Part shown: positions 1-55,012 of the stretch, piece after piece | How positions within the stretch are numbered: position 1 is the first letter of the stretch | Layout: each line of letters starts with the position of its first letter | DNA from: an uncultured bacterium | GTDB lineage: Bacteria > Omnitrophota > Omnitrophia > Omnitrophales > CAZLUT01 | NCBI GenBank assembly: GCA_964562805.1 | Contig: CAZLUT010000004.1 | Location: 1 to 55,012 of the forward strand | Reading direction: 5' to 3' | DNA: 55,012 nt | The notes under the pieces: generated by a model | Told to the model about the DNA's origin: nothing | The model's database searches: none | What the model saw: the letters and a program-made list of their open reading frames with translations, nothing else | Made by a program: the position numbers and the translations under genes

Positions 1-27
1 TTAACTTTTTTAATTAAGTCTTAATAT

Positions 28-1320
28 TTAACTTAATTTTCTTGCTTTATTAACCCTTTTCCTGATTTGCAAAGAGGTTTCACCTTTGGTTTTACGTGTA
101 CCCTTCAGGTTATTGGACAGATCTTTATATTTAACTTTTGGCACTTCAATTTGAATATCAATCCGGTCAATTAAAGGTCCCGAAAGACGAGAGCGGAACT
201 GTTCAATTTGGGCTATGGTGCATCTGCAAGATCTGTGTTTTGAATTTAAATAGCCGCACTTACATGGGTTGGAAGCGCTGACCAACATAAAGCTGGCCGG
301 GAATTCTAAAGTTCCATTCACACGGGAAATGGTAATTTTTTTATCCTCTAAGGGTAGCCGTAGCGATTCTAAGGCGTCTTTTCTAAATTCACTTAGCTCA
401 TCCAAAAATAACACGCCGCGATGAGCCATGCTGACCTCGCCCGGTTTGGGCAGAGCTCCGCCGCCCACGAGACTCGCGGTTGAGAGCGTGTGGTGAGGCG
501 AGCGAAAGGGGCGCTTAAAATACGAATGATAAGTCTTGTCACTCTCATCACTGATTCCGTAAATCATAAAAACTTCAAGCGCTTCATTTTTATTTAAAAT
601 AGGCAAGATGCTGGGGACGCGTTTTGCAAGCATAGTTTTCCCGCCGCCCGGGGAACCAAGCATCAGTAAATTATGCCCGCCGCTTACAGCGGTTTCAATG
701 GCACGTTTGGCCTTGTCTTGTCCTTTCACGTCTTTAAAATCCAGACCTTCGTCGTCCAAGGGCGAGACTGTCTCGTCTTGAAAAAAAGAAAAAGAAAAAG
801 AGCCCTCATTCAGATAAGAAATCGCGTCTTTTAATGAATTAAGAGGAATGAGTTTGGGTTTTTTTGGGTTCCAATCTAAAAGCGCCGCCTCTTTTGCGTT
901 CCGGGCGGGGAAAAGAAGAATTTTTTCTTGAGTCTCTGCAAGCTTGGATGTTTGAATCAAACCTTTTACTGGCCTTAGTTTTCCATCTAAAGCTAATTCA
1001 CCTACAGCGATAATTTTATTAAGTGAATCCGGCTGTATGTGGCCTTCCTGAGCTAAAATGCACAGAGCAATCGGAAGATCAAAGAGGGGGCCTTCTTTTT
1101 TTAGATCAGCCGGCGCCAAATTTACCGTTACTTTTTTTAGTGGAAATTGAAAGCCGCTATTTTTAAGAGCGGCACGAACACGATCCTTGCTTTCCTTAAC
1201 AGCCTGGTCCGGGAGTCCGACAATTGTTAATTGAGGGATTCCGGGGTTAATATCAACTTCAACTTCTGCTGGGACAGCTTGCACACCTAAGGGTACGATA
1301 CTGGTTATATGAGTAATCAT
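28..1320 (-). CDS. comM: YifB/ComM family Mg-chelatase-like AAA+ ATPase, C-terminally truncated
   Basis: IVGLPDQAVKESKDRV, NLAPADLKKEG, Walker A GSPGGGKT, RSPHHT, GVLFLDE, NPCKCG, SGPLIDRID. Start moved to ATG 1320 (MITHITS). Ends at RVNKARKLS*, roughly 70-80 aa short of typical ComM. Confidence 0.88.
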   Translation of the reverse strand: MITHITSIVPLGVQAVPAEVEVDINPGIPQLTIVGLPDQAVKESKDRVRAALKNSGFQFPLKKVTVNLAPADLKKEGPLFDLPIALCILAQEGHIQPDSLNKIIAVGELALDGKLRPVKGLIQTSKLAETQEKILLFPARNAKEAALLDWNPKKPKLIPLNSLKDAISYLNEGSFSFSFFQDETVSPLDDEGLDFKDVKGQDKAKRAIETAVSGGHNLLMLGSPGGGKTMLAKRVPSILPILNKNEALEVFMIYGISDESDKTYHSYFKRPFRSPHHTLSTASLVGGGALPKPGEVSMAHRGVLFLDELSEFRKDALESLRLPLEDKKITISRVNGTLEFPASFMLVSASNPCKCGYLNSKHRSCRCTIAQIEQFRSRLSGPLIDRIDIQIEVPKVKYKDLSNNLKGTRKTKGETSLQIRKRVNKARKLS

Positions 1321-1432
1321 AGTAAGTAGTAATATATAATTATATTCATATAAATCAAATATTTTTTTATTATTAATCAATATTTATTCTGATCAAATAG
1401 GCAGGTCTTTTAACAATATATTACTTCCATCT

Positions 1433-1461
1433 TTGAAAAGTTATAAGGAACCTAATATAAT
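1433..1461 (+). promoter_or_regulatory. sigma70-type promoter, short-leader transcript
   Basis: TTGAAA(1433-38)-N17-TATAAT(1456-61); ATG 1472 follows 10 nt later with no SD. Confidence 0.7.
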
Positions 1462-1471
1462 CTTTTCCTTT

Positions 1472-1921
1472 ATGGAACTAATAAATGAACCTTTTAATCC
1501 GGCCCGGGGAATAATCGCGATTGTTGTATCTTGGTTTGTTGCGCAAACTGCCAAGGTGGCGACTGACTATTTCCGGAATAAAAAAATTAATGTAAAATCA
1601 TTTTTGGATACAGGCGGCATGCCAAGCAGTCACTCCGCGAGCGTTGCCTCTCTGGCAGCAGTGGTTGGTTTGTATTACGGTTTTATTTCAATACCTTTTT
1701 GTATCGCAGGAGTTTTTGCCGTGGTTATAATGTTTGATGCCGCGGGTGTCCGCCGTTCAGTTGGGAGGCAAGCCCAGATTTTAAATAAAATGGTTGAGGA
1801 TCTGGAGCATCATCAGCAGATCACTAATGATCGAGTTAAAGAGTTGTTGGGACATACACCCATTCAAGTATTTGCGGGTGCCTTTTTAGGAATAGCAGTC
1901 GCGCTTATTATTTGCGGTTAA
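1472..1921 (+). CDS. Divergent PAP2 family (DUF212) acid phosphatase-like membrane protein
   Basis: GGMPSSHSA, VIMFDAAGVRRSVGRQA and LGHTPIQV motifs. Start taken as ATG 1472 because TTG 1433 coincides with the -35 box. Confidence 0.85.
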   Translation: MELINEPFNPARGIIAIVVSWFVAQTAKVATDYFRNKKINVKSFLDTGGMPSSHSASVASLAAVVGLYYGFISIPFCIAGVFAVVIMFDAAGVRRSVGRQAQILNKMVEDLEHHQQITNDRVKELLGHTPIQVFAGAFLGIAVALIICG

Positions 1922-1930
1922 GGAGGAAAT

Positions 1931-2944
1931 ATGAAAATTCAAGTTCTAGTATTAGTCTGTCTTCTTGTTTTGGCGGTACCGGCCTTAGCCCAAGAAGTGG
2001 CTGTTATTGAAGGGTTGGAAGTAACAGTTGTTGATGAAGCTTCAGGAGATAAAGAGACTGTCGCTGAAGAGCCAGCGGCCAAAGAAGAAACATTCTTGAC
2101 GCCTGAGACGGACTCGACCGGAAAGGGTAGCGTTTTGCAAGTTTCCCTAGAAGCTGAAGAGACCGCGGGTAATGCGCCGGTTGAATCAGCGCCGCTTACA
2201 ATAGAAGAAGTAGATGTGATAAGCCCAGTTGAAGCAACGCCTTTACTTCCCTCAGCTCAGCTTTCTGAAGCGAAGCAGCTCATAGCAGCAGGCGAACTTT
2301 CGGGTGCCAAGAAAATTTTAAAAGCTACTCTAGTTAATTTAAAAGGCGACAATTATGACAAGGCACAGGATCTTTTAGCTGAAGTTAATAATAAGCTACT
2401 GTTTCAATTCGATTCTGATTTTCCCGGAGTCACTATCCATCAAGTGAAGCCCGGCGAGAGCCTTTATGTGATTGCTAAAAAATATAAAACAACCCCGGAA
2501 TTTATTGCGGTGCTTAATGGTATTAAAGGAACTGTTATTCACCCTAATCAAAAACTGCGCGTGATCACCGCACCCATTTTGATTCATGTTAGCAAATCTA
2601 AAAATCGGATGGAGGTTTATGTTGATAAAGAGATTATTCGTATCTATCCTGTAGCTACAGGACTTAACAATTCATCTCCTATTGGCGCCTTTACGATCGT
2701 AACTAAAGTTGAAAACCCAACTTGGTATAAGACGGGAGCTATTGTTCCACCGGGAAATAAAGAAAATATTTTAGGAACCCGCTGGCTTGGGTTTTCCCTG
2801 GCAGGGTTTGGAATACACGGAACAACCCTTCCGGAATCGATCGGCACCCAGTCAACAGCTGGCTGTGTTCGCATGCTCAATAAAGACGTTGAGGAGCTTT
2901 ACGCGATGGTCCCGCTCAATGCTCAGGTAACTGTTGTTGATTAA
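1931..2944 (+). CDS. Exported LysM + YkuD L,D-transpeptidase
   Basis: Signal peptide, acidic linker, LysM (HQVKPGESLYVIAKKY), YkuD motif GIHGT...STAGCVRM; SD AAGGAGG. Confidence 0.88.
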   Translation: MKIQVLVLVCLLVLAVPALAQEVAVIEGLEVTVVDEASGDKETVAEEPAAKEETFLTPETDSTGKGSVLQVSLEAEETAGNAPVESAPLTIEEVDVISPVEATPLLPSAQLSEAKQLIAAGELSGAKKILKATLVNLKGDNYDKAQDLLAEVNNKLLFQFDSDFPGVTIHQVKPGESLYVIAKKYKTTPEFIAVLNGIKGTVIHPNQKLRVITAPILIHVSKSKNRMEVYVDKEIIRIYPVATGLNNSSPIGAFTIVTKVENPTWYKTGAIVPPGNKENILGTRWLGFSLAGFGIHGTTLPESIGTQSTAGCVRMLNKDVEELYAMVPLNAQVTVVD

Positions 2945-2976
2945 TTTAAAAAAAAGTGAGTAATAGGTAAATAATA

Positions 2977-3993
2977 ATGAAAGAACAGAAAAAAGCCCCA
3001 TCCAAACTTAAACCGGTAAATATATCGCTTGGCGAGCACTCAAAAGTTATTTTAGATTTTGAACAGCCCATAGCTGAACTTGAAAAGAAAATTAAAGAGC
3101 TGAAAGATTTAACAGAAGGCGGTATGGATTTAGGTGAGGAAATCAGCACTTTGGAAGAAAAATTGCAGCAGGCTCAAAAAGATGTTTATAAAAATTTAAC
3201 CCCTTGGCAGCGGGTTCAGTTGGCCAGACACCCGGCAAGACCTTATACTCTCGACTATATCAATCTTCTAATAGAAGACTTTGTCGAAATTCATGGGGAT
3301 CGACTGTACGGTGATGATAAAGCGATTATTGCGGGGTTTGGACGCTTGGGATCTCGGCCCGTTTGTGTGATCGGGCAGCAAAAGGGAAGAGATACAAAAG
3401 AAAATTTAATGAGAATGTTCGGAAGCGCTCACCCCGAAGGTTATCGGAAAGCCCTTCGCATTATGAGGCTAGCCGAAAAATTTAATGTTCCTATTATTAC
3501 TTTTATTGACACCCCCGGTGCTTATCCCGGTCTGGGTGCCGAAGAGCGAGGGCAAGCCAATGCCATCGCTTTTAATTTGAGAGAAATGGCAGATGTCGCC
3601 TCTCCCATTGTCACGATTGTTATTGGAGAGGGAGGTTCAGGAGGAGCCTTAGGTATTGCTGTTGCTGACCGTGTTTTTGTATTAGAGAATGCTTACTATT
3701 CGGTTATTTCTCCTGAAGGGTGCGCTGCTATATTATGGAAGAGCAACGCAAAGGCCCCTGATGCTGCCGCAGCACTCAAATTAACAGCAGAAGATTTAAT
3801 AAAGCTAGGCGTTATCGATGGAATGGTAGAGGAGCCGATGGGCGGCGCTCATCATGATGCCGGATATGTTGCCGAGAAAATAAAAGAGAAAATCGAATCC
3901 GCGCTCTCAGAATTAGAAAAACTTCCAGCCGAAAAACTTCTCGAGGAAAGATACCAAAAATTTAGAAAAATGGGTGTTTTTCACGAAAAATAA
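2977..3993 (+). CDS. accA: Acetyl-CoA carboxylase carboxyltransferase alpha subunit
   Basis: LDFEQPIAEL, ARHPARP, FIDTPGAYPG, GEGGSGGAL, YYSVISPEGCAAILW. Confidence 0.96.
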   Translation: MKEQKKAPSKLKPVNISLGEHSKVILDFEQPIAELEKKIKELKDLTEGGMDLGEEISTLEEKLQQAQKDVYKNLTPWQRVQLARHPARPYTLDYINLLIEDFVEIHGDRLYGDDKAIIAGFGRLGSRPVCVIGQQKGRDTKENLMRMFGSAHPEGYRKALRIMRLAEKFNVPIITFIDTPGAYPGLGAEERGQANAIAFNLREMADVASPIVTIVIGEGGSGGALGIAVADRVFVLENAYYSVISPEGCAAILWKSNAKAPDAAAALKLTAEDLIKLGVIDGMVEEPMGGAHHDAGYVAEKIKEKIESALSELEKLPAEKLLEERYQKFRKMGVFHEK

Positions 3994-4056
3994 CCTTTCT
4001 TAGTCTTTCTCCGCATCTTTTTCAATATTTTTTCAAAAAAATATAATCGTCTTAAA

Positions 4057-4103
4057 ATACAATATATAGTGGTGTTTTAAATTAAAAACACTATTTGTAC
4101 TAA
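4057..4103. promoter_or_regulatory. Tandem NrdR-box-like palindromes
   Basis: ATACAATATATAGTGG (4057-72) matches acaCwAtATaTwGtgt at 14/16; a weaker copy ACACTATTTGTACTAA starts 31 nt later (4088). Confidence 0.45.
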
Positions 4104-4151
4104 TTTTAAGTTATTCACCCCTTTTCTAAATCCCAGCCTTTAAAAAAAGTG

Positions 4152-4182
4152 TTGACAAGATAGCCGTGTTATAAATTATAAT
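4152..4182 (+). promoter_or_regulatory. sigma70-type promoter with 19-nt spacer
   Basis: Perfect TTGACA (4152-57) and TATAAT (4177-82). Confidence 0.55.
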
Positions 4183-4210
4183 TTACAAAATGTAAAATAC
4201 GTTTTGTAAA
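4182..4210. promoter_or_regulatory. Inverted repeat, candidate operator over the transcription start
   Basis: TTTACAAAA-N11-TTTTGTAAA, perfect 9-bp arms. Confidence 0.45.
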
Positions 4211-4232
4211 AATGATTAAACACGAGGCTCTA

Positions 4233-6542
4233 ATGAACTTTAAAACAGTAATTAAAGGCTTCATCGTCGCATTAATCACCTTCGGTCTAATCAGCCCCTC
4301 TCCCTTCATCTCGCTGCCCATACATTCATTATTAGTTTCCGAAGCGTTTGCTGAGGAAAGCCTGATTGACCTCGAGGTTACAGCAAAAGAACAGGACGAG
4401 GAGCGGAAAAGGCTCAAAAAATCCGAGAAAGAAAAACAAAAAGCCATCAAAGAAGGAAACGTGCAGCTTTTGCCATATGGTGATGAAGATTTAAAAGAGC
4501 GAATTAAAAGGCGCGAAGAGGCAAAAAAACGGCTTGCTTATTTTAGAGAAGAGGCCAGAAAAAGAAGAGAGGCTGCAACAAAGAAAGAAAGCGAAGAGAT
4601 AAAAGTTGAAACTAAAGAAGCTGAGGAAAAAGAAGTAAAAATAAAAGAAAGAGAAGTTTCTGTTACCCCCGCGGTTTCTCAAATAAAAAAAGCAGTAAAG
4701 CCGAAAACGGTGACCCCTGAAAAAGATGTTATTCGACCAAAACCGCGTGAAGTCGTTATACGCAAAGTTACAAAAAGACCCGCCCCTATTGCGCAGCCAA
4801 CCCCTAAAAAAGCGGCTCATGTACCAATGGTGCCCGCAAAAACAGAGGGTGAAGCTTCACCAAAGAAACTTGTTACAAAAAAATCATTAACGGCCTCAGA
4901 AGAGGATGCGCTTATCAAAAAGGCCCTTGAGATTGAAAAGAAAAAACAGCAAAAACTTCTTTACGAGAAAAAACAGCTGGAAGATGAATTGTCCAAAATA
5001 GAAAAAGAAGCTAAGAAGATATCTCAAGAAGAAACCAAAAAACAAAAACAGCTGGAAAAGGCCCGTAAAGAAGAGGAAAAGCGCAAAAAAGCTATCTTGA
5101 AAGCTAAACGTAAAGAAGCTGAAAAGAAACGTAAGGCAGAGTTGAAACGCAGGAAAGAAGAAGAGAAGAAAAAGCGTAAAGAAGCCGAGCGTCAAGCTAA
5201 GGAAGAAAAGAAAAAACGGGAAACTGAGCTAAAACGTCAGAGAGAAGAAGAAAAACGAAAAAAAGCTATTCTCGAAGCTAAGCGTAAAGAAACTGAAAAA
5301 AAGCGCCAAGCGGAACTGAAGCTTAAAAAAGAACTTGAGAAGAAAAAGCGTAAAGAAGCCGAACGTCAAGCTAAGGAAGAAAAGAAAAAGCGCGGGGAGA
5401 GTGAGCCTAATTTTTTCCAAAAAGTATTTGGAATCACGCCTAAAACACCTGAACAAAAAGCCTTGGAGGCTAAACGTAAAGAAGCTGACAAGAAACACAA
5501 AGCAGCACTAAAGCGCCAGAGAGAAGAAGAAAAGAAAAAACGTGAAGCCGAATTAAAGCAGAAGAAAGAAGAAGAAAAACGAAAAAAAGCTATTCTTAAA
5601 GCTAAACGTAAAGAAGCTGAAAAGAAACGTAAGGCAGAGTTGAAACGTAAGAAAGACGAAGAGATTCCAAAACGAGCAAAGACTCTTACTGTTCCAGCTA
5701 AGCCTAACAAGAAACTTCTTAACAAGCATCTGACCCAGGCCCAAAACTCAATCGACCGGAAAGATTTTAGTGCGGCCCGCTCCTCTCTCGACAAAGCCTT
5801 GCAGCTTGACGCTCAAAACGTTATCGCGACCAATTTAATGGCAGTAGCCGTTGAGGGGGAGTTTATCGAGGATCAAAAAAGACTTCAGAATCAAAAGGTA
5901 ATTGCGGGGATGATCGAAGAAGAAAGAATGAGGGATAAGTTTTTAATGATGATGGATCGTATTGATTCCGAGATTCAAGAATTAACTCGGAAAGGCAACG
6001 CTCTTTATTCAAAAGGGAGAACCCCCGAAGCCAACCAGAAGTATCGCAAGGTAAGAGCGCTTGAAACTGAAAGACGCATGATTACTGAAAATCTTCTCGA
6101 GAGATTGGATAGAGAAGCTAAAGAATCAATGGAATCGTTATCACCCAAAGAGAAGAAAGCAAAAATTAATAATTTACTAAGACAAGCTGACATCTTAGCT
6201 AAACAAAGAAGATGGGATGAAGCGTCTGAGAAATATGAATCTGTTTTTGTGTACGATCCTCTAAACGCCCAAGCCTCCCAAGGTATTGATTATTTAAAAA
6301 AGCGTTTTATAAAACAGGAGAAAGAAAGAAAAGAATCGGCAGCCAAAGCTTTGGATGAAGATTTTGAAAATCGGATAAAGTTTTATGTTGAACAAGCTAA
6401 AACCGCTTTAGCTCAAGACGAAACGCATAAGGCCAATGTACTAATCGGTAGAGCTCTTGCTTTAGACCCAAAAAATCGAGAAGCCAAGAAATTATTAAAA
6501 CGTGCGCTAGAAGAAGGAGAAAAAAATAGGTATGAAACGTGA
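4233..6542 (+). CDS. Exported or membrane-anchored K/E/R-rich coiled-coil (TolA-like) protein with C-terminal TPR-like repeats
   Basis: Hydrophobic N-terminus ending AFAEE; long charged repeats; TPR-like helices (AARSSLDKALQLDAQN, YESVFVYDPLNAQA, RALALDPKNREA). ATG 4233 has a GAGG SD; the ORF track start is 4212. Confidence 0.7.
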   Translation: MNFKTVIKGFIVALITFGLISPSPFISLPIHSLLVSEAFAEESLIDLEVTAKEQDEERKRLKKSEKEKQKAIKEGNVQLLPYGDEDLKERIKRREEAKKRLAYFREEARKRREAATKKESEEIKVETKEAEEKEVKIKEREVSVTPAVSQIKKAVKPKTVTPEKDVIRPKPREVVIRKVTKRPAPIAQPTPKKAAHVPMVPAKTEGEASPKKLVTKKSLTASEEDALIKKALEIEKKKQQKLLYEKKQLEDELSKIEKEAKKISQEETKKQKQLEKARKEEEKRKKAILKAKRKEAEKKRKAELKRRKEEEKKKRKEAERQAKEEKKKRETELKRQREEEKRKKAILEAKRKETEKKRQAELKLKKELEKKKRKEAERQAKEEKKKRGESEPNFFQKVFGITPKTPEQKALEAKRKEADKKHKAALKRQREEEKKKREAELKQKKEEEKRKKAILKAKRKEAEKKRKAELKRKKDEEIPKRAKTLTVPAKPNKKLLNKHLTQAQNSIDRKDFSAARSSLDKALQLDAQNVIATNLMAVAVEGEFIEDQKRLQNQKVIAGMIEEERMRDKFLMMMDRIDSEIQELTRKGNALYSKGRTPEANQKYRKVRALETERRMITENLLERLDREAKESMESLSPKEKKAKINNLLRQADILAKQRRWDEASEKYESVFVYDPLNAQASQGIDYLKKRFIKQEKERKESAAKALDEDFENRIKFYVEQAKTALAQDETHKANVLIGRALALDPKNREAKKLLKRALEEGEKNRYET
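5100..5647 (+). repeat. Intragenic direct repeats encoding charged helical units
   Basis: 50-bp exact repeat AAAGCTAAACGTAAAGAAGCTGAAAAGAAACGTAAGGCAGAGTTGAAACG at 5100-5149 and 5598-5647; a second near-exact ~50-bp pair (KKKRKEAERQAKEEKKKR) near 5165 and 5340. Confidence 0.85.
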
Positions 6543-6762
6543 AAAGTTTTACAAGATAGGGGAAGTGATGCAGCATACGGGCCTATCTCGCCAAACCATT
6601 CACAACTATACCGTAGCCGGTCTCATTTCAGAGAAGACAAGAACGCCTTCGGGACATCGCTACTATGATGAGAATGTGTTTGATAGGTTAGAAAAGATAA
6701 AAATTTTACAAAAAAAGAATTATACCTTAACCCAAATAAAAAAAATTTTAGAAAACGAATAA
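6532..6762 (+). CDS. Stand-alone MerR-family HTH regulator (76 aa, no effector domain)
   Basis: YKIGEVMQHTGLSRQTIHNY...GLI...RTPSGHRYY; overlaps the upstream stop by 11 nt. Confidence 0.85.
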   Translation: MKREKFYKIGEVMQHTGLSRQTIHNYTVAGLISEKTRTPSGHRYYDENVFDRLEKIKILQKKNYTLTQIKKILENE

Positions 6763-6797
6763 CGGATTTATTTTTTTATATATAAAGGAGGGAAATT

Positions 6798-7577
6798 ATG
6801 AAAGACGTCTTAAAGCTTTGGAGACGATACAAACGAGTAGGTTCTGAAAGCTTGCGCGAAGACTTAATTAAACGCTATCTTTATCTGGTTAAATTTGTAG
6901 CTGGAAGGGTTGCTGTTGGCCTTCCCTCAAATGTTGAGTTTGGAGACCTGGTAAGCTATGGGATTCTGGGTCTTTTAGACGCTATTGAAAAATATGACCC
7001 TGAGCAAGGGAATAAATTTGAAACTTACGGGGTTTCTCGCATTCGAGGCGCCATTATGGATGAGCTTCGAAAGTTGGATTGGGCGCCGCGCTTGCTTCGT
7101 AAGAAAGCCCGCGATGCGGAAAAGAAAGTAAGAGAGCTTGAGGAAAGGTACGGCAGGCCCGCGACTGATGAAGAATTAGCTGACAGTCTGGGCGTCTCAG
7201 TCGAAGAGATTGGGAACCTGTATCAAGCCGTCAGCTCTGCCTCATTTCTTCCTCTGGATGAGATGTGGGAAAATGAAGATGGTAATAAACCGATGAGCCG
7301 GCTTCAGTTGGTGCCGGACGCTCTGAGCCAAGACCAAATGGATGGGATTCAGAAGAATGAAGTCAGAGAACTTATCGCAAGCGCTATCGAAGAGCTTCCT
7401 GAGAAGGAAAAGCTCGTTGTAGTGCTTTATTACTACGAAAATTTAACACTCAAAGAAATCGGAGCAGTGTTAAACGTTTCTGAATCTCGCGTATGTCAAA
7501 TTCACAGTAAAGTAATGCTGAGACTGCGCTCCCATTTTAGAAAGATTGGCGAAGAACAGGCATTGGTTGCCGTTTAG
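6798..7577 (+). CDS. fliA: FliA/WhiG family (sigma-28) RNA polymerase sigma factor
   Basis: DLVSYGILGLLDAIEKYDP, FETYGVSRIRGAIMDELRKLDW, LYYYENLTLKEIGAVLNVSESRVCQIH; SD AAGGAGG. Confidence 0.92.
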   Translation: MKDVLKLWRRYKRVGSESLREDLIKRYLYLVKFVAGRVAVGLPSNVEFGDLVSYGILGLLDAIEKYDPEQGNKFETYGVSRIRGAIMDELRKLDWAPRLLRKKARDAEKKVRELEERYGRPATDEELADSLGVSVEEIGNLYQAVSSASFLPLDEMWENEDGNKPMSRLQLVPDALSQDQMDGIQKNEVRELIASAIEELPEKEKLVVVLYYYENLTLKEIGAVLNVSESRVCQIHSKVMLRLRSHFRKIGEEQALVAV

Positions 7578-7612
7578 GCGTATATCTTTTAATCCGTTTT
7601 TCCTTCCTTTTT

Positions 7613-7642
7613 GGTGAGGAAGCTCGGGAGAGCTTTCTCACC
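7613..7642. terminator. 13-bp hairpin between fliA and the sigma-28 promoter
   Basis: GGTGAGGAAGCTC-GGGA-GAGCTTTCTCACC with one G.U pair; the downstream U tract is weak. Confidence 0.4.
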
Positions 7643-7669
7643 TAAAGTTTTCTTATTCGTTACCGATAC
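7643..7669 (+). promoter_or_regulatory. sigma-28 promoter
   Basis: TAAAGTTT(7643-50)-N11-ACCGATAC(7662-69) versus consensus TAAAGTTT-N11-GCCGATAA. Confidence 0.8.
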
Positions 7670-7730
7670 TAAGACTAAAAGGTAACTTCCGAAAATGAAT
7701 CCTCGGAAACAGAAAAAATCAAGGACTTGT

Positions 7731-7898
7731 ATGAAGCAAATTTTGGCTTGGCTTGAGGAGACCCCCAGCCCTAATGAGGGCCGCATCAAAGAACTTAAGG
7801 ATATGATTAAAAGAGGCCGATATCCTTCCAGAAAGATTATCGATTCAACCGCGGATGAGTTGATCGCGAGGTTTAGAGGTAAGAAAAAAGCTCTCTAA
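7731..7898 (+). CDS. Minimal FlgM-like anti-sigma-28 factor (55 aa)
   Basis: RIKELKDMIKRGRY...IIDSTADELI resembles the FlgM C-terminal sigma-binding helices; SD AAGGA before ATG 7731; adjacent to fliA with its own sigma-28 promoter. Confidence 0.65.
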   Translation: MKQILAWLEETPSPNEGRIKELKDMIKRGRYPSRKIIDSTADELIARFRGKKKAL

Positions 7899-7905
7899 TT
7901 TTGTC

Positions 7906-9171
7906 TTAGGCAACCTGAGGTAATAGATCGCCTTTTTCCGCCCATCTTTGGATGGCCGGTAATGTCATAAATTTTTTCCAGATTTTCCCGTCAATAAAAT
8001 TTTCAATCATAAGCACTGTGATTCCCTGATCAATGGCAATATATTCTTTAGAAAACCACTTTTTCCCCAAATTGTAACTGTCAGTGAACCCATAACGGGT
8101 AAAAATTTTATCTTTCATTTGCCACATATTCCGGGTCGCGTCCAAAGATTCTTGTGGTGTAAAAGGTAAAGAGCCGATAGCTCCTGAGGGCGCAATGGTT
8201 CCATCACTTCGGCATTTATTGCCGCAAGGAGGAGCTCCGTAAGCCACGTAACCGGCGGGCCCCAGGCAAGCGGTTAGGCCCCAAGATGTCTTATAACCCG
8301 GGTATTGGTCAGAGCCGGCAAGCGAAAATTCTTTATTCGCAAGACTTGCGTTGATTGAGTTAGTAAAATAATTAATTCCATCATCGTTTAAGCTCCTGAA
8401 ATCAATAAAAGCGTGTGAATATTGGTAAGTAAAAAGAGAGCCCGAAAAGGCATAAACAATTTCTTTACCTTCGTAGTTATCCTTTGTCCTTCTCCACTCT
8501 TTCCAAACTTCTGTGCTGGTGGGATTGCGGCTAGCGCCCAAGGAAAGCGCCTGTAAAATTAAATGCTCACTGTACATATCCCAGTAATGGGGCAGAAACC
8601 CCCGCTCAGGTTTCCAGCCATGACTAATCATGTAACGATTGTTGGTCATCCACTCCCAATCAACGCGCTTATAAATCTGGTTAGCCAATCGCTCAATTTC
8701 AGTATCTTTAAAAACCTGACCCACGTAAAGAGCGCCCGCAATAAAAAGTGCTGTGTCAATCGAGGAAGCTTCAGAAGCCCAGGCTCGTCTGGCTGTTTTA
8801 GGGTTTAAAAAATGGTAAAAGAAACCGTTTTTATGTTCAGCTCTTTTTAAAGCGGTATGGAGGGTTTGCCGGGCTCTTTTGTAGGCCTCACTGTGGCTTA
8901 ACCAGCCGTTTTCTTTGGCAATTCCTAAGCCGGCTAAATAAAAGCCGGTTGCGGCAATTGAGGCGGGCGAGCCTGGCTGGCTGGAGTCTCGAGTAAGACC
9001 TGTTGAGCTGTCTGTAAAATCTAGGAAAAATTGAAAAGAATTGCGGGAAATTTTAGAGAGCATTTTATAGTCTTCGCCCGAAATTTTAAGGGCAAAGCCG
9101 GAAGCAGAAAACGCAAAACAAATAGCCGAAAAAACAATAAAAAGGAAGAGCGAGGTTTTGAGAAACCTCAT
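7906..9171 (-). CDS. Exported glucoamylase-like (DUF3131/GH144-type) glycoside hydrolase
   Basis: Signal peptide; SIAATGF, NGFFYHF, SSIDTALF, GSLFTYQYSH, YGFTDSYN, IDQGI. Confidence 0.78.
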   Translation of the reverse strand: MRFLKTSLFLFIVFSAICFAFSASGFALKISGEDYKMLSKISRNSFQFFLDFTDSSTGLTRDSSQPGSPASIAATGFYLAGLGIAKENGWLSHSEAYKRARQTLHTALKRAEHKNGFFYHFLNPKTARRAWASEASSIDTALFIAGALYVGQVFKDTEIERLANQIYKRVDWEWMTNNRYMISHGWKPERGFLPHYWDMYSEHLILQALSLGASRNPTSTEVWKEWRRTKDNYEGKEIVYAFSGSLFTYQYSHAFIDFRSLNDDGINYFTNSINASLANKEFSLAGSDQYPGYKTSWGLTACLGPAGYVAYGAPPCGNKCRSDGTIAPSGAIGSLPFTPQESLDATRNMWQMKDKIFTRYGFTDSYNLGKKWFSKEYIAIDQGITVLMIENFIDGKIWKKFMTLPAIQRWAEKGDLLPQVA

Positions 9172-9836
9172 TTTGATGTCTTGAATCTGGAAAGAATTTT
9201 TTCCAGCAAACCTTTCGAGTTATCGGGGCCTGTGCTTGCTATTTCAGCAGCTTTGTTCTTGAGGGTTCCGATGTCTTCATCGAGGGAGGTAGCCATTTCA
9301 TTAAAACTTTTCGAAAGCCACTGCGCCTCATCTTTCTTTCTTAAATGAGCGCGAGTCGTGAGATCTCCATTTTTTATTTTCTTAAAGCATTGATCAAATC
9401 GATATAGAGGCCCCGCGATTTTGTGCGACAGAAAAATAGTGCCCCACGCAATAAATACCAGGAGGGGAATCAGATAAATCAAAAGTTTTTGGTTGGTGCG
9501 GTAGAGTATTTCTTGAAAAACTTCCCGCTCTTTTTGGCTTAGGAGCTCAGTTTCTTTAATGAATTTTAGAGCAGCGCCCGATGTTTCATCACCGGTTTCA
9601 ATAGCCCGCGCTTTTTCATATTGGAAAATACGGTTAGCAACGATGAGTTGATTGCGAATCCCCTCGTTGGAAAGCTCTTTTAAAACAGAGCCCCAAATTC
9701 CGAAATACATGCTGGCTAAAGAGGCGCCCATAACTACCAAGAGAATGATTACAATTTGAAACATATAGCGCAATTGAAAAGCGCGATTGATGAAAAAATG
9801 TTTTCGCACGTGCGATTTTTGAGAAGCCTCAGTCAT
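9168..9836 (-). CDS. Two-TM HAMP-domain membrane protein without an output domain
   Basis: HFFINRAFQLRY N-terminus, two TM helices, SHKIAGPLYRF...GDL...LRKKDE...FNEM. Confidence 0.72.
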   Translation of the reverse strand: MTEASQKSHVRKHFFINRAFQLRYMFQIVIILLVVMGASLASMYFGIWGSVLKELSNEGIRNQLIVANRIFQYEKARAIETGDETSGAALKFIKETELLSQKEREVFQEILYRTNQKLLIYLIPLLVFIAWGTIFLSHKIAGPLYRFDQCFKKIKNGDLTTRAHLRKKDEAQWLSKSFNEMATSLDEDIGTLKNKAAEIASTGPDNSKGLLEKILSRFKTSK

Positions 9837-9926
9837 GCGGGAATTATAGCGAAACTTTTAAAAAATGTCTTCTCTTCTCTCCATTTTCTACCATCACTCA
9901 AGCCCACATCTGACCGATTAAGAACT

Positions 9927-9954
9927 TTGAAAATTTTTGTAACTTTGATAGTAT
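9927..9954 (+). promoter_or_regulatory. Extended -10 promoter of glmS
   Basis: TTGAAA-N16-TAGTAT with TG at 9946-47; ATG 9 nt downstream, no SD. Confidence 0.45.
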
Positions 9955-9963
9955 CACTCAATC

Positions 9964-11802
9964 ATGTGCGGAATTGTTGGTTATATCGGTAATCGTAAAC
10001 TCATACCCTTATTGGTAGATGGGTTGGGCCGCTTGGAGTATCGCGGATATGATTCGAGCGGCATTGCTTTTTTGGACGAAAAAAAAGGCAATATTACCTG
10101 TTTTAAAGAAAAAGGAAAACTTGCAGCCCTTAAAGCGGAACTTGCCGGTGTTTCAGGCGCCGGAGCCGTTGGAATTGGACATACTCGCTGGGCTACTCAC
10201 GGATCACCCTCTAAGGTCAATGCCCACCCTCATCTGGATGAGAACCGAGAATTTGCGGTGGTTCAAAATGGAATTGTTGAGAATTATGCTGAGCTTAAAG
10301 AAGAGCTTATCCGCAAAGGACACAAATTTGCTTCAGAGACCGATACTGAAGTTTTAGTCCACTTACTCGAAGACAATTACCACGGAGATTTTTTAAAAGC
10401 CTTTCGTAAGTCTATCCAAAAACTCCAGGGCTTTTTTGTTTTTGCCGCCATTTCAAAACGCGATCCTGATATGCTTCTGGCTTTTCGCCGTTCAAACCCT
10501 CTGGTGATAGGTCTTGGTAAAAATGAAAATTTTTTAGCGAGTGACGTGGCCCCGCTCTTAACTTATACAAAACGCGTTATTTACCCTGAAGATGATCAGG
10601 TGGTGATGGTCCGCAAGAAGCGGGTTGATATTTTTGAGCTGTCTACCGGCAACTCGGTTCGAAAAAAGACAGTGAACGTCAAATGGAATATTGAACAGGC
10701 GGAAAAAGACGGTTATCCGCACTTTATGCTTAAAGAGATTTATGAACAGCCAATGGTTGCAGCGCAAACCCTGGCAAAGGATACTAAGAATAAAGAGCAT
10801 ATTGTATTCGAGGGTTTGGATAAGAAAGCTGAAGATATGATTCGTAAGGCGCGCAAAATATTTGCGGTCAGTTGCGGTACAGCCTATCACGCCTGTATGG
10901 TAGGTAAATATTTGACAGAGGATTTTGTTCGAATGCCGGTCGAGTGCTGGGTTTCAAGCGAGTTTCGTTATGCGGACCCTATTATTAATTCCAAAGACTT
11001 GGTTATCTTGATTACTCAATCCGGTGAGACAGCAGATACGCTGGCCGCTCTACGAGAGGCGCGCGCTAAAGGCGCTTATATTATTGCTATCTGCAATGTT
11101 GTGGGCAGCACGATTGCCAGGGAATCCGATGTTGCTCTCTATACTCATGCCGGCCCCGAAATTGGAGTAGCTTCGACTAAAGCCTATATTTCCCAATTAC
11201 TGTGCATGACCTTGCTAAGCCTTCAGATCGCAAAAATTCGTCAGAAAATCGATCCTGTAACTTTAAGGAAGCATTTAAAAACAATCCAAACGTTGCCCGC
11301 CGCCATCAAAAAAACTCTTAAGAGTGATCGGCAAATTAAAAGAGTTGCTAAGAAATTAGCTAAAAGCAAAAACTACCTTTATTTGGCAAGAGGTTACAAT
11401 TACCCAACAGCCTTAGAGGGAACCCTTAAATTGCAGGAAATATCCTATGTTCATGCTCATGGATATGCAGCAGGAGAGATGAAACATGGTCCAATCGCTT
11501 TGGTCGATAAGAAGCTGCCCGTCATTTGCATTTGCCCCCAATCAGTAACTTATGAAAAGATGGCTTCAAACGTTGAAGAAATTAAAGCAAGAAACGGCAT
11601 CCTGGTAACAGTTGTTTCAGAAAAAGACGCTCATATCAAAAAGCACTCTGATTATTCTTTTGAAATTCCAAAGGTTCCTGAATACCTATCGCCTATTTTA
11701 ACTATCATCCCACTTCAGCTGATGGCTTATTACATAGCTGTTTTTAAAAATTGCGATATTGATCAACCTCGAAATCTCGCTAAATCCGTAACAGTCGAAT
11801 AA
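9964..11802 (+). CDS. glmS: Glutamine--fructose-6-phosphate aminotransferase
   Basis: MCGIVG, RGYDSSG, GHTRWATHG, SQSGETADT-like motif, GEMKHGP, PRNLAKSVTVE. Confidence 0.97.
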   Translation: MCGIVGYIGNRKLIPLLVDGLGRLEYRGYDSSGIAFLDEKKGNITCFKEKGKLAALKAELAGVSGAGAVGIGHTRWATHGSPSKVNAHPHLDENREFAVVQNGIVENYAELKEELIRKGHKFASETDTEVLVHLLEDNYHGDFLKAFRKSIQKLQGFFVFAAISKRDPDMLLAFRRSNPLVIGLGKNENFLASDVAPLLTYTKRVIYPEDDQVVMVRKKRVDIFELSTGNSVRKKTVNVKWNIEQAEKDGYPHFMLKEIYEQPMVAAQTLAKDTKNKEHIVFEGLDKKAEDMIRKARKIFAVSCGTAYHACMVGKYLTEDFVRMPVECWVSSEFRYADPIINSKDLVILITQSGETADTLAALREARAKGAYIIAICNVVGSTIARESDVALYTHAGPEIGVASTKAYISQLLCMTLLSLQIAKIRQKIDPVTLRKHLKTIQTLPAAIKKTLKSDRQIKRVAKKLAKSKNYLYLARGYNYPTALEGTLKLQEISYVHAHGYAAGEMKHGPIALVDKKLPVICICPQSVTYEKMASNVEEIKARNGILVTVVSEKDAHIKKHSDYSFEIPKVPEYLSPILTIIPLQLMAYYIAVFKNCDIDQPRNLAKSVTVE

Positions 11803-11810
11803 ACCCCTCA

Positions 11811-11842
11811 TACTAACCACTACCAACTAACTACTAACCACT
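11811..11842. repeat. Degenerate heptamer array (TAACCAC family)
   Basis: tac-TAACCAC-TACCAAC-TAACTAC-TAACCAC directly after the glmS stop. Confidence 0.7.
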
Positions 11843-11861
11843 TAAAACCGGAGGTTTTATT

Positions 11862-12035
11862 ATGGCTAAGAAACTAAAAAAAATGTCTCGATCTAAAGTG
11901 AAGACTTTTAAAATTAAAAATCGCAAAGGTTATGCCGCCATTTGCATGAATAATCTAACCGAAGGCCCCTCAAGCGCTGAAGCCGTAAGACGCATGGCAA
12001 AAGCTGTAAAAAGACAAGGTTATCTTTTAGCTTAG
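11862..12035 (+). CDS. Small basic hypothetical protein (57 aa), absent from the ORF track
   Basis: SD GGAGG at 11850-54; translates MAKKLKKMSRSKVKTFKIKNRKGYAAICMNNLTEGPSSAEAVRRMAKAVKRQGYLLA*. Confidence 0.72.
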   Translation: MAKKLKKMSRSKVKTFKIKNRKGYAAICMNNLTEGPSSAEAVRRMAKAVKRQGYLLA

Positions 12036-12162
12036 AGCTACTCGATTTTAATCTTAAAAAAAATAAAAAAAAGCTTGGCGAATTAAATCATATCAGTATA
12101 TTAGCTACCCTTTTGTCATAATAAGATTTTTAACTCCGGTAATAAGGAACTAAATATAAAAA

Positions 12163-12179
12163 TTGGCATGTTTTGTGCT
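12163..12179 (+). promoter_or_regulatory. sigma-54 (-24/-12) promoter candidate for gltBD
   Basis: TTGGCATGTTTTGTGCT: GG(12165-66)-N10-GC(12177-78), 58 nt before the gltB ATG. Confidence 0.55.
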
Positions 12180-12237
12180 TAGTATAAGGTGGAAAGGTCT
12201 ACCTTTTTTAGGGTATTAAGGTAAAAACAGGTAAAAA

Positions 12238-15200
12238 ATGAACAACCTCTATAGTAAAAAACAAGGCTTATACGACCCCCGGACCGAACATGATGCCTGT
12301 GGCGTTGGTTTTGTGGCTCACATTAAAGGCGAAAAAAGCCACAAAATTGTAAGAAACTCTATTGAGATTCTCGAAAATCTGGAGCATCGGGGTGCTTGCG
12401 GCTCAGACCCAAAAACAGGAGATGGGGCTGGAGTGCTTATTCAGTTGCCTGATAGTTTTTTCCGGAAAGTTTGTCCTGAGCTCAAAATAGAGCTTCCCGG
12501 CATGGGCGAATATGGCGCGGGCCTTATCTTTCTTCCAACCTTGCCTGATGAAAGAAATCAATGTGAAGAATGGTTTGAACATGTTACGAGAGAAGAGGGA
12601 CAAAAGTTCCTGGGCTGGCGTTCTGTTCCGCATAATTCAAGCGAGATAGGACATGTGGCTCATTCGGTAGAACCTGAATTAAAGCAAATTTTTATTGCCC
12701 GAGGCAAAAACACCAAAGATCAGAACGCTTTTGAGCGCAAACTTTTCGTAATCCGTAAACGGATCGAGAAAAAAGTGCGCGAATCCCATTTGATGCAAAA
12801 AGATTATTTTTACACCTGTAGCCTTTCGAGCCGAACTTTTGTGTATAAAGGTCAATTGATGGCAACTCAATTGGATCGGTTTTATCCTGATTTGGCCGAT
12901 GAAGATATGGTTTCAGCTATTGCAATGGTTCATTCCCGCTATAGCACGAACACTTTCCCGACCTGGTCATTGGCACACCCGTACCGGGTAATGGCCCATA
13001 ATGGCGAAATTAATACGCTAAGAGGCAATATTAATTGGATGCATGCGCGAGAAATGCAGTTTGTGAGTGAGCTTTTTGGTGATGATATTGAAAAAATCCG
13101 ACCTGTCATAACTCCGGACGGAAGTGATTCAGCCACCTTTGACAATGCGCTAGAAATGCTGGTTGCTTGCGGGCGCTCGCTTCCTCATGCCGTTATGATG
13201 ATGGTTCCTGAGGCATGGAGCGGGCATGAGAGTATGGATGAAAGTAAAAAAGCTTTTTATGAGTATCATTCTTGTTTGATGGAACCATGGGACGGTCCGG
13301 CTTCCATTGGCTTTACGGACGGCCGTTACATAGGAGCTGTTTTAGACCGCAACGGGCTTAGACCCTCTCGTTTCTGGGTTACAAAGGATGATTTTGTCGT
13401 TATGGGTTCAGAGGCCGGAGTGTTAGCAATTCCTCAAGACAATATTTTAAAAAAAGGGCGTCTCCAGCCGGGAAAAATGTTTTTGGTCGATACCGAAGAG
13501 GGCAGAATTGTTGATGACGCGGAATTAAAACAGGATTATTCAACCCGCAAGCCATACGGGGAGTGGGTGAAAAAAAATATTGTTACTTTTGACGATCTTC
13601 CCAAGCCCAAAAAAATAGAGGGTCTCAATAAAGAAAAGCTTCTTGAAAGACAAGTTGCTTTTGGTTACACCTTAGAGGATATTAAATTTTTGATTCAGCC
13701 GGTTGCTTCAGAAGGTCAGGAAGCCACCGGTTCAATGGGAGCTGACAATCCATTAGCGGTCCTTTCAAATAAGCCGCAGCTTCTTTTTAATTACTTCAAG
13801 CAGCTTTTTGCTCAAGTAACAAATCCGCCGGTGGACCCGATCCGTGAAGAAATTATTATGTCAATGGATATGATGTTGGGCTCAGAACAAAATCTTTTAG
13901 AAGAAACTCCGAGGCATGCGAGACGCTTAAGAGTTTTTGAAACCATTCTTTCAAATGAAGAGTTAGAAAAAATTTGTGAGCTTGATCAAGAAGGCTTAAA
14001 AACTGTTACTTTGCCTATTCTTTTTGAAAAAGAGAAAGGGTCTGGAGGACTTAGCCGAGAACTCGAATTGCTTTGTAAGAAGGCAGATGAAGCTATTGAA
14101 AAGGGCGCTACTATTCTAATTCTTTCTGATCGCGGTGTTAATTCAAGTAACGTGCCTATGCCCTCGCTTTTAGCGTGCGCGGGACTTCACCATCACTTGA
14201 TTCGTCAAGGCACCCGAACCAAGGTTAGTTTGGTTTTAGAAACAGGTGAAGCTCGTGAGATGCATCACTTTGCGGTATTGATCGGATATGGCGCTAACGC
14301 TATTAACCCCTATTTGCTTTTTGAAACAATCGAAGATGAGGTTAATAAAGGCACTTTTCCCTCACGGCTTACGGCTGATATTGTTAAAAAGAATATTGTA
14401 AAAGCTTCGCGCAAAGGGCTTTTTAAAATTATTTCTAAAATGGGGATTTCCACCATCCAATCTTATTGCGGTGCTCAAATTTTTGAAGCCGTTGGATTGG
14501 GAGAAGCGTTAATCAATAAATATTTTACAGCTACGGTTTCTCGAATTGGCGGTATTGGAATTGCTGAGGTGGCCGAGGAAATGATACGCCGCCATGAAGC
14601 GGCTTTTCCGGAGTGTGAAGTTGGAGAGCCAGCCTTGGACAACGGCGGTTATTATGCTTGGCGCCGGGACGGAGAGCACCATCAAATCAACCCCAAGGCA
14701 ATAGCTTTATTTCAGCAGGCCGTTCGTTCGGGCAATTATGAGCTTTATAAACAATATGCTGATCTAATGAATAATCACTCAAAGAATTTAGCTACCTTGA
14801 GGGGTTTGGTAAAATTCAGAAAAGGTAATCCGATCTCTATTAACGAAGTAGAGCCTGCCTCAGAAATTGTAAAACGATTCGCGACAGGTGCTATGTCTTT
14901 TGGCTCCATCTCGAGAGAAGCGCATGAAACTTTAGCAATTGCAATGAATCGTCTCAAAGGTTTTTCCAATACCGGCGAGGGAGGAGAAGACCCAAAGCGT
15001 TTCAAACCGGATTCCAACGGAGATTTAAGACGAAGCCGCATTAAGCAGGTGGCTCAGGGACGTTTTGGTGTTACGATCGAATATTTAGTCAATTCGGATC
15101 AAATGCAAATTAAAATGGCTCAAGGAGCCAAGCCTGGGGAAGGTGGCCAGCTTCCGGGACATAAGGTAAGCAAGGAGATCGCAGCTACTCGTTATACGAC

Positions 15201-16770
15201 ACCCGGTGTCGGACTTATCTCTCCACCTCCGCATCACGATATTTATTCTATTGAAGACTTAGCCCAGCTTATCCACGATTTAAAAAACGCAAATCGAGAT
15301 GCTGATGTGAGCGTTAAGCTTGTTGCTGAAATCGGTGTCGGTACCGTTGCGGCAGGTGTATCAAAGGGTAAATCAGATCATGTTTTAATTAGCGGATTTG
15401 ATGGCGGCACGGGTGCATCACCCCAAACTTCAATTAAGCACGCAGGGCTTCCTTGGGAACTGGGCTTAGCTGAAACTCAGCAAGTTCTCGTGATGAATGA
15501 TTTAAGAGGACGTATTCGCGTTCAGACCGATGGCCAATTCAAAACAGGGCGCGATGTAGCGATTGCTTCGATGTTGGGAGCGGATGAATTTGGTTTTGCG
15601 ACAACGGCACTTATGGCTATGGGATGTGTGATGATGCGAAAATGTCACTTGAATACTTGTTCTGTTGGCATTGCCACACAAGACCCCGAGCTTAGAAAGA
15701 AATTTGCAGGCCGTCCTGAATATGTAGTTAACTTTTTTACTTTTGTAGCGGAAGAAGTGCGTGAGATTATGGCAGAGCTTGGAGTTAGAACAATGGCTGA
15801 AATGACAGGCCAGGTTGATATGCTTGATGCTAATGACGCTATCCGACACTGGAAAGCCGAGGGGCTGGATCTGACGAATATTCTTCATAAGCCGGATGTT
15901 CCTAAAAATATCGCAATTCGTCATACCGGCACGCAGGATCATGGGCTCGAGAAAGCGCTTGATAATAAAATCATCGAAATTTGTAAGCCGGCTATTGAAA
16001 AGAAAAAGAAAGTTAAAACCGAGCTTCCCATTCGAAATATTAACCGAACGGTTGGAACTATTTTGAGCTCCGAGATTGCGAAGCGCTATGGATTGGAAGG
16101 GCTCCCCGAGGAGACGATTCATATTCACTTCAAAGGTTCGGCTGGCCAAAGTTTTGGTGCTTTCTTGTCGCATGGGGTTACTTTCGAACTTGAGGGCGAT
16201 GCGAACGACTATATGGGTAAAGGCCTTTCAGGCGGGCGCATCATTGTTTATCCGTCGAAGAAATCGAGTTTTGTGCCCGAAGAAAACATTATTGTTGGCA
16301 ATGTGCTTCTTTATGGAGCTATTCAGGGAGACGTTTATATTCGCGGCATTGCAGGGGAGCGTTTCTGTGTCCGCAACAGCGGCGCTAATGCGGTTGTCGA
16401 AGGCATCGGAGATCATGGGTGTGAATATATGACAGGAGGCCGCATCGTTGTTATTGGCCCGTCGGGCCGTAATTTTGCCGCTGGAATGAGCGGTGGAATT
16501 GCCTATGTGTGGGACCAGGATAAAACGTTTGCTAATCACTGCAACTTGGGAATGGTGGATTTGGTACCGGTTAAAGAAGAAGCTGATATTAAGGTAATGA
16601 GAACTTTAATTGAAAACCACCTGAAATTTACAGGCAGCACCGTGGCAAAAAAGATTTTGGATAACTGGGATTCTATTCTGGGAGAATTTATTAAAGTTTA
16701 CCCCAGAGATTATAAACGTGTTCTTGAGGAAGCCGCACGTATCGCTAAAGAAAAAGAGGTGGGCGTCTAA
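12238..16770 (+). CDS. gltB: Glutamate synthase large subunit
   Basis: EHDACGVG, HSRYSTNT, HNGEINT, EPWDGPA, KMAQGAKPGEGGQLPG, CHLNTC. Confidence 0.97.
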   Translation: MNNLYSKKQGLYDPRTEHDACGVGFVAHIKGEKSHKIVRNSIEILENLEHRGACGSDPKTGDGAGVLIQLPDSFFRKVCPELKIELPGMGEYGAGLIFLPTLPDERNQCEEWFEHVTREEGQKFLGWRSVPHNSSEIGHVAHSVEPELKQIFIARGKNTKDQNAFERKLFVIRKRIEKKVRESHLMQKDYFYTCSLSSRTFVYKGQLMATQLDRFYPDLADEDMVSAIAMVHSRYSTNTFPTWSLAHPYRVMAHNGEINTLRGNINWMHAREMQFVSELFGDDIEKIRPVITPDGSDSATFDNALEMLVACGRSLPHAVMMMVPEAWSGHESMDESKKAFYEYHSCLMEPWDGPASIGFTDGRYIGAVLDRNGLRPSRFWVTKDDFVVMGSEAGVLAIPQDNILKKGRLQPGKMFLVDTEEGRIVDDAELKQDYSTRKPYGEWVKKNIVTFDDLPKPKKIEGLNKEKLLERQVAFGYTLEDIKFLIQPVASEGQEATGSMGADNPLAVLSNKPQLLFNYFKQLFAQVTNPPVDPIREEIIMSMDMMLGSEQNLLEETPRHARRLRVFETILSNEELEKICELDQEGLKTVTLPILFEKEKGSGGLSRELELLCKKADEAIEKGATILILSDRGVNSSNVPMPSLLACAGLHHHLIRQGTRTKVSLVLETGEAREMHHFAVLIGYGANAINPYLLFETIEDEVNKGTFPSRLTADIVKKNIVKASRKGLFKIISKMGISTIQSYCGAQIFEAVGLGEALINKYFTATVSRIGGIGIAEVAEEMIRRHEAAFPECEVGEPALDNGGYYAWRRDGEHHQINPKAIALFQQAVRSGNYELYKQYADLMNNHSKNLATLRGLVKFRKGNPISINEVEPASEIVKRFATGAMSFGSISREAHETLAIAMNRLKGFSNTGEGGEDPKRFKPDSNGDLRRSRIKQVAQGRFGVTIEYLVNSDQMQIKMAQGAKPGEGGQLPGHKVSKEIAATRYTTPGVGLISPPPHHDIYSIEDLAQLIHDLKNANRDADVSVKLVAEIGVGTVAAGVSKGKSDHVLISGFDGGTGASPQTSIKHAGLPWELGLAETQQVLVMNDLRGRIRVQTDGQFKTGRDVAIASMLGADEFGFATTALMAMGCVMMRKCHLNTCSVGIATQDPELRKKFAGRPEYVVNFFTFVAEEVREIMAELGVRTMAEMTGQVDMLDANDAIRHWKAEGLDLTNILHKPDVPKNIAIRHTGTQDHGLEKALDNKIIEICKPAIEKKKKVKTELPIRNINRTVGTILSSEIAKRYGLEGLPEETIHIHFKGSAGQSFGAFLSHGVTFELEGDANDYMGKGLSGGRIIVYPSKKSSFVPEENIIVGNVLLYGAIQGDVYIRGIAGERFCVRNSGANAVVEGIGDHGCEYMTGGRIVVIGPSGRNFAAGMSGGIAYVWDQDKTFANHCNLGMVDLVPVKEEADIKVMRTLIENHLKFTGSTVAKKILDNWDSILGEFIKVYPRDYKRVLEEAARIAKEKEVGV

Positions 16771-18233
16771 TGGGTGATATTCGGGGCTTCATGCATTTTG
16801 AGCGGCAGGATTTTCAGAAAGAGCCGATTAATATCCGTTTAAAACATTGGAAAGAATTTACAAAACTTTTACCGAACGAAGAGCTTCATAAGCAAGGGGC
16901 TCGCTGCATGGATTGCGGTGTACCTTTCTGCATGGCGGGTTGTCCGATCGGTAATATTATTCCTGATTGGAATGATCTCGTTTATAAGGACAGGTGGAAG
17001 GAAGCCGTTGGCAGGCTTCACCGAACCAATAACTTCCCTGAGTTTACCGGCCGGGTCTGCCCGGCTCCTTGCGAGAACGCCTGTGTTTTATCAATCACAG
17101 AACCTGCTGTTACGATTAAAAATATTGAAGTTGCCATTGTTGAACGCGCTTACGAAGAGGGGTGGTTAAAACCAGAGCCTCCCAAGAAAAGAACAGGAAA
17201 AAAAGTAGCTGTCATCGGTTCAGGGCCTTCGGGGCTTGCCTGCGCTGACCAGCTCAATAAAGCAGGCCACGAAGTAACGGTGTATGAAAAAAATGAGGCT
17301 TTAGGCGGGCTTTTAATGCTAGGAATTCCTGATTTTAAATTAGATAAATATGTTATCGAAAGACGCGTTGAACGCATGAAGCGCGAAGGCGTTCATTTTA
17401 AAACCCGCGTTCATGTTGGAGTGGATATTTGCGCTAAAGAACTCAAGGAACAGTATGATGCCATTTGCTTGTGCGGAGGTGCTGAGACGAGAAGAGATTT
17501 ACCGGTTCCGGGCCGGGAGCTCGAAGGCGTTTACCAAGCGATGGACTTTTTACCTCAGCAAAATAGGCGCAACAATGGGTTCTCGCCTGATCCTAAATTT
17601 GATTTTATTGCTAAAGGTAAAAAAGTTGTTGTTTTGGGTGGAGGGGATACTGGTTCAGACTGTGTCGGAACCTCTAACCGCCAAGGGGCTGTCTCGGTAA
17701 AACAATTTGAGCTAATGCCGGAACTCCCTAAAGAAAGAGCTCCTGACAATCCGTGGCCGGGATGGGCTTTTATCAAAAGAATGTCCACTTCTCACGAAGA
17801 GGGCTGCGAGCAGGAATATCAAGTGATGACCAAAAAGTTTAGCGGTAAAAACGGTAAACTGGAAAAATTGCATGCTATACGCCTTGAATTCAGCCCTAAA
17901 GATCCTAAAACAGGCAGGGCTTCCATGAAAGAAATTCCGGGTTCCGAATTTGAGGTAGAAGCCGATCTCGTTATTTTAGCTATGGGTTTTACGGGCCCCG
18001 TTAAAGAAGGAATGATTAATGAATTGGGGATCTCTCTTAACGAGAGAGGTAATGTCATTACAGATGAAAACAAAATGACAAACATTCCAGGAGTTTTTGC
18101 AGCAGGTGACATGGCTCGAGGTCAGTCCCTCGTTGTTTGGGCTATTCACGAAGGGCGTAATGCGGCAAATGGTGTCGATCAGTATTTAATGGAAAAATCA
18201 GCGCTACCTAAACTTTCTTCTATAGTACTTTAA
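16770..18233 (+). CDS. gltD: Glutamate synthase small subunit
   Basis: RCMDCGVPFC, NNFPEFTGRVCPAPCE, GSGPSG, GGGDTGSDC, AAGDMARGQSLVVWAI; TAATG coupling to gltB. Confidence 0.96.
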   Translation: MGDIRGFMHFERQDFQKEPINIRLKHWKEFTKLLPNEELHKQGARCMDCGVPFCMAGCPIGNIIPDWNDLVYKDRWKEAVGRLHRTNNFPEFTGRVCPAPCENACVLSITEPAVTIKNIEVAIVERAYEEGWLKPEPPKKRTGKKVAVIGSGPSGLACADQLNKAGHEVTVYEKNEALGGLLMLGIPDFKLDKYVIERRVERMKREGVHFKTRVHVGVDICAKELKEQYDAICLCGGAETRRDLPVPGRELEGVYQAMDFLPQQNRRNNGFSPDPKFDFIAKGKKVVVLGGGDTGSDCVGTSNRQGAVSVKQFELMPELPKERAPDNPWPGWAFIKRMSTSHEEGCEQEYQVMTKKFSGKNGKLEKLHAIRLEFSPKDPKTGRASMKEIPGSEFEVEADLVILAMGFTGPVKEGMINELGISLNERGNVITDENKMTNIPGVFAAGDMARGQSLVVWAIHEGRNAANGVDQYLMEKSALPKLSSIVL

Positions 18234-18288
18234 TTCAAATTTCTATAATTAAGTTTGAAAAAGGCTTTCTAAAAAGCTCTTTATTCTT

Positions 18289-18870
18289 ATGAAAAAAACT
18301 TATGAAGAAATAAAAGCTATTCAGAAGGAAAAATCTAAAAACAAGCACCTTCCTTTAACAGGTGTTCTTGAAAATATTCGCAGCCTCTACAATGTGGGAA
18401 GTATTTTTAGAACGGCTGATGGCGCTGGATTCGAGCAATTGGTTCTGACGGGGTATACGGGGGCACCTCCCAGTAAAGAAATTGAAAAAACAGCTTTGGG
18501 AGCTACTCATTTTATTCCGTGGCATCAGTTTGATTCCCCGCTTGATTATTTAAAGTCTATTAAAAATAACAGCACAATCGTAGCTCTTGAGCATAGTCAT
18601 AAAAGCATTCCTTATACCGAGATTGCTTTACCTCAAAATAAACCTGTTATTTTAGTTGTAGGCAATGAAATTACCGGCATTGAAAATAAAACGCTCGAGT
18701 TTTGTGATATTCACACCGAGATCCCTATGATGGGCCAGAAGCATTCTCTTAATGTTTCGGTAGCGTTCGGCATCCTGGCGTTTCATTTGGCGATGCTGCT
18801 GAAACAGCAAACCACAAACCACAAAACACAAAACACAGACAAAACACAAACCACAAAACACAAACAATGA
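18289..18870 (+). CDS. TrmH/SpoU family RNA methyltransferase
   Basis: LENIRSLYNVGSIFRTAD, VVGNEITGI, EIPMMGQKHSLNVSVA; the tail is a translated repeat. Confidence 0.9.
   Translation: MKKTYEEIKAIQKEKSKNKHLPLTGVLENIRSLYNVGSIFRTADGAGFEQLVLTGYTGAPPSKEIEKTALGATHFIPWHQFDSPLDYLKSIKNNSTIVALEHSHKSIPYTEIALPQNKPVILVVGNEITGIENKTLEFCDIHTEIPMMGQKHSLNVSVAFGILAFHLAMLLKQQTTNHKTQNTDKTQTTKHKQ
18808..18867 (+). repeat. Heptamer array CAAA(C/A)CA read through in the TrmH tail
   Basis: caaacca caaacca caaaaca caaaaca cagacaa aacacaa accacaa aacacaa acaa, encoding QTTNHKTQNTDKTQTTKHKQ. Confidence 0.8.
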
Positions 18871-19247
18871 ATGGTTTAATTTTACTTTTATCAGTCTATT
18901 TTTTTGTGACAGGCGCTATCGAATTTTTTTCCCCTCACAAAGCCAATCGTTTTTATGAGAAGTGTATTCAAATAAAAGAATTTCGCCTTTTCAGCATTTG
19001 GGCCTTTGTCGTGGGGGCGGTTGCTTATTTTGGTATGCCGGTGGCGCATCTAAAATGGTTTGTGCTTTTTCTTATCTGGCTTTATGGGGTTATGGGGTTT
19101 TGGATTTTGTTAAGCCCCCATTCTTTTTTGAAGATGTGTCAAAAAGCTTACTTTAAAGCAGCGCCCGAAGGCAAGATGGCAATGGTTCGTTTTGACGGTT
19201 TTTTTCGCTTTATTGTTGCATTACTTTTGTTTTTTGCGGCACAATAA
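18867..19247 (+). CDS. Small multi-pass membrane protein, unknown function
   Basis: Four hydrophobic segments; ATGA overlap with TrmH. Confidence 0.7.
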   Translation: MNGLILLLSVYFFVTGAIEFFSPHKANRFYEKCIQIKEFRLFSIWAFVVGAVAYFGMPVAHLKWFVLFLIWLYGVMGFWILLSPHSFLKMCQKAYFKAAPEGKMAMVRFDGFFRFIVALLLFFAAQ

Positions 19248-19269
19248 CGAAACAAGAAAGCACTAAATA

Positions 19270-20742
19270 ATGACGAAAAAGATTTTAATAGCAACTTCGG
19301 AGGCGGTTCCTTTTGCTAAAACAGGTGGGTTGGGGGATGTGTGCGGGGCTCTGCCGAAGGTTTTAAAGCAAAACGGCCATGATGTTCGTATTGTCCTGCC
19401 ACGCTATTGGTCCATCGATAAGAATAAATATCAGTTAAAAAAGATCATTTCGCCCATGGGGGTTCAAATGGGGACGGGCACTGTTTGGTGCGAAGTCTTA
19501 GAAGGCGTTCTCGAAGGAGTCCCTGTTTATTTTATTGACCACGAAAATTATTTTGGCAGGGCGGGCATTTATGATGATGGCAAGCGCGAATACCCGGATA
19601 ATGCGGAGCGCTTCGGTTTTTTTTCAAAAGCTTCCATTCAGCTTTGTAAAGACTTGGGCTTTTCGCCTGATATTATTCATTCAAACGATTGGCAAACAGC
19701 GCTGATTTCGGCCTATCTAAAGATTGGCGAGGCGCATGACTCTTTTTTTCAGAATACAGCTTCCGTTTTTTCAATTCATAATATTGCTTACCAAGGCGTT
19801 TTCCCAGCAAGTTCTTACTCCTTTCTGGGACTCGGAGATGAAAATTTTAATGAATCCAAATTTGAAAGCTATGACCGGATCAATTTCATGAAAGGAGCTA
19901 TTTTTTACGCTGACGCGATTAGCACCGTGAGCCCAACGCATGCCGAGGAGATTCTTTCACCCATAGGAGGTAACGGCATTGCTCAGTATCTCCAGAGACG
20001 GCGGGACGATGTGTGCGGTATTTTAAATGGCGCTGATTACGATCACTGGAATCCCGAAACCGACTCCTTGATTCCGGCAAATTATTCTATTTCTAATATG
20101 GAAGGAAAAAATATTTGTAAGCGCGAGCTTCAAAAAGAATTTCTTTTAGAAGAAGATCCAAATATTCCTATCGTGGGCATTGTTTCACGTTTTGCAAAGC
20201 AAAAAGGGTTTGAATTATTGGCGCCAGTTATTAAATCAATTGTTCAAAATATGCGTGTTCAATTTGTTATCTTAGGAAGCGGTGAGAAGAATTTGGAGGA
20301 TTTTTTTGGTGGGTTACCAGCTAAATACCCGGGGCGGATTGGCGCCTGGGTCGGTTACCATAATAAAAAAGCCCATTTAATTGAGGCAGGGGCAGACTTC
20401 TTTCTGATGCCCTCTCTTTACGAGCCTTGCGGCTTGAATCAGATCTATAGTATGAAATACGGCACACTTCCTATAGTGCGCGAAACAGGCGGCCTTAAAG
20501 ATTCTGTCGAGCAGTATGATGAGGTTTTGGGAGCGGGGACAGGGTTTCATTTTGAAGCTCCTAATTCAGACGCGATTTATTACACGGTTGGCTGGGCCAT
20601 TAGCACCTATTATGACCGCCCCGATCATTTTAAAGTCATGAGAGAGCGTGGTATGAAGACTAATTTTTGCTGGCAGGACGCGGCCAAAGAGTATGAAGCC
20701 CTGTATGATAGGGCATTGGGCCGAAAAGCCGCTTGGAGCTGA
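19270..20742 (+). CDS. glgA: Glycogen synthase
   Basis: KTGGLGDV, HSNDWQT, IHNIAYQG, SLYEPCGLNQ, RETGGLKDSV. Confidence 0.95.
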   Translation: MTKKILIATSEAVPFAKTGGLGDVCGALPKVLKQNGHDVRIVLPRYWSIDKNKYQLKKIISPMGVQMGTGTVWCEVLEGVLEGVPVYFIDHENYFGRAGIYDDGKREYPDNAERFGFFSKASIQLCKDLGFSPDIIHSNDWQTALISAYLKIGEAHDSFFQNTASVFSIHNIAYQGVFPASSYSFLGLGDENFNESKFESYDRINFMKGAIFYADAISTVSPTHAEEILSPIGGNGIAQYLQRRRDDVCGILNGADYDHWNPETDSLIPANYSISNMEGKNICKRELQKEFLLEEDPNIPIVGIVSRFAKQKGFELLAPVIKSIVQNMRVQFVILGSGEKNLEDFFGGLPAKYPGRIGAWVGYHNKKAHLIEAGADFFLMPSLYEPCGLNQIYSMKYGTLPIVRETGGLKDSVEQYDEVLGAGTGFHFEAPNSDAIYYTVGWAISTYYDRPDHFKVMRERGMKTNFCWQDAAKEYEALYDRALGRKAAWS

Positions 20743-20786
20743 TCATCTTAATTGACCTTAAATCGAGTTTTCGTTAAAGTAAGACC

Positions 20787-21053
20787 ATGACAAAAATACC
20801 TGATCCAAATATCGAGTCAATTGGCAAGATCCAAGAGCTTTTTTCAATTTATCAAGACATCTTTGGGCGTCTTGAAGTTCCTCAGGAAAAAATGAAGGAT
20901 CAAATTGATGAATTAAGAAGACTTTTGGATAGCGGCTCCGTTGAAAATCTTAAAACCTATCTTAATAACATAAATAATACCCAAACCAAGCTTGTTAACC
21001 AGATTCGCGATTTAAACATTGCTTATACTAAGCTTAGAAACGCGGTTAAGTAA
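20787..21053 (+). CDS. Small helical hypothetical protein (88 aa)
   Basis: Amphipathic helices; TTGACC-N17-TAAAGT (20752-80) sits 6 nt before the ATG. Confidence 0.65.
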   Translation: MTKIPDPNIESIGKIQELFSIYQDIFGRLEVPQEKMKDQIDELRRLLDSGSVENLKTYLNNINNTQTKLVNQIRDLNIAYTKLRNAVK

Positions 21054-21100
21054 CTTTTTGAAGTTGCTCCTGGTTTGACCGGGAATTTATAAAAAGGGGA

Positions 21101-22027
21101 ATGTTAAAGTTGGAAAGACAGAAATTTTTAACAAAAATTTTTATAAGCGTAGTCATTTTTTTATTTAGTTTCACTTCACTTTCTTCCGCCCCCGTTTTGG
21201 CAGCCAGCACAGTTGTTTCCGGTACTATTCAAGAGATTAATTCCATCGGCGGAGGTCAATTTGAATTAATCGTCAAAGATAATTTAGGGGTCAGAAGATT
21301 TGTCGTGGACTCTTCAACCTTAGTCCAAGTAGCGATTCCCGCTGAAGATGTTGAAGTGGGCAATGAAGTCTTGGTTCTTCCCAGGAAAAAAGGGGGAGGA
21401 ATTAAAGAAATGTCATCTTTTAAGAATATACCTGCCCCGATAAGAAAAAAATTGGGTCTGCCCGATCTGCCGGACATTCCTGAAGTGCCTAGGATTCCGG
21501 AAGTGCCAAAAGTACCTAAAATTCCAAAACCTTCTCCCCCGGCACCCAAGGTACCTAAGACACCTAAAATCCCAAAAGCGCCTAAGGCGGGAGGTCCCGA
21601 GACTCCACCATCCGGAGGAGGTCAAGCCCAGCAAAGCTCAGCAGGCGGAGATGTTTCGGCAGCGGCTTCTGAGGAGGAAGGTCAAGCTGAAGGGGAAGAT
21701 ATGGTGGCCAGAGAAGAGCAGCCTGATATTCCCGCCCCACCTCGAGAAGCGGGATCTTCTGTTTTTAAACCGGATGCCTTAAAGGCCCCAACGCCAACCT
21801 TGGAAAAAATTCATGGGAAAAAGGTAGTCCAGGTCAAAAGGGAAAAAGACGGTATTGAAATGGAAATGATTGGGGGTACCGGAGAAAAAGAAAAGGTCGT
21901 TCTTACTCCGGAAGACAAGGTGCTCCAATTTATTGACATCGAATATTTAAAGAAAAACATGACGATTCAGATGGAAGTCGCTTCGTCTCCCGAAGGCAAT
22001 TATGTCCAAAGGGTAACCATCGCTTAA
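21101..22027 (+). CDS. Exported protein with central Pro/Lys-rich xPx repeats
   Basis: Signal peptide; LPDLPDIPEVPRIPEVPKVPKIPKPSPPAPKVPKTPKIPKAPK between two beta-rich segments; SD AAGGGG. Confidence 0.72.
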   Translation: MLKLERQKFLTKIFISVVIFLFSFTSLSSAPVLAASTVVSGTIQEINSIGGGQFELIVKDNLGVRRFVVDSSTLVQVAIPAEDVEVGNEVLVLPRKKGGGIKEMSSFKNIPAPIRKKLGLPDLPDIPEVPRIPEVPKVPKIPKPSPPAPKVPKTPKIPKAPKAGGPETPPSGGGQAQQSSAGGDVSAAASEEEGQAEGEDMVAREEQPDIPAPPREAGSSVFKPDALKAPTPTLEKIHGKKVVQVKREKDGIEMEMIGGTGEKEKVVLTPEDKVLQFIDIEYLKKNMTIQMEVASSPEGNYVQRVTIA

Positions 22028-22039
22028 TTAGTTTTATCC

Positions 22040-23032
22040 TTGAACCCATCTAAAAAAATTCTAGTTACGGGTGGTGCCGGATACATAGGATCTGTCACCG
22101 TTTCTTTGCTTAAAAAACGGGGCTATGAGCCGATCATTTTTGATAATTTTGTTTATGGCCATCGTGATTTCGCAGAAGGTATTACTTGCTATGAGGGCGA
22201 CATTGCAAGCCGCGATGATTTAAATAAGGTTTTAGAAAAAGAATCAATCCAAGCTGTTATGCATTTTGCGGCATATGCCTACGTCGGCGAGTCTGTGGAG
22301 AACCCGAGAAAATATTACGAAAATAATGCTTTTGGCGCCTTAAATTTAATTAATACCCTAAAAGATTTTGGAATTAATAAATTTATTTTTTCTTCTACAT
22401 GCGCTACCTATGGTGAACCTATTCAAATTCCCATGAACGAGAATCATCCTCAGAACCCTATTAACCCTTACGGTTTTACAAAATTGTTTGTGGAGCGGGT
22501 ATTAAAAGATTATGACACCGCCTACGGTTTTAAATCTGTTTTACTTCGATACTTTAATGCTGCGGGCGCTGACCCTGATTTGAGAACAGGCGAAGATCAC
22601 AACCCTGAAACTCATTTGATTCCCCTAACGCTGGATGCGGCGATGGGCCGGCGTGATGAAATTCAAATTTATGGCACCGATTATCCGACACCTGACGGCA
22701 CTTGCATTCGGGACTATATTCATATCTGGGATTTGGCCGAAGCGCATCTTTTGGCTTTAGAAAAATTGGCGAGCGGGGAAGGTAGTGACGAGTTTAATTT
22801 AGGAATTGGAAAAGGTTTTTCGGTTCGAGAAGTAATCGGGGCCGCAGAAAAAGTGACGGGTAAAAAAATTAAGTCTCATGAAGTGCCGCGTCGCGCGGGA
22901 GATCCGCCCCGGCTTATTAGCGATTCCAAAAAAGCTAATGAAAAACTAGGCTGGAGACCCAAATACGAAGACATTTACTCTATTGTAGAATCCGCCTGGG
23001 CTTGGCACCAGCGACGCTTTGCGTCGCAGTAA
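22040..23032 (+). CDS. galE: UDP-glucose 4-epimerase
   Basis: GGAGYIGS, HFAAYAYVGES, FSSTCATYG, YGFTK, LRYFNAAGA, GTCIRDYIH. Confidence 0.95.
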   Translation: MNPSKKILVTGGAGYIGSVTVSLLKKRGYEPIIFDNFVYGHRDFAEGITCYEGDIASRDDLNKVLEKESIQAVMHFAAYAYVGESVENPRKYYENNAFGALNLINTLKDFGINKFIFSSTCATYGEPIQIPMNENHPQNPINPYGFTKLFVERVLKDYDTAYGFKSVLLRYFNAAGADPDLRTGEDHNPETHLIPLTLDAAMGRRDEIQIYGTDYPTPDGTCIRDYIHIWDLAEAHLLALEKLASGEGSDEFNLGIGKGFSVREVIGAAEKVTGKKIKSHEVPRRAGDPPRLISDSKKANEKLGWRPKYEDIYSIVESAWAWHQRRFASQ

Positions 23033-23034
23033 AT

Positions 23035-23098
23035 AGTTGTTAGTGGATAGCGATTAGTCTTGCCGGCTCTAACTACTATCAGCTAACCACCGGCAACA
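23035..23098. repeat. Mirrored degenerate heptamer arrays between convergent genes; probable bidirectional terminator
   Basis: tagttgt tagtgga tagcgat tagt ... ctaacta ctatcag ctaacca. Confidence 0.55.
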
Positions 23099-23099
23099 G

Positions 23100-25040
23100 C
23101 TACCTAGTAAGCTGCCTTTCCGCATTTACAATATCACGATTTATTTTTTTAAAAGTGGCGCGTACGTTTTCTTTTAAATTTTCTGAAGTACATTTTGCGT
23201 CCTGGATTTCTCGCAAGAGCTGAGCAACCATTCTGAAATAACGGACAATCTCGCCCTCATCAATACACGATATTTCTTTAACTTGATTGAAATCCTTGCC
23301 GCTCATCCATGTTTCAATGGCAGGCGCCAAATGGAAGTGGGGGATTTTCGAATGCGGCCAAATATGAAATTTATATTCTTTTCGGTATATGTGACGAGCG
23401 GTGCTCTCAAGTGTACGTTCTAATTTGATAGCCCTCTTTGAAATTCGCGGCTTATGATCTTGTTTTCTTGGTTCAAACACTAAAGCACCCAATGTTAGAG
23501 CCAAATCTAAACCATCCATTTCATTTAAATATCCAATATCTTTCAGTTCTGCGAGTAAAAGCTCGTAGCCATAAAGGCTTGAAGCGAATTCTCCTTTTTC
23601 GGTCAATTTGCCTTTATGAATATGATCCAGATTTTCTAAAAGCCGCAGCTTGTCTTCAATTGAGCGGTAACCCTCCCGCTTTTCTTTTTGAGCAGATTGA
23701 AAATAATGAAAGGTGCGCGGATAAATTTTAATCAAATCTCTTCCGTATGATCTGTAAAGGTTTAAGAGCGTGGCATAGGAAGCATTAAATTGACTTTTTA
23801 CCTTTTCGGGGCTCCCTTCAATAATCTTTGTGAATTCCTGAAAAGATATTTGGTGCGGATTAATGCGGCTATAGACGAACCCCTCTTTATCCATTCCACG
23901 CCTACCGGCCCGACCTGCCATTTGGTAAAAGTCGCGAGTTCTTAAATTGGCAAAACGATTTCCATAAAATTTTCTCATTTCATCAAAAATAACAGTACGG
24001 GCAGGCATATTAATGCCAAGCGCAAAGGTCTCTGTCGTAAAAATTAATTTGATGTGCTTGTGAGTAAAAAGCTGTTCAACAACTTCTTTAAGGGCCGGGA
24101 GCATCCCGGCATGGTGATAAGCAATTCCTCGCTCAATGAGAGGGATCATTTCACGAGCAGAATCCTCATTGGATAATTCATAGCGCTCACAAAGCTGATT
24201 AAAATAAGACGTAATTTCAGTTTTCTCTTCCGGGTATAAAAAGTTAAATTTTGAAAGTTCCAAAGCCAGCTCTTCAGTTCTTCGCCTACCAAAACAAAAA
24301 TAAATGACAGGGAGCCTATTCTCTTCTTGCAGGTGACTCACCAAGTGATCAATTCGGTTGGGCTTGGCTCTCAATTGAAAATCGTGGGATCTACGATTTT
24401 TCCAAGAAACCCTCCGCCAACGGGATCTGGATTCATAACCTTCTTTAAAAAGGCGTTTAAAATTTTTAAAAATTTTACCCTGACATTGAAAAGAATGTGT
24501 GAGAGGGACCGGCCTATTTTTTTCGATGATGACGTGCATATTCTCTTCATGAATTGTTTCTATCCAATGGGCGAGCTCTTCAATATTAGGTACCGTAGCA
24601 CTCAAGCCTAAAATTTTGATGGATTTTGGAGTGAACATAAGAGCTTCTTCCCAGACGGTGCCGCGCTCCCAATCATCCAGATAATGGATTTCATCAAAAA
24701 TAATCCAGCGGGATTTTTCAAGGCGTCTAGAGTTTTCAAAAAGACTATTTCGATAAATTTCAGTTGTCATGATTAAAAGGGGAGCGTAGGGATTGATGGA
24801 GACGTCACCTGTAACTATTCCAACTTGGTCATTATATTTCGAGACGAAATCACGGTATTTTTGGTTGCTAAGGGCCTTTATAGGTGAGGTGTAGATGGCA
24901 CCCTCTCCGCGTTCTAAGGCCTTTTCAATTGCGTATTCAGCAATACAGGTTTTCCCCGCACCCGTTGGGGCTGAGACAATAAGGGACTCTTCTCGATCAA
25001 TAATTTCGATAGCTTTCAGCTGAAACGGATCATATTGCAT
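23100..25040 (-). CDS. Ski2/HelY-like DEAD/DEAH box RNA helicase
   Basis: APTGAGKT, SPIKALSNQK, DEIH, LSAT, HHAGMLP, TETFALGINMPA, QMAGRAGRRG. Start taken as ATG 25040, with TATACT 6 nt upstream. Confidence 0.9.
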   Translation of the reverse strand: MQYDPFQLKAIEIIDREESLIVSAPTGAGKTCIAEYAIEKALERGEGAIYTSPIKALSNQKYRDFVSKYNDQVGIVTGDVSINPYAPLLIMTTEIYRNSLFENSRRLEKSRWIIFDEIHYLDDWERGTVWEEALMFTPKSIKILGLSATVPNIEELAHWIETIHEENMHVIIEKNRPVPLTHSFQCQGKIFKNFKRLFKEGYESRSRWRRVSWKNRRSHDFQLRAKPNRIDHLVSHLQEENRLPVIYFCFGRRRTEELALELSKFNFLYPEEKTEITSYFNQLCERYELSNEDSAREMIPLIERGIAYHHAGMLPALKEVVEQLFTHKHIKLIFTTETFALGINMPARTVIFDEMRKFYGNRFANLRTRDFYQMAGRAGRRGMDKEGFVYSRINPHQISFQEFTKIIEGSPEKVKSQFNASYATLLNLYRSYGRDLIKIYPRTFHYFQSAQKEKREGYRSIEDKLRLLENLDHIHKGKLTEKGEFASSLYGYELLLAELKDIGYLNEMDGLDLALTLGALVFEPRKQDHKPRISKRAIKLERTLESTARHIYRKEYKFHIWPHSKIPHFHLAPAIETWMSGKDFNQVKEISCIDEGEIVRYFRMVAQLLREIQDAKCTSENLKENVRATFKKINRDIVNAERQLTR

Positions 25041-25065
25041 GGCGCTAGTATACACTAGGGGAGGG

Positions 25066-25084
25066 ATAAGATCTAAGATCTAAG
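25066..25084. repeat. AGATCTY heptamer array
   Basis: ATAAGATCTAAGATCTAAG (minus strand CTTAGATCTTAGATCTTAT). Confidence 0.7.
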
Positions 25085-25151
25085 GGCGGAGAATAAAGTG
25101 GTAAAGTGGGACAGTCCCCTACAACAATCTAGGAGGGGAGTTTTTATAGTT

Positions 25152-25185
25152 CCTCCCCTAAATTAAGGGGAGGGCAGGTGGGGTT
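25152..25185. repeat. REP-like GC-rich hairpin
   Basis: CCTCCCCT-AAATTA-AGGGGAGG followed by GCAGGTGGGGTT; a degenerate second copy at about 25116-25139. Confidence 0.45.
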
Positions 25186-25334
25186 AAATACATTCCCCAA
25201 AACTTGCAATTAACCCTTTTAGCGGGCACCTTTTAGTAACCCCTAAAAAAGGGGGTGTTTTTTTGGTATTTTTTTACATCAGACAATGTAGGTTTGTCTG
25301 TGTAGAAAGGATATGTGTTTAGAAAGAGGAAACT

Positions 25335-28300
25335 ATGAGTGTCTTTAATTGGATTAAAAGACCGGTAAGTTTAATCACGGTTGTCTGCTTTCTTATGACG
25401 ACGGTTCTTTTTAGTTATCCATCCAATTCCTATGCTGCAGTCCAGCCGACGTTAGTTCATGAAGATGAGGAAGAGGCCAAAGAATATGTCCAAAGATTGG
25501 CTGAAACGATTGAAGATGAAGGTAAAGATCTTCCGGCTGTTCACTTGCATAGGGAATTAGAAAAGCTTGAGCCTAAAGTCCCCGTTGCTACAGCCGCGAG
25601 TTTGGGTAAGGAGAGCAACCCTTTCCGAATCTTATCAAGCGATATTGGCCGAGAATTAGTAGTGCAATGGGTTAAAAGCTATCCAAATGAAGGTCGCGAG
25701 GAGAATTATAATGCAATATCAGAGGTAATTGAGTTTCTTAGCAATCCTAAAAATACGCAAGGCGATTTTGTTTCTCGAGCGATCCAGCGGTTTCCCATTA
25801 TTAATAATTTACATCAAAGATTTAAAGACGCATTGCAAAAACCAACCATTGAACTTCCTGCTTGTGTTGAAAAAGAAGCTGTATTAAGGGAATTTATTCA
25901 AGGTCCTACTTTTATTAACATCGGAGCTGGCCTTGATCTATTGGGAGAGCGGAGTGTTAAAGTGAATTCGAAAGTTAGCCAAGCTATTGGTATTGATATC
26001 GAAGAACAAAGAAAAACTCCTTACCCGCCTGGTGTTAGTTTTAAGCGAATGACAGATCCATCGGTGATGCCTCTCGGCAATAACGTAGCAGACACAGCCG
26101 CAATGACTTTTGTGCTGCATCATGTGGATGTAGACCGGAAAAAATATTTAGAAGAAGTGAAGCGTATTATTCGTCCTGGAGGCAGGTTGGTTGTTTTGGA
26201 AGACACCTTTAGCCACGAGTTGCCGGTTGAGTATGTAGATGAGGTGTCAAAAGCTAAAAGCCAGAAAATTTCAGAATCTTTTTCAGAATTAAAGAATGAC
26301 GAAGAACGCCTGAGCTTTTTGCATTTTATAGATTGGTTTACTCACAATTTTGTGAACCGCTCAAGAGCACCGCTCGTTCCCGGCAATTACGAACCCATGG
26401 AAGTTTGGAAATCTATATTTGAAGAGGCAGGGTTCAAAGTTATTCATCAACAATATCTTGGTTTTTCTGCGATGGGATCACGCAATCCTGCCAGCAGAGG
26501 GCTTTTTGTTTTGGAAAAGCCGAATACCGAATACCGAATACCGGGCATTGGAATTTCCGGTGCGAGTTTGGGAGATGAGGAGCGCGACCTCTCTCAAAAG
26601 AAAAGAGTTAGAAAGATAACGCTAGCGACAGCCGCGGCCTTACTGGCAGCCGCAGTTGCTGCAGTGATTACTATCTATTATTGGGCGGCTCCTAAATATG
26701 CTGTTTTTCCGGACGATGGGAAAGTGCCGAGTGCCGTATCTATGCACCGCGGACCGTTTCTCACCGTTGGAGAATTTGAACCAGGTTTTTTTCGTTCTCC
26801 TCAATGGACAAAACAGTACCTTCGCCGCCTCACTGGACACGCAGCTTCTTCTACGGATCCTATTTTCCTTGCGCGAGGGGGAAAAAACATTTTAATTCTG
26901 GATATGAAAAAAGGACACCTTAACCGCAGCGATCTCCTATCTAATAACTTTTTAACTGATATGGACAGGCAGGGCGTCATGAGACCTCCTAAAGTTGATA
27001 TAGTTGAGACCAACAAAGGGGAGCCAGCGGATGAAGAACCCCTGGAAATTAGCGCAGTTATTGACGGTATTCGCGCCGGTGAAGTGATCGCTCTTCCTCA
27101 CACCTTTAACTCAATGGTAGAGAGGGTCACCTCTGATAAACCGGATGCCTTCGAGCGTAAAGGGAATAACCTTATTATAAAAAGAACCCTTGAGCCGGGT
27201 GAGACATTGCAGCTTCGTTGGGCGCTCCGCCGCTTTACCGAAAATAATGAGTTGTCCTATACGCCTCAACCGGTCCCGCCCCGTCAGCTTACGACCCTTC
27301 CGAAAGTTTTTATTGATGAACTTGATAAAGCACGAGGGAAAGGTGATGAGGCTAAGCTTTGGCATATTGCTGAGGCTATACATAATAATTTCGAATATGG
27401 CTTAATCCCTTTTAGCCGCAAGGGAAGAGAGACATGGGGCGAGGCCGCCACGCGCGTTCTAAAAAAAGAAAAGAAGATTGTTTGCGATTGCGACGTTCTA
27501 GCACAGTATGCTTGGCTTTTTGCCCGCTATCTCAATATGGATGATGCAGCCATAGCGTTGGGGTTTGTCAATCTAGATAATGACCGCAACATCAGCATAG
27601 AAGAAGGACACGCTATATTTCTCGTACGGGCAACCATCAAGGGCAAGACGCAGTGGTATGCGTTGGATGTTACCGGTTCGGAATGGGTCGGTGTTGCTGA
27701 TATAGAATGGGAGCGACGAGAAAGGTTGCTTAGATGGGCGGCACTGTATGGAAAATCTGGTCGTATAAGAATCGATTCTTTCCCGCGAAGAGAACAGATG
27801 CACAGGAGCAAGCATGCTGTTGATGAGGTCGATGAGCTCGAAGAGGCTATCAGAAATGGAGATGTGACCTTGTCAGAAAAGGATATTTTTAAATTCATCG
27901 AACAGCTTAAGGGGTGGGAGAATCACTATCGGGCACACAAAATATTGCGTGCGGTCGGGAGGCCGGCGGTTATACCGCTCCTTAAAACACTTGAGACTTC
28001 AGATGACTATTCTCAAAGGGGTTCAATAATCAGGGTGCTGACCGGTATGGAAGACTTTAGGGATTCTAAGGCAATCAATTTGTGTATAAGTATGCTTGGA
28101 AGCAAAGAGTATGATGTCCGCGGAGGAGCTGCACAATTTTTAGCCCGATTCGGTGAGGCAGTTCATGGTCGAGTGCTTCAAATTGCTATGCGAGGAACAA
28201 GAGGGGAAAATTCCCTGAATCAACGCAAAGGCGCTCTTGAGGCTCTTGGTTATTTGAAGGGCGCAAGATCAGTTGATGTTTTGATTGAGGCGTTGGCTAT

Positions 28301-30026
28301 AGAGAGGTTGAACAACCAGGCAATGTTGTCATTGGTCAAGGTCGGCAAAGAGGCTGCCCCCGCTCTTATCAAAGCGCTCGACCGTGAAAATATAGAGATC
28401 CAAATCGGTGCGCTGTATGCCTTGGGGAAGCTTAAGGATGAGCGAGCGATCGGTCCGATTATGAAGGCGCTTGATCATAAAAATTTAAAAGTTCGACAAG
28501 CCGCAATACGAGCTTTGGTAGATCAAAGGGGTGAGCAGGCGATCGAAACAATTTTAAGCAATTTAGACAGATTCAAGGGCCGGGATCTGGATACGACTCT
28601 GTTTCGTAGTGGTTTCAAAGAAGAATTTGAAGAAAAATTAGCGGAACGATTGCTCAAGATTGTACTAGGAGAAGCTGGCAACGAAAAAGACTACAAGTTG
28701 CGCATTGTCGCCTTCGAGGCATTACAATGGGACTTTAAAACGGACAGACAAGTAATGGAAAAGCTGATAGACCTGTTTCGCAAACAGCTTCCTCAAGATA
28801 AGCTCAACCTCGATCGACAATCGGATGTTTTGTGGATAGAAATAGTCAATTTTTTCTCGTACTTGCGGGATAACAAATCGCAAGACAAAATAAAAAATTT
28901 GTTACTGCAGACGCTACAGACACACAAAAATCAGGATGTAAGAAAGAGGGTGATCGGCGCTCTTATGAATTGGGAGGGTGTCCTGAAAGAAGAAATTCAG
29001 CGGAATAAAAACCCCGAAATTCTTAAGGAAGCCTTAAAACGTTGGCCGGATCGGAATTGGAACTTCAACGCTGATAAGGAGCACCATAATATTAGGTCGT
29101 GGCTTATGGTGTGGGATGAAACAGAGCCGGAAACTGTGATGGAAATCGCCAAACAATATGCAGATTACCCTCCTTATGGAGATAGGGAGCGGGTAAAAAT
29201 ACGAAAGGCGCTTGCGGGAGTTATAGATAGAGAGGATTTGAGTCCAGTCCAAAAAAGATCCCTTAATGAATATCTTAAAACTTTCGATGAAAAAGTCACC
29301 CGAGAACAAAAAGAGGAAGAACAGCGCCGAGAACAATGGGAAAAAATCCGGGAAGAAGAAAAGAAAAAGGTTATTACGACGCCACCAATAGAGTTAAAAA
29401 AAACCGTTCCAATATTACTCGAGAAAGAGCTTGAAGAAGGTAAGAAAACTACGCCAAAAAAGGAAGTAGTTCCTGAAGAGGATGCTAAAGGTGCGAGTTT
29501 GGGCAAGGAAGAGGAATATGACAAAATCTACGAAACTCTCACCAACCTCACTAAACCCGTTAACGTCTTTATGAGTTATAAGGACTATAAAGCTCTGTCT
29601 CAAGATCAAAGGGAAGAGCTCTTTGCCCTAGCCACTCTTAACCCTAAGAAACTAAAAGTAGTTATCTATGGGGCAGAGTCATATGAAAAACGAGGTGATA
29701 ATATCTTTATCACAACCGATGAAGCTCGAGTCTCACTTAACCTAGTGCCTAAACTTGATAACAATATCCAACTTTCAAAAATAGATGAGAAGGTAATGGA
29801 GGACTTAGCTGCTCTTAAAGATAAGACCGCCTTCTTTAGATATCAGGATGACTCCAAAGGTCTTCTTGGCGTAGCCCTTCTATTGTCTCAAGCCGCTGAT
29901 AAAAAACTCTTTGCTGAAAAGTACGGTCTTGAAGAGCGTGACGGTTTCTTTATCGCTGTCTCTGAATTTCTGCACAGCCTTGTCCAAGAATTTGAAGCCC
30001 AGCTAGTTATTAAAATAGCCGCTTAA
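25335..30026 (+). CDS. Large exported modular protein: signal peptide / class I SAM methyltransferase / TM + transglutaminase-like + HEAT repeats / C-terminal domain ending IAA
   Basis: Signal-like N-terminus; NIGAG and VLHHV...EVKRIIRPGGRLVVLE; CDCD...GHA...WYALD; HEAT/PBS-lyase repeats (ALYALGKLKDERAIGPIMKAL); three ASLG junctions; SD AGAGG. Confidence 0.8.
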   Translation: MSVFNWIKRPVSLITVVCFLMTTVLFSYPSNSYAAVQPTLVHEDEEEAKEYVQRLAETIEDEGKDLPAVHLHRELEKLEPKVPVATAASLGKESNPFRILSSDIGRELVVQWVKSYPNEGREENYNAISEVIEFLSNPKNTQGDFVSRAIQRFPIINNLHQRFKDALQKPTIELPACVEKEAVLREFIQGPTFINIGAGLDLLGERSVKVNSKVSQAIGIDIEEQRKTPYPPGVSFKRMTDPSVMPLGNNVADTAAMTFVLHHVDVDRKKYLEEVKRIIRPGGRLVVLEDTFSHELPVEYVDEVSKAKSQKISESFSELKNDEERLSFLHFIDWFTHNFVNRSRAPLVPGNYEPMEVWKSIFEEAGFKVIHQQYLGFSAMGSRNPASRGLFVLEKPNTEYRIPGIGISGASLGDEERDLSQKKRVRKITLATAAALLAAAVAAVITIYYWAAPKYAVFPDDGKVPSAVSMHRGPFLTVGEFEPGFFRSPQWTKQYLRRLTGHAASSTDPIFLARGGKNILILDMKKGHLNRSDLLSNNFLTDMDRQGVMRPPKVDIVETNKGEPADEEPLEISAVIDGIRAGEVIALPHTFNSMVERVTSDKPDAFERKGNNLIIKRTLEPGETLQLRWALRRFTENNELSYTPQPVPPRQLTTLPKVFIDELDKARGKGDEAKLWHIAEAIHNNFEYGLIPFSRKGRETWGEAATRVLKKEKKIVCDCDVLAQYAWLFARYLNMDDAAIALGFVNLDNDRNISIEEGHAIFLVRATIKGKTQWYALDVTGSEWVGVADIEWERRERLLRWAALYGKSGRIRIDSFPRREQMHRSKHAVDEVDELEEAIRNGDVTLSEKDIFKFIEQLKGWENHYRAHKILRAVGRPAVIPLLKTLETSDDYSQRGSIIRVLTGMEDFRDSKAINLCISMLGSKEYDVRGGAAQFLARFGEAVHGRVLQIAMRGTRGENSLNQRKGALEALGYLKGARSVDVLIEALAIERLNNQAMLSLVKVGKEAAPALIKALDRENIEIQIGALYALGKLKDERAIGPIMKALDHKNLKVRQAAIRALVDQRGEQAIETILSNLDRFKGRDLDTTLFRSGFKEEFEEKLAERLLKIVLGEAGNEKDYKLRIVAFEALQWDFKTDRQVMEKLIDLFRKQLPQDKLNLDRQSDVLWIEIVNFFSYLRDNKSQDKIKNLLLQTLQTHKNQDVRKRVIGALMNWEGVLKEEIQRNKNPEILKEALKRWPDRNWNFNADKEHHNIRSWLMVWDETEPETVMEIAKQYADYPPYGDRERVKIRKALAGVIDREDLSPVQKRSLNEYLKTFDEKVTREQKEEEQRREQWEKIREEEKKKVITTPPIELKKTVPILLEKELEEGKKTTPKKEVVPEEDAKGASLGKEEEYDKIYETLTNLTKPVNVFMSYKDYKALSQDQREELFALATLNPKKLKVVIYGAESYEKRGDNIFITTDEARVSLNLVPKLDNNIQLSKIDEKVMEDLAALKDKTAFFRYQDDSKGLLGVALLLSQAADKKLFAEKYGLEERDGFFIAVSEFLHSLVQEFEAQLVIKIAA
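25596..25606 (+). repeat. Module junction 1 (GCGAGTTTGGG, ASLG)
   Basis: In frame at aa 88; identical to junctions 2 and 3. Confidence 0.8.
26520..26543 (+). repeat. Intragenic heptamer repeat (CCGAATA)x3 + CCG
   Basis: Three exact units (21 nt, frame-preserving), ending 15 nt before junction 2. Confidence 0.85.
26559..26572 (+). repeat. Module junction 2 (GGTGCGAGTTTGGG, GASLG)
   Basis: ASLG at aa 410; 14-bp identity with junction 3. Confidence 0.8.
29490..29503 (+). repeat. Module junction 3 (GGTGCGAGTTTGGG, GASLG)
   Basis: ASLG at aa 1387; followed by AAGGA as in junction 1. Confidence 0.8.
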
Positions 30027-30033
30027 TCCCCCG

Positions 30034-30055
30034 CAGATCTTAGATCTCAGATCTT
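30034..30055. repeat. AGATCTY heptamer array
   Basis: CAGATCTTAGATCTCAGATCTT, just after the giant gene stop. Confidence 0.8.
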
Positions 30056-30087
30056 GGTTCTAATGTCTTTCTATGCTATCTTAGGCC

Positions 30088-31671
30088 ATGCTAAGCCAAG
30101 AAAATTTTGCGGTCATTGACCTTGAAACGACAGGACCGATCTCCGAAGAAAACTATGTAATTGATATCGGGATTGTGCGCGTTGAGAAGGGGAAAATTAC
30201 TCAAACCTATTCTAGTTTAGTAAAGCCGCCCATACCTATACCGCCTTCCATTACCCATTTAACAGGCATTCGAGACGAGGATGTGAAAACGGCGCCTCGA
30301 TTTAAAGATATCATCAAAGAAATTGAGCCTTTCTTTGAAAATGCTATTTTTACGGCCCACAATGCGGCATTTGACTATGGTTATTTGAGCCTTGAATACC
30401 TCAGAATGGGAAGACGTTTTATAAAACCGGTGCTTTGTACGAAAAATTTAGCGCATGTTGCTTTGCCTGAGCTTCCCAAATTAGGCCTTGATGCTTTAAT
30501 GGAGCACTTCGGGATTACAGCGGACCAGAGACATCGAGCTTTTCCAGATGCGGATATAACAGCCCGCGTTCTTTTAAAATTATTAAAAAATAAAAATATT
30601 TCCCAAATGATACAAAACGTTCTTATCAAGAAAGAAGATAATCCTATTCAAATTCCTGAAAAGCTGCTTTTTGAAACTTTGCCGACTAAAGCGGGTGTTT
30701 ATCAATTTTTAGACGTGAAGGGCAATGTTTTATACATCGGCTCAGCTGATAATGTGCGCTCATCCGCTCTGATCCATTTTGTTGCTCAAATGGAAAATAA
30801 AAAGGAAAGAGAGCTTTGTAAGCGGACAAAAAAGATTCAGGCCTCGTCACACTCTAATGAATTGGAGGCAAGGATCGCCGAGGCTCTCCAAATTCGTGAA
30901 TTAAAACCTAAATATAATCGTTTATTAAAGAATTGGTATCCAGGCGCCTATCTTTGGGTGAGTACTGAGGAATTCCCCCAGCTTTTAATAGAAGACGAAC
31001 CGACCAAGGATGCAGGCTTCGATTGTCACGGTCCTTATGATTCAAGACGTCTTGTTGAAAAGTTAGTTGAATTTGCCGCGGGAAATTTTCATTTATGCGA
31101 TTTTAGGATAGGACGTCTCAGAAAGATGAGACGTTATCCGGGAAGAAAATCCTGCCTCGGCATTCGCGTTAAAAGGTGTCTGGGAGCTTGTTTAGGCAAG
31201 GTGCCCTCAAAAACTTATCAGGAGAGTGTTAAGGAGGCTATCCAATTTTTAAGAACCCCTCTGGGGAGTTCTTTTTTGGAAGATGAAGCTTTTGTAAAGG
31301 TTTTAAATAACCGCAAGACAGAAAAAATAACCGGCGGATGGAAATCCCGCCGTCTTCTCAAAAGACTTTTGAAGGCAAGCGCAGGGGTTCCGGCTTCGCA
31401 CAAGAAACCTTTTCTTTTGGAAGAAATCGGAGCTGATGGCAATAAAACTATTTTTTTAATTTCAAAGGGGCTGCTTATTAAAAGCTGGCTAGTTGATTCT
31501 GAAGTGACGGATGAGGCTCTTAGAGAGGATGTTCTAGAGGCGCTAAAAATACGCCCTCCAAAGAAAGATGCAAGGTCTGAAGCTCTTGAAAGGCTAGCGG
31601 TTGGTCATTATGTTGCCGCTCCAAAAGCTTATCGGCGAATTATTAAACTTAATCTTCTTGCTAGCCGGTAA
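30088..31671 (+). CDS. DnaQ-like DEDDh exonuclease fused to a GIY-YIG (UvrC/Cho-like) domain
   Basis: IDLETTG, AHNAAFD, HRAFPDA; GVYQFLD...VLYIGSA...LKPKYN; TGcTATCTT ends 5 nt before the ATG. Confidence 0.85.
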   Translation: MLSQENFAVIDLETTGPISEENYVIDIGIVRVEKGKITQTYSSLVKPPIPIPPSITHLTGIRDEDVKTAPRFKDIIKEIEPFFENAIFTAHNAAFDYGYLSLEYLRMGRRFIKPVLCTKNLAHVALPELPKLGLDALMEHFGITADQRHRAFPDADITARVLLKLLKNKNISQMIQNVLIKKEDNPIQIPEKLLFETLPTKAGVYQFLDVKGNVLYIGSADNVRSSALIHFVAQMENKKERELCKRTKKIQASSHSNELEARIAEALQIRELKPKYNRLLKNWYPGAYLWVSTEEFPQLLIEDEPTKDAGFDCHGPYDSRRLVEKLVEFAAGNFHLCDFRIGRLRKMRRYPGRKSCLGIRVKRCLGACLGKVPSKTYQESVKEAIQFLRTPLGSSFLEDEAFVKVLNNRKTEKITGGWKSRRLLKRLLKASAGVPASHKKPFLLEEIGADGNKTIFLISKGLLIKSWLVDSEVTDEALREDVLEALKIRPPKKDARSEALERLAVGHYVAAPKAYRRIIKLNLLASR

Positions 31672-31697
31672 AATGAATTGATACACTACTATTACTT

Positions 31698-32771
31698 ATG
31701 AAAAGAGAACACATTTTCACACTATTTTTCTTAGCTTTCTTGGGCTTTATTTTATTCCAGGTTTATAAGGTTTTTACACCTTTCCTTGGAACTATTTTTT
31801 GGGCTTTTGTTTTAACTTTTGCTTTTTTTCCTCTCCATGAAAAGTTTGAAAAGGTGATTAAAAATAAGATTTTGTCTTCTCTTTTAACAACAATCATTAT
31901 TCTGGCGGTTGTTATTATTCCGACAATTTATTTGATCCTTTATTTGAGTCGGGAAGCAGTGGATCTTTATGTATCCGTTAAAAATTTTGTGTCCACTGGA
32001 CAGTGGCAGAGTTTTATTTTGAAGATACGGCAAACCCAGCTGGCTCAATGGGTCGAGTCACAAGCGCCTCAGTGGAGTTTTCTTACGGGCGAAGGACTAA
32101 CCGATATGATTTTAGCGGCGTCAAAAAATATCGGTAATTTTTTGGCGACTAACTTAGCTTCCTTTACTAAAAATCTTGTTTTGTTCTTCCTGCATTTCTT
32201 GCTTTTAATTTGCTTAATCTTTTTATTTTTCTTAAATGGCCGAGTTATTTACCAATATTTATACGATTTAATTCCAATGCCGGCTGGAAACAAGGCTTCT
32301 ATATTCAGCACTTTAAACAGTACTTTAACAGCCCTTATTCGGGGCCAGTTTTTAACAGGCGTGTTTCAAGGCGCCTTGGCAGGAATCGTTTTTTATTTTT
32401 TAGGCATTAAAATTTTTATTTTTCTTGGTGTGCTTACTTTTATTGCCTCTATGATTCCTTTGTTGGGCGCTTCCTCCGTTTGGATTCCGATAGTTATTTA
32501 TTTTTTGGTCACGGGTTCTTTTTTGAAAGGATTTTTACTTTTCATCTTAGGTGCTTTTGGAATTAGTATGTTGGATAATTTCTTAAAACCGCTTCTAATC
32601 AGCGGTCCTTCTAAGATGTCTGTCTTTTTAATCTTTTTAAGTATCTTGGGCGGTATTTACGCCTACGGTATTTCCGGAATTTTTATTGGACCAATTGTTA
32701 TGGCCATTTTTTTCGCCCTGGTTCATATTTTTCAAGAGCAGTATATCTCAGACAATTCGCCTAAAGTTTAA
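31698..32771 (+). CDS. AI-2E family (PerM/YdiK-like) transporter
   Basis: Multi-TM; DNFLKPLLISG, ILGGIYAYGISGIFIGP. Confidence 0.88.
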   Translation: MKREHIFTLFFLAFLGFILFQVYKVFTPFLGTIFWAFVLTFAFFPLHEKFEKVIKNKILSSLLTTIIILAVVIIPTIYLILYLSREAVDLYVSVKNFVSTGQWQSFILKIRQTQLAQWVESQAPQWSFLTGEGLTDMILAASKNIGNFLATNLASFTKNLVLFFLHFLLLICLIFLFFLNGRVIYQYLYDLIPMPAGNKASIFSTLNSTLTALIRGQFLTGVFQGALAGIVFYFLGIKIFIFLGVLTFIASMIPLLGASSVWIPIVIYFLVTGSFLKGFLLFILGAFGISMLDNFLKPLLISGPSKMSVFLIFLSILGGIYAYGISGIFIGPIVMAIFFALVHIFQEQYISDNSPKV

Positions 32772-32807
32772 GCGGCAAATTATAAATCCTTAAAATAAAA
32801 GGATAAC

Positions 32808-34358
32808 ATTATCAAAAAGTTTTTTGTCTCCACGCTGCAAATAATTCTCGCAACAATTCTTCTGTTTTTTGTTTTGGAAGCTGCCTTTCGCTTCCTGGGA
32901 GCGCCGGGCGGAAGTAGTTTTATGGAGAAGGTTATTGTGGGAGAGCGCCTAAGCCCTGAAAAAGCACCGAATGAGTTCAGGATTTTTACTTATGGAGAAT
33001 CGACCATGCATGGCTCTCAATATGGGCCTACCGCAAGCCCCGCCAGGTGGCTTGGGATGTATCTGAAGGACTATTTGCCGGATAAAAAAATTGAGGTTAC
33101 TAATTTTGCTCGGATTGGCCGAGGCAGCGAATTTACCTATGACACTTTTAAACAAACCTTGTTTTACAAACCGGATCTAGCCATTTTTTATTTAGGGCAT
33201 AATGATTTTTTGTTTGGAAATAGGAAGGATCATATTGAGTCCAAAAAGAAGGGTTTTGCATATCAGTTAAAAAAACTAATCAAAAAAAGCTTTTTTCTTT
33301 CAACGATAAAGCGGTTTTTTATAAAAAAGCGCATGGAACGGAAACAAAAAGTTACTGATGATAAAATAGAATACGACATTATCGAAACCCCGCCTCAAGG
33401 CATAGGCCAAGAAAACGCAGTTTTAAGAGATGAGCCTCTTTATTTAGAAAATGTCACTTTTTTTAAAAAAAATATCGAACGCATTATTAAGCTAGCCCGG
33501 AAAAAAAATATCCCGGTTATTTTTTTAATACCCGTTTCAAACTTGAAAGATTTTGCGCCTTTCTATTCTTATCATTTAAAGAAATTGTCAGATAGCGAAT
33601 TGTCATCATGGGAGAAATATTATGAAGCCGGTAAGCTTGACCAAGCAGAAGGCCGCTACGCGTCTAGCTTCGAGAATTTTAAGAAGGCTATGGCGCTAGA
33701 TGATACCTATTCTGATTTACTGTTTAGACTGGGACAGCTTTATTTCAGAAAAGGGGATCTCATCAAAGCGAAACAGCTTTTTGAACGTTCAAAAGATAAT
33801 GATGGAATTATTTTTAGAGCTCCGCGGGAAATTACCGCTATTCTTAAGGGTCTAAATGGAGAAGGTGTTTTTGTTCTGGATACTGAAAAAATGTTAAGCC
33901 CAGAGGCCCCGGGCGGGATTATGGGAGAGCCTATCATTGAAGACAACGCTCATTTTTCGCTCAAAGGACAGGCGTTAGTTGGTAAGGGTATGGCTTATTA
34001 CATTGCTGATAAAGGCTTGATCCTACCTGAGGAAAGCTGGCAGTTTAATAATGAAAGAGCCTTTAACGAAATGCTGGATGAACTCGGGATCGATAATGAT
34101 TTTATGTTCAATGTCTATTTAAAAATGGTTAATTATTTTGGAAGCCGCTACGACAACCGGGTAAGATTTGCTAAAAAAGCGCTTCAAATAAAACCAAATG
34201 GCGTTAGAGCTCTCCGGTATTTAGCTTGGACTTATTGGTTGATGGGGAAGCCGGAGGAGGCGGCCCGCTTGTATGAGAGAATTAGAGTCGCCAATCCTAA
34301 AGCTTTTAACGAAATCACTGAACGGTATCCCGAAATAAAAGAAGCGCTCGAAAAATAA
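32808..34358 (+). CDS. Membrane-anchored SGNH/GDSL-like hydrolase with TPR repeats
   Basis: YGESTMHG, YLGHND, DNAHFS; TPR-like helices. The frame is open upstream of TTG 32874 to a stop at 32796 and encodes the TM anchor; start probably ATT 32808 or ATC 32811. Confidence 0.72.
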   Translation: MIKKFFVSTLQIILATILLFFVLEAAFRFLGAPGGSSFMEKVIVGERLSPEKAPNEFRIFTYGESTMHGSQYGPTASPARWLGMYLKDYLPDKKIEVTNFARIGRGSEFTYDTFKQTLFYKPDLAIFYLGHNDFLFGNRKDHIESKKKGFAYQLKKLIKKSFFLSTIKRFFIKKRMERKQKVTDDKIEYDIIETPPQGIGQENAVLRDEPLYLENVTFFKKNIERIIKLARKKNIPVIFLIPVSNLKDFAPFYSYHLKKLSDSELSSWEKYYEAGKLDQAEGRYASSFENFKKAMALDDTYSDLLFRLGQLYFRKGDLIKAKQLFERSKDNDGIIFRAPREITAILKGLNGEGVFVLDTEKMLSPEAPGGIMGEPIIEDNAHFSLKGQALVGKGMAYYIADKGLILPEESWQFNNERAFNEMLDELGIDNDFMFNVYLKMVNYFGSRYDNRVRFAKKALQIKPNGVRALRYLAWTYWLMGKPEEAARLYERIRVANPKAFNEITERYPEIKEALEK

Positions 34359-34367
34359 AAAGGTTTA

Positions 34368-34886
34368 CTAAGTTTTAGAAGTTTTATTCAAATAATTATC
34401 AAGAATCTTAAATTCGTTTTGAAAAATAATCTGTAAATTAATTTCTTCTCCGCTTGGTAAGATAACAGTATAAGGCTTTCCGCTTGTTATCGAGCCGGCG
34501 CAAATAACGTCCACAAAATCGCGAGCTGAACCAACCTTTTTAATCCAGCGCGGGCGGTACATTTTCCATCTCAAAAATTCAGCAGCTTGCGGAGGGGTAT
34601 AGTGGGCCCCGTTTCTTTTTAAACCGTACGAAGTCGTTTGTAAGCGCGTTAAAAGGTAATCAATTTTTCCTTCTTTGGTTGTGATGTCATAAGTATCCGC
34701 ATAATCATTGAGGTCTATGAGAATAGTTTCCGGCGTGCCGGAAAAATAAAGCTTAGGCTGTCGGAGTGTCTCTTTTTCAGTTGTGGCAGGGAGTTCTGTT
34801 TTGCTTGTCTTAAACTGGGCCAGAGCTCCTAGAAATAGCCATAAAGACAAAAGGCCGGATAGGCAAATTAACCTTTTTAATTTCAT
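34368..34886 (-). CDS. Exported DUF5329-like protein
   Basis: Signal peptide; YLLTRL...RNG..Y....AAEFLRWK...SARDF...S.TSGKPY pattern. Confidence 0.6.
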   Translation of the reverse strand: MKLKRLICLSGLLSLWLFLGALAQFKTSKTELPATTEKETLRQPKLYFSGTPETILIDLNDYADTYDITTKEGKIDYLLTRLQTTSYGLKRNGAHYTPPQAAEFLRWKMYRPRWIKKVGSARDFVDVICAGSITSGKPYTVILPSGEEINLQIIFQNEFKILDNYLNKTSKT

Positions 34887-34929
34887 ATCTTTTAAAGAGA
34901 GTAGTGCTTTAGAAATATCAAAACAGTTT

Positions 34930-36588
34930 TTAATGTTCGATACTTATAACGTGAAAAGAAGGCTTCACTTTAAAAATTAATTGGAGAGGTCTACTTTTTT
35001 TATTATTGGTAATCGCGGATATTTCCAATTGGGCCTCTTCGGTATTTATTGGGGGTAAAATGATGACCGATGTTTCGGAAGAGCCCTCCGCAATAGGTTT
35101 CTTTTTGTTTTCTTCAAGCGCGTAAAGTTTATATTCATAAGTTCGATTAGGCGCCCAACCTTTTTGGACCATCAAATCATCAAAACTGATTTGAACCCCT
35201 CCATTACTAGCTGTGATATAGAAGTTCTCAAGCGGAGTTACTTTATCGAACCAATATTGAACAACCATATCCCGTCTTTCAATTAATGTATTAATTAAAT
35301 AATCCTCAGCTGTTTTACTGGAAAGTTTGCCGGTTTTAACAACAGCTTCAATATCTTCATCAGTGAATTTGGAAATAATTTTAGCGGCCCAATAAGCGTC
35401 CGCATCAGTTAAATATCCAAAAGTGGTATGAGGTAAATTTGATTTCCAGTGCCCAGGATCAAATTGATCATTATCAAAATAGCCAATGCTGGGATACCGG
35501 ATGGTGTGCTGATCATCATCCCATCTGATTTCCCAAGGTTTTTGCTTAACCTTTAGGAGGCCGATAGCTCTTAAAATTGCCTTATAATCGATTAAATTTT
35601 CAAACCCTACCGCCGGCACTTTAGCCCTGTAGCCTGAGCTGCCCAGAGAAGATCCAAAATCAAGAAGGTAATGTTTGATTTTTTGTTTTCCCTCTTCTTC
35701 AACAAGCACATCCATTGTATTTTTTCGGTGGAGGTCATAATTATTGGTCCAAGATCCAAAAACCCGAAGAGCTCTTAACGCGCGCAATTGATCATGGGGA
35801 ATCAAGTCATCCAGTTCACCTGCTTTCCTCTGATCATAATCAAAGTATCCCAAGAGGGGACCTTTAAGTATTCGGCTAGCTGAGGCCCGGTACATGCCGC
35901 CTTTAAAAATAGGCACATGCATTTTGAGCATTTCAAGAGCCTTATCTTTCGTAAGAGGCTGTTCAAAGCCTTCATCATTGTAATAGGTGGCATCTGAGGC
36001 AACTTCTAAAATATCAGGATGAAATTTGACGAGCACGTAAGAAGGAACGTTATAGCCAAAAGCGTAAAAGAGTTTATGAGTAATAACTTCAGAACTTGTG
36101 GTCATCTCAGGATTTGAGCGAGGATCAAATTTAAGCAAGAACTTATCACCGTTCGCGTCTTTAATAAAAAAGCCGGGAGTTACTCCATCGCTTTTACCTT
36201 TCAAAATAATCCAAGGACCATTTTGACTGGGTCCTGAATCGGGCTGATTAAGGGGAGCGCTTACTAGTTTTTCCAGGGAAAGTCTTTTTTTGCCCTGACG
36301 ATTTGTAAAGAAATTATTATCCAGCACCTCATCGTAGATATTAACATCGAGAGCGGGAGGCTTCGTGAAGGTGACGGTTCTGAAAAAATTAATAGGATCC
36401 AAAAGTCCCAATGAAGGTTCGTAGAGCTGTTTTTTCCAGAAAGTAGAATAAAAAGAAGTATCTTTTCTGCCGAATGATACTAAATCTTCTTTTGCCGAGT
36501 AACTCTCGCCTGAGCCGCTATCCGCAAACACACACGCCGGCACCACCATAATCATTATCGCCACTGCTGTTATTAATATTTTCTTCAT
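34930..36588 (-). CDS. Exported protein with atypical kinase-like motifs
   Basis: Signal peptide; KGKSDGVTPG, LLKFD, EMTTSSEV, WTNNYDLHRKN, YLLDFGSSLG. Confidence 0.6.
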   Translation of the reverse strand: MKKILITAVAIMIMVVPACVFADSGSGESYSAKEDLVSFGRKDTSFYSTFWKKQLYEPSLGLLDPINFFRTVTFTKPPALDVNIYDEVLDNNFFTNRQGKKRLSLEKLVSAPLNQPDSGPSQNGPWIILKGKSDGVTPGFFIKDANGDKFLLKFDPRSNPEMTTSSEVITHKLFYAFGYNVPSYVLVKFHPDILEVASDATYYNDEGFEQPLTKDKALEMLKMHVPIFKGGMYRASASRILKGPLLGYFDYDQRKAGELDDLIPHDQLRALRALRVFGSWTNNYDLHRKNTMDVLVEEEGKQKIKHYLLDFGSSLGSSGYRAKVPAVGFENLIDYKAILRAIGLLKVKQKPWEIRWDDDQHTIRYPSIGYFDNDQFDPGHWKSNLPHTTFGYLTDADAYWAAKIISKFTDEDIEAVVKTGKLSSKTAEDYLINTLIERRDMVVQYWFDKVTPLENFYITASNGGVQISFDDLMVQKGWAPNRTYEYKLYALEENKKKPIAEGSSETSVIILPPINTEEAQLEISAITNNKKSRPLQLIFKVKPSFHVISIEH

Positions 36589-36601
36589 CTTTTCTCTTTT
36601 T

Positions 36602-36630
36602 TAACCACTAACCACTATTAACTAACCACT
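36602..36630. repeat. TAACCAC heptamer array overlapping the Omp85 stop
   Basis: TAACCAC TAACCAC TATTAAC TAACCAC T. Confidence 0.75.
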
Positions 36631-37972
36631 AAAACGGTGTCTTCGTCCTAACGTAAAATTCTGTCCCTTCGTTACTCTTTGCTAGCTGAAAGCTGAGAAT
36701 AACCCGCCGCTCAGTTTTAATTCGAATCCCTGTCCCATAAGAGACCCTCATTCCGCCGATACCAAATTCGTGCAGATCACCAAAAACCTTTCCAATATCG
36801 GTAAAAAAGATCCAATCAGCTCCGATATTGCCGTATTGCCATACGTTATATCGATATTCTGCGTTTAAGACAGCGCTTGATTTATCAAAAAAACGATTAT
36901 ATTTATAACCTCTTAAAGTAGTGCTTCCCCTCGGTTGAGTTCCATAACCGCCGAGCCTCGCCATGTCGAAAAAGGGAATGCTGGAATGATTAACTGTTTT
37001 AGTGTGTTCGCCGGTAAAGTGAAGTGCCAAAATACGTCTTTCAGACCAAAGTTTAAAATATTGGCTCAACTCCAAATGATATTTGAAATAATTATCATTG
37101 TGGCGCATATCTCGATTAAAGTCTAAAGTGAAACGCTGCAAGCCGCCTGATTTAGGGTCGTCGGGAACGTCTCTTGTGTCATGTTCAATAAAAGATTTAA
37201 GGGTAATGATTTGCCCGCCATCAACGCCCGGAAGCTCACCAATTGAAAAATTTTCAAAATTGCCGGCACCTCTAACATCCCCGTTGTTAATCGTTACATG
37301 GCGGTATATAAAGGATGTGCCCACATCTACTGTTTTCAAGGGACGGAAGCCTGCGCTTGCCTCAAGCAGAGTGGTGTTGATTTCGTAGCTATATCCATCA
37401 CCCCGGCTAGTGCGGGGACCCAAGCCATAAAAATTTTCATTTTCCTTGTGGGTAAAATCAAAAATTCCCTTATGGTAAAGCCGCCAGCCTGAGCTTTGAA
37501 AAAGCTCATACGAGGCTCCCACATCGGCATCACCCCTAAAAGTTGCGCCACCCGTTCCATGAAGCCTCAGAAAAGGAAAGCGTTCTTCCAGATTCAACAG
37601 TTTTTCAAACCGAATTGTGCTTCCTGCCCCTATGCCAAAAGCACGAGGGGAAAAGCGGGTTTCGGGGAAAATGCCATTTTCATGAAGCACATCTTCCCAA
37701 AACCATTTAATTTTTCTTTTTAAATAAGTTCTTTCGGCCCAATTTAGAATTTTTTCTGTTCCATATGAAAGGCCCCTAAAAGGGAGAGAAGGTAAATTAA
37801 GAATGCTTCGAATTTGATCCTGTTTTTTAAGCGCCTCAATATCTTGAGATTCCGGATAACGAGGTTCTTTACTATAAGGATCGTAACTGAGCTTCGCTTG
37901 GCCCCCCGAAGGAAACAGAAAACTTGCTGCGATAGGAAGAATTATAAGAAAAAATAATTTAATTCTTTTCAT
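36629..37972 (-). CDS. Omp85/BamA-TamA family outer-membrane beta-barrel with no clear POTRA domains
   Basis: LRGYKYNRF, NAEYR, FTDIGKVF, SYGTGIRI, terminal TPF. Start taken as ATG 37972 (MKRIKLFF). Confidence 0.8.
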   Translation of the reverse strand: MKRIKLFFLIILPIAASFLFPSGGQAKLSYDPYSKEPRYPESQDIEALKKQDQIRSILNLPSLPFRGLSYGTEKILNWAERTYLKRKIKWFWEDVLHENGIFPETRFSPRAFGIGAGSTIRFEKLLNLEERFPFLRLHGTGGATFRGDADVGASYELFQSSGWRLYHKGIFDFTHKENENFYGLGPRTSRGDGYSYEINTTLLEASAGFRPLKTVDVGTSFIYRHVTINNGDVRGAGNFENFSIGELPGVDGGQIITLKSFIEHDTRDVPDDPKSGGLQRFTLDFNRDMRHNDNYFKYHLELSQYFKLWSERRILALHFTGEHTKTVNHSSIPFFDMARLGGYGTQPRGSTTLRGYKYNRFFDKSSAVLNAEYRYNVWQYGNIGADWIFFTDIGKVFGDLHEFGIGGMRVSYGTGIRIKTERRVILSFQLAKSNEGTEFYVRTKTPF

Positions 37973-38109
37973 ATGTGGAGCCGAGTGTAGCATAGCCCAG
38001 TCCGAGGGACAATAGCCGCATAAAGAGTTTTTAATTAAAAATAATTTTTTTGTTTTGTAAAGTCCGTAAATTACCGATAATTACTCATTAAAGAGGAGAT
38101 TTGTAAAAA

Positions 38110-39207
38110 ATGAAGGATTTTTTTGAGCCTAAAAATATTTTGGTAACCGGCGGAGCCGGTTTTATTGGCTCTAATTTTATTCGATTTCTTTTAGCGGCTA
38201 ATAAGGGCGTAAAAGTCGTTAATTTAGATTTATTAACTTATGCAGGTTCTTTGCACAATCTCGAAAATCTTCCCGGCCTCGAGCGTTATGAATTTATTAA
38301 GGGCAACATTTGTGACAAAAAGCTTCTTAGTAAAATATTAAAGAAACATTCAATAGATACGGTCGTCCATTTTGCCGCCGAAAGCCATGTAGACCGCTCG
38401 ATTCTAGGCCCGGCCGATTTTATTGAAACAAATCTGGTAGGCACCTTTACTTTATTGGAAGCCGCCCGTACTTTTTGGTCAGAATCAGATAAATTGGATT
38501 TTAAAACAACCCGATTCCACCACGTTTCAACTGATGAAGTTTATGGCTCTTTAAAACCCGATGATCCAGCTTTTAACGAGGGAACGCCTTATGCCCCTAA
38601 TTCTCCCTACTCGGCTTCTAAGGCGGGCTCGGACCACCTGGTAAGAGCTTATTATCATACTTATGGGCTGCCGATAGTGACAACTAATTGTTCTAATAAT
38701 TATGGCCCTTTTCAATTTCCTGAGAAGCTAATCCCTTTAATAATTTTTAACGCGCTTAATTTAAAAAATCTTCCGGTTTATGGTGATGGGGCTCAGGTTA
38801 GAGACTGGCTTTATGTCGAGGATCATTGCGACGGAATTTACACCGCGCTTCAAAAAGGCAGGTTAGGGGAAACTTATAATATTGGCGGCAATTCTGAAAT
38901 GAAAAATTTAGATGTTGTTAAAATAATTTGCGGCATTTTAGATGAGGTGAAGGCGCGTGGTGACAAAAAATCTTATGGAGACCTGAGTACTTTTGTCGAA
39001 GACCGGCCAGGCCATGATCGCCGATACGCGATGGATATCTCAAAAATAAACGAAGAATTGAAATGGCAGCCGAAAGAAACCTTTGAAACAGGTTTGAAGA
39101 AAACTATAGAATGGTATTTAAATCACGAAAAATGGATTCAAAAAATTATGGCGGGCGGCTATAAGGCCTGGATTCAAAAAAATTACGGTGAAAGGAAGAT
39201 GAAATGA
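38110..39207 (+). CDS. rfbB: dTDP-glucose 4,6-dehydratase
   Basis: [50 protein letters not shown]. Confidence 0.96.
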
Positions 39208-40088
39208 TAAAAAAAGGAATCATTCTGGCCGGCGGAAGCGGCACGCGTCTTTATCCTGTAACGCAGGTGGTAAGCAAACAACTGCTTCCTGTTTATGATA
39301 AGCCCATGATTTATTATCCGTTGTGCAGTTTGATGTGGGCCGGAATTAGGGAAGTTCTTATCATTTCAACCCCTCACGATCTGCCTTTTTTTAAAAAATT
39401 GTTAGGCGACGGAAAACGTTTGGGCATGTCACTTTCCTATGCTGAGCAGCCAAAGCCGGAAGGTCTCGCCCAAGCTTTTATTATCGGAGCAGACTTTATC
39501 GGCGGGTCTTCTGTTGCTCTTATTTTGGGAGATAATATTTTTTATGGAAGCGGACTTGCCAAAATTTTCGAGACTGCCGCAGGCCTTGAAAAAGGCGCTA
39601 AAATTTTTGGCTATTACGTAAAAGATCCTGAACGATATGGTGTGGTTGAATTTGATTCTACAGGAAAAGCTGTCTGCATTCAGGAAAAACCCAAGCATCC
39701 CAAAAGCAATTATGCCGTGCCTGGTATTTATTTCTACGACTCAAATGTAGTTGATTACGCCAAAAGTTTGAAGCCAAGTCACAGAAAAGAGCTTGAAATT
39801 TCTGATCTGAATGAAATCTATTTAAAACGAGGCGAGCTTACAGTCGAAAAACTTGAGCGGGGCATCGCCTGGCTTGATATGGGAACTTATCTAAGCTATA
39901 TGCAGTCGGCGGCTTTCATTGAAGCGATTGAAAATCGCCAAGGTCTTAAGATAGCCTGTCTCGAAGAGATCGCCTGGCGTAAAGGCTGGATTAGCTCCGA
40001 TGAGCTCAAAGAACAAATTAAAGATATGGGTGAGAGCACCTATGCCGAATACCTCAAAAATCTTTTAAAACACCCGAGCATGCAATGA
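39204..40088 (+). CDS. rfbA: Glucose-1-phosphate thymidylyltransferase
   Basis: [41 protein letters not shown]. Confidence 0.96.
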
Positions 40089-40648
40089 AGCTAATCGATA
40101 CTGACATACCGGGTGTTTACCTTTTAGAACCTAAAGTATTTCGTGATGAGAGAGGATTTTTCTTTGAAAGTTATAATCAGAAAACTTTTTCTAACTTAGG
40201 AATTGATAAGGTTTTTGTTCAGGATAATCATTCTCGTTCATCTAAAAATGTTCTAAGAGGACTTCACTACCAGATAGGAAAACCCCAGGCAAAGTTAGTA
40301 CGTGTTATAAAAGGAGAGGTGTGGGATGTAGCGCTCGATATTCGTCGAGGAAGCCCTACTTTTGGCAAATGGACAGCCGAGACACTCTCCGAAGAAAATC
40401 AAAGAATACTTTATATCCCTGAAGGATTTGCCCACGGGTTTTATGTATTAAGTGATACGGCAGAGTTCGAATATAAATGTTCCGACCTATATTTTCCGGA
40501 AGGGGAGCGTGGGATTGCCTGGGATGATCCGGACCTTGCTATTTCGTGGCCTCTCGAAGGCAAGCAACCTATTCTTTCCGGTAAAGATCTTAAATTTGGG
40601 ACTCTAAAGGCTCGTCCTAAAGAAGATCTTCCAACATATACTTCTTAA
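40085..40648 (+). CDS. rfbC: dTDP-4-dehydrorhamnose 3,5-epimerase
   Basis: [30 protein letters not shown]. Confidence 0.95.
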
Positions 40649-40660
40649 TATCCCTTCGTT

Positions 40661-40698
40661 CTTAGATCTCAGATCTCAGATCTCAGATCTCAGATCTT
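40661..40698. repeat. AGATCTY heptamer array, 5 units
   Basis: CTT(AGATCTC)4 AGATCTT. Confidence 0.9.
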
Positions 40699-40880
40699 GG
40701 ATCCAAAACAACATCAAAAGTTGTTGTATATTATATTGTTAGTATAAATTTTCTATTAATAGTATAAATTCCCACTTATTTTTTCTGATTTGCTTTTATT
40801 CCAAAAATAAATCGGGTATTAATGACAAGAACGAGGGGAATCAAAGCCGTTAATCAGTTGCCCTCGAGGAGGTAAGTGAT

Positions 40881-41168
40881 ATGTTTGAGAAATTGTCACT
40901 TAATGAAGCACGGCATGTTCTTTCGGATTTTTTTGAGATCCATACAGATGTTTCTCAGAAAAGCGCCTTAGTTCGTGCGATTCAAATCTTAGATGAAATT
41001 GACTCCGAGGCTAAAGATCAGATTTCTTTAGGAGCGATTCCAGCGATTAGGATAGGAGACAATCTCGTTTCTTTTTTGCCGGAAAACTGTGATCCCGAAA
41101 ATATCTATCTTTTAAGCAAAGAAGCTGAGCGCAGAGGTTATACGAAGAAAATCGCAGTGGGAAAATAG
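40881..41168 (+). CDS. Hypothetical protein (95 aa)
   Basis: SD GAGGAGG; no recognised motif. Confidence 0.65.
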   Translation: MFEKLSLNEARHVLSDFFEIHTDVSQKSALVRAIQILDEIDSEAKDQISLGAIPAIRIGDNLVSFLPENCDPENIYLLSKEAERRGYTKKIAVGK

Positions 41169-41238
41169 TGGTTAGTGGTTAGTGGTTAGTGAATAGTGAC
41201 TAATTGCTAGCCACTATTCACTATTAACTATTAACTAG
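41166..41238. repeat. Mirrored heptamer arrays forming a hairpin between convergent genes
   Basis: (TAGTGGT)3 TAGTGAA TAGTGAC ... CTAGCCA CTATTCA CTATTAA CTATTAA CTAG; perfect arms TAGTGAATAGTG / CACTATTCACTA. Confidence 0.8.
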
Positions 41239-41244
41239 TTGCTG

Positions 41245-42267
41245 TTAAGCGGCGGTCTTGCCTGTAGATTTGAGATCGTCGCAAGCTTGGGCAATGCGTT
41301 TTGCCATTCCGGTTTCAGCCGCCTTCATATAGCTGCGAGGGTCATAAACTTTTTTATTACCCACTTCACCTTCGACTTTTAGGACGCCGTCATAGTTTTT
41401 AAACATATGATCAACAATAGGACGGGTGAAGGCATATTGAGTATCGGTGTCAATATTCATCTTAATTACACCATATTCAATTGTTTCATGAATTTCTTCA
41501 ATGCTTGAACCCGAGCCGCCATGGAAGACGAGATGAAGAGAAGCTTCTTTGCCGAGCTTCTTAACAACCGCGTCTTGCCCCTCTTTTAAAATAGAAGGCT
41601 TAAGCTTTACGTTGCCCGGTTTGTAAACACCATGGACATTGCCGAAAGTAGCGGCAAAAATGAAACGGCTACCCACCTTACCGAGCTCTTCTGCTACGGC
41701 AAGCATGTCTTCCGGGGTTGTGTAAAGTTTCTCATTTGATCCTTCGTGCTTCACACCATCTTCTTCTCCGCCTACAACACCTGCTTCAACTTCGAGGATA
41801 ATTTCATTTTTAGCACAGAGCTTTAAAAGTTCCGTTGATACCTTGAGATTTTCTTTCAAAGACAACGTTCCGCCGTCAAACATGTGAGAAGAAAAAAGGT
41901 TGGATTTTCCTTCGGCGCGTCTGGCCGCGGTTTTGGCGATAAGCGGTTTAACAAAAGTATCAATCTTCTCCGGCTGGCAATGGTCAGTGTGGAGGGCGAA
42001 ATAAACGTTGTATTTATCTGCCATTAGCTGAACAAAATTAGCGATCGCTTCAGCCCCCAAAACCATGTCTTTTACGGCAGTCCCTGAGGCAAACTGAGCG
42101 CCTCCTGTTGAAACCTGAATAATCCCATCACTTTTCTTTTCCGCGAAAGCCTTCATTGCGGCATTAGCAGTTGTCATTGAAGTAACGTTAATTCCAGGGA
42201 AGGCAAATTTTTCTTTTTTAGCCTTATCTAGCATTTTGCAATAAGTTTTATAATCAGCAAATGGCAT
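41245..42267 (-). CDS. fbaA: Class II fructose-bisphosphate aldolase
   Basis: LHTDHC, SSHMFDG, GVVGGEEDG, FGNVHGVYKPG, VFHGGSG, KMNIDTD; ATG 42267 with SD AGAGGAG. Confidence 0.95.
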   Translation of the reverse strand: MPFADYKTYCKMLDKAKKEKFAFPGINVTSMTTANAAMKAFAEKKSDGIIQVSTGGAQFASGTAVKDMVLGAEAIANFVQLMADKYNVYFALHTDHCQPEKIDTFVKPLIAKTAARRAEGKSNLFSSHMFDGGTLSLKENLKVSTELLKLCAKNEIILEVEAGVVGGEEDGVKHEGSNEKLYTTPEDMLAVAEELGKVGSRFIFAATFGNVHGVYKPGNVKLKPSILKEGQDAVVKKLGKEASLHLVFHGGSGSSIEEIHETIEYGVIKMNIDTDTQYAFTRPIVDHMFKNYDGVLKVEGEVGNKKVYDPRSYMKAAETGMAKRIAQACDDLKSTGKTAA

Positions 42268-42363
42268 GATCAATACTCCTCTTATGTGAAATTTTTGGAT
42301 TCAAAAAGCGGATATTACTCATCCAGGAACCAGCTGACAATGGAAAAGTTCTAAAAAAGAGGA

Positions 42364-42396
42364 AATCTCAGATCTCAGATCTCAGATCTTAGATCT
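42364..42396. repeat. AGATCTY heptamer array
   Basis: AATCTC AGATCTC AGATCTC AGATCTT AGATCT, between divergent fbaA and purU. Confidence 0.85.
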
Positions 42397-42443
42397 GGCT
42401 TATTTTTTGATTATTAATTCCCAATACTGTTATAATGAAAAAA

Positions 42444-43307
42444 ATGAAACAAAACACTGTTAAAAACCGTGCTATTCTTTTGCTTTCGTGCCCTGATAAG
42501 AAAGGAATTGTGGCGTTTGTTTCGCAATTTCTCTATAAAAACAAGGGTAATATTATTCACGCCGATCAGCATACCGATATTTCTTCCCGCATGTTTTATT
42601 TTCGTGTTGAGTGGGAGCTTCGTGGGTTCAGCTTGAATCAGGCTCAAACCCGAAAGCAGTTTGATAAAATTGCCCGGAAATATCAAATGACGTGGAAAAT
42701 TTATTATTCTCACCAACCTATTAATATAGCTCTTTTTGTTTCCGGGGAAACTCATTGCTTGCATGATTTATTAAGCCGTTATGATGAAGGGGAGTTGTCC
42801 TGCAAAATCCCATTAATTGTGAGTAATCACAAAAAAGCGGCTGAGATTGCCAGGAAATTTCAAATACAATTCAAATATTTTCCCGCCCCCAAAAACCCCC
42901 AAAGCGAAAAGGAAATATTTAAATTATTGAAAAAATTCAAAATTCATTCAATCGTGCTGGCGCGCTATATGCAAATACTAGGGCCCCGGTATTTAAGATT
43001 TTTTCCTAATCAGATTATTAATATTCACCATTCATTTCTGCCTGCTTTTCAGGGGGCGGCACCTTATGCTCAGGCTTTCGAACGGGGCGTTAAAATTATA
43101 GGGGCAACAAGTCATTACGTTACGGAGAAGCTGGATGAGGGGCCAATTATCGAACAGGATGTTATCAAGATTAATCATCGTGACAGCGTAGAAGACTTAA
43201 AAAGAAAAGGAAGAGATCTTGAAAAAATTGTATTGGCCAGGGCGCTCCGTCTGCATCTGGAAAGAAGGGTTTTGGTCTATCAGAACAAAACTCTCGTTTT
43301 TGACTAA
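42444..43307 (+). CDS. purU: Formyltetrahydrofolate deformylase
   Basis: SCPDKKGIVA, LARYMQIL, INIHHSFLPAF, GVKIIGATSHYV, LDEGPIIEQD. ATG 42435 overlaps the TGtTATAAT box, so 42444 is preferred. Confidence 0.95.
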   Translation: MKQNTVKNRAILLLSCPDKKGIVAFVSQFLYKNKGNIIHADQHTDISSRMFYFRVEWELRGFSLNQAQTRKQFDKIARKYQMTWKIYYSHQPINIALFVSGETHCLHDLLSRYDEGELSCKIPLIVSNHKKAAEIARKFQIQFKYFPAPKNPQSEKEIFKLLKKFKIHSIVLARYMQILGPRYLRFFPNQIINIHHSFLPAFQGAAPYAQAFERGVKIIGATSHYVTEKLDEGPIIEQDVIKINHRDSVEDLKRKGRDLEKIVLARALRLHLERRVLVYQNKTLVFD

Positions 43308-45526
43308 TGAAAATTTATCTTAAACTATTACTCATTTTAGTCATATTCATCACCCTCGCTGCCGGTGTGGGCATTTGGTATTTAGCTCAACTCGATTTCA
43401 ATCGTTACATCCCTAAAATTCAGGAGTTCTTAAAAGATAAATGGGGGCAGGACGTTGTTATTAAAGAAATTAAACTGTCCTTAAAAGACGGCTTGTCTCT
43501 TGAGGGCAAGAATATTACCTGGGAATCTGAGGATCCTTTTCTGGTCTCAGGCAAACTGGATGAATTTTCTCTTAAATTAAAACCATTACCTCTTATTTTG
43601 GGGCGTGTTGAATTTTCAAAGGTTTTCTTTCTTAACCCTACGATTCAAATTATTAAAAAGAACGCAGAAGATGCTTCTCAGGGAGCGTTGCCCAGCGGAG
43701 CTGTAAAAGAGGCCGCCGGAGCTAAGCCTGAAGCGCATCCTGCCAAACTTTTAGAAAGTAATCCACTTACCTTGGTTCCGGCATTTTTTGTGCAGCACGC
43801 CAAACTAAAAACAGCTCAAATCGAAAATGGCAAAATTGATTGGCTGGATGAGAGAGGTAAGGAAGTTAAGCGTATCGTAATCGACGCTATCAATTTAAAA
43901 GCTAAACATATTTCGGCAATTCGACCGTTTGATATCAAAGGCTCTTTTCATATAAACGCAAGACCGGTTGATTTGAAAGGGCGCATTGGCCCTCTGGGCG
44001 TTTTAAGTACGGGTACGGTAATTCGATTTTATGATTTGAATAATCTTTTTTTTAAATTAGAGCTTTCGGCCGAAAACCTTATCTATCCTTTGTTCCAGGA
44101 TTTGTTCCCAGTCCTTAGAAAAGAAACGCTTCCATTAAAAATTGCGGGTTCGGAAGCCTTAAATATAAAAGCGGAAGGCAATTTATCAAACTTTAAAATT
44201 TATTTCTTTCAATCCAGCACTCAGCAGAAAATAGAATTTGCCAACTTTTTAGAAAAGCAAACCGGCGATCCATTGACTCTTATTTTTTCAGGACAGTATC
44301 ATAGCCCTGATTATTTGGTAATGGACCGCGCTCTTCTGGAGCTGGACGCGTTAAGACTGAAAGCAAAAGGATCTTTTTTGCTTGCTGAAAACGTAAGTAG
44401 CGATGCGAACGTTAGAATCGATCAATATTCATTAAAAACGCTTAAAAATTTAATTCCAGCTTTAAACGATTGGAATGTGAACGGTGATTTAAGTTTTAAA
44501 TTATATTCAAAGGCATTTAATTTTTTAAATCAAACCGGCTCCTTTAAAGGGGGACTCAATGTTAAAGAGCTTTCCATCTTTCCCGACCGGTTCGCTCAGC
44601 CAATAAAGACAGATCGGATTAATATCGAAATCAAAAAAAATAAAATTTCTTTAGAAAAATTAATTTTAATGTGGGGCAGCGGGCAAATTCTTCTGGGAGC
44701 AGAACTTTCTAACTATTGGCAAACACCCGTTTTGCAGGCCAAAACCAAAATTAAAAAAATAAATTTGGGCGAGGTCCTAAAAGACCCCGCAGAGGACGAC
44801 CTTTCCTTGGCCGGCATTGTCTCAGGTTCTTTGGAGGTTTATGGTGAACGCCAAAAAGGGAAAGCTTTTTCAGAAGTTTTAAATGGTAATTTTTCTCTTG
44901 ATGCCGAAGACGGCGCTATTCGAAATCTCAATATTGTTGATGAAATTTCACGTCAAACGTTCGATATTCCGGGTATTGGCGCTGCTTTAAGAAAAGCTCT
45001 TGAGAAACGCTTTCCGCGAATAGCAGCTTCCCCTAATACCGATTTTAAAAAAGCAATTTTAAATGGAATTATCATTGATGGCATTGTTAATATCGCGGAA
45101 TTTTTGATCACCTCACCCGAATACGAGGTTCATGGGAAGGGCTTTTATCATTTAAGGCGTCAGCATCTCGACTTTAACGGCCGCTTAGTGTTTTCACCTG
45201 AAGCAACGGATGCCCTAACGCATATGGTTAAAGAGCTCCACTATCTCAAAGACGAGGAAGGAAAGTTAGCTTTTTCTTTTAACGTTACAGCTAAAGGGTA
45301 TAAAACCAAAATCTCCCTGTTTAAAGAATTTGTTCAAGAATTATTAAGCAAAGCTTTGTTATCTAAAGGCATAGAAATTATTTTTGGGAAAAGGGAAGAA
45401 GTGAAGTCTGAAGGCAAAGGCGACAAGCCCAAAGAGGAAGAAAAGAAAGAAGAAAGCCAAGATGCGCAGGATTTGATTGAATATGGTTTAACCAAATTAT
45501 TTAAATTGAATAAAAAAAGTAAATAA
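43307..45526 (+). CDS. AsmA family lipid-transfer-like membrane protein
   Basis: N-terminal TM, LKLKPLPLILGRVEFSKV, repeated beta-strand grooves, AsmA-like C-terminus. Confidence 0.78.
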   Translation: MKIYLKLLLILVIFITLAAGVGIWYLAQLDFNRYIPKIQEFLKDKWGQDVVIKEIKLSLKDGLSLEGKNITWESEDPFLVSGKLDEFSLKLKPLPLILGRVEFSKVFFLNPTIQIIKKNAEDASQGALPSGAVKEAAGAKPEAHPAKLLESNPLTLVPAFFVQHAKLKTAQIENGKIDWLDERGKEVKRIVIDAINLKAKHISAIRPFDIKGSFHINARPVDLKGRIGPLGVLSTGTVIRFYDLNNLFFKLELSAENLIYPLFQDLFPVLRKETLPLKIAGSEALNIKAEGNLSNFKIYFFQSSTQQKIEFANFLEKQTGDPLTLIFSGQYHSPDYLVMDRALLELDALRLKAKGSFLLAENVSSDANVRIDQYSLKTLKNLIPALNDWNVNGDLSFKLYSKAFNFLNQTGSFKGGLNVKELSIFPDRFAQPIKTDRINIEIKKNKISLEKLILMWGSGQILLGAELSNYWQTPVLQAKTKIKKINLGEVLKDPAEDDLSLAGIVSGSLEVYGERQKGKAFSEVLNGNFSLDAEDGAIRNLNIVDEISRQTFDIPGIGAALRKALEKRFPRIAASPNTDFKKAILNGIIIDGIVNIAEFLITSPEYEVHGKGFYHLRRQHLDFNGRLVFSPEATDALTHMVKELHYLKDEEGKLAFSFNVTAKGYKTKISLFKEFVQELLSKALLSKGIEIIFGKREEVKSEGKGDKPKEEEKKEESQDAQDLIEYGLTKLFKLNKKSK

Positions 45527-45531
45527 ATTTT

Positions 45532-45816
45532 ATGCAATATCCGGATGAGGAAAAGCCAATCGAAGCTGAATATGAAATTGTTTCTTCAGGTAAAGAGAGG
45601 GGCCGCGATGAATTTAAGAAAAAGCCTGAATTTCAGTCGAGAAAACCTCTTCAGGCCTGGAAAGCTAAATTGTTGTTTTGGGGTGTTGTCATTGGAAGTA
45701 TTTCTTTGGTTCTTTTGCTGCTCTTTTTCTTTATTAGTCTTTTTATTTATTTTTTTGTTCCTATTATGATTATTTTGGGATGCTGGATTTTACTGAAATT
45801 TTTGGCAGGCAAATGA
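45532..45816 (+). CDS. Small membrane protein
   Basis: Charged N-terminus, long hydrophobic C-terminus; in operon context. Confidence 0.6.
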   Translation: MQYPDEEKPIEAEYEIVSSGKERGRDEFKKKPEFQSRKPLQAWKAKLLFWGVVIGSISLVLLLLFFFISLFIYFFVPIMIILGCWILLKFLAGK

Positions 45817-45817
45817 G

Positions 45818-46252
45818 ATGGCGGTCAAAACTTACACAATTGAAAAGCGAACCAAAGGTATTTGCCACATCATAGACATTACGAGCGACGCTTCAGATTT
45901 TATTAAAAAAAGTAAAATTAAAGAGGGGATAGCTCATTTGTTTGTCGTGGGTTCCACTGCTGGTCTCACAACGGTTGAGTACGAACCGGGCTTAGTCAAG
46001 GATCTTGAGCGTCTTTTTGAAAAAATTGCGCCTCAATCAGCGGATTATTTTCATGAACAGACTTGGCATGATGGAAATGGTTTTTCTCATGTACGCGCTT
46101 CACTTTTAAAACCCTCGCTATCAGTTCCTATCGTGGGGAGCAACTTAACATTGGGCAGGTGGCAACAGGTTATTTTAATTGATTTTGATTCTCGCCCAAG
46201 AAATCGGGAAGTTGTTCTCCAAATAATGGGGGAAGAAAAAAAGAGTCCGTGA
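45818..46252 (+). CDS. yjbQ: YjbQ/UPF0047 family protein
   Basis: GSTAGLTTVEYE, NGFSHVRASL, LGRWQQVILIDFD. Confidence 0.9.
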   Translation: MAVKTYTIEKRTKGICHIIDITSDASDFIKKSKIKEGIAHLFVVGSTAGLTTVEYEPGLVKDLERLFEKIAPQSADYFHEQTWHDGNGFSHVRASLLKPSLSVPIVGSNLTLGRWQQVILIDFDSRPRNREVVLQIMGEEKKSP

Positions 46253-47007
46253 CGTTTTTAAAAGTTAAAAGAAAAGAAGAAGATCTTTACGTTAATACCG
46301 ACTATAAAGTTCTTTACGAAGATGACGCTTTTCTAGCCGTTGAAAAACCTTCACCTCTTCCGGTCCATCCGGTCGGAAGCTTTGTAAGAAAAAATTTACT
46401 TTCTATTTTAGAGGAAAATATATCCTTCGAAGGAGATTCATTAAAGATTGTTAACCGGCTCGATTCCGAGACGAGTGGTGTCATGCTGGTCGCGAAGACA
46501 AGTGAGGCGGCAGGGCGTTTAGCCAGACAATTTGAAAATCGAACTGTAGAGAAAGAATATACCGCGGTTGTTTTTGGTGCGCCGAAGGATAAAAAAGGAA
46601 AAATCGATATTTCTTTAGGGAGCCGGGTTGAAAACACTTATCACTTGAGAACGCCTGACCCCAAAGGGCAGGCAGCCGAGACTCGCTACGAAGTTTTACA
46701 TGAAGCAGATGGCTATTCTTTGCTGAAACTAGCCCCTCTAACGGGAAGAATGCACCAAATTAGAGCACATCTTGCTTTTTTTGGACACCCGATCGTAGGG
46801 GACAAGATTTATATTGATCTGAATATCTTTCATCGTTACGTTTTGGAAGGATGGAAAGAAGACATGGAAGATGCGATGAAGCTTCCGCGCCTCGCTTTGC
46901 ATGCTACAAAGCTAGCGATCCGGCATCCTGAGAGCGCGAAAAAAATGGAATTTATTTCTGATATACCCAAGCTTTTTAACGAGTTTCTTGCAATAAATTT
47001 GTGCTAA
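46249..47007 (+). CDS. RluA family pseudouridine synthase
   Basis: VEKPSPLPVHP, NRLDSETSG, TGRMHQIRAH, GHPIVGD, LALHA. Confidence 0.92.
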   Translation: MTFLKVKRKEEDLYVNTDYKVLYEDDAFLAVEKPSPLPVHPVGSFVRKNLLSILEENISFEGDSLKIVNRLDSETSGVMLVAKTSEAAGRLARQFENRTVEKEYTAVVFGAPKDKKGKIDISLGSRVENTYHLRTPDPKGQAAETRYEVLHEADGYSLLKLAPLTGRMHQIRAHLAFFGHPIVGDKIYIDLNIFHRYVLEGWKEDMEDAMKLPRLALHATKLAIRHPESAKKMEFISDIPKLFNEFLAINLC

Positions 47008-47018
47008 AATAAAAAACT

Positions 47019-50000
47019 ATGAGCAGTCCTTTTCTTGAACAGCTAAAGAAGAAAGTTATTATTCTTGATGGGGCATTGGGAACGAGCCTCCAGAAGCTTA
47101 ATTTGACTTCTGAAGATTTTGGCGGGAAGGATGGCTGTAATGAATATCTGGTGATTACAAAGCCGGAAGCAGTCCGAAGTGTCCATGAGAGTTATTTTAA
47201 GGCGGGGTGTGATGCCGTTGAAACGGATACTTTTGGCGCGACCCGCATTACCCTTTCTGAATATGACCTGGAAGATAAGGTTGTTGAAATTAATGAAAAA
47301 GCCGCGCGGCTTGCTAAAGAAGCAGCAAAAAAATACTCAACAGCTGATCACCCTCGTTTTGCTATTGGTTCTATTGGTCCCGGGACCAAGCTTCCTTCCT
47401 TGGGGCATATCGAGTTTGACGAACTAAAAGAAAGTTACAAAGAGCAGGTCGAGGGCCTTCTCAAAGGAGGTGTCGATGTCCTTTTAGTTGAAACGTGCCA
47501 GGATTTGCTTCAAACCAAAACAGCTATTATTGCGATTGAAGAGTGTTTCGTTGAAACGGGTAAGCGTGTTCCTCTGATGGCGCAGGTCACGTTTGAAGCC
47601 ACAGGGACAATGCTTTTAGGGAGTGATATGACGGCTGTTATCGCGGCTCTCGAAATGATGCCGGTTGATGTGATTGGAATGAATTGTGCCACCGGTCCTC
47701 AGGAGATGGCTGAACATATTCGTCAGCTTACGGAAAATTCTACCAAGTTTATTTCAGTGCTTCCCAATGCGGGAATGCCGGAAAATGTGGGAGGCGTCGC
47801 TCACTACCATTTACCGCCTAAGGAACTCGCTGATTTTCATGAACGCTTTGTTAAAGAGTTTGGGGTGTCTATCGTGGGAGGGTGCTGCGGAACGACTCCT
47901 GAACATATGAAAGCGGTAGTAGAGCGGGTAGGCAGCTTAAAACCCAAAAAAAGAATTCCTAAACATGAGCCGGCAAGTGCGAGTCTCTATACAGCTTCTA
48001 ATTACGCTCAAGACCCCCCGCCTTTTTTAATTGGTGAACAAACCAATGCCAATGGCAGCCGGAAGTTTAAAGGGCTTCTTGAAAAGAATGATTATGAAGG
48101 TTTGGTGGGAATGGGCCGTGCGGCTGAGCGCGAAGGGACGCATGCGATTGATGTTTGTATAGCTTATGTAGGACGAGACGAAAAGAAAGATGCCCATGAA
48201 ACCTTTTCCCGTTTTAATCAATATATTACCGTTCCTTTAATGATCGATTCAACCGAAGCGCCTGTTATTGAAGAAGCCTTAAAGCATATTGCAGGAAAAC
48301 CTTTTATTAACTCCATTAATTTAGAAGACGGCGAAGAGCGGATGGCAAAACTTTGCCCTTTAGCCAAGAAATATGGGGCAGCCCTCGTCGCGCTCACGAT
48401 TGATGAAAAGGGAATGGCTAAGACTCGCGATGAAAAATTTCAAATAGCTAAAAGAATTTATGATTTAGCCACTGTCAAATATGGTATTCGAGCGGAAGAT
48501 CTATTTTTTGATGCGCTCACTTTTACAATAGGAAGCGGCGATGAAGAGTTTAGGCAAGCTGCCATTGAAACAATAGAGGCCATTCGTCTCATAAAGAAAA
48601 ATTTGCCCAAAGTAAGAACAGTCTTGGGTGTCAGTAATATCTCTTTTGGTCTCGATCCTCACGCGCGTCACGTCTTAAATAGTGTTTTTCTTCATGAAGC
48701 TGTCACAGCAGGTCTCGATGCCGCCATTGTGCACGCTAAAAAAATTCTTCCCATATTTAAAATCTCTGAAGAAGAGCAAGAGCTCTCCCGTAATCTCATT
48801 TATAACAAACGGGTGAATGAGAAAGATCCTCTTCAGGCATTTATGGCACACTTTGGCGCTAAAACAGGTTCTTTAAAAGACAAAGAGTCCCGCAAAAAAG
48901 CAGATACGATTGAGGAGGCTCTCAAAGATAGAATCTTGGATGGCGACAGAGAGGAACTTAATAAGGATTTGGAAGACGCCTTGAAAAAATATTCAGCTCT
49001 AGAAATTATCAATCAAATTTTACTAGATGGCATGAAGACAGTTGGAGAACTTTTTGGAGCGGGAAAAATGCAGCTCCCCTTTGTGCTTCAATCAGCTGAG
49101 GTGATGAAAGCGGCCGTTGCTTACCTTGAACCCTTTATGGAGAAAATGGAGGGAAGTGAAAAAGGAAAAATTCTTTTAGCGACAGTTAAAGGCGATGTTC
49201 ATGATATTGGGAAGAATCTCGTAGATATCATTCTTACAAATAATGGTTACAAGGTTTTTAACATTGGAATCAAGCAATCAGTTGATCAAATTATCAGGGC
49301 CGCAGAAGAAAATAAAGTTGATGCCATTGGTCTTTCAGGTTTATTGGTTAAATCTACTCTTGTTATGAAAGAAGATCTCGAAGAAATGAATCGCCGTAAG
49401 CTCAAGGTGCCCGTTATTTGCGGAGGCGCCGCGCTCACGCGAAAATATGTTGAAGAAGATTTGAACGATATTTATAAGGGTTCTGTTTATTATGGGAAAG
49501 ATGCCTTTTCAGCCCTTCATGCAATGGAGGAAATCAAAAAAGGCGGTTCCTCGCCAAAAAAACCGAAATCTTCTAAAAAAGAAACAATACCAAAAGAAAA
49601 GCCCCCTATGGGAAAGTCTGAGGGAAGCCTCCAGGTTTCGGATACGAAGCATGATAATCCAGTCCCTGTTGCGCCTTTTTTAGGCTCTAAGATCATGGAT
49701 AAGATTGATATTAGAGAAGCGTTTAACTGGATCAATAAAAAATTTCTTTTTGCGGGTCAGTGGAAATTTCTTAGAAAAAAGGGTGTTAGCAAAAAAGAGC
49801 ATGAAAAATTTATACTTGAAAAAGTAGAGCCTCTTTTCGAAGATTTAAAAGAGAAATGTATTCATGAGAAAATTATTCGCCCCGGGGCTGTGTATGGATT
49901 TTATCCTTGTTACAGTGAAGGAAATGATTTAGTTGTTCTGGATGAAAAAACGGGGAAAGAGCGAGAATGTTTTACTTTTCCGCGTCAGCCTAAGGCGCCT

Positions 50001-50450
50001 TTCTATTGTTTGGCCGATTATTTTAAACCCAAGGTTTCAGGTGAAACAGATGTAGTAGGATTTATGGCCGTTACCTCGGGCAGTCATATTGATTCAGTAG
50101 CCCAGAAACTCTATAAAGCTGATAAATACAGCGACTATTTATATTTGCATGGCCTTTCTGTTGCGTTTGCTGAAGCCTTAACGGAATATGTGCATTCAAT
50201 TATAAGGCGTGAATTGGGTATTGCAGGACGTGACGCAAAGACGCTCAGCGAAATATTAGATAAGGAATATCAGGGCTGCCGCTATGGCTTTGGCTATTCA
50301 GCTTGTCCTAATATGGAAGACCAGAAAAAATTGTTTCATTTGTTGCCGGCAGAGAAGGTCGGGATTATCCTTAATGAGGAACTGCAGATGGTTCCTGAAC
50401 ATTCCACCTCGGCCCTCGTAATTCATCATCCCGAAGCAAAATATTTTTAA
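47019..50450 (+). CDS. metH: Cobalamin-dependent methionine synthase
   Basis: DGALGT, GMNCATGP, GGCCGTTP, GEQTNANGS, GDVHDIGKN, GLSGLL, PEHSTSA. Confidence 0.96.
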   Translation: MSSPFLEQLKKKVIILDGALGTSLQKLNLTSEDFGGKDGCNEYLVITKPEAVRSVHESYFKAGCDAVETDTFGATRITLSEYDLEDKVVEINEKAARLAKEAAKKYSTADHPRFAIGSIGPGTKLPSLGHIEFDELKESYKEQVEGLLKGGVDVLLVETCQDLLQTKTAIIAIEECFVETGKRVPLMAQVTFEATGTMLLGSDMTAVIAALEMMPVDVIGMNCATGPQEMAEHIRQLTENSTKFISVLPNAGMPENVGGVAHYHLPPKELADFHERFVKEFGVSIVGGCCGTTPEHMKAVVERVGSLKPKKRIPKHEPASASLYTASNYAQDPPPFLIGEQTNANGSRKFKGLLEKNDYEGLVGMGRAAEREGTHAIDVCIAYVGRDEKKDAHETFSRFNQYITVPLMIDSTEAPVIEEALKHIAGKPFINSINLEDGEERMAKLCPLAKKYGAALVALTIDEKGMAKTRDEKFQIAKRIYDLATVKYGIRAEDLFFDALTFTIGSGDEEFRQAAIETIEAIRLIKKNLPKVRTVLGVSNISFGLDPHARHVLNSVFLHEAVTAGLDAAIVHAKKILPIFKISEEEQELSRNLIYNKRVNEKDPLQAFMAHFGAKTGSLKDKESRKKADTIEEALKDRILDGDREELNKDLEDALKKYSALEIINQILLDGMKTVGELFGAGKMQLPFVLQSAEVMKAAVAYLEPFMEKMEGSEKGKILLATVKGDVHDIGKNLVDIILTNNGYKVFNIGIKQSVDQIIRAAEENKVDAIGLSGLLVKSTLVMKEDLEEMNRRKLKVPVICGGAALTRKYVEEDLNDIYKGSVYYGKDAFSALHAMEEIKKGGSSPKKPKSSKKETIPKEKPPMGKSEGSLQVSDTKHDNPVPVAPFLGSKIMDKIDIREAFNWINKKFLFAGQWKFLRKKGVSKKEHEKFILEKVEPLFEDLKEKCIHEKIIRPGAVYGFYPCYSEGNDLVVLDEKTGKERECFTFPRQPKAPFYCLADYFKPKVSGETDVVGFMAVTSGSHIDSVAQKLYKADKYSDYLYLHGLSVAFAEALTEYVHSIIRRELGIAGRDAKTLSEILDKEYQGCRYGFGYSACPNMEDQKKLFHLLPAEKVGIILNEELQMVPEHSTSALVIHHPEAKYF

Positions 50451-50523
50451 TATTGTTTAAGAAAAGCTTACAATAGTTCAATAATTTAAAACTAAATTTG
50501 GCACTAACCGGGGAGCAATATTT

Positions 50524-53073
50524 ATGATTAATATTGATGAAGCTGAAAAGCTCGAAATCTCTCAAGTTTTTGAAAAAACCGGATCAACTCGTAATGGCCT
50601 TAATTCAGAAGAAGTTAAAAAGCGTATTACTCAATACGGACCTAACGCTTTAGAAACCAAAAAAGAAAACCCGCTCTTAAAATTTTTGGGATATTTTTGG
50701 GGTCCTATTCCCTGGATGATCGAAGTGGCTGCAATTCTCTCAGCTATTGTAAAGCATTGGCCGGATTTAATTATTATCTTAGTACTTCTTATCTTCAACG
50801 GAGTTATCGGGTTTTGGGAGGAGCATAAGGCAGCCAATGCCCTTGCTGCTTTAAAGAAAGGACTTGCTCTTAAAGCACGGGCTTTTCGGGATGGTGCCTG
50901 GCAGGAAGTCAGCGCTGATAATTTAGTGCCGGGGGATGTGATTCGGATCCGTTTGGGGGATATTATTCCGGCTGACGTTAAGCTCCTAGAGGGTGACTAT
51001 ATCAGTATTGATCAAGCCGCTTTAACAGGCGAATCCTTACCGGTTAGCAAGCGTGTCGGCGGCATTGCTTATTCGGGTTCAGTAGCAAAGCAGGGTGAAA
51101 TGGTTGCCTTGGTTGTGGGTACGGGCGGCAATACATTTTTTGGCAGAACAGCTAAATTGGTGGCTGATGCGGGCGCGGTTTCTCACTTTCAAAAAGCGGT
51201 CATGCGAATAGGAGATTTCCTTATTTTTGTTGCGGTCGGCTTAAGTATTATTTTAATCCTCGTTGAACTGTTTCATCATGCCCCATTTCTGGAACTGATC
51301 CAATTTGTATTGATTCTTGTTATTGCATCGATCCCTGTTGCAATGCCGGCTGTGCTTTCGGTTACAATGGCTTTGGGCGCTCTTACCCTATCTCGCAACA
51401 AAGCCATTGTTTCACGTCTCCAAGCTATTGAAGAAATGGCAGGTATTGATATTCTTTGTTCTGACAAGACCGGCACTTTGACTAAAAATCAATTAACGCT
51501 CGGCACGCCAGTTGTTTTTGAAGCGAAAGACCAGGAAGAGTGCGTTTTGGCAGGCGCTTTAGCTTCTAAAGAAGAAGATAATGATCCAATTGATTTGGCT
51601 GTAATCGGAGGTCTTTCCAACAAATCTCTTTTAAGTGAATACGTCCAAGAAAAATTTATTCCGTTTGATCCTGTTGGCAAGCGTACCGAGGGCATTGTTC
51701 ACGACCGAAAAGGAAAGGTAGTTCGATTTACTAAAGGGGCCCCCCAAGTTATTTTAGAAATGTGCCATGTGGCAGAGGAGGTTGCGGCCCGCGCTAACCA
51801 AACAGTTAATGAGATGGCTTCTAAAGGGTATCGAACTTTGGGCGTTGCAAGATCGACTAAGGATGATAAATGGGACTTTATGGGCATTCTTCCTCTGTTT
51901 GATCCTCCGCGTGATGACTCCAAAGAAACCATTCAAAAAGCAAAAGAGCACGGGCTTCAAGTTAAGATGGTTACAGGGGACAACGTTGCGATTGGTTCTG
52001 AGATTTCGGGTCAACTCGGAATGGGTAAACATATTCAGCCGGCAACGAATCTTTTTAAAAGCAGCATCGACCCGAGTCATTTATCAGCCGCAGCAGCCCA
52101 GTATATTGAAAAAGCTGATGGCTTTGCTCAAGTTTTCCCCGAGCATAAATACGGAATAGTAAAGGCTCTTCAGGACCGCGGGCATTTGGTAGCAATGACA
52201 GGTGACGGCGTGAATGATGCTCCGGCCTTGAAACAGGCTGATACCGGTATCGCTGTCTCGGGTGCCACCGATGCTGCCCGGGCAGCGGCAGCTCTTGTGC
52301 TTACTGAGCCCGGTTTATCGGTCATTATTAAAGCAATCGAAATCGCTCGCCAGATATTTGAGCGAATGATGAGTTATACGATTTATCGGATTGCGATGAC
52401 TGTTGATATTATGTTTTTTGTAGTGCTCGGGATGCTTGTTTATGATTTTCAGCCTTTGACAGCTATCATGATTATCGTTTTAGCTCTCTTAGATGATATA
52501 CCTATCATGACCATTGCCTATGATAATACAAAGGTTGATAAGAAGCCTGTTAAATGGAATATGCATCGAGTTCTTTCTGTTTCTTCGGTTTTAGGTCTTT
52601 TGGCGGTTGTTCAAACTTTTGGTTTGTTGTTCCTCATGAAAGAATGGTGGATGAACAATCCTGTCATGCAGTCTTGGATTCATATTGATATTCCGCATCT
52701 TCAAACTATGCTTTTCTTGCAATTGGTAGCGGGAGGCCACTTGATGCTTTTTGTTACCCGCACAAGAGGGTTTTTTCTTAAGCCGCCGTATCCAGCCTGG
52801 CTTCTTTCAATAGCGATTATTGGAACTCAGATATTTGCAATGCTAATGTGCGGATTTGGATGGCTGGTACCGGCTATTCCGTGGTCGCTCATTGGTTTGG
52901 TGTGGGCGTATAACGCAGTTTGGATGTTTATTCAGGACTTTGTTAAATTAACCGTTTACCGCATGAGTGAAGAAAAAGCGGGTCACCATAAGAGTTTCTT
53001 GGGTCTTCTGAATCAACATTTACACTCGCACTGCGCTTACCATCACCAAAAAGTGAAGGTGGCAACTAATTAG
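50524..53073 (+). CDS. P-type IIIA plasma-membrane-type H+-efflux ATPase
   Basis: FWGPIPWMIE, TGES, IPVAMPAVLSVTMA, DKTGT, KGAP, TGDN, GDGVNDAP, ALLDDIPIMTIAYDN. Confidence 0.92.
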   Translation: MINIDEAEKLEISQVFEKTGSTRNGLNSEEVKKRITQYGPNALETKKENPLLKFLGYFWGPIPWMIEVAAILSAIVKHWPDLIIILVLLIFNGVIGFWEEHKAANALAALKKGLALKARAFRDGAWQEVSADNLVPGDVIRIRLGDIIPADVKLLEGDYISIDQAALTGESLPVSKRVGGIAYSGSVAKQGEMVALVVGTGGNTFFGRTAKLVADAGAVSHFQKAVMRIGDFLIFVAVGLSIILILVELFHHAPFLELIQFVLILVIASIPVAMPAVLSVTMALGALTLSRNKAIVSRLQAIEEMAGIDILCSDKTGTLTKNQLTLGTPVVFEAKDQEECVLAGALASKEEDNDPIDLAVIGGLSNKSLLSEYVQEKFIPFDPVGKRTEGIVHDRKGKVVRFTKGAPQVILEMCHVAEEVAARANQTVNEMASKGYRTLGVARSTKDDKWDFMGILPLFDPPRDDSKETIQKAKEHGLQVKMVTGDNVAIGSEISGQLGMGKHIQPATNLFKSSIDPSHLSAAAAQYIEKADGFAQVFPEHKYGIVKALQDRGHLVAMTGDGVNDAPALKQADTGIAVSGATDAARAAAALVLTEPGLSVIIKAIEIARQIFERMMSYTIYRIAMTVDIMFFVVLGMLVYDFQPLTAIMIIVLALLDDIPIMTIAYDNTKVDKKPVKWNMHRVLSVSSVLGLLAVVQTFGLLFLMKEWWMNNPVMQSWIHIDIPHLQTMLFLQLVAGGHLMLFVTRTRGFFLKPPYPAWLLSIAIIGTQIFAMLMCGFGWLVPAIPWSLIGLVWAYNAVWMFIQDFVKLTVYRMSEEKAGHHKSFLGLLNQHLHSHCAYHHQKVKVATN

Positions 53074-53087
53074 TTCATATTGTTCTT

Positions 53088-54482
53088 ATGAATAACGCCG
53101 AAGGTAGCCAAGTGAAATCAAAGAGCGGTTTTACAATGGCCGTTTTAGGAATTTTAGTAGGTATTGTAGCGGGCCTTGGCGCCATTTTTTTTAGGGGTCT
53201 CATAGCGGTTTTCCATAATTTTTTCTTTCTCGGAAAATTTTCCATTCATTATGATACGAACCTCCATACTCCGGCCAGTCCCTGGGAATGGGGGGTTATT
53301 TTTGTTCCCGTTTTGGGTGCAGTGATGGTTGCCTGGCTTGTTAAGACGTGGGCGCCGGAGGCTAAAGGTCACGGTGTACCGGAAGTTATGGATGCCATTC
53401 ACTATAATGAAGGAAAAATTCGCCCTATTGTAGCTGTTATAAAAAGCATAGCCTCTGCACTCTCGATCGGAACGGGCGGCTCTGTCGGACGGGAAGGGCC
53501 CATTATTCAAATAGGGGCTACCTTCGGTTCGACCGTCGGCAGTTGGATTCGAATGCCTGCCTTACAACGCTCCACTTTGATAGCAGCAGGGGCAGGGGGA
53601 GGAATTGCCGCAACCTTCAATTGTCCTTTAGCCGGCGTCGCTTTTGCGGTTGAATTAATGCTTCCGATTGTTAGAGCGTCAACTTTAATGCCGGTTATTC
53701 TTTCGACCGCTATTGCAACTCATATTGGACGCATGGCTTTTGGAATGCACCCAAGTTTTGTGGTGCCCGAATTGGCTATTCCGGCGCATGCAGCGATGAA
53801 TCCCTGGGTTTTTCCGCTTCTTATTATTTTTGGTATTTTGATGGGAATAGCCGCCGTTCTTTTTATTAGAGGCCTCTATTGGTCTGAAGACCTCTTTAAT
53901 CGTATTCCGGGAAATTATTATTCGCGGCACATGCTAGGCATGCTTTTTGTGGGAATTGAAATGTATTTGTTTTTAAAATTTTTTGGTCACTATTTTGTTC
54001 AAGGTGTAGGGTATGCAACGATCATGGATGTCTTGACGGGCGTCCTTACAAACCCTTGGTTTTTGCTTTTGATTTTTGGCGCCAAGTTATGCGCTACTTT
54101 TTTCACTCTCGGTTCGGGCGCTTCGGGTGGAATTTTCTCACCCGGCCTTTATATGGGCGCGGCCCTTGGCGCAGCATTTGGTGTTATTTGCCAAAAACTT
54201 ATTCCCGGCCTTCCCATTAGTCCGGTTGTTTTTGCCGTGGCCGGCATGGCCGCTATGATTGGAGGAACGACAGGGGCCGCAGTCACAGCCAGTGTTATGA
54301 TTTTTGAACAAACCCGAGACTATAGTGCTATCCTTCCAATTTTAATTACAGTAGCTATTAGTTACGCAATTCGTAACGCTTTATGTAAATCTAGTATTTA
54401 TACACTGAAACTTGAAAGACGCGGCCATATCATACCGGGAGTCTTGAAAGCCGTAAGAAATTCAGAAATTGACCGAACGTAA
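53088..54482 (+). CDS. CLC family chloride channel / Cl-/H+ antiporter, no CBS domains
   Basis: GHGVP, GREGP (gating Glu retained), GGIFSP, C-terminal SIY. Confidence 0.9.
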   Translation: MNNAEGSQVKSKSGFTMAVLGILVGIVAGLGAIFFRGLIAVFHNFFFLGKFSIHYDTNLHTPASPWEWGVIFVPVLGAVMVAWLVKTWAPEAKGHGVPEVMDAIHYNEGKIRPIVAVIKSIASALSIGTGGSVGREGPIIQIGATFGSTVGSWIRMPALQRSTLIAAGAGGGIAATFNCPLAGVAFAVELMLPIVRASTLMPVILSTAIATHIGRMAFGMHPSFVVPELAIPAHAAMNPWVFPLLIIFGILMGIAAVLFIRGLYWSEDLFNRIPGNYYSRHMLGMLFVGIEMYLFLKFFGHYFVQGVGYATIMDVLTGVLTNPWFLLLIFGAKLCATFFTLGSGASGGIFSPGLYMGAALGAAFGVICQKLIPGLPISPVVFAVAGMAAMIGGTTGAAVTASVMIFEQTRDYSAILPILITVAISYAIRNALCKSSIYTLKLERRGHIIPGVLKAVRNSEIDRT

Positions 54483-54503
54483 TTTTCCAAATGACTAAAA
54501 ACC

Positions 54504-54528
54504 CCTCAGCTCTCAGATCTCAGATCTT
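54504..54528. repeat. AGATCTY heptamer array
   Basis: CTCAGCTCTCAGATCTCAGATCTT. Confidence 0.8.
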
Positions 54529-54540
54529 ATCCCTACCATA

Positions 54541-55012
54541 ATGAGACTTTTATCACCTAAATATTATCTTTTATTTATTTTAACTTATTCGATCTTTATT
54601 TTTTATGTGGCTCTTTTGCCTCTTGAAATCGAGTGGGCGAGAAGCTCCCTCGCTCTTGAAAGAGCGATTACCATATGGAGTGATAATAATTTTTATACAA
54701 CAAAGGGTGATGTATTAGCCAATATTATCCTCTTCTTTTTTTTAGGAGTTCTGCTTAAGTTTTCTTTTGGACCCAAGGATAAGTGGCATACGGTAAAAGT
54801 GGTGCTTGCTCTTAGTTATGGATTTTTGCTCTGTTATTCAATTGAAATTTTTCAAGAGCTTATTTCAAATCGCAAATCTTCCTTGCTTGATATTTGGGTA
54901 GACACCTTTTCGTGTGCCGGAGGAATTTTATTGGTTTGGCTCCTTCAGACTTCTAATTTTTTTCCTTTATTATTTAAGTGGATTCAAGGCCGGCTGAGAG
55001 AAAATCCTTATC
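54541..55012 (+). CDS. VanZ-like family membrane protein, 3'-partial and absent from the ORF track
   Basis: Open frame from ATG 54541 to the window end: MRLLSPKYY...DVLANIILFFFLG...SIEIFQELISNRKSSLLDIWVD. Confidence 0.75.
   Translation, partial: MRLLSPKYYLLFILTYSIFIFYVALLPLEIEWARSSLALERAITIWSDNNFYTTKGDVLANIILFFFLGVLLKFSFGPKDKWHTVKVVLALSYGFLLCYSIEIFQELISNRKSSLLDIWVDTFSCAGGILLVWLLQTSNFFPLLFKWIQGRLRENPY

Follow-up and report, generated by a model that had tools for sequence, protein, structure and literature searches.

An uncultured Omnitrophota bacterium has probably kept two flagellar regulators without a flagellum, since a gene for sigma-28 (fliA) and a shortened gene for its anti-sigma factor FlgM stand where flagellated relatives have a flagellar operon. 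Sequence comparison with related loci supports the view that the window (the whole stretch of DNA analysed here, 55,012 nucleotides) holds a real, conserved sigma-28/FlgM module in which a sigma-28 promoter precedes the anti-sigma gene.

The sigma factor is encoded by fliA at 6798..7577 on the forward strand (259 aa). The first-pass annotation had named a fliA/whiG gene here, and the assignment is borne out by an HMM search (TIGR02479 FliA_WhiG, 280.1 bits against a cutoff of 189.6) and by Pfam matches to sigma-70 regions 2, 3 and 4, all above their cutoffs. The protein is 66-67% identical to FliA from the flagellar operons of three other Omnitrophota loci (L027, L029 and L033), while the nearest sigma factor with a defined context from outside the phylum is the flagellar FliA of Spirochaetales MAGs, at 52% identity. 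A scan of a genome collection with this single protein returned seven loci, most of them outside Omnitrophota. The idea that it is a separate paralog of flagellar FliA was rejected, as sigma factors from flagellar contexts and from the TPR-MerR context described next intermix, at 64-83% identity.

The genes around fliA follow one order at 18 independent loci: a TPR protein gene, a MerR-like gene, fliA, the sigma-28 promoter, the flgM-like ORF, and a convergent glycoamylase and HAMP pair (scored only in related loci that reach that far downstream). In the window, the TPR protein (776 aa, 4212..6542, forward strand; Pfam TPR_2 and TPR_11) is the first product of a putative TPR-MerR-fliA operon; the stop of its gene overlaps the start of the MerR-like gene, and a TPR gene occupies the equivalent position in related loci. 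The MerR-type helix-turn-helix protein (76 aa, 6532..6762, forward strand; Pfam MerR_1, E = 2.6e-16) has no effector domain and lies directly upstream of fliA. The glycoamylase (7906..9171; Pfam Glycoamylase) and the HAMP-domain protein (9168..9836; Pfam HAMP), both on the reverse strand, serve as synteny anchors.

Folding, matrix score and conservation likewise agree with the first-pass description of a hairpin after fliA, followed by a sigma-28-type promoter. The hairpin (7613..7642, forward strand; 13-bp stem, GGGA loop) lies between fliA and the flgM promoter and folds at -25.2 kcal/mol (z = -4.0; 0 of 200 shuffles fold equally well). It is terminator-like but lacks a U-run 3' of the stem, which is why a terminator scan did not call it. 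Some related loci have hairpins at the same position and others have none, and an Rfam search of 6300-8300 gave matches at chance level only. The promoter, at 7643..7669 on the forward strand, is near-consensus and consists of TAAAGTTT (7643-7650), an 11-nt spacer, and ACCGATAC (7662-7669); it lies 65 nt past the fliA stop and 25 nt before the flgM-like ORF, and transcription would be expected to start near 7677. The loose pattern of such a promoter is not rare in the window (2 matches against 0.37 expected). Scored with a position-weight matrix derived from related promoters, the window site among them, 7643-7669 reaches 22.7 bits, against 15.1 for the runner-up in the window and 18.8 for the top of 30 shuffles. 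A scan for further promoters, proposed earlier as a way to define the regulon, was run on the 55-kb window only; by matrix score the flgM site is the sole outlier there, and no further site rises above background, leaving flgM as the sole sigma-28 target visible within the window. At every related locus with a readable fliA-flgM intergenic region, TAAAGTTy-N11/12-nnCGATnn is found upstream of the flgM-like ORF, and it has been kept although that ORF is just 35-63% identical among loci. The site has the form of promoter cognate to the sigma-28 family (TAAA-N15-GCCGATAA), and the sigma factor of the window should recognize it.

The small ORF downstream of this promoter is a truncated FlgM, a FlgM domain without its N-terminal region, its homology being established through its relatives. 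Gene callers picked a 55-aa form starting at ATG 7731, which the first-pass annotation likened to the sigma-binding part of FlgM. Since this internal Met is replaced by Leu or Ile in relatives, and the residues upstream of it are conserved as well, a product of 67 aa (7695..7898, forward strand) is likelier. Taken alone, the protein falls below threshold with the FlgM HMMs that had been suggested as a check, scoring 17.1 bits with Pfam FlgM (PF04316; cutoff 25) and 16.2 bits with TIGR03824 (cutoff 40.75; E = 0.014). The likeness to FlgM holds by way of the family: a profile search found 29 representatives, and 16 of 33 family members match Pfam FlgM (best E = 1.1e-18). The FlgM of L029, which passes the Pfam cutoff (34.6 bits versus 25), is matched directly by the window protein in BLASTP (E = 1e-9, 49% identity over 37 aa), and the two have the motif PSPNEGRI-ELK in common. 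The linkage to fliA and the sigma-28-type promoter in front, a conserved arrangement, also fit membership in the FlgM family. A search of solved structures by profile reaches FlgM only at E = 0.11, a value too weak to be informative, and a monomer model of the protein, of moderate confidence (pLDDT 68.7, pTM 0.40), shows three helices.

In flagellated relatives the same site reads ...fliPQR-flhB-flhA-flhF-flhG-x-fliA-...-flgM. The sigma ortholog of L027, L029 and L033 lies inside this flagellar export operon, in the order flhA-flhF-flhG-fliA; fliA is downstream of flhF-flhG in all five flagellar contexts (L008, L027, L029, L033 and L034), and no flhF cluster lacking fliA turned up among the flagellar contexts examined. 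L027, L029 and L033 resemble the window in their orthologous sigma factor, in the FlgM motif, and in having a sigma-28-type promoter before flgM. They differ from it in placing fliA behind flhA-flhF-flhG and a small membrane protein, in having three genes between fliA and flgM (a 107-aa ORF, DUF6115, and a 356-aa ORF, all absent from TPR-MerR loci), and in encoding a FlgM of 104-106 aa with a conserved N-terminus. In L029, flgM is followed by the glycoamylase/HAMP pair, as in the window. Given the shared sigma ortholog inside flagellar operons and these common downstream genes, the window locus is most simply read as a flagellar locus that has lost its structural genes.

The N-terminus common to the longer FlgM proteins, MSIxQIQxDGG(V/I)NPLKD, occurs in 0 of the 12 flgM-like proteins of MerR-type loci in alignment A4 and is absent from all 18 TPR-MerR loci. 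The subclade of the window is missing about 50 N-terminal FlgM residues relative to flagellated relatives, so the earlier claim of an anti-sigma factor without the usual N-terminal region stands. In enteric bacteria the N-terminal segment of FlgM carries the export signal; the window protein has no N-terminal disordered export region of the kind associated with FlgM secretion.

A competing explanation, which we regard as unlikely though well short of implausible, is that of an ordinary flagellar regulator that has been relocated. The host would be flagellated, with its structural operons elsewhere and the pair running late flagellar genes; as in Helicobacter, the flagellar apparatus or FlhA would still deal with the short FlgM. 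A short FlgM does occur in flagellated bacteria such as Helicobacter pylori, and the sigma factor of flagellated relatives is close not only to that of the window (66-67%) but to those of other MerR-type loci (67-77%). Furthermore, fliW-csrA is found at three TPR-MerR-type loci of a sister clade (L022, L025 and L026), preceded in L022 and L026 by a promoter of the sigma-28 type. Because the known partner of FliW is flagellin, this clade may still make flagella, and retention of the two genes there calls for caution over flagellum loss. Flagella do occur in the phylum: in the source data of Seymour 2023, with a KO table available for two genomes, #58 (order B26-G9) and #231 (Velamenicoccia, Duberdicusellales) each show a complete set of flagellar KOs, FliA and FlgM among them. 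The part of the genome inspected here amounts to 68 kb, and Omnitrophota genomes are mostly 1-2.5 Mb according to the table in the same study. If flagellar genes are present elsewhere in the genome, all that remains of the finding is an unusual order of genes together with a short FlgM.

Relocation is opposed by the constancy of the flagellar arrangement, since 5 of 5 flagellar contexts keep fliA after flhF-flhG, and by the lack of flagellar structural genes at 18 of 18 TPR-MerR loci in the flanks available (up to 10 kb on each side). The three genes that otherwise part fliA from flgM are gone as well, the conserved FlgM N-terminus is lost at all TPR-MerR loci, and the window contains neither fliW nor csrA. 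The first-pass observation that no flagellar genes lie nearby extends to all ORFs of at least 100 aa in the 55-kb window and to 68 kb of the matching JGI contig, and flagellar type III export genes are absent from the 68 kb around the locus. Comparison of the sigma and FlhF matches listed points weakly in the same direction: none of the contigs among them that are of the TPR-MerR type carries flhF, the one co-located case being L027; about 18 FlhF clusters related to L027/L029 are among the matches listed; and in a neighbor-joining tree about 117 of the 120 sigma clusters listed fall outside the flagellar-context clade. In the main text of two large Omnitrophota genome surveys and of a giant-gene preprint, flagella and sigma factors go unmentioned.

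The small ORF might instead be a decaying remnant, or have some unrelated role, with no anti-sigma activity, leaving sigma-28 to be controlled mainly through transcription of TPR-MerR-fliA. Its HMM scores below threshold, the loss of its N-terminal half, and its much faster divergence (35-63% identity across related loci, against 66-80% for the sigma factor and 72-89% for the MerR-like protein) would suit this account. We nevertheless judge it improbable, considering that the ORF is intact at 18 of 18 loci, that 25 of 67 alignment columns are invariant among eight relatives of the subclade, and that conservation across the phylum extends to the motif P-x-P-N-x-G-R-I-x-E-L-K and to the C-terminal helix. 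The promoter, too, is retained in all readable intergenic regions, and the segment kept accounts for the greater part of the Pfam FlgM domain, its residues 13-46 aligning with profile positions 12-43 of 55.

Very little credence can be given to a WhiG-like developmental sigma factor under a second-messenger-armed anti-sigma factor (RsiG with c-di-GMP, as in Streptomyces) in place of a FlgM-type partner: the best NCBIfam score does come from the WhiG model NF004935 (316.8 bits), and the adjoining effector-less MerR-like protein has a faint BldC-family match (E = 0.0062), but that score is under the model's cutoff of 343, the homology of the partner protein is to FlgM and not to RsiG, and the closest context-defined sigma factors are the flagellar FliA proteins of Omnitrophota and of Spirochaetales MAGs. 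NF005809 (235.7 bits, cutoff 326) and the chlamydial model NF004572 (198.4 bits, cutoff 378) also score below cutoff, so none of the three models places the sigma factor at equivalog level, whether with WhiG or within a particular FliA subgroup.

The explanation toward which we lean, with some reserve, is that a FliA-FlgM pair was left at its former flagellar site, within a new operon, as a feedback circuit with non-secretory release and no flagellum. The pair would remain at the chromosomal site that holds the end of the flagellar export operon in flagellated relatives, the structural and export genes having gone from it, with fliA now behind the TPR and MerR-like genes and probably co-transcribed with them. 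Sigma-28 would transcribe flgM from the promoter just downstream of fliA, and the short FlgM would bind and inhibit sigma-28, giving negative feedback. Because the lost FlgM segment is the one conserved in flagellated relatives, the release of sigma-28 would most likely depend on proteolysis, or on some other route without secretion, and not on flagellar type III export. The organism itself is most likely without a flagellum, its sigma-28 serving other genes.

The canonical FliA-FlgM systems of Salmonella, Bacillus and Aquifex share with the window a sigma factor of the sigma-28 family, a promoter of the TAAAGTTT-N11-GCCGATAA type, sigma-28-driven flgM, and the FlgM C-terminal domain. In contrast to that checkpoint, the locus in the window and its surroundings are free of hook-basal-body and export genes, and the FlgM N-terminal segment is missing. 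The FlgM of Helicobacter pylori is likewise short and without the usual N-terminal region, but in contrast to the case proposed here it works inside the flagellar hierarchy of a flagellated organism. According to PMC5655016, citing Rust et al. 2009, its fate is inactivation and not export. The same article describes non-flagellated Legionella oakridgensis (clade III), which keeps only fliA and flgM; its flgM depends on sigma-28, and the FlgM made there acts as a negative regulator that flagellar export cannot remove and that seems to be cleared by degradation (PMC5655016, citing Tlapak et al. 2017). As described there, it resembles the case proposed for the window in keeping both genes without the flagellar regulon. 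It differs in belonging to another phylum and in being one small clade, versus a broad clade here (18 loci). In the window, unlike in L. oakridgensis, fliA and flgM lie side by side, a putative operon joins fliA to the TPR and effector-less MerR-like genes, FlgM is truncated to 55-67 aa, and flagella are probably absent, as judged from 68 kb. Given this precedent, an orphan sigma-28/FlgM pair is less new than the first-pass annotation implied. Sigma-28 of Chlamydia is another sigma-28-family factor with a non-flagellar program. To our knowledge, neither it nor Streptomyces WhiG-RsiG uses a FlgM homologue, whereas the partner in the window is clearly FlgM-derived. WhiG-RsiG similarly puts a sigma-28-family factor to a non-flagellar program (PMC12871210).

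More tentatively, it is possible that in a large part of Omnitrophota FliA and FlgM (plus FliW and CsrA in one clade) have outlived the flagellum and been rewired into a new operon with the highly conserved MerR-like protein and the TPR protein. The module might in that case govern something other than flagella, such as the phase in which these ultra-small, host-dependent cells attach or attack, and FlgM would be cleared through proteolysis or by a partner switch in place of secretion. Omnitrophota are abundant, uncultured and mostly ultra-small, and are thought to be predators or parasites; we know of almost nothing on their gene regulation. With a module that is conserved in many lineages, stands apart from flagellar genes and has a very sharply defined promoter motif, a regulon should be within practical reach, and a search for TAAAGTTy-N11/12-nCCGATAn across complete genomes would reveal the targets that replace flagellar genes. 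Flagellated and presumably non-flagellated relatives that differ at one locus also provide a clean natural experiment in how a secretion-coupled checkpoint is rebuilt after loss of its secretion machine. The TPR protein at the head of the putative operon has an N-terminal hydrophobic segment, K/E-rich repeats and C-terminal TPR repeats, and a 174-nt tandem repeat lies within its gene at 5069-5389.

The four elements that the first-pass annotation had read as a sigma-28/FlgM feedback loop, a sigma-28 gene, a hairpin, a promoter and a FlgM-like ORF, are real and well supported. The fliA/WhiG-family sigma factor (259 aa, 6798-7577, plus strand) scores 280.1 bits to TIGR02479 (cutoff 189.6), and its Pfam regions 2, 3 and 4 are all above threshold. 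Starting 35 bases past the fliA stop codon is a hairpin (7613-7642, plus strand; 13-bp stem, GGGA loop, -25.2 kcal/mol, z = -4.0), which a terminator scan did not call because the stem is not followed by a U-run. The first base past the stem begins a sigma-28-type promoter on the same strand, TAAAGTTT (7643-7650), an 11-nt spacer and ACCGATAC (7662-7669). Its 22.7 bits against a matrix of related-locus sites are somewhat circular, since the window site is among them; the second-best site in the 55 kb reaches 15.1 bits, and the top score in 30 shuffles was 18.8. Phylogenetic conservation is the stronger argument for the predicted promoter: TAAAGTTy, 11-12 nt and nnCGATnn lie upstream of the small ORF in every locus with an intergenic region available, the first element reading TTAAGTTC or TCAAGTTT in two cases. 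The hairpin is not universal; L014 and L030-L032, loci of the same type, have no strong structure between the fliA stop and the promoter, which follows that stop by 20-70 nt.

The small ORF (plus strand) runs from an ATG at 7695 to 7898, encoding 67 aa; a second ATG at 7731 gives the 55-aa form that gene callers selected. The longer form is more likely, since the internal Met aligns with Leu or Ile in relatives and the residues before it are conserved among them. A short hairpin (TTCCGA…TCGGAA, 7685-7710) holds the first ATG in its loop, and could bear on start-codon choice. The proposed resemblance to FlgM is sub-threshold in a direct search, where the protein alone scored 17.1 bits to Pfam FlgM, under the cutoff of 25, but held through its relatives. 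A profile from eight close relatives gathered 29 representative proteins (55-116 aa); 16 of 33 aligned family members match Pfam FlgM (best E = 1.1e-18), and window residues 13-46 correspond to profile positions 12-43 of 55, most of the domain. BLASTP aligns the window protein at E = 1e-9, across PSPNEGRIKELKDMI / PSPNEGRINELKEAI, with the FlgM of L029, an Omnitrophota locus of flagellar context, which itself scores 34.6 bits, above the Pfam threshold. By sequence relationship the small protein is a FlgM. A monomer model predicts three helices with moderate confidence (pLDDT 68.7).

One gene order is common to 18 independent loci (L012-L014, L016-L026, L030-L032 and the window), the shorter of them showing it in part only: comM (minus strand), DUF212, LysM-YkuD, accA, TPR, MerR-like, fliA, the small ORF, and a convergent glycoamylase (7906-9171 in the window) and HAMP gene (9168-9836). 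Eleven of the 18 came from a motif search with the small protein, and fliA is directly upstream of the small ORF in all ten motif-found loci that include upstream DNA. Identity to the window is 72-89% for the MerR-like protein, 66-80% for the sigma factor and 35-63% for the small protein, so that the MerR-like protein is more conserved across the clade than the sigma factor downstream of it. The best-matching sigma proteins, among the matches listed, are labelled Candidatus Omnitrophica or Omnitrophota. The MerR-type HTH protein (76 aa, window 6532-6762, also in L012-L032) has no effector domain and shows a faint BldC-family match (E = 0.0062). TPR protein length varies widely (167-776 aa in relatives); within the 776-aa window protein, a 174-nt tandem repeat (5069-5389, 1.8 copies with 83% matches) codes for K/E-rich repeats.

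Three flagellar-context loci suggest how this arrangement arose. L029 (GCA_018823795.1, labelled Omnitrophica) reads motB, fliL, fliN, fliO, fliP, fliQ, fliR, flhB, flhA, flhF, flhG, an 83-aa ORF and fliA, followed by a 107-aa ORF, DUF6115, a 356-aa ORF, FlgM (104 aa), a convergent glycoamylase and a HAMP-like gene, this last pair being the same as the window's (54% and 44% identity). L027 (ENA metagenome) reads flhA, flhF, flhG, a 98-aa membrane protein, fliA, a 109-aa ORF, DUF6115, a 262-aa ORF and FlgM (106 aa, about 2 kb downstream of fliA), and L033 (GCA_053990915.1) has flhA, flhF, flhG, fliA, DUF6115 and a 104-aa FlgM, with single ORFs between flhG and fliA and on either side of DUF6115. 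The MerR-like gene is absent at L027 and L029. Their sigma factors, with that of L033, share 66-67% identity with the window's and 67-77% with those of other TPR-MerR loci, and a neighbour-joining tree places those of L027 and L029 among the TPR-MerR type; all thus form one orthologous group. The order flhF-flhG-fliA is presumably ancestral, since L034 and a distant Omnitrophota MAG, B26_G9 (L008), have it too. The simplest history would be removal of the flagellar genes from the window site, along with the three that separate fliA from flgM, so that just fliA and flgM stayed behind. Between flhG and fliA in the flagellar-context loci (L027:5741-6037, L029:9636-9887, L033:12062-12424) lies a hydrophobic, likely membrane protein of 83-120 aa, beginning MFFLNE and absent at the window locus; it may belong to the FlgV family, for which co-conservation with sigma-28 is reported (PMC11607428).

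The first-pass annotation had the anti-sigma factor lacking its usual N-terminal region, and comparison bears this out. The three flagellar-context FlgM proteins (about 48% identical overall) share an N-terminus, MSI(G/S)QIQxDGG(V/I)NPLKD, which we infer to be an export signal, and a (D/R)(S/R)VE(L/I)S(D/E)RA segment. The N-terminal motif is found in no FlgM-like protein from TPR-MerR loci, which are mostly 80-105 aa with unrelated N-termini, and about 50 residues are gone in the window subclade. Such a distribution is consistent with an export signal having been lost.

We consider it moderately probable that the window organism has no flagellum. As the annotation had it, flagellar genes are missing nearby: no window ORF of at least 100 aa matches a flagellar family, these being housekeeping genes (such as glmS, gltB, glgA, rml genes, metH, fba) and a few without Pfam match, and no flagellar gene occurs in 68 kb around the locus. 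Also counted for absence are the deletion at the ancestral site, the FlgM N-terminal loss, and the association of fliA with flhF-flhG in five of five flagellar contexts. Among the matches listed, about 18 FlhF clusters are akin to L027/L029, and about 117 of 120 sigma clusters lie, by tree position, beyond the clade of flagellar context, context having been directly checked at about 20 loci. Motility genes are reported missing in 14 Ace Lake Omnitrophota MAGs (PMC8542988). Against absence, the available portion of the Seymour 2023 source data holds full flagellar sets in both genomes with KO lists, one of order B26-G9 and one of Velamenicoccia, order Duberdicusellales. Three TPR-MerR-type loci also carry fliW and csrA between accA and the TPR gene (L022:6857-7663, L025:2331-3138, L026:6868-7662), with Pfam scores of 110-125 bits for FliW and 88-89 bits for CsrA in L022 and L026, where a sigma-28-type promoter, TCAAGTTT-N12-GACGATAa, lies upstream. 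FliW usually partners flagellin, which again counts against absence. Four flagellar regulators thus cluster at these loci, and structural genes are absent for 10 kb around; neither fliW nor csrA was found in the window.

In the proposed circuit, fliA is probably co-transcribed with the TPR and MerR-like genes, given their overlapping frames and a strong ribosome-binding site ahead of fliA. A promoter-matrix scan found no sigma-28 site upstream of this operon, so positive autoregulation is not visible. A perfect TTGACA and TATAAT upstream of the TPR gene (4152-4182), 19 nt apart against the usual 16-18, may be the operon's promoter. Sigma-28 would drive flgM and be sequestered by its product, giving negative feedback, and release would require proteolysis or a partner protein.

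The FlgM of Helicobacter pylori is short. According to PMC5655016 it is inactivated instead of exported, a precedent for a short FlgM, and the nearest precedent, non-flagellated Legionella oakridgensis, keeps only fliA and flgM, its flgM being sigma-28-dependent and FlgM apparently degraded. The central idea, FliA/FlgM kept without a flagellum, is already known from Legionella, and the annotation's reading of a repurposed switch is plausible and supported in part only. Here, by contrast, the phylum is another one and the module common to many lineages, fliA and flgM are adjacent, there is fusion with a TPR gene and with a MerR-like gene that is highly conserved and effector-less, and flagellated relatives that show this locus in its ancestral form are available. 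The worth of the finding is a defined promoter motif for locating a regulon in a phylum of which little is understood.

The window is identical to JGI contig Ga0115649_1000094 (189,864 bp) over the compared stretches 143-17577 and 43088-55012. Approximately the first 142 bases do not match, and the comM/ChlI-like gene, 512 aa on that contig, consequently ends early (stop 28-30); either a join made in assembly or a true rearrangement could account for this.

A second conserved small ORF (65-81 aa, motif TYxxLFxLKFKxxIPTxELxxxFP…LALLELP), without Pfam match or homologue in the window, diverges from the TPR-MerR-fliA operon on the minus strand at L018:1359-1556, L019:3462-3707, L020:270-512, L024:7095-7316, L030:8699-8923, L031:4041-4274 and L032:8689-8898; L023 shows its promoter and start only, at a contig edge. 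The promoter ahead of it is of sigma-28 type and reads TAAAGTTy-N11/12-GGCGATAG in L018-L020 and L023-L024, with weaker GACGAnAn variants in L030-L032.

What the first reader, a model, noticed from the sequence alone, without database searches (positions are those of the whole stretch)
25335..30026. Giant exported protein built from cassettes joined by an identical DNA junction (GCGAGTTTGGG = ASLG)
Seen: the 11-mer GCGAGTTTGGG occurs three times in frame (25596, 26562, 29493). Junctions 2 and 3 share 14 bp (GGTGCGAGTTTGGG); 1 and 3 continue with (T/C)AAGGA. The junctions fall between unrelated parts: leader (aa 1-87), SAM methyltransferase (aa ~92-408), TM + transglutaminase + HEAT (aa ~414-1385) and a C-terminal domain. 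Identical synonymous codons (GCG AGT TTG) at all three sites exceed what amino-acid conservation requires. Inference: the motif is a recombination/insertion site, or its scar, through which foreign domains are added between conserved N- and C-terminal frames, giving a cassette-built polyprotein effector. It may also be a proteolytic site that releases modules. No recombinase gene lies in this window. This is the best candidate for an undescribed system.
Basis: partly seen in the sequence, partly recalled or inferred. Interest (0 to 1): 0.88.

Follow-up and report, generated by a model that had tools for sequence, protein, structure and literature searches.

The report
Conserved junction motif in modular Omnitrophota proteins
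The repeated 11-base motif is real: it encodes the core of a short linker (x-S-L-G) that separates unrelated modules in a family of large modular proteins from Omnitrophota bacteria. It is probably a cutting site, and possibly also a place where modules are swapped, which would give the first candidate processing points for these proteins.

Summary
GCGAGTTTGGG occurs three times, in frame, in the 1563-aa ORF 25335..30026 and nowhere else in the window.

It is not a local oddity. An exhaustive protein search found a family, labelled Candidatus Omnitrophota where labelled, that shares three things:
- an N-terminal leader;
- a novel-fold C-terminal domain of about 175 aa ending in AA-COOH;
- 3-13 x-S-L-G junctions per protein, against about 1 expected.

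The junctions lie in predicted disordered linkers. The modules between them recur in other paralogs at different ordinal positions.

Selection acts mainly on the peptide, [AVIS]-x-[AG]-x-S-L-G-x-acidic. Some junctions that have lost the DNA motif still keep SLG. Sister lineages use other junction peptides (RSE[LVIM]R, KDGG), with freely varying codons in the one gene examined.

In the window's sublineage the DNA is also conserved. AGT is used at 33/36 junctions, TTG at 28/36 and GCG at 20/25, and the exact 11-mer occurs at 19/36 junctions in five genes between unrelated modules.

Best reading: a protease-recognition linker that spread by copying and recombination. No protease, recombinase or cleavage evidence was found. 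I found no description in the two most relevant papers. Interest 0.72.

The parts
25335..30026 (+). ORF of 1563 aa (including stop). GAGGA ribosome-binding site 5 nt upstream of the ATG. A member of the leader / x-SLG / C-terminal-domain family of modular proteins.
25335..25607 (+). N-terminal leader, aa 1-91: a signal-peptide-like segment (aa 1-34, ...SNSYA|AVQP), an acidic stretch, then ASLG. Homologous to the N-termini of P0003, P0049 and P0098. About 140 nt of upstream DNA is also conserved with L001.
   Evidence: signal peptide judged by eye
25596..25606 (+). Junction 1: GCGAGTTTGGG (ASLG, aa 88-91). Shares a 20-nt exact match, GCTACAGCCGCGAGTTTGGG, with an unrelated junction of the L001 gene.
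25608..26561 (+). Module 2, aa 92-409: class I SAM-methyltransferase-like module. Folded core at aa 93-399. Homologous modules occur inside other giant proteins, and in P0006 the same module is flanked by RSELR instead of SLG.
26520..26543 (+). Heptamer tandem repeat CCGAATA x3.4, inside the coding linker just 5' of junction 2.
26559..26572 (+). Junction 2: GGTGCGAGTTTGGG (GASLG, aa 409-413).
26574..29489 (+). Module 3, aa 414-1385. It starts with KKRVRK plus a transmembrane helix (aa about 428-450), like an N-terminal signal anchor. Next comes an unassigned Cys-containing core whose only relative is P0126, then HEAT repeats (Pfam aa about 867-1078), then a Lys/Glu-rich tail. GC3 is 0.44-0.45, against 0.35-0.37 in the other modules.
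29490..29503 (+). Junction 3: GGTGCGAGTTTGGG (GASLG, aa 1386-1390). DNA homology to the L001 C-terminal domain (81% nt) begins at 29496.
29505..30023 (+). C-terminal domain, aa 1391-1563, ending ...KIAA. An alpha/beta domain found at the extreme C-terminus of many family proteins. AlphaFold pLDDT 88 and pTM 0.86. No PDB or BFVD fold match, and no Pfam, NCBIfam or PDB sequence match.
25067..25086 (.). AGATCT-based heptamer repeat upstream of the gene. It is a member of an intergenic repeat class seen elsewhere in the window. It is context only, with no shown link to the junctions.
30030..30057 (.). AGATCT-based heptamer repeat immediately after the stop codon. Same class as the upstream repeat.

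Best explanation
Shown:
- The 11-mer encodes the invariant core of a conserved inter-module linker, [AVIS]-[DEST]-[AG]-[AKQNS]-S-L-G-x-[ED]-[ED].
- The linker occurs in a family of modular proteins, labelled Candidatus Omnitrophota where labelled, built as N-terminal leader, then n modules each followed by a junction, then a conserved C-terminal domain ending in AA-COOH.
- The junction lies in predicted disordered linkers. It bounds the units of homology between paralogs. It is the same sequence between unrelated modules.

Inferred:
- The linker is the recognition site of a sequence-specific endoprotease that has not been identified. The protease cuts the precursor at or next to S-L-G and releases the modules as separate proteins.
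- Several modules carry their own N-terminal signal anchor or lipoprotein signal directly after the junction, which fits release as separate proteins.
- The leader and the C-terminal domain are constant bookends of unknown role. They might act in targeting, quality control or processing.
- The DNA identity arises because the junctions are copies of one ancestral linker. The Ser codon class AGY is frozen, because AGY and TCN cannot interconvert by one synonymous step.
- The linker spread with module shuffling. Ectopic recombination between junction copies probably keeps them alike and in turn makes it easier to exchange modules in frame.
For: Family and frames:
- The C-terminal domain hits the extreme C-terminus of at least 21 cluster representatives, 211-5036 aa long. 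The leader hits the N-termini of 3.
- Relatives with a label are Omnitrophota.
- SLG occurs 3-13 times per protein, against about 1 expected.

Peptide-level selection:
- Positions -4 and -2 and the acidic +2 to +4 positions are conserved. Position -2 is A or G in 63/65 junctions.
- Variation is synonymous. The L001 junction GGA AAG TCG CTT GGT keeps KSLG with the DNA motif gone.
- Other lineages that end in AA use RSE[LVIM]R, and a further giant protein (P0042, no C-terminal domain seen) uses KDGG. P0084 and P0069 visibly carry the same C-terminal domain. In P0006 a homologous methyltransferase module is flanked by RSELR, whose codons vary freely. This is the pattern expected of a site that co-evolves with a trans-acting reader.

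Linker context:
- pLDDT is below 50 at J1, J2 and the tail before the C-terminal domain.

Shuffling:
- 38-43% of internal HSP ends lie within 15 aa of a junction, against 8% for random placement. Only 4 of 65 HSPs cross a junction.
- P0039 module 2 matches P0059 module 1 at 47% identity over 634 aa, ending at junctions on both sides.

New N-termini:
- Signal- or TM-like starts follow 5 of 96 junctions, against 1.2% of control positions. Two have lipoboxes (LVSC, LSGC).

Common descent:
- Junction Ser is AGY in 58/65 cases (background 0.37, p = 3e-18). Invariant Ser columns inside the C-terminal domain are TCN with a free third base.

Analogy:
- The MARTX and clostridial toxin CPD cuts at small-Leu-small sites in unstructured inter-effector segments (PMC2900308).
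Against: - No protease domain was recognised in the window protein or in four relatives.
- The C-terminal domain has no conserved Cys or His and no known fold.
- No conserved neighbouring gene was seen, and there are no cleavage data.
- A purely peptide-level site does not explain the synonymous-site conservation in the window's sublineage. AGT is 33/36, TTG 28/36 and GCG 20/25. GGCGCGAGTTTGGG occurs 8 times in a 15.5-kb gene that has no protein self-similarity and only weak, short DNA self-matches.
- The recombinational homogenisation invoked for this is not demonstrated, and 11-14 nt is short for homologous recombination.
- HSP ends at linkers would be expected for any multidomain family, because breaks inside domains are selected against.
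- Near-identical population variants show no module differences.
- The enrichment of signal-like starts rests on 5 cases.
Confidence: 0.5

Rival explanations
1. The 11-14-nt core is itself a DNA recombination or insertion site. It would be an in-frame, translated att-like site, or the target-site duplication of a cassette-capture process. Whole genes would be inserted through it between the constant leader and C-terminal-domain frames. On this view the peptide conservation is largely a by-product.
For: - Strong synonymous-site conservation across five genes from different samples and genomes, between unrelated modules. There are 20 exact copies of the 11-mer in the window plus loci. All are on the coding strand of family genes, with none elsewhere.
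- L011 has the 14-mer 8 times with no protein self-similarity and only weak, short DNA matches elsewhere in the gene. The third base of Gly(-2) is uniform (C in 11/11), while the third base of Gly(+2) is free.
- Exact matches of 17-29 nt occur between junctions in different contexts and genomes.
- Modules after junctions look like complete former genes, with their own signal peptides.
- Module 3 has a deviant GC3.
- A heptamer repeat of a kind otherwise seen in the window's intergenic DNA lies in the linker before J2.
Against: - No integrase or transposase lies in the window or was listed among the called genes of the related loci.
- The core has no dyad symmetry and no shared secondary structure.
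- All observed variation is synonymous. That is the signature of selection on the peptide, not on each base.
- Junctions with 3 of 9 bases retained still encode SLG.
- Peptide positions -4 and -2 and the acidic +2 to +4 positions are conserved with variable codons.
- The RSELR junction of P0006 has free codons.
- In the more distant OFTM55-type lineage, TTA is about as common as TTG and the Gly third base is free.
Confidence: 0.17
2. The motif is a linker element that is not cleaved. It could be a docking or recognition peptide for a chaperone, a secretion or sorting machine, or a modifying enzyme acting on the Ser. It could also be simply a favoured flexible hinge. The protein would act as one multidomain chain.
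For: - The motif sits in disordered linkers.
- No protease was found.
- The conserved leader and C-terminal domain resemble the signal-plus-sorting-domain layout of secreted multidomain proteins.
- The Omnitrophota long-protein literature has no evidence of cleavage.
Against: - A plain hinge does not need a motif of 7 or more residues that is lineage-specific and replaced wholesale by RSExR or KDGG in other lineages.
- Internal lipoprotein and signal-anchor sequences directly after junctions make little sense in an uncut chain. So does the topology conflict between the N-terminal signal and the positive-inside TM helix after J2 (the topology point is inference).
Confidence: 0.2
3. The motif is a translational recoding signal. 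AGU UUG GGN contains U_UUG_GGN, which fits the formal -1 frameshift heptamer X_XXY_YYZ. Some ribosomes would shift frame at each module border and terminate. Alternatively it could act as a 2A-like peptide-bond-skipping site.
For: - It would explain the preference for AGT over AGC and for TTG over TTA or CTN, with a free last base.
- 47 of 80 junctions have the exact heptamer.
- In the window, -1-frame stops follow after 0, 1 and 5 codons.
Against: - Across the family, -1 stops are no closer to junctions than to random positions (median 6 vs 7 codons, p = 0.47).
- There is no shared stimulatory structure. Fold z-scores are -2.9, -2.5 and 0.05, with different folds.
- It does not explain the conserved upstream GG[CT] GCG or the conserved flanking residues.
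- Junctions with TTA or CTN are common in the OFTM55-type lineage.
- From my own knowledge, Y = G heptamers are poor shifters and 2A does not work on bacterial ribosomes.
Confidence: 0.04
4. The three copies are a chance repeat or a by-product of composition.
For: Many A/T-rich 11-mers occur three or more times in the window.
Against: - Expected count 0.02.
- 1 of 400 simulated windows shows a comparable case.
- The same 11-mer recurs 17 more times, in frame, in related genes from other samples.
Confidence: 0.01

Closest known systems
MARTX toxins and large clostridial toxins (autoprocessing by the C80 cysteine protease domain)
   Same: Conserved N- and C-terminal regions frame a variable set of unrelated effector modules. 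Modules are separated by unstructured linkers with a short 'small-Leu-small' site, where the precursor is cut to release them (PMC2900308). S-L-G fits that consensus and lies in predicted disordered linkers.
   Different: No RTX repeats and no C80 domain were detected. The N-terminus is Sec-like rather than a C-terminal T1SS signal. The linker motif is longer and is conserved at the DNA level. The bacteria are environmental and uncultivated, and cleavage is not shown.
Omnitrophota very long 'multi-enzyme' proteins (bioRxiv 10.1101/2023.11.21.568195; 10.64898/2026.06.07.730766)
   Same: Same phylum, for the relatives that carry a label. Many unrelated enzyme, repeat and HEAT modules tile one polypeptide, with methyltransferase among the commonest domains. 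Post-translational cleavage has been suspected.
   Different: Those studies treat proteins of at least 10,000 aa. One states that cleavage points are unknown. Neither mentions a junction motif, a common leader or a common C-terminal domain. The window protein is only 1563 aa.
Polymorphic toxin systems (the VENN motif of CdiA, PxxxxDPxGL of Rhs). This comparison rests on my own knowledge.
   Same: A short conserved peptide, and the DNA that encodes it, marks the border between a constant part and exchangeable cassettes. It is thought to serve both processing and recombination.
   Different: Here there are many junctions per protein. The C-terminus is the conserved part, not the variable part. 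There is no immunity gene downstream, and the modules are not recognisable toxins.
Viral polyproteins. This comparison rests on my own knowledge.
   Same: One ORF holds unrelated functional units separated by a recurrent cleavage consensus that is specific to the lineage.
   Different: No encoded protease was recognised. This is a cellular chromosome with a housekeeping neighbourhood.
Integron gene cassettes and shufflons. This comparison rests on my own knowledge.
   Same: A repeated short DNA core lies at every cassette border.
   Different: The core is translated and in frame, and it has no attC-like palindrome. No integrase lies nearby, and the variation pattern follows the genetic code.

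Membership tests
MARTX / CPD-processed toxins | Glycine-rich RTX repeat regions at the N- and C-termini | tested here: not met
   The Pfam and NCBIfam scans of the whole protein show only methyltransferase and HEAT-type hits.
MARTX / CPD-processed toxins | Peptidase C80 cysteine protease domain | tested here: not met
   No C80 hit in the window protein or in P0030, P0059, P0113 or P0048.
MARTX / CPD-processed toxins | small-Leu-small sites in unstructured inter-effector linkers | tested here: met
   S-L-G lies in segments with pLDDT below 50. The consensus is taken from PMC2900308. Cleavage itself cannot be tested here.
Omnitrophota long multi-enzyme proteins | Encoded by an Omnitrophota genome | tested here: inconclusive
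   The window's origin is hidden. Relatives L006-L009 come from MAG OFTM55, and P0062 (MBI4972144.1) is labelled Candidatus Omnitrophota/Omnitrophica.
Omnitrophota long multi-enzyme proteins | Length of at least 10,000 aa | tested here: not met
   The window protein is 1563 aa. The relatives retrieved are 211-6219 aa.
Omnitrophota long multi-enzyme proteins | Several unrelated domains tile one polypeptide | tested here: met
   Methyltransferase, a TM segment with an unassigned core, HEAT repeats and the C-terminal domain. Relatives carry WD40, LRR, HAD, inositol phosphatase and kinase-like modules.
Polymorphic toxin systems | Variable C-terminal toxin followed by a cognate immunity gene | tested here: not met
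   The C-terminus is the conserved domain. The downstream gene is a DnaQ-type exonuclease with a GIY-YIG domain.
Integron-type cassette system | Adjacent site-specific recombinase | tested here: not met
   No integrase or transposase family appears among the window ORFs of at least 150 aa.
Integron-type cassette system | Imperfect palindromic attC-like site at cassette borders | tested here: not met
   No dyad symmetry at the junctions, and no common fold.
Programmed -1 frameshift site | X_XXY_YYZ slippery heptamer | tested here: met
   U_UUG_GGN is present at all three window junctions and at 47 of 80 family junctions.
Programmed -1 frameshift site | Stimulatory element and a defined -1 product | tested here: not met
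   No shared structure. The distance to the first -1 stop is no different from controls.
Protease-processed polyprotein | Recurrent consensus between functional units | tested here: met
Protease-processed polyprotein | A cognate protease, and cleavage products | not testable with these tools
   No protease domain was recognised. No proteomic data are available.

The most novel reading that the evidence does not exclude
The 14-nt core GG[CT]GCGAGTTTGGG is a translated, in-frame recombination site. Omnitrophota would use it to capture whole genes and shuffle them into polyprotein genes between a constant promoter-plus-leader and a constant C-terminal domain. This would be a kind of integron that works at the level of protein modules. 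The encoded x-SLG would double as the processing site that later separates the modules.
Probability: 0.12. Interest if true: 0.95.

Novelty: new variant of a known kind. Interest (0 to 1): 0.72.

Why it matters
Omnitrophota encode some of the longest proteins known. Whether these proteins act as single chains or are cut is an open question. The 2023 study states that cleavage points are unknown, and that this blocked module-wise structure prediction.

A family-wide junction peptide, with lineage-specific variants, would help in three ways:
- It gives concrete candidate processing sites that can be tested by N-terminomics or by expression.
- It gives a rule for splitting such proteins into modules in silico.
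- It gives a handle for finding the protease.

The synonymous-site conservation of the junction across genomes also points to a mechanism for in-frame exchange of whole protein modules. If confirmed, that would be a new way of building genes. The conserved leader and the C-terminal domain with no known fold are new markers for this class of proteins.

Tried and rejected
- The word-index homologue searches found only the protein itself, or two fragments (whole protein, HEAT-less concatenate, C-terminal-domain profile). The exhaustive search was needed.
- The genome-contig scan with the whole protein found nothing. The 18-sequence C-terminal-domain alignment was too diverse to scan with. A narrower one found only MAG OFTM55.
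- The C-terminal domain has no PDB sequence hit and no PDB or BFVD fold hit. The best matches are generic Rossmann-like folds at TM about 0.3-0.4 and E of at least 0.003.
- Rfam found nothing in the window.
- RNA folds around the three junctions are inconsistent.
- The -1 frameshift idea: no enrichment of nearby -1 stops.
- Met is not enriched just after x-SLG junctions.
- The 'transglutaminase' label is not supported by Pfam, even at E up to 10, or by PDB sequence search.
- Near-identical cluster members (P0160, P0163) are truncated copies with the same architecture, so there is no population-level module variation.
- 'Recent duplication explains the DNA identity' is rejected for L011. The gene has no protein self-similarity and only weak, short DNA matches apart from the 14-mer.
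- 'The junction codons are special even among orthologous sites' is only partly upheld. At the positionally homologous junction before the C-terminal domain, the third bases of Leu and Gly vary about as much as at other invariant residues of that domain.
Full report
**Observation**

ORF 25335..30026 (+) encodes 1563 aa and has a GAGGA ribosome-binding site 5 nt before the ATG. GCGAGTTTGGG occurs at 25596, 26562 and 29493 and nowhere else on either strand. The expected count is 0.02. All three copies are in frame and encode ASLG, a peptide found in no other real ORF of the window. J2 and J3 share 14 nt. Pairwise similarity extends to 24-27 nt at 83-85%.

As a post-hoc control, 1 of 400 simulated windows contained any comparably G+C-rich 11-mer three times in one frame within 5 kb. 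GCG, AGT and TTG are minority codons. Given the amino acids, the chance of identical codons at all three sites is about 1.3e-4.

The neighbourhood is ordinary chromosome: GOGAT, GlgA, GalE, MetH, rhamnose genes and others. There is no integrase or transposase.

**The motif marks module borders**

Pfam finds a methyltransferase (aa about 214-372) and HEAT repeats (aa about 867-1078). An AlphaFold model of aa 60-470 (pLDDT 82) has a folded methyltransferase at aa 93-399. Confidence is low over aa 60-92 and 400-413, which contain J1 and J2. A long helix follows, which is the TM segment. The model of the C-terminal domain (pLDDT 88, pTM 0.86) leaves the GASL tail disordered. The 'transglutaminase' label could not be confirmed.

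**Relatives**

Word-index searches found nothing. An exhaustive HMMER search did:
- The last 175 aa or so match the extreme C-terminus of at least 21 cluster representatives, 211 to 5036 aa long.
- The leader matches the N-termini of three proteins.
- The methyltransferase module matches internal segments of giant proteins.

In each case the match ends or begins at the ASLG.

The sequences show 3-13 x-SLG motifs per protein, against about 1 expected. The C-terminal domain is always immediately preceded by one and always ends in AA. P0003 (5036 aa) has the window's leader and C-terminal domain (72% aa identity) but entirely different cargo. At the DNA level the C-terminal-domain homology (81%) starts exactly at the AGT of J3, and the leader homology includes 140 nt upstream of the start codon.

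Labelled relatives are Candidatus Omnitrophota: MAG OFTM55 and MBI4972144.1. One 2.17-Mb contig carries at least six paralogs, some in tandem.

The C-terminal domain has no Pfam, NCBIfam, PDB or BFVD counterpart.

**Peptide or DNA?**

The peptide logo over 65 junctions is [AVIS]-[DEST]-[AG]-[AKQNS]-S-L-G-x-[ED]-[ED]. Position -2 is A or G in 63/65.

Evidence that selection acts on the peptide:
- Variation at the junction is synonymous. One L001 junction reads GGA AAG TCG CTT GGT and still encodes KSLG.
- Other lineages ending in AA use RSE[LVIM]R, and a further giant protein (P0042, no C-terminal domain seen) uses KDGG. P0084 and P0069 visibly carry the same C-terminal domain. In P0006 a methyltransferase module homologous to the window's is flanked by RSELR on both sides, and its 13 RSE[LM]R motifs use freely varying codons.
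- A junction motif that is uniform within a lineage, independent of the module, and different between lineages is what a site co-evolving with a trans-acting reader looks like. This resembles the cleavage sites of viral polyproteins.
- Where hydrophobic N-terminal-type signals occur, they sit directly after junctions: 5 of 96, against 1.2% of control positions. Two have canonical lipoboxes, and the window's J2 is followed by KKRVRK plus a TM helix. This suggests that modules need their own N-termini.
- S-L-G fits the 'small-Leu-small' consensus cut by the MARTX and clostridial CPD in unstructured inter-effector linkers (PMC2900308). However, no C80 or other protease domain was found.

Evidence that the DNA is also conserved:
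- Across 13 family genes, junction Ser is AGY in 58/65 (background 0.37). AGT makes up 53/58 of those. TTG is 36/65 (background 0.20). Lys(-1) is AAG in 16/19 and Ala(-1) is GCG in 12/21.
- Part of this is common descent. AGY and TCN cannot interconvert by one synonymous step, and invariant Ser columns inside the C-terminal domain are likewise frozen (TCN) with free third bases. The junctions are therefore copies of one ancestral linker, not convergent inventions.
- The window's sublineage goes further. It comprises five genes from five samples: the window, L001, L002, L011 and L012. AGT is 33/36 (p = 2e-20), TTG 28/36 (p = 1e-11) and GCG 20/25 (p = 6e-9). The exact 11-mer occurs at 19/36 junctions.
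- L011 carries GGCGCGAGTTTGGG eight times in a 15.5-kb gene that has no protein self-similarity and only weak, short DNA self-matches. Only the last Gly's third base is free.
- Junctions in unrelated contexts and genomes share exact runs of 17-29 nt.
- All 20 copies of the 11-mer in the window plus 12 loci lie on the coding strand of family genes.

Recent duplication cannot explain this, and peptide selection alone does not either.

**Module shuffling**

Internal BLASTP HSPs between family proteins end within 15 aa of a junction in 38-43% of cases, against 8% for random placement. Only 4 of 65 cross a junction. The same module occupies different ordinal positions in different paralogs. For example, P0039 module 2 matches P0059 module 1 at 47% identity over 634 aa, ending at junctions on both sides.

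In the window gene, module 3 has GC3 of 0.44-0.45, against 0.35-0.37 for the other modules and 0.38 ± 0.02 for housekeeping genes.

These facts fit cassette-like assembly. They would also arise if breaks inside domains were simply selected against. Near-identical population variants show no rearrangement.

**Synthesis**

I consider it established that the motif is the core of a family-wide junction between modules of Omnitrophota-type modular proteins with constant bookends.

The most likely function is a protease-recognition linker that releases modules. This is inferred, with confidence of about 0.5.

The DNA identity most likely reflects copying of one ancestral linker, plus ectopic recombination between junctions that both homogenises them and shuffles modules.

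The rivals are a dedicated DNA-level cassette-insertion site (0.17), an uncleaved docking or hinge motif (0.20) and a recoding signal (0.04). U_UUG_GGN fits X_XXY_YYZ, but -1 stops are not enriched and there is no common RNA structure.

**Literature**

The two papers on Omnitrophota giant proteins held in the library do not mention a junction motif, a common leader or a common C-terminal domain. One states that cleavage points are unknown. My search was limited to that library.

Noticed in passing
window 25067-25086, 30030-30057, 40660-40697, 42365-42396, 54505-54527; also 11812-11842, 36602-36632, 18808-18865, 41166-41199, 41213-41237: The window is rich in tandem repeats with a 7-nt period: AGATCTN/TCTCAGA, ACTAACC/TAACCAC, CAAACCA, TAGTGGT and ACTATTA. 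The AGATCT-based arrays lie between genes. The target gene is flanked by arrays on both sides, which form an 89-94% inverted pair 4.9 kb apart. AGATCT is itself a palindrome. L001 has only one such site and the other loci checked have none.
   Followed up: partly
window 26520-26543: A heptamer tandem repeat, CCGAATA x3.4, lies inside the coding linker 19 nt upstream of junction 2. A change of one copy would shift the frame and cut the protein off after the methyltransferase module. It may be a relic of former intergenic DNA, or a phase-variation switch.
   Followed up: no
window 23100-25055 (-) and 30088-31671 (+); L011 15991-17853; L001 8239-9138: Family genes of the window's sublineage sit next to DNA-metabolism genes. 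In the window these are a Hel308-like helicase (divergent, upstream) and a DnaQ-exonuclease/GIY-YIG protein 61 nt downstream. In L011 it is RecQ, downstream. In L001 it is DprA, upstream. This may be coincidence.
   Followed up: no
L010 8001-22199 (P0006); P0084, P0069, P0042: Other giant modular proteins use different recurrent junction peptides: RSE[LVIM]R (13 in P0006, often followed by Met) and KDGG (10 in P0042, a double-glycine-type motif). P0084 and P0069 have a C-terminal domain that resembles the window's by eye, preceded by their own junction type, and they end in AA.
   Followed up: partly
P0039 aa 528-552, P0059 aa 679-709, P0113 around aa 961 (relatives): Canonical lipoprotein signal peptides with lipoboxes (LVSC, LSGC, FASC) occur in the middle of 1.5-3 kaa proteins, each starting right after an x-SLG junction.
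   Followed up: partly
window 25596-25612, 26562-26580, 29493-29520: In the -1 frame the three window junctions run into stop codons after 0, 1 and 5 codons (UUU GGG UAA; UUU GGG AGA UGA; ...). Across the family this is not different from background.
   Followed up: yes
window 5069-5389, within ORF 4212-6542: A 174-nt tandem repeat (1.8 copies, 83% identity) encodes a Lys/Glu/Arg-rich segment in a TPR-containing protein. Many of the window's repeated A-rich 11-mers come from here.
   Followed up: no
window 34930-36588 (-) and 36629-37993 (-); also 9168-9836 (-) and 21101-22027 (+): ORFs of 552, 454, 222 and 308 aa have no Pfam hit at E of 1e-6 or lower.
   Followed up: no

Follow-up and report, generated by a model that had tools for sequence, protein, structure and literature searches.

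A perfect heptanucleotide repeat as probable translated linker at the end of a methyltransferase module in a multi-module protein of a probable Omnitrophota bacterium

Among the long simple-sequence repeats of bacteria, heptamers show the strongest over-representation; they are located at the ends of open reading frames (ORFs) and in peripheral parts of proteins (PMC4679880, PMC4692102). Examples are the TAACTGA direct repeats of marine Beggiatoaceae, cyanobacteria, and Bacteroidetes (PMC4679880), the cyanobacterial STRR, and the GGGAATC and GGGGA(C/T)T repeats of Xanthomonas and Nostoc (PMC4692102). The ATCTTTC tract of the Haemophilus influenzae genes hmw1 and hmw2 counts 11 to 63 units in nature, none below 11, and lies in the 5' UTR, where its effect is mediated by an RNA hairpin and RNase III (PMC12721329). 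The Omnitrophota, for their part, produce long multi-enzyme proteins which, in the passages of two preprints devoted to them, are described as combining unrelated enzyme modules per ORF, the PF08241 methyltransferase and HEAT scaffolding being among the commonest, and as bearing membrane helices; these passages also mention a suspected post-translational cleavage, of which the cleavage points are not located (bioRxiv 10.64898/2026.06.07.730766, 10.1101/2023.11.21.568195).

The DNA analyzed here, hereafter the window, is a stretch of 55,012 nucleotides from an uncultured marine bacterium, probably belonging to the Omnitrophota. The ORF list and translation reveal a multi-module ORF of 1563 aa (25335..30026, forward strand), the gene being present in four assemblies. 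It encodes, in this order, an N-terminal hydrophobic leader, a class I SAM methyltransferase, a membrane helix, and an orphan region that may adopt a Cys-His-Asp fold, followed by HEAT repeats and by a C-terminal domain whose last residues are IKIAA. Pfam profiles for Methyltransf_11 (29.9 bits, for a cut-off of 21.2) and HEAT_2 (81 bits) match on either side of the repeat described below, in one common frame, and, together with the orphan regions, they represent unrelated modules combined in a single ORF, as in the Omnitrophota-type long proteins. The hydrophobic helix ITLATAAALLAAAVAAVITIYYW (aa 428-450; 26616..26684, forward strand) is preceded by KKRVRK, and aa 415-450 form one long helix in the AlphaFold model. 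A word-indexed search of 5.8 billion proteins, run for the N-terminal region and for the last 1167 aa, returned the self-match only, and comparison of the whole protein with genome contigs gave no match, so that no full-length orthologue was found in the collections searched. Sampled words of the gene were also absent from the RNA runs of the same study.

The methyltransferase cassette, from Leu90 to Pro396 (25602..26522, forward strand), matches a complete free-standing methyltransferase from its first to its last residue. It is a predicted class I SAM-dependent methyltransferase (PF08241), according to its profile match above the curated cut-off and its modeled Rossmann-like fold, in which strands and helices alternate and the final strands span model residues 309-319 and 327-335. 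The pLDDT is 85-97 over most of the domain. The last strand (model residues 327-335, i.e., aa 386-394) stops at aa 394, and the mean pLDDT is 90 at aa 390-399, versus 33 at aa 400-409, remaining below 50 across aa 400-431. The peptide LFVLEKP (aa 390-396; 26502..26522, forward strand) corresponds, based on the family consensus and the model, to the final beta-strand of the module and to its conserved C-terminus, the consensus of the aligned family being ...PxGxFVLEK(P). An earlier note on this DNA had likened this peptide to the last beta-strand of a free-standing class I enzyme, and the C-termini of the stand-alone proteins show that such enzymes do naturally end there: LLVLEKTRAG (P0007), FFVFEKSVV (P0016), FVLEKPVD (P0025), FVLEKE (P0117), and FFVLQAADSN (P0014), each directly followed by the stop.

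In the alignment (A4), the free-standing P0016, P0018, P0088, and P0117 start a few residues from Leu90, which is the Leu of an upstream ASLG motif, and stop 0-4 residues past VLEK. Because stand-alone homologues start and stop at its two boundaries, the module is a complete gene-equivalent. At E ≤ 1e-3, 509 homologues were found. The module is shuffled among many architectures, occurring on its own, at the C-terminus, or in the interior of proteins that reach 6219 aa. The closest ones are multi-domain proteins from two Omnitrophota MAG loci (L021, 53% identical, and L023, 45% identical). In these, as in other multi-domain homologues, unrelated low-complexity linkers follow from the exact VLEK(P) end onward.

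It is at this very end that the repeat is found. Tandem Repeats Finder reports at 26520..26543 (forward strand) a perfect array (CCGAATA)x3.4, with a period of 7, 3.4 copies, and 100% matches. The sequence, ...TTG GAA AAG CCG AAT ACC GAA TAC CGA ATA CCG GGC ATT..., is in frame in the long ORF and encodes P396-NTEYRIP, the first CCG being the codon of Pro396, the last conserved residue of the module. The earlier note had counted exactly three units (21 nt) followed by the second junction of the ORF. The perfect in-frame heptamer is indeed there, but it extends over 3.4 units (24 nt), and a further 18 nt encoding GIGISG (26544..26561, forward strand) separate it from the junction motif. The resulting spacer before GASLG is 12 aa long, and would be 5 aa long without 21 nt of the tract, compared with 6 aa in P0047 and about 10 aa in P0017, two distant giant proteins. 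All six frames of the CCGAATA unit are free of stop codons, which is not the case for AGATCTT and ACTAACC, and this tract is the sole CCGAATA tandem array of the window. An inverted partner array was discarded, the unit occurring on the minus strand as single copies only. No RNA structure is predicted at the tract (z = -1.2) and no promoter or terminator was found there; a role as an RNA structure or terminator was, thus, rejected on the RNA-fold and terminator predictions. An assembly artefact was rejected as well, since four assemblies agree.

Junction 2 consists of the 11-mer GCGAGTTTGGG (26562..26572, forward strand), which encodes ASLG. Exact copies are present at 25596-25606, 26562-26572, and 29493-29503, all in frame in the long ORF, placing ASLG at aa 88, 410, and 1387. 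Given the codon usage, the chance that the three copies share the same Ala, Ser, and Leu codons is about 1.3e-4. Each 11-mer also carries a TTG, which is the codon of Leu90 at junction 1 and of Leu412 at junction 2. The methyltransferase module is bracketed likewise in P0047 (GASLG at 3673 and 3986) and in P0017 (AESLG at 4488 and 4795), which contain 11 and 4 motifs, respectively. Among 150 homologues, [AE]SLG occurs 27 times, versus 7.1 ± 2.6 in shuffled sequences. Module boundaries, therefore, share a short peptide, as do those of Omnitrophota-type multi-module proteins. Between the window protein and P0047, the C-terminal cassettes show no detectable similarity (E = 0.82), and a full-text literature search for GASLG yielded nothing relevant.

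Heptamers are abundant in this DNA. The window contains four perfect period-7 tandems that are 21 nt or longer, versus none in 200 first-order Markov shuffles, and no perfect tandem of period 5 or 8-12 at the same threshold; Tandem Repeats Finder reports 12 period-7 arrays in all. The heptamer tract is, thus, more than chance. The other arrays lie 6-23 nt past stop codons, consistent with their earlier description as located mainly at gene ends, but 8 out of 10 are also located 1-38 nt before the next start, so that what they mark is the cistron junction and not simply the end of a gene. For example, an AGATCTT/C array (30035..30055, forward strand), identical in four loci, is found 9 nt past the stop codon that closes the long ORF, with 32 nt between it and the start that follows. 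Another array, of CAAACCA type (18808..18865, forward strand), is translated as the C-terminal tail, QTTNHKTQNTDKTQTTKHKQ followed by the stop, of a SpoU methylase ORF whose SpoU_methylase profile match stops at residue 164 of 193; this array ends 1 nt short of the start of the next gene and is identical in six assemblies. The CCGAATA tract differs from the other arrays of the window in being inside an ORF, at a module junction, instead of at a cistron junction. It belongs to neither of the intergenic unit families of the window, AGATCTC/T and AACCACT, and it is perfect, whereas most intergenic arrays show 75-96% matches with Tandem Repeats Finder. Its perfection could reflect youth, or upkeep by some process.

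The same unit is widespread in metagenomes, with (CCGAATA)n arrays of 2.6-17 units in at least 120 contigs, spanning 32-68% G+C. These arrays are mostly non-coding, 89 out of 134 being outside stop-free stretches of at least 120 aa, and they often lie directly upstream of start codons (e.g., L136, L083, and L036). Some are, nevertheless, in frame within loops of real proteins. In three hybrid kinases (L140, L095, and L109), translation of the array yields PNTEYRIP within loops of the receiver domains, and a glucuronate isomerase (L119) contains one in the opposite orientation.

The tract is, thus, likely to be an ordinary bacterial heptanucleotide repeat, standing at a module junction instead of a cistron junction and tolerated as a translated linker, presumably without any switching function. 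It begins at Pro396, the final conserved codon of a module equal to a whole free-standing enzyme, and would be translated as the opening of a disordered spacer, NTEYRIP-GIGIS, followed by the GASLG junction motif and the membrane helix. It would be tolerated because the spacer is free of structural constraint, the unit is stop-free in all frames, and 21 nt keep the approximately 1150 downstream residues in frame. As for its origin, the earlier note had proposed that the module was captured together with its downstream intergenic repeat. This is less likely, considering that the unit is outside the intergenic families of the window and that, although free-standing homologues do stop near EKP, as anticipated, no heptamer array follows at five stand-alone loci. 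On balance, we would rather place the origin of the tract in a gain, or an overwriting, within a pre-existing spacer of 5-12 residues. The 5-aa spacer that remains without the tract is close to the 6 aa of P0047, and fits a gain inside an existing spacer. Going from one unit to three by single-unit slippage passes through out-of-frame states, so that such a gain would have required a 21-nt event or the overwriting of earlier codons.

Another way of explaining the location of the tract is to consider it as the relic of a cistron junction, the ORF resulting from a read-through fusion and positions 26523-26567 being a former intergenic spacer with its array. The equivalence between the Leu90-Pro396 cassette and a whole free-standing protein speaks for this, as does the tract's position, directly (0 nt) at the natural end of the protein and 24 nt upstream of the TTG of Leu412, to be compared with the 6-23 nt and 1-38 nt of the other arrays. 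Moreover, the TTG of junction 1 aligns a few residues from the start Met of P0016, P0018, and P0117, the SpoU ORF constitutes a precedent for a gene-end array read as a tail, a pentamer array, (GTGTW)5, overlaps the end of the gene for the stand-alone P0016, and (CCGAATA)n arrays elsewhere are often found directly before start codons. A fusion of this kind is, nevertheless, unlikely, as it faces the same two obstacles as capture, namely the unit type and the bare stand-alone loci, and the GASLG-bracketed cassette layout, with its short spacers, is common to the distant P0047 and P0017; the fused layout is, therefore, old, and not a recent read-through.

The second proposal of the earlier note was a phase-variation switch, in which one-unit slippage toggles between a product of about 410-430 aa (leader and methyltransferase) and the full 1563 aa. 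The premise is sound: the unit length is no multiple of three, and gain or loss of one unit would, as computed, lead to a stop after 13 or 30 codons and the loss of the approximately 1150 downstream residues, while a three-unit change restores the frame. The tract is, in addition, perfect, and owing to its boundary site the truncated product would probably still be a complete enzyme. Yet the 3.4 units are far from the 11-63 of the H. influenzae hmw tract, the tract is located not near the 5' end of the ORF but after its first quarter, and the downstream part has no independent start, except for a TTG lacking a clear ribosome-binding site. Nor is any length polymorphism seen: the window, L001, L003, and L004, four assemblies derived from different samples, all have the same tract, as do two run contigs (X1 and X3). 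The contigs of two other runs (X2 and X4) break near the array, and they also break every few hundred bases elsewhere. This invariance is a weak test, because the assemblies are near-clonal (0-1 mismatch in 8-10 kb) and the comparison relies on assembled contigs (Logan contigs of 2-6x depth for the public runs) rather than reads. The longer arrays of the genome, of 5.4 and 8.7 units, are likewise identical in 6-7 assemblies, and none of the heptamer arrays, this one included, varied in length among the 3-7 assemblies compared, all from these near-clonal populations; heptamer arrays are, thus, not visibly unstable in this genome. A scan of metagenomes for any unit number between the exact flanks gave no match, while the flank pattern does match the window itself; the collection evidently does not contain this population, and is uninformative on variants. 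Altogether, a switch of this type appears highly improbable, and the claim is not upheld.

There is equally little to recommend the reading of the long ORF as a fused operon still expressible in pieces, in which a change in unit number toggles between fused and split expression. The junction TTG would then act as an internal initiation site, or its Leu as the P1' residue of a cleavage site (GAS|LG), and the array, 24 nt upstream of the junction 2 TTG, would be a pre-start element like those before ordinary genes. If this were true, a unit change would switch the fused or split state rather than just destroy the downstream part. Finally, that NTEYRIP was selected as a protein motif, for example as a Tyr-containing docking or modification site, is scarcely credible, even though the peptide recurs in several unrelated proteins, since it is the DNA array itself that recurs, with variable unit numbers, in both orientations (PNTEYRI or YSVFGIR by strand), and mostly outside ORFs, while no homologue of the methyltransferase module examined has the peptide after VLEK and the region is disordered in the model.

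A translated heptamer linker implies that a three-unit tract of this kind need not be a switch, and is in itself of little consequence. The tract is useful mainly for marking a boundary, as it begins exactly at the end of stand-alone methyltransferases. With the repeat at the homologue end and the upstream ASLG at the homologue start, the module appears as a whole gene-equivalent bracketed by (G/A)ASLG, which makes this motif a candidate for the cleavage or initiation points of the giant proteins of Omnitrophota, which a preprint leaves unlocated (bioRxiv 10.1101/2023.11.21.568195).

Compared with the systems described so far, the tract adds a further heptanucleotide repeat that is tolerated as a translated linker. 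Like the known bacterial heptamer repeats, it has a period of 7 that is over-represented with respect to other periods, in arrays of 2 to about 40 tandem copies, and one unit is spread over very different organisms. Known repeats lie within tens of bases of stops and starts, with occasional copies in ORFs, mainly at the protein periphery, whereas the present one has a CCGAATA unit, is embedded in a 1563-aa ORF where two modules meet, and must keep a multiple of three units for some 1150 downstream residues to stay in frame. With phase-variable repeats, such as those of hmw or the tetranucleotide tracts inside ORFs, it shares a unit that is not a multiple of three, so that a unit change alters the product; unlike hmw, it counts 3 units, with no length polymorphism seen and no RNA structure predicted. 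The (G/A)ASLG motif, which separates modules here, is absent from the passages of both preprints on cleavage, linkers, and polyproteins. As in the long proteins of Omnitrophota that these passages depict, the 1563-aa ORF strings enzyme modules together and possesses a methyltransferase, HEAT repeats, and a membrane helix; it differs from the giants described there in its small size and in having one spacer made from a heptamer repeat.

The CCGAATA tandem at 26520-26543 is a perfect heptamer array (period 7, 3.4 copies, 100% matches; Tandem Repeats Finder), which lies in frame just before junction 2, as the earlier note had described, and which occurs only once in the window. It is located within the forward-strand ORF 25335-30026, encoding the 1563-aa multi-module protein P0001. 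The codons TTT GTT TTG GAA AAG lead into the tract, read as CCG AAT ACC GAA TAC CGA ATA CCG and translated as Pro396-NTEYRIP, followed by GGC ATT GGA ATT TCC and then by GGT GCG AGT TTG GGA. The frame really continues through the repeat, since Pfam domains are found in one frame on both sides: Methyltransf_11 upstream (aa 234-287, 29.9 bits vs a cut-off of 21.2) and HEAT repeats downstream (81 bits). CCGAATA is stop-free in all six frames; AGATCTT and ACTAACC have sense-strand stops. No RNA structure, promoter or terminator was found at the tract. It is a heptanucleotide repeat that the protein tolerates as a translated spacer between modules.

The boundaries of the methyltransferase module were delimited by searching aa 92-396 against 1.84 billion representative proteins, which yielded 509 homologues at E<=1e-3. 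The conserved family end is PxGxFVLEK(P), and many free-standing members terminate 0-4 residues past VLEK(P), with C-termini such as LLVLEKTRAG (P0007), FFVFEKSVV (P0016), FVLEKPVD (P0025), FVLEKE (P0117) and FFVLQAADSN (P0014). These bear out the proposal that LFVLEKP is the natural end of a stand-alone methyltransferase. Multi-domain members carry unrelated, often low-complexity linkers from precisely VLEK(P) onward, including the closest module relatives (45-53% identity), found in MAGs labelled Candidatus Omnitrophota and Planctomycetales. In the same alignment, free-standing members start no more than a few residues from Leu90, which is the Leu of the upstream ASLG motif. As both ends and starts match its limits, the cassette Leu90-Pro396 is a complete gene-equivalent. 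In an AlphaFold2 model of aa 60-480 (8 aligned sequences; mean pLDDT 73, and 85-97 over most of the methyltransferase domain), the last strand of the methyltransferase spans aa 386-394, and the mean pLDDT drops from 90 at aa 390-399 to 33 at aa 400-409. Values stay below 50 up to aa 431, followed by a long helix that includes a hydrophobic segment (aa 428-450). Together, homologue ends and model indicate that the repeat, whose first codon is the last one conserved in the module, forms the start of a disordered spacer.

The N-terminal part of P0001 (25335-25640), a hydrophobic leader and an acidic stretch, weakly resembles the N-terminus of P0006, a 371-aa homologue (E = 0.007, single comparison), compared with which P0001 has about 30 additional aa, holding junction 1 (ASLG). 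From this weak alignment, leader and methyltransferase may be old neighbours.

The module is bracketed by a recurrent motif. The 11-mer GCGAGTTTGGG, encoding ASLG, has three nucleotide-identical copies in the window (25596-25606, junction 1; 26562-26572, junction 2; and 29493-29503), all in frame in the P0001 ORF; with the codon usage of the window, the chance of common Ala, Ser and Leu codons in three ASLG motifs is about 1.3e-4. The 5181-aa homologue P0047 contains 11 (G/A)ASLG motifs, dividing it into domain-sized pieces, including one TPR and two methyltransferase pieces. The homologous modules lie between ASLG 88 and 410 in P0001 (322 aa apart), GASLG 3673 and 3986 in P0047 (313 aa apart), and AESLG 4488 and 4795 in P0017, three proteins with just 26-31% shared identity. 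The motif is absent from the closest module relatives (L021-L025). Its position coincides with a natural N-terminus, the initiator Met of free-standing homologues aligning no more than a few residues from the motif Leu. Judging from these sequences, (G/A)ASLG acts as a cassette delimiter and is a candidate cleavage or internal-start site. PF08241 and HEAT, among the commonest parts of Omnitrophota long proteins, the cleavage points of which are stated as unknown, are likewise combined in P0001, where the methyltransferase is of PF08241 type (10.64898/2026.06.07.730766; 10.1101/2023.11.21.568195). At the other end, P0001, P0012, P0013 and P0047 terminate in hydrophobic-x-x-(S/A)A (IKIAA, INSAA, VYISA and MAQAA, respectively), which may be a shared C-terminal signal; the last cassettes of P0001 and P0047 have no similarity detectable by BLAST (E = 0.82).

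Regarding the origin of the tract, the earlier interpretation held that the module was captured together with its downstream intergenic repeat. Its first half stands: domain shuffling of a whole gene-equivalent is well supported by the cassette limits. Its second half, joint capture with the repeat, is not shown: the DNA of five loci encoding stand-alone homologues has no heptamer array downstream. In P0016 (L147, 2396-2425), the last codons and stop, directly past the conserved FEK, coincide with a pentamer array, (GTGTW)5, made of GTGTA and GTGTT units. The distance from module end to GASLG is 12 aa in P0001, and would be 5 aa with 21 nt removed, vs 6 aa in P0047 and approximately 10 aa in P0017, which fits a gain or overwriting within an existing spacer. 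Somewhat more probably than not, the tract arose within the spacer; a relic of an intergenic region is rather unlikely. A simple slippage origin is disfavoured, since growth from one unit to three by single steps requires out-of-frame intermediates. No whole-protein orthologue of P0001 was found in the searched collections.

The tract had also been proposed as a phase-variation switch. The arithmetic is right: the loss of one unit leads to a product ending in EYRALEFPVRVWEMRSATSLKRKELER and the gain of one to a product ending in RIPNTGHWNFRCEFGR, each then truncated by a stop codon (computed frames), and the frame is regained when the tract changes by three units. Nevertheless, a switch lacks support. 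Just 3.4 units are present, compared with 11-63 in nature for a heptameric phase-variable tract of Haemophilus influenzae (PMC12721329), and no length variation was seen in the window, in three other assemblies of the locus from different samples (L001, L003, L004) and in spanning contigs of two public runs, a weak test on near-clonal populations of marine metagenome origin (<=1 base difference in 8-10 kb) at 2-6x depth, using assembled contigs rather than reads. Longer control arrays are also identical (40660-40697, 5.4 units, seven assemblies; 18808-18865, 8.7 units, six assemblies), so the heptamer arrays of this organism are without visible instability.

Heptamer repeats are a genuine trait of this genome, as the window contains four tandems of period 7 that span 21 nt or more without a mismatch, vs none in 200 shuffles, and none of periods 5 and 8-12. 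Tandem Repeats Finder detects 12 period-7 arrays, mainly of two unit families, AGATCTC/T and AACCACT, to neither of which CCGAATA belongs, plus a CAAACCA-type array. The placement at gene ends described earlier was confirmed: arrays other than the tract lie 6-23 nt past stop codons, with the next start codon 1-38 nt downstream in eight out of ten, and are cistron-junction marks. One of the eight, the array 11812-11842, is followed 19 nt later by the start of a small, very basic 57-aa ORF (MAKKLKKMSRSKVKTFKIKNRKG..., 11862-12035), with a GGAGG site and missing from the 100-aa ORF list. In the SpoU methylase ORF (18289-18870), the CAAACCA-type array 18808-18865 is translated as the final 20 residues (QTTNHKTQNTDKTQTTKHKQ, then stop), past the Pfam domain, which stops at residue 164 of 193, and ends 1 nt ahead of the ATG of the next gene.

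Scanning public metagenome contigs for three exact CCGAATA units returned at least 120 contigs; among the matches listed, G+C content ranges from 32 to 68%, arrays count 2.6-17 units, and 89 out of 134 are not contained in any stop-free stretch of >=120 aa. Several are immediately 5' of the start codons of CysN-like, MoaC-like and HAD-like genes, and one, in frame and in reverse orientation, is within a glucuronate isomerase (L119; domain Pfam-confirmed). In Pfam-confirmed hybrid histidine kinases, PNTEYRIP is in frame in the receiver-domain loop before PIIAMTAHAM (L140 1417-1450, L095 1346-1372, L109 1009-1038), the same loop each time and beside other repeat-derived sequence; this loop, part of a conserved signalling domain, may be a hot spot where heptamer arrays recur. 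Over-representation among the long simple-sequence repeats of bacteria is greatest for heptamers, possibly via polymerase slippage; heptamers are concentrated close to the ends of ORFs, and copies within ORFs persist mainly at the protein periphery (PMC4679880, PMC4692102). The distribution of CCGAATA, mostly non-coding, near starts and in protein loops, agrees with these published bacterial heptamers, to which the tract adds another, as an inter-module spacer.
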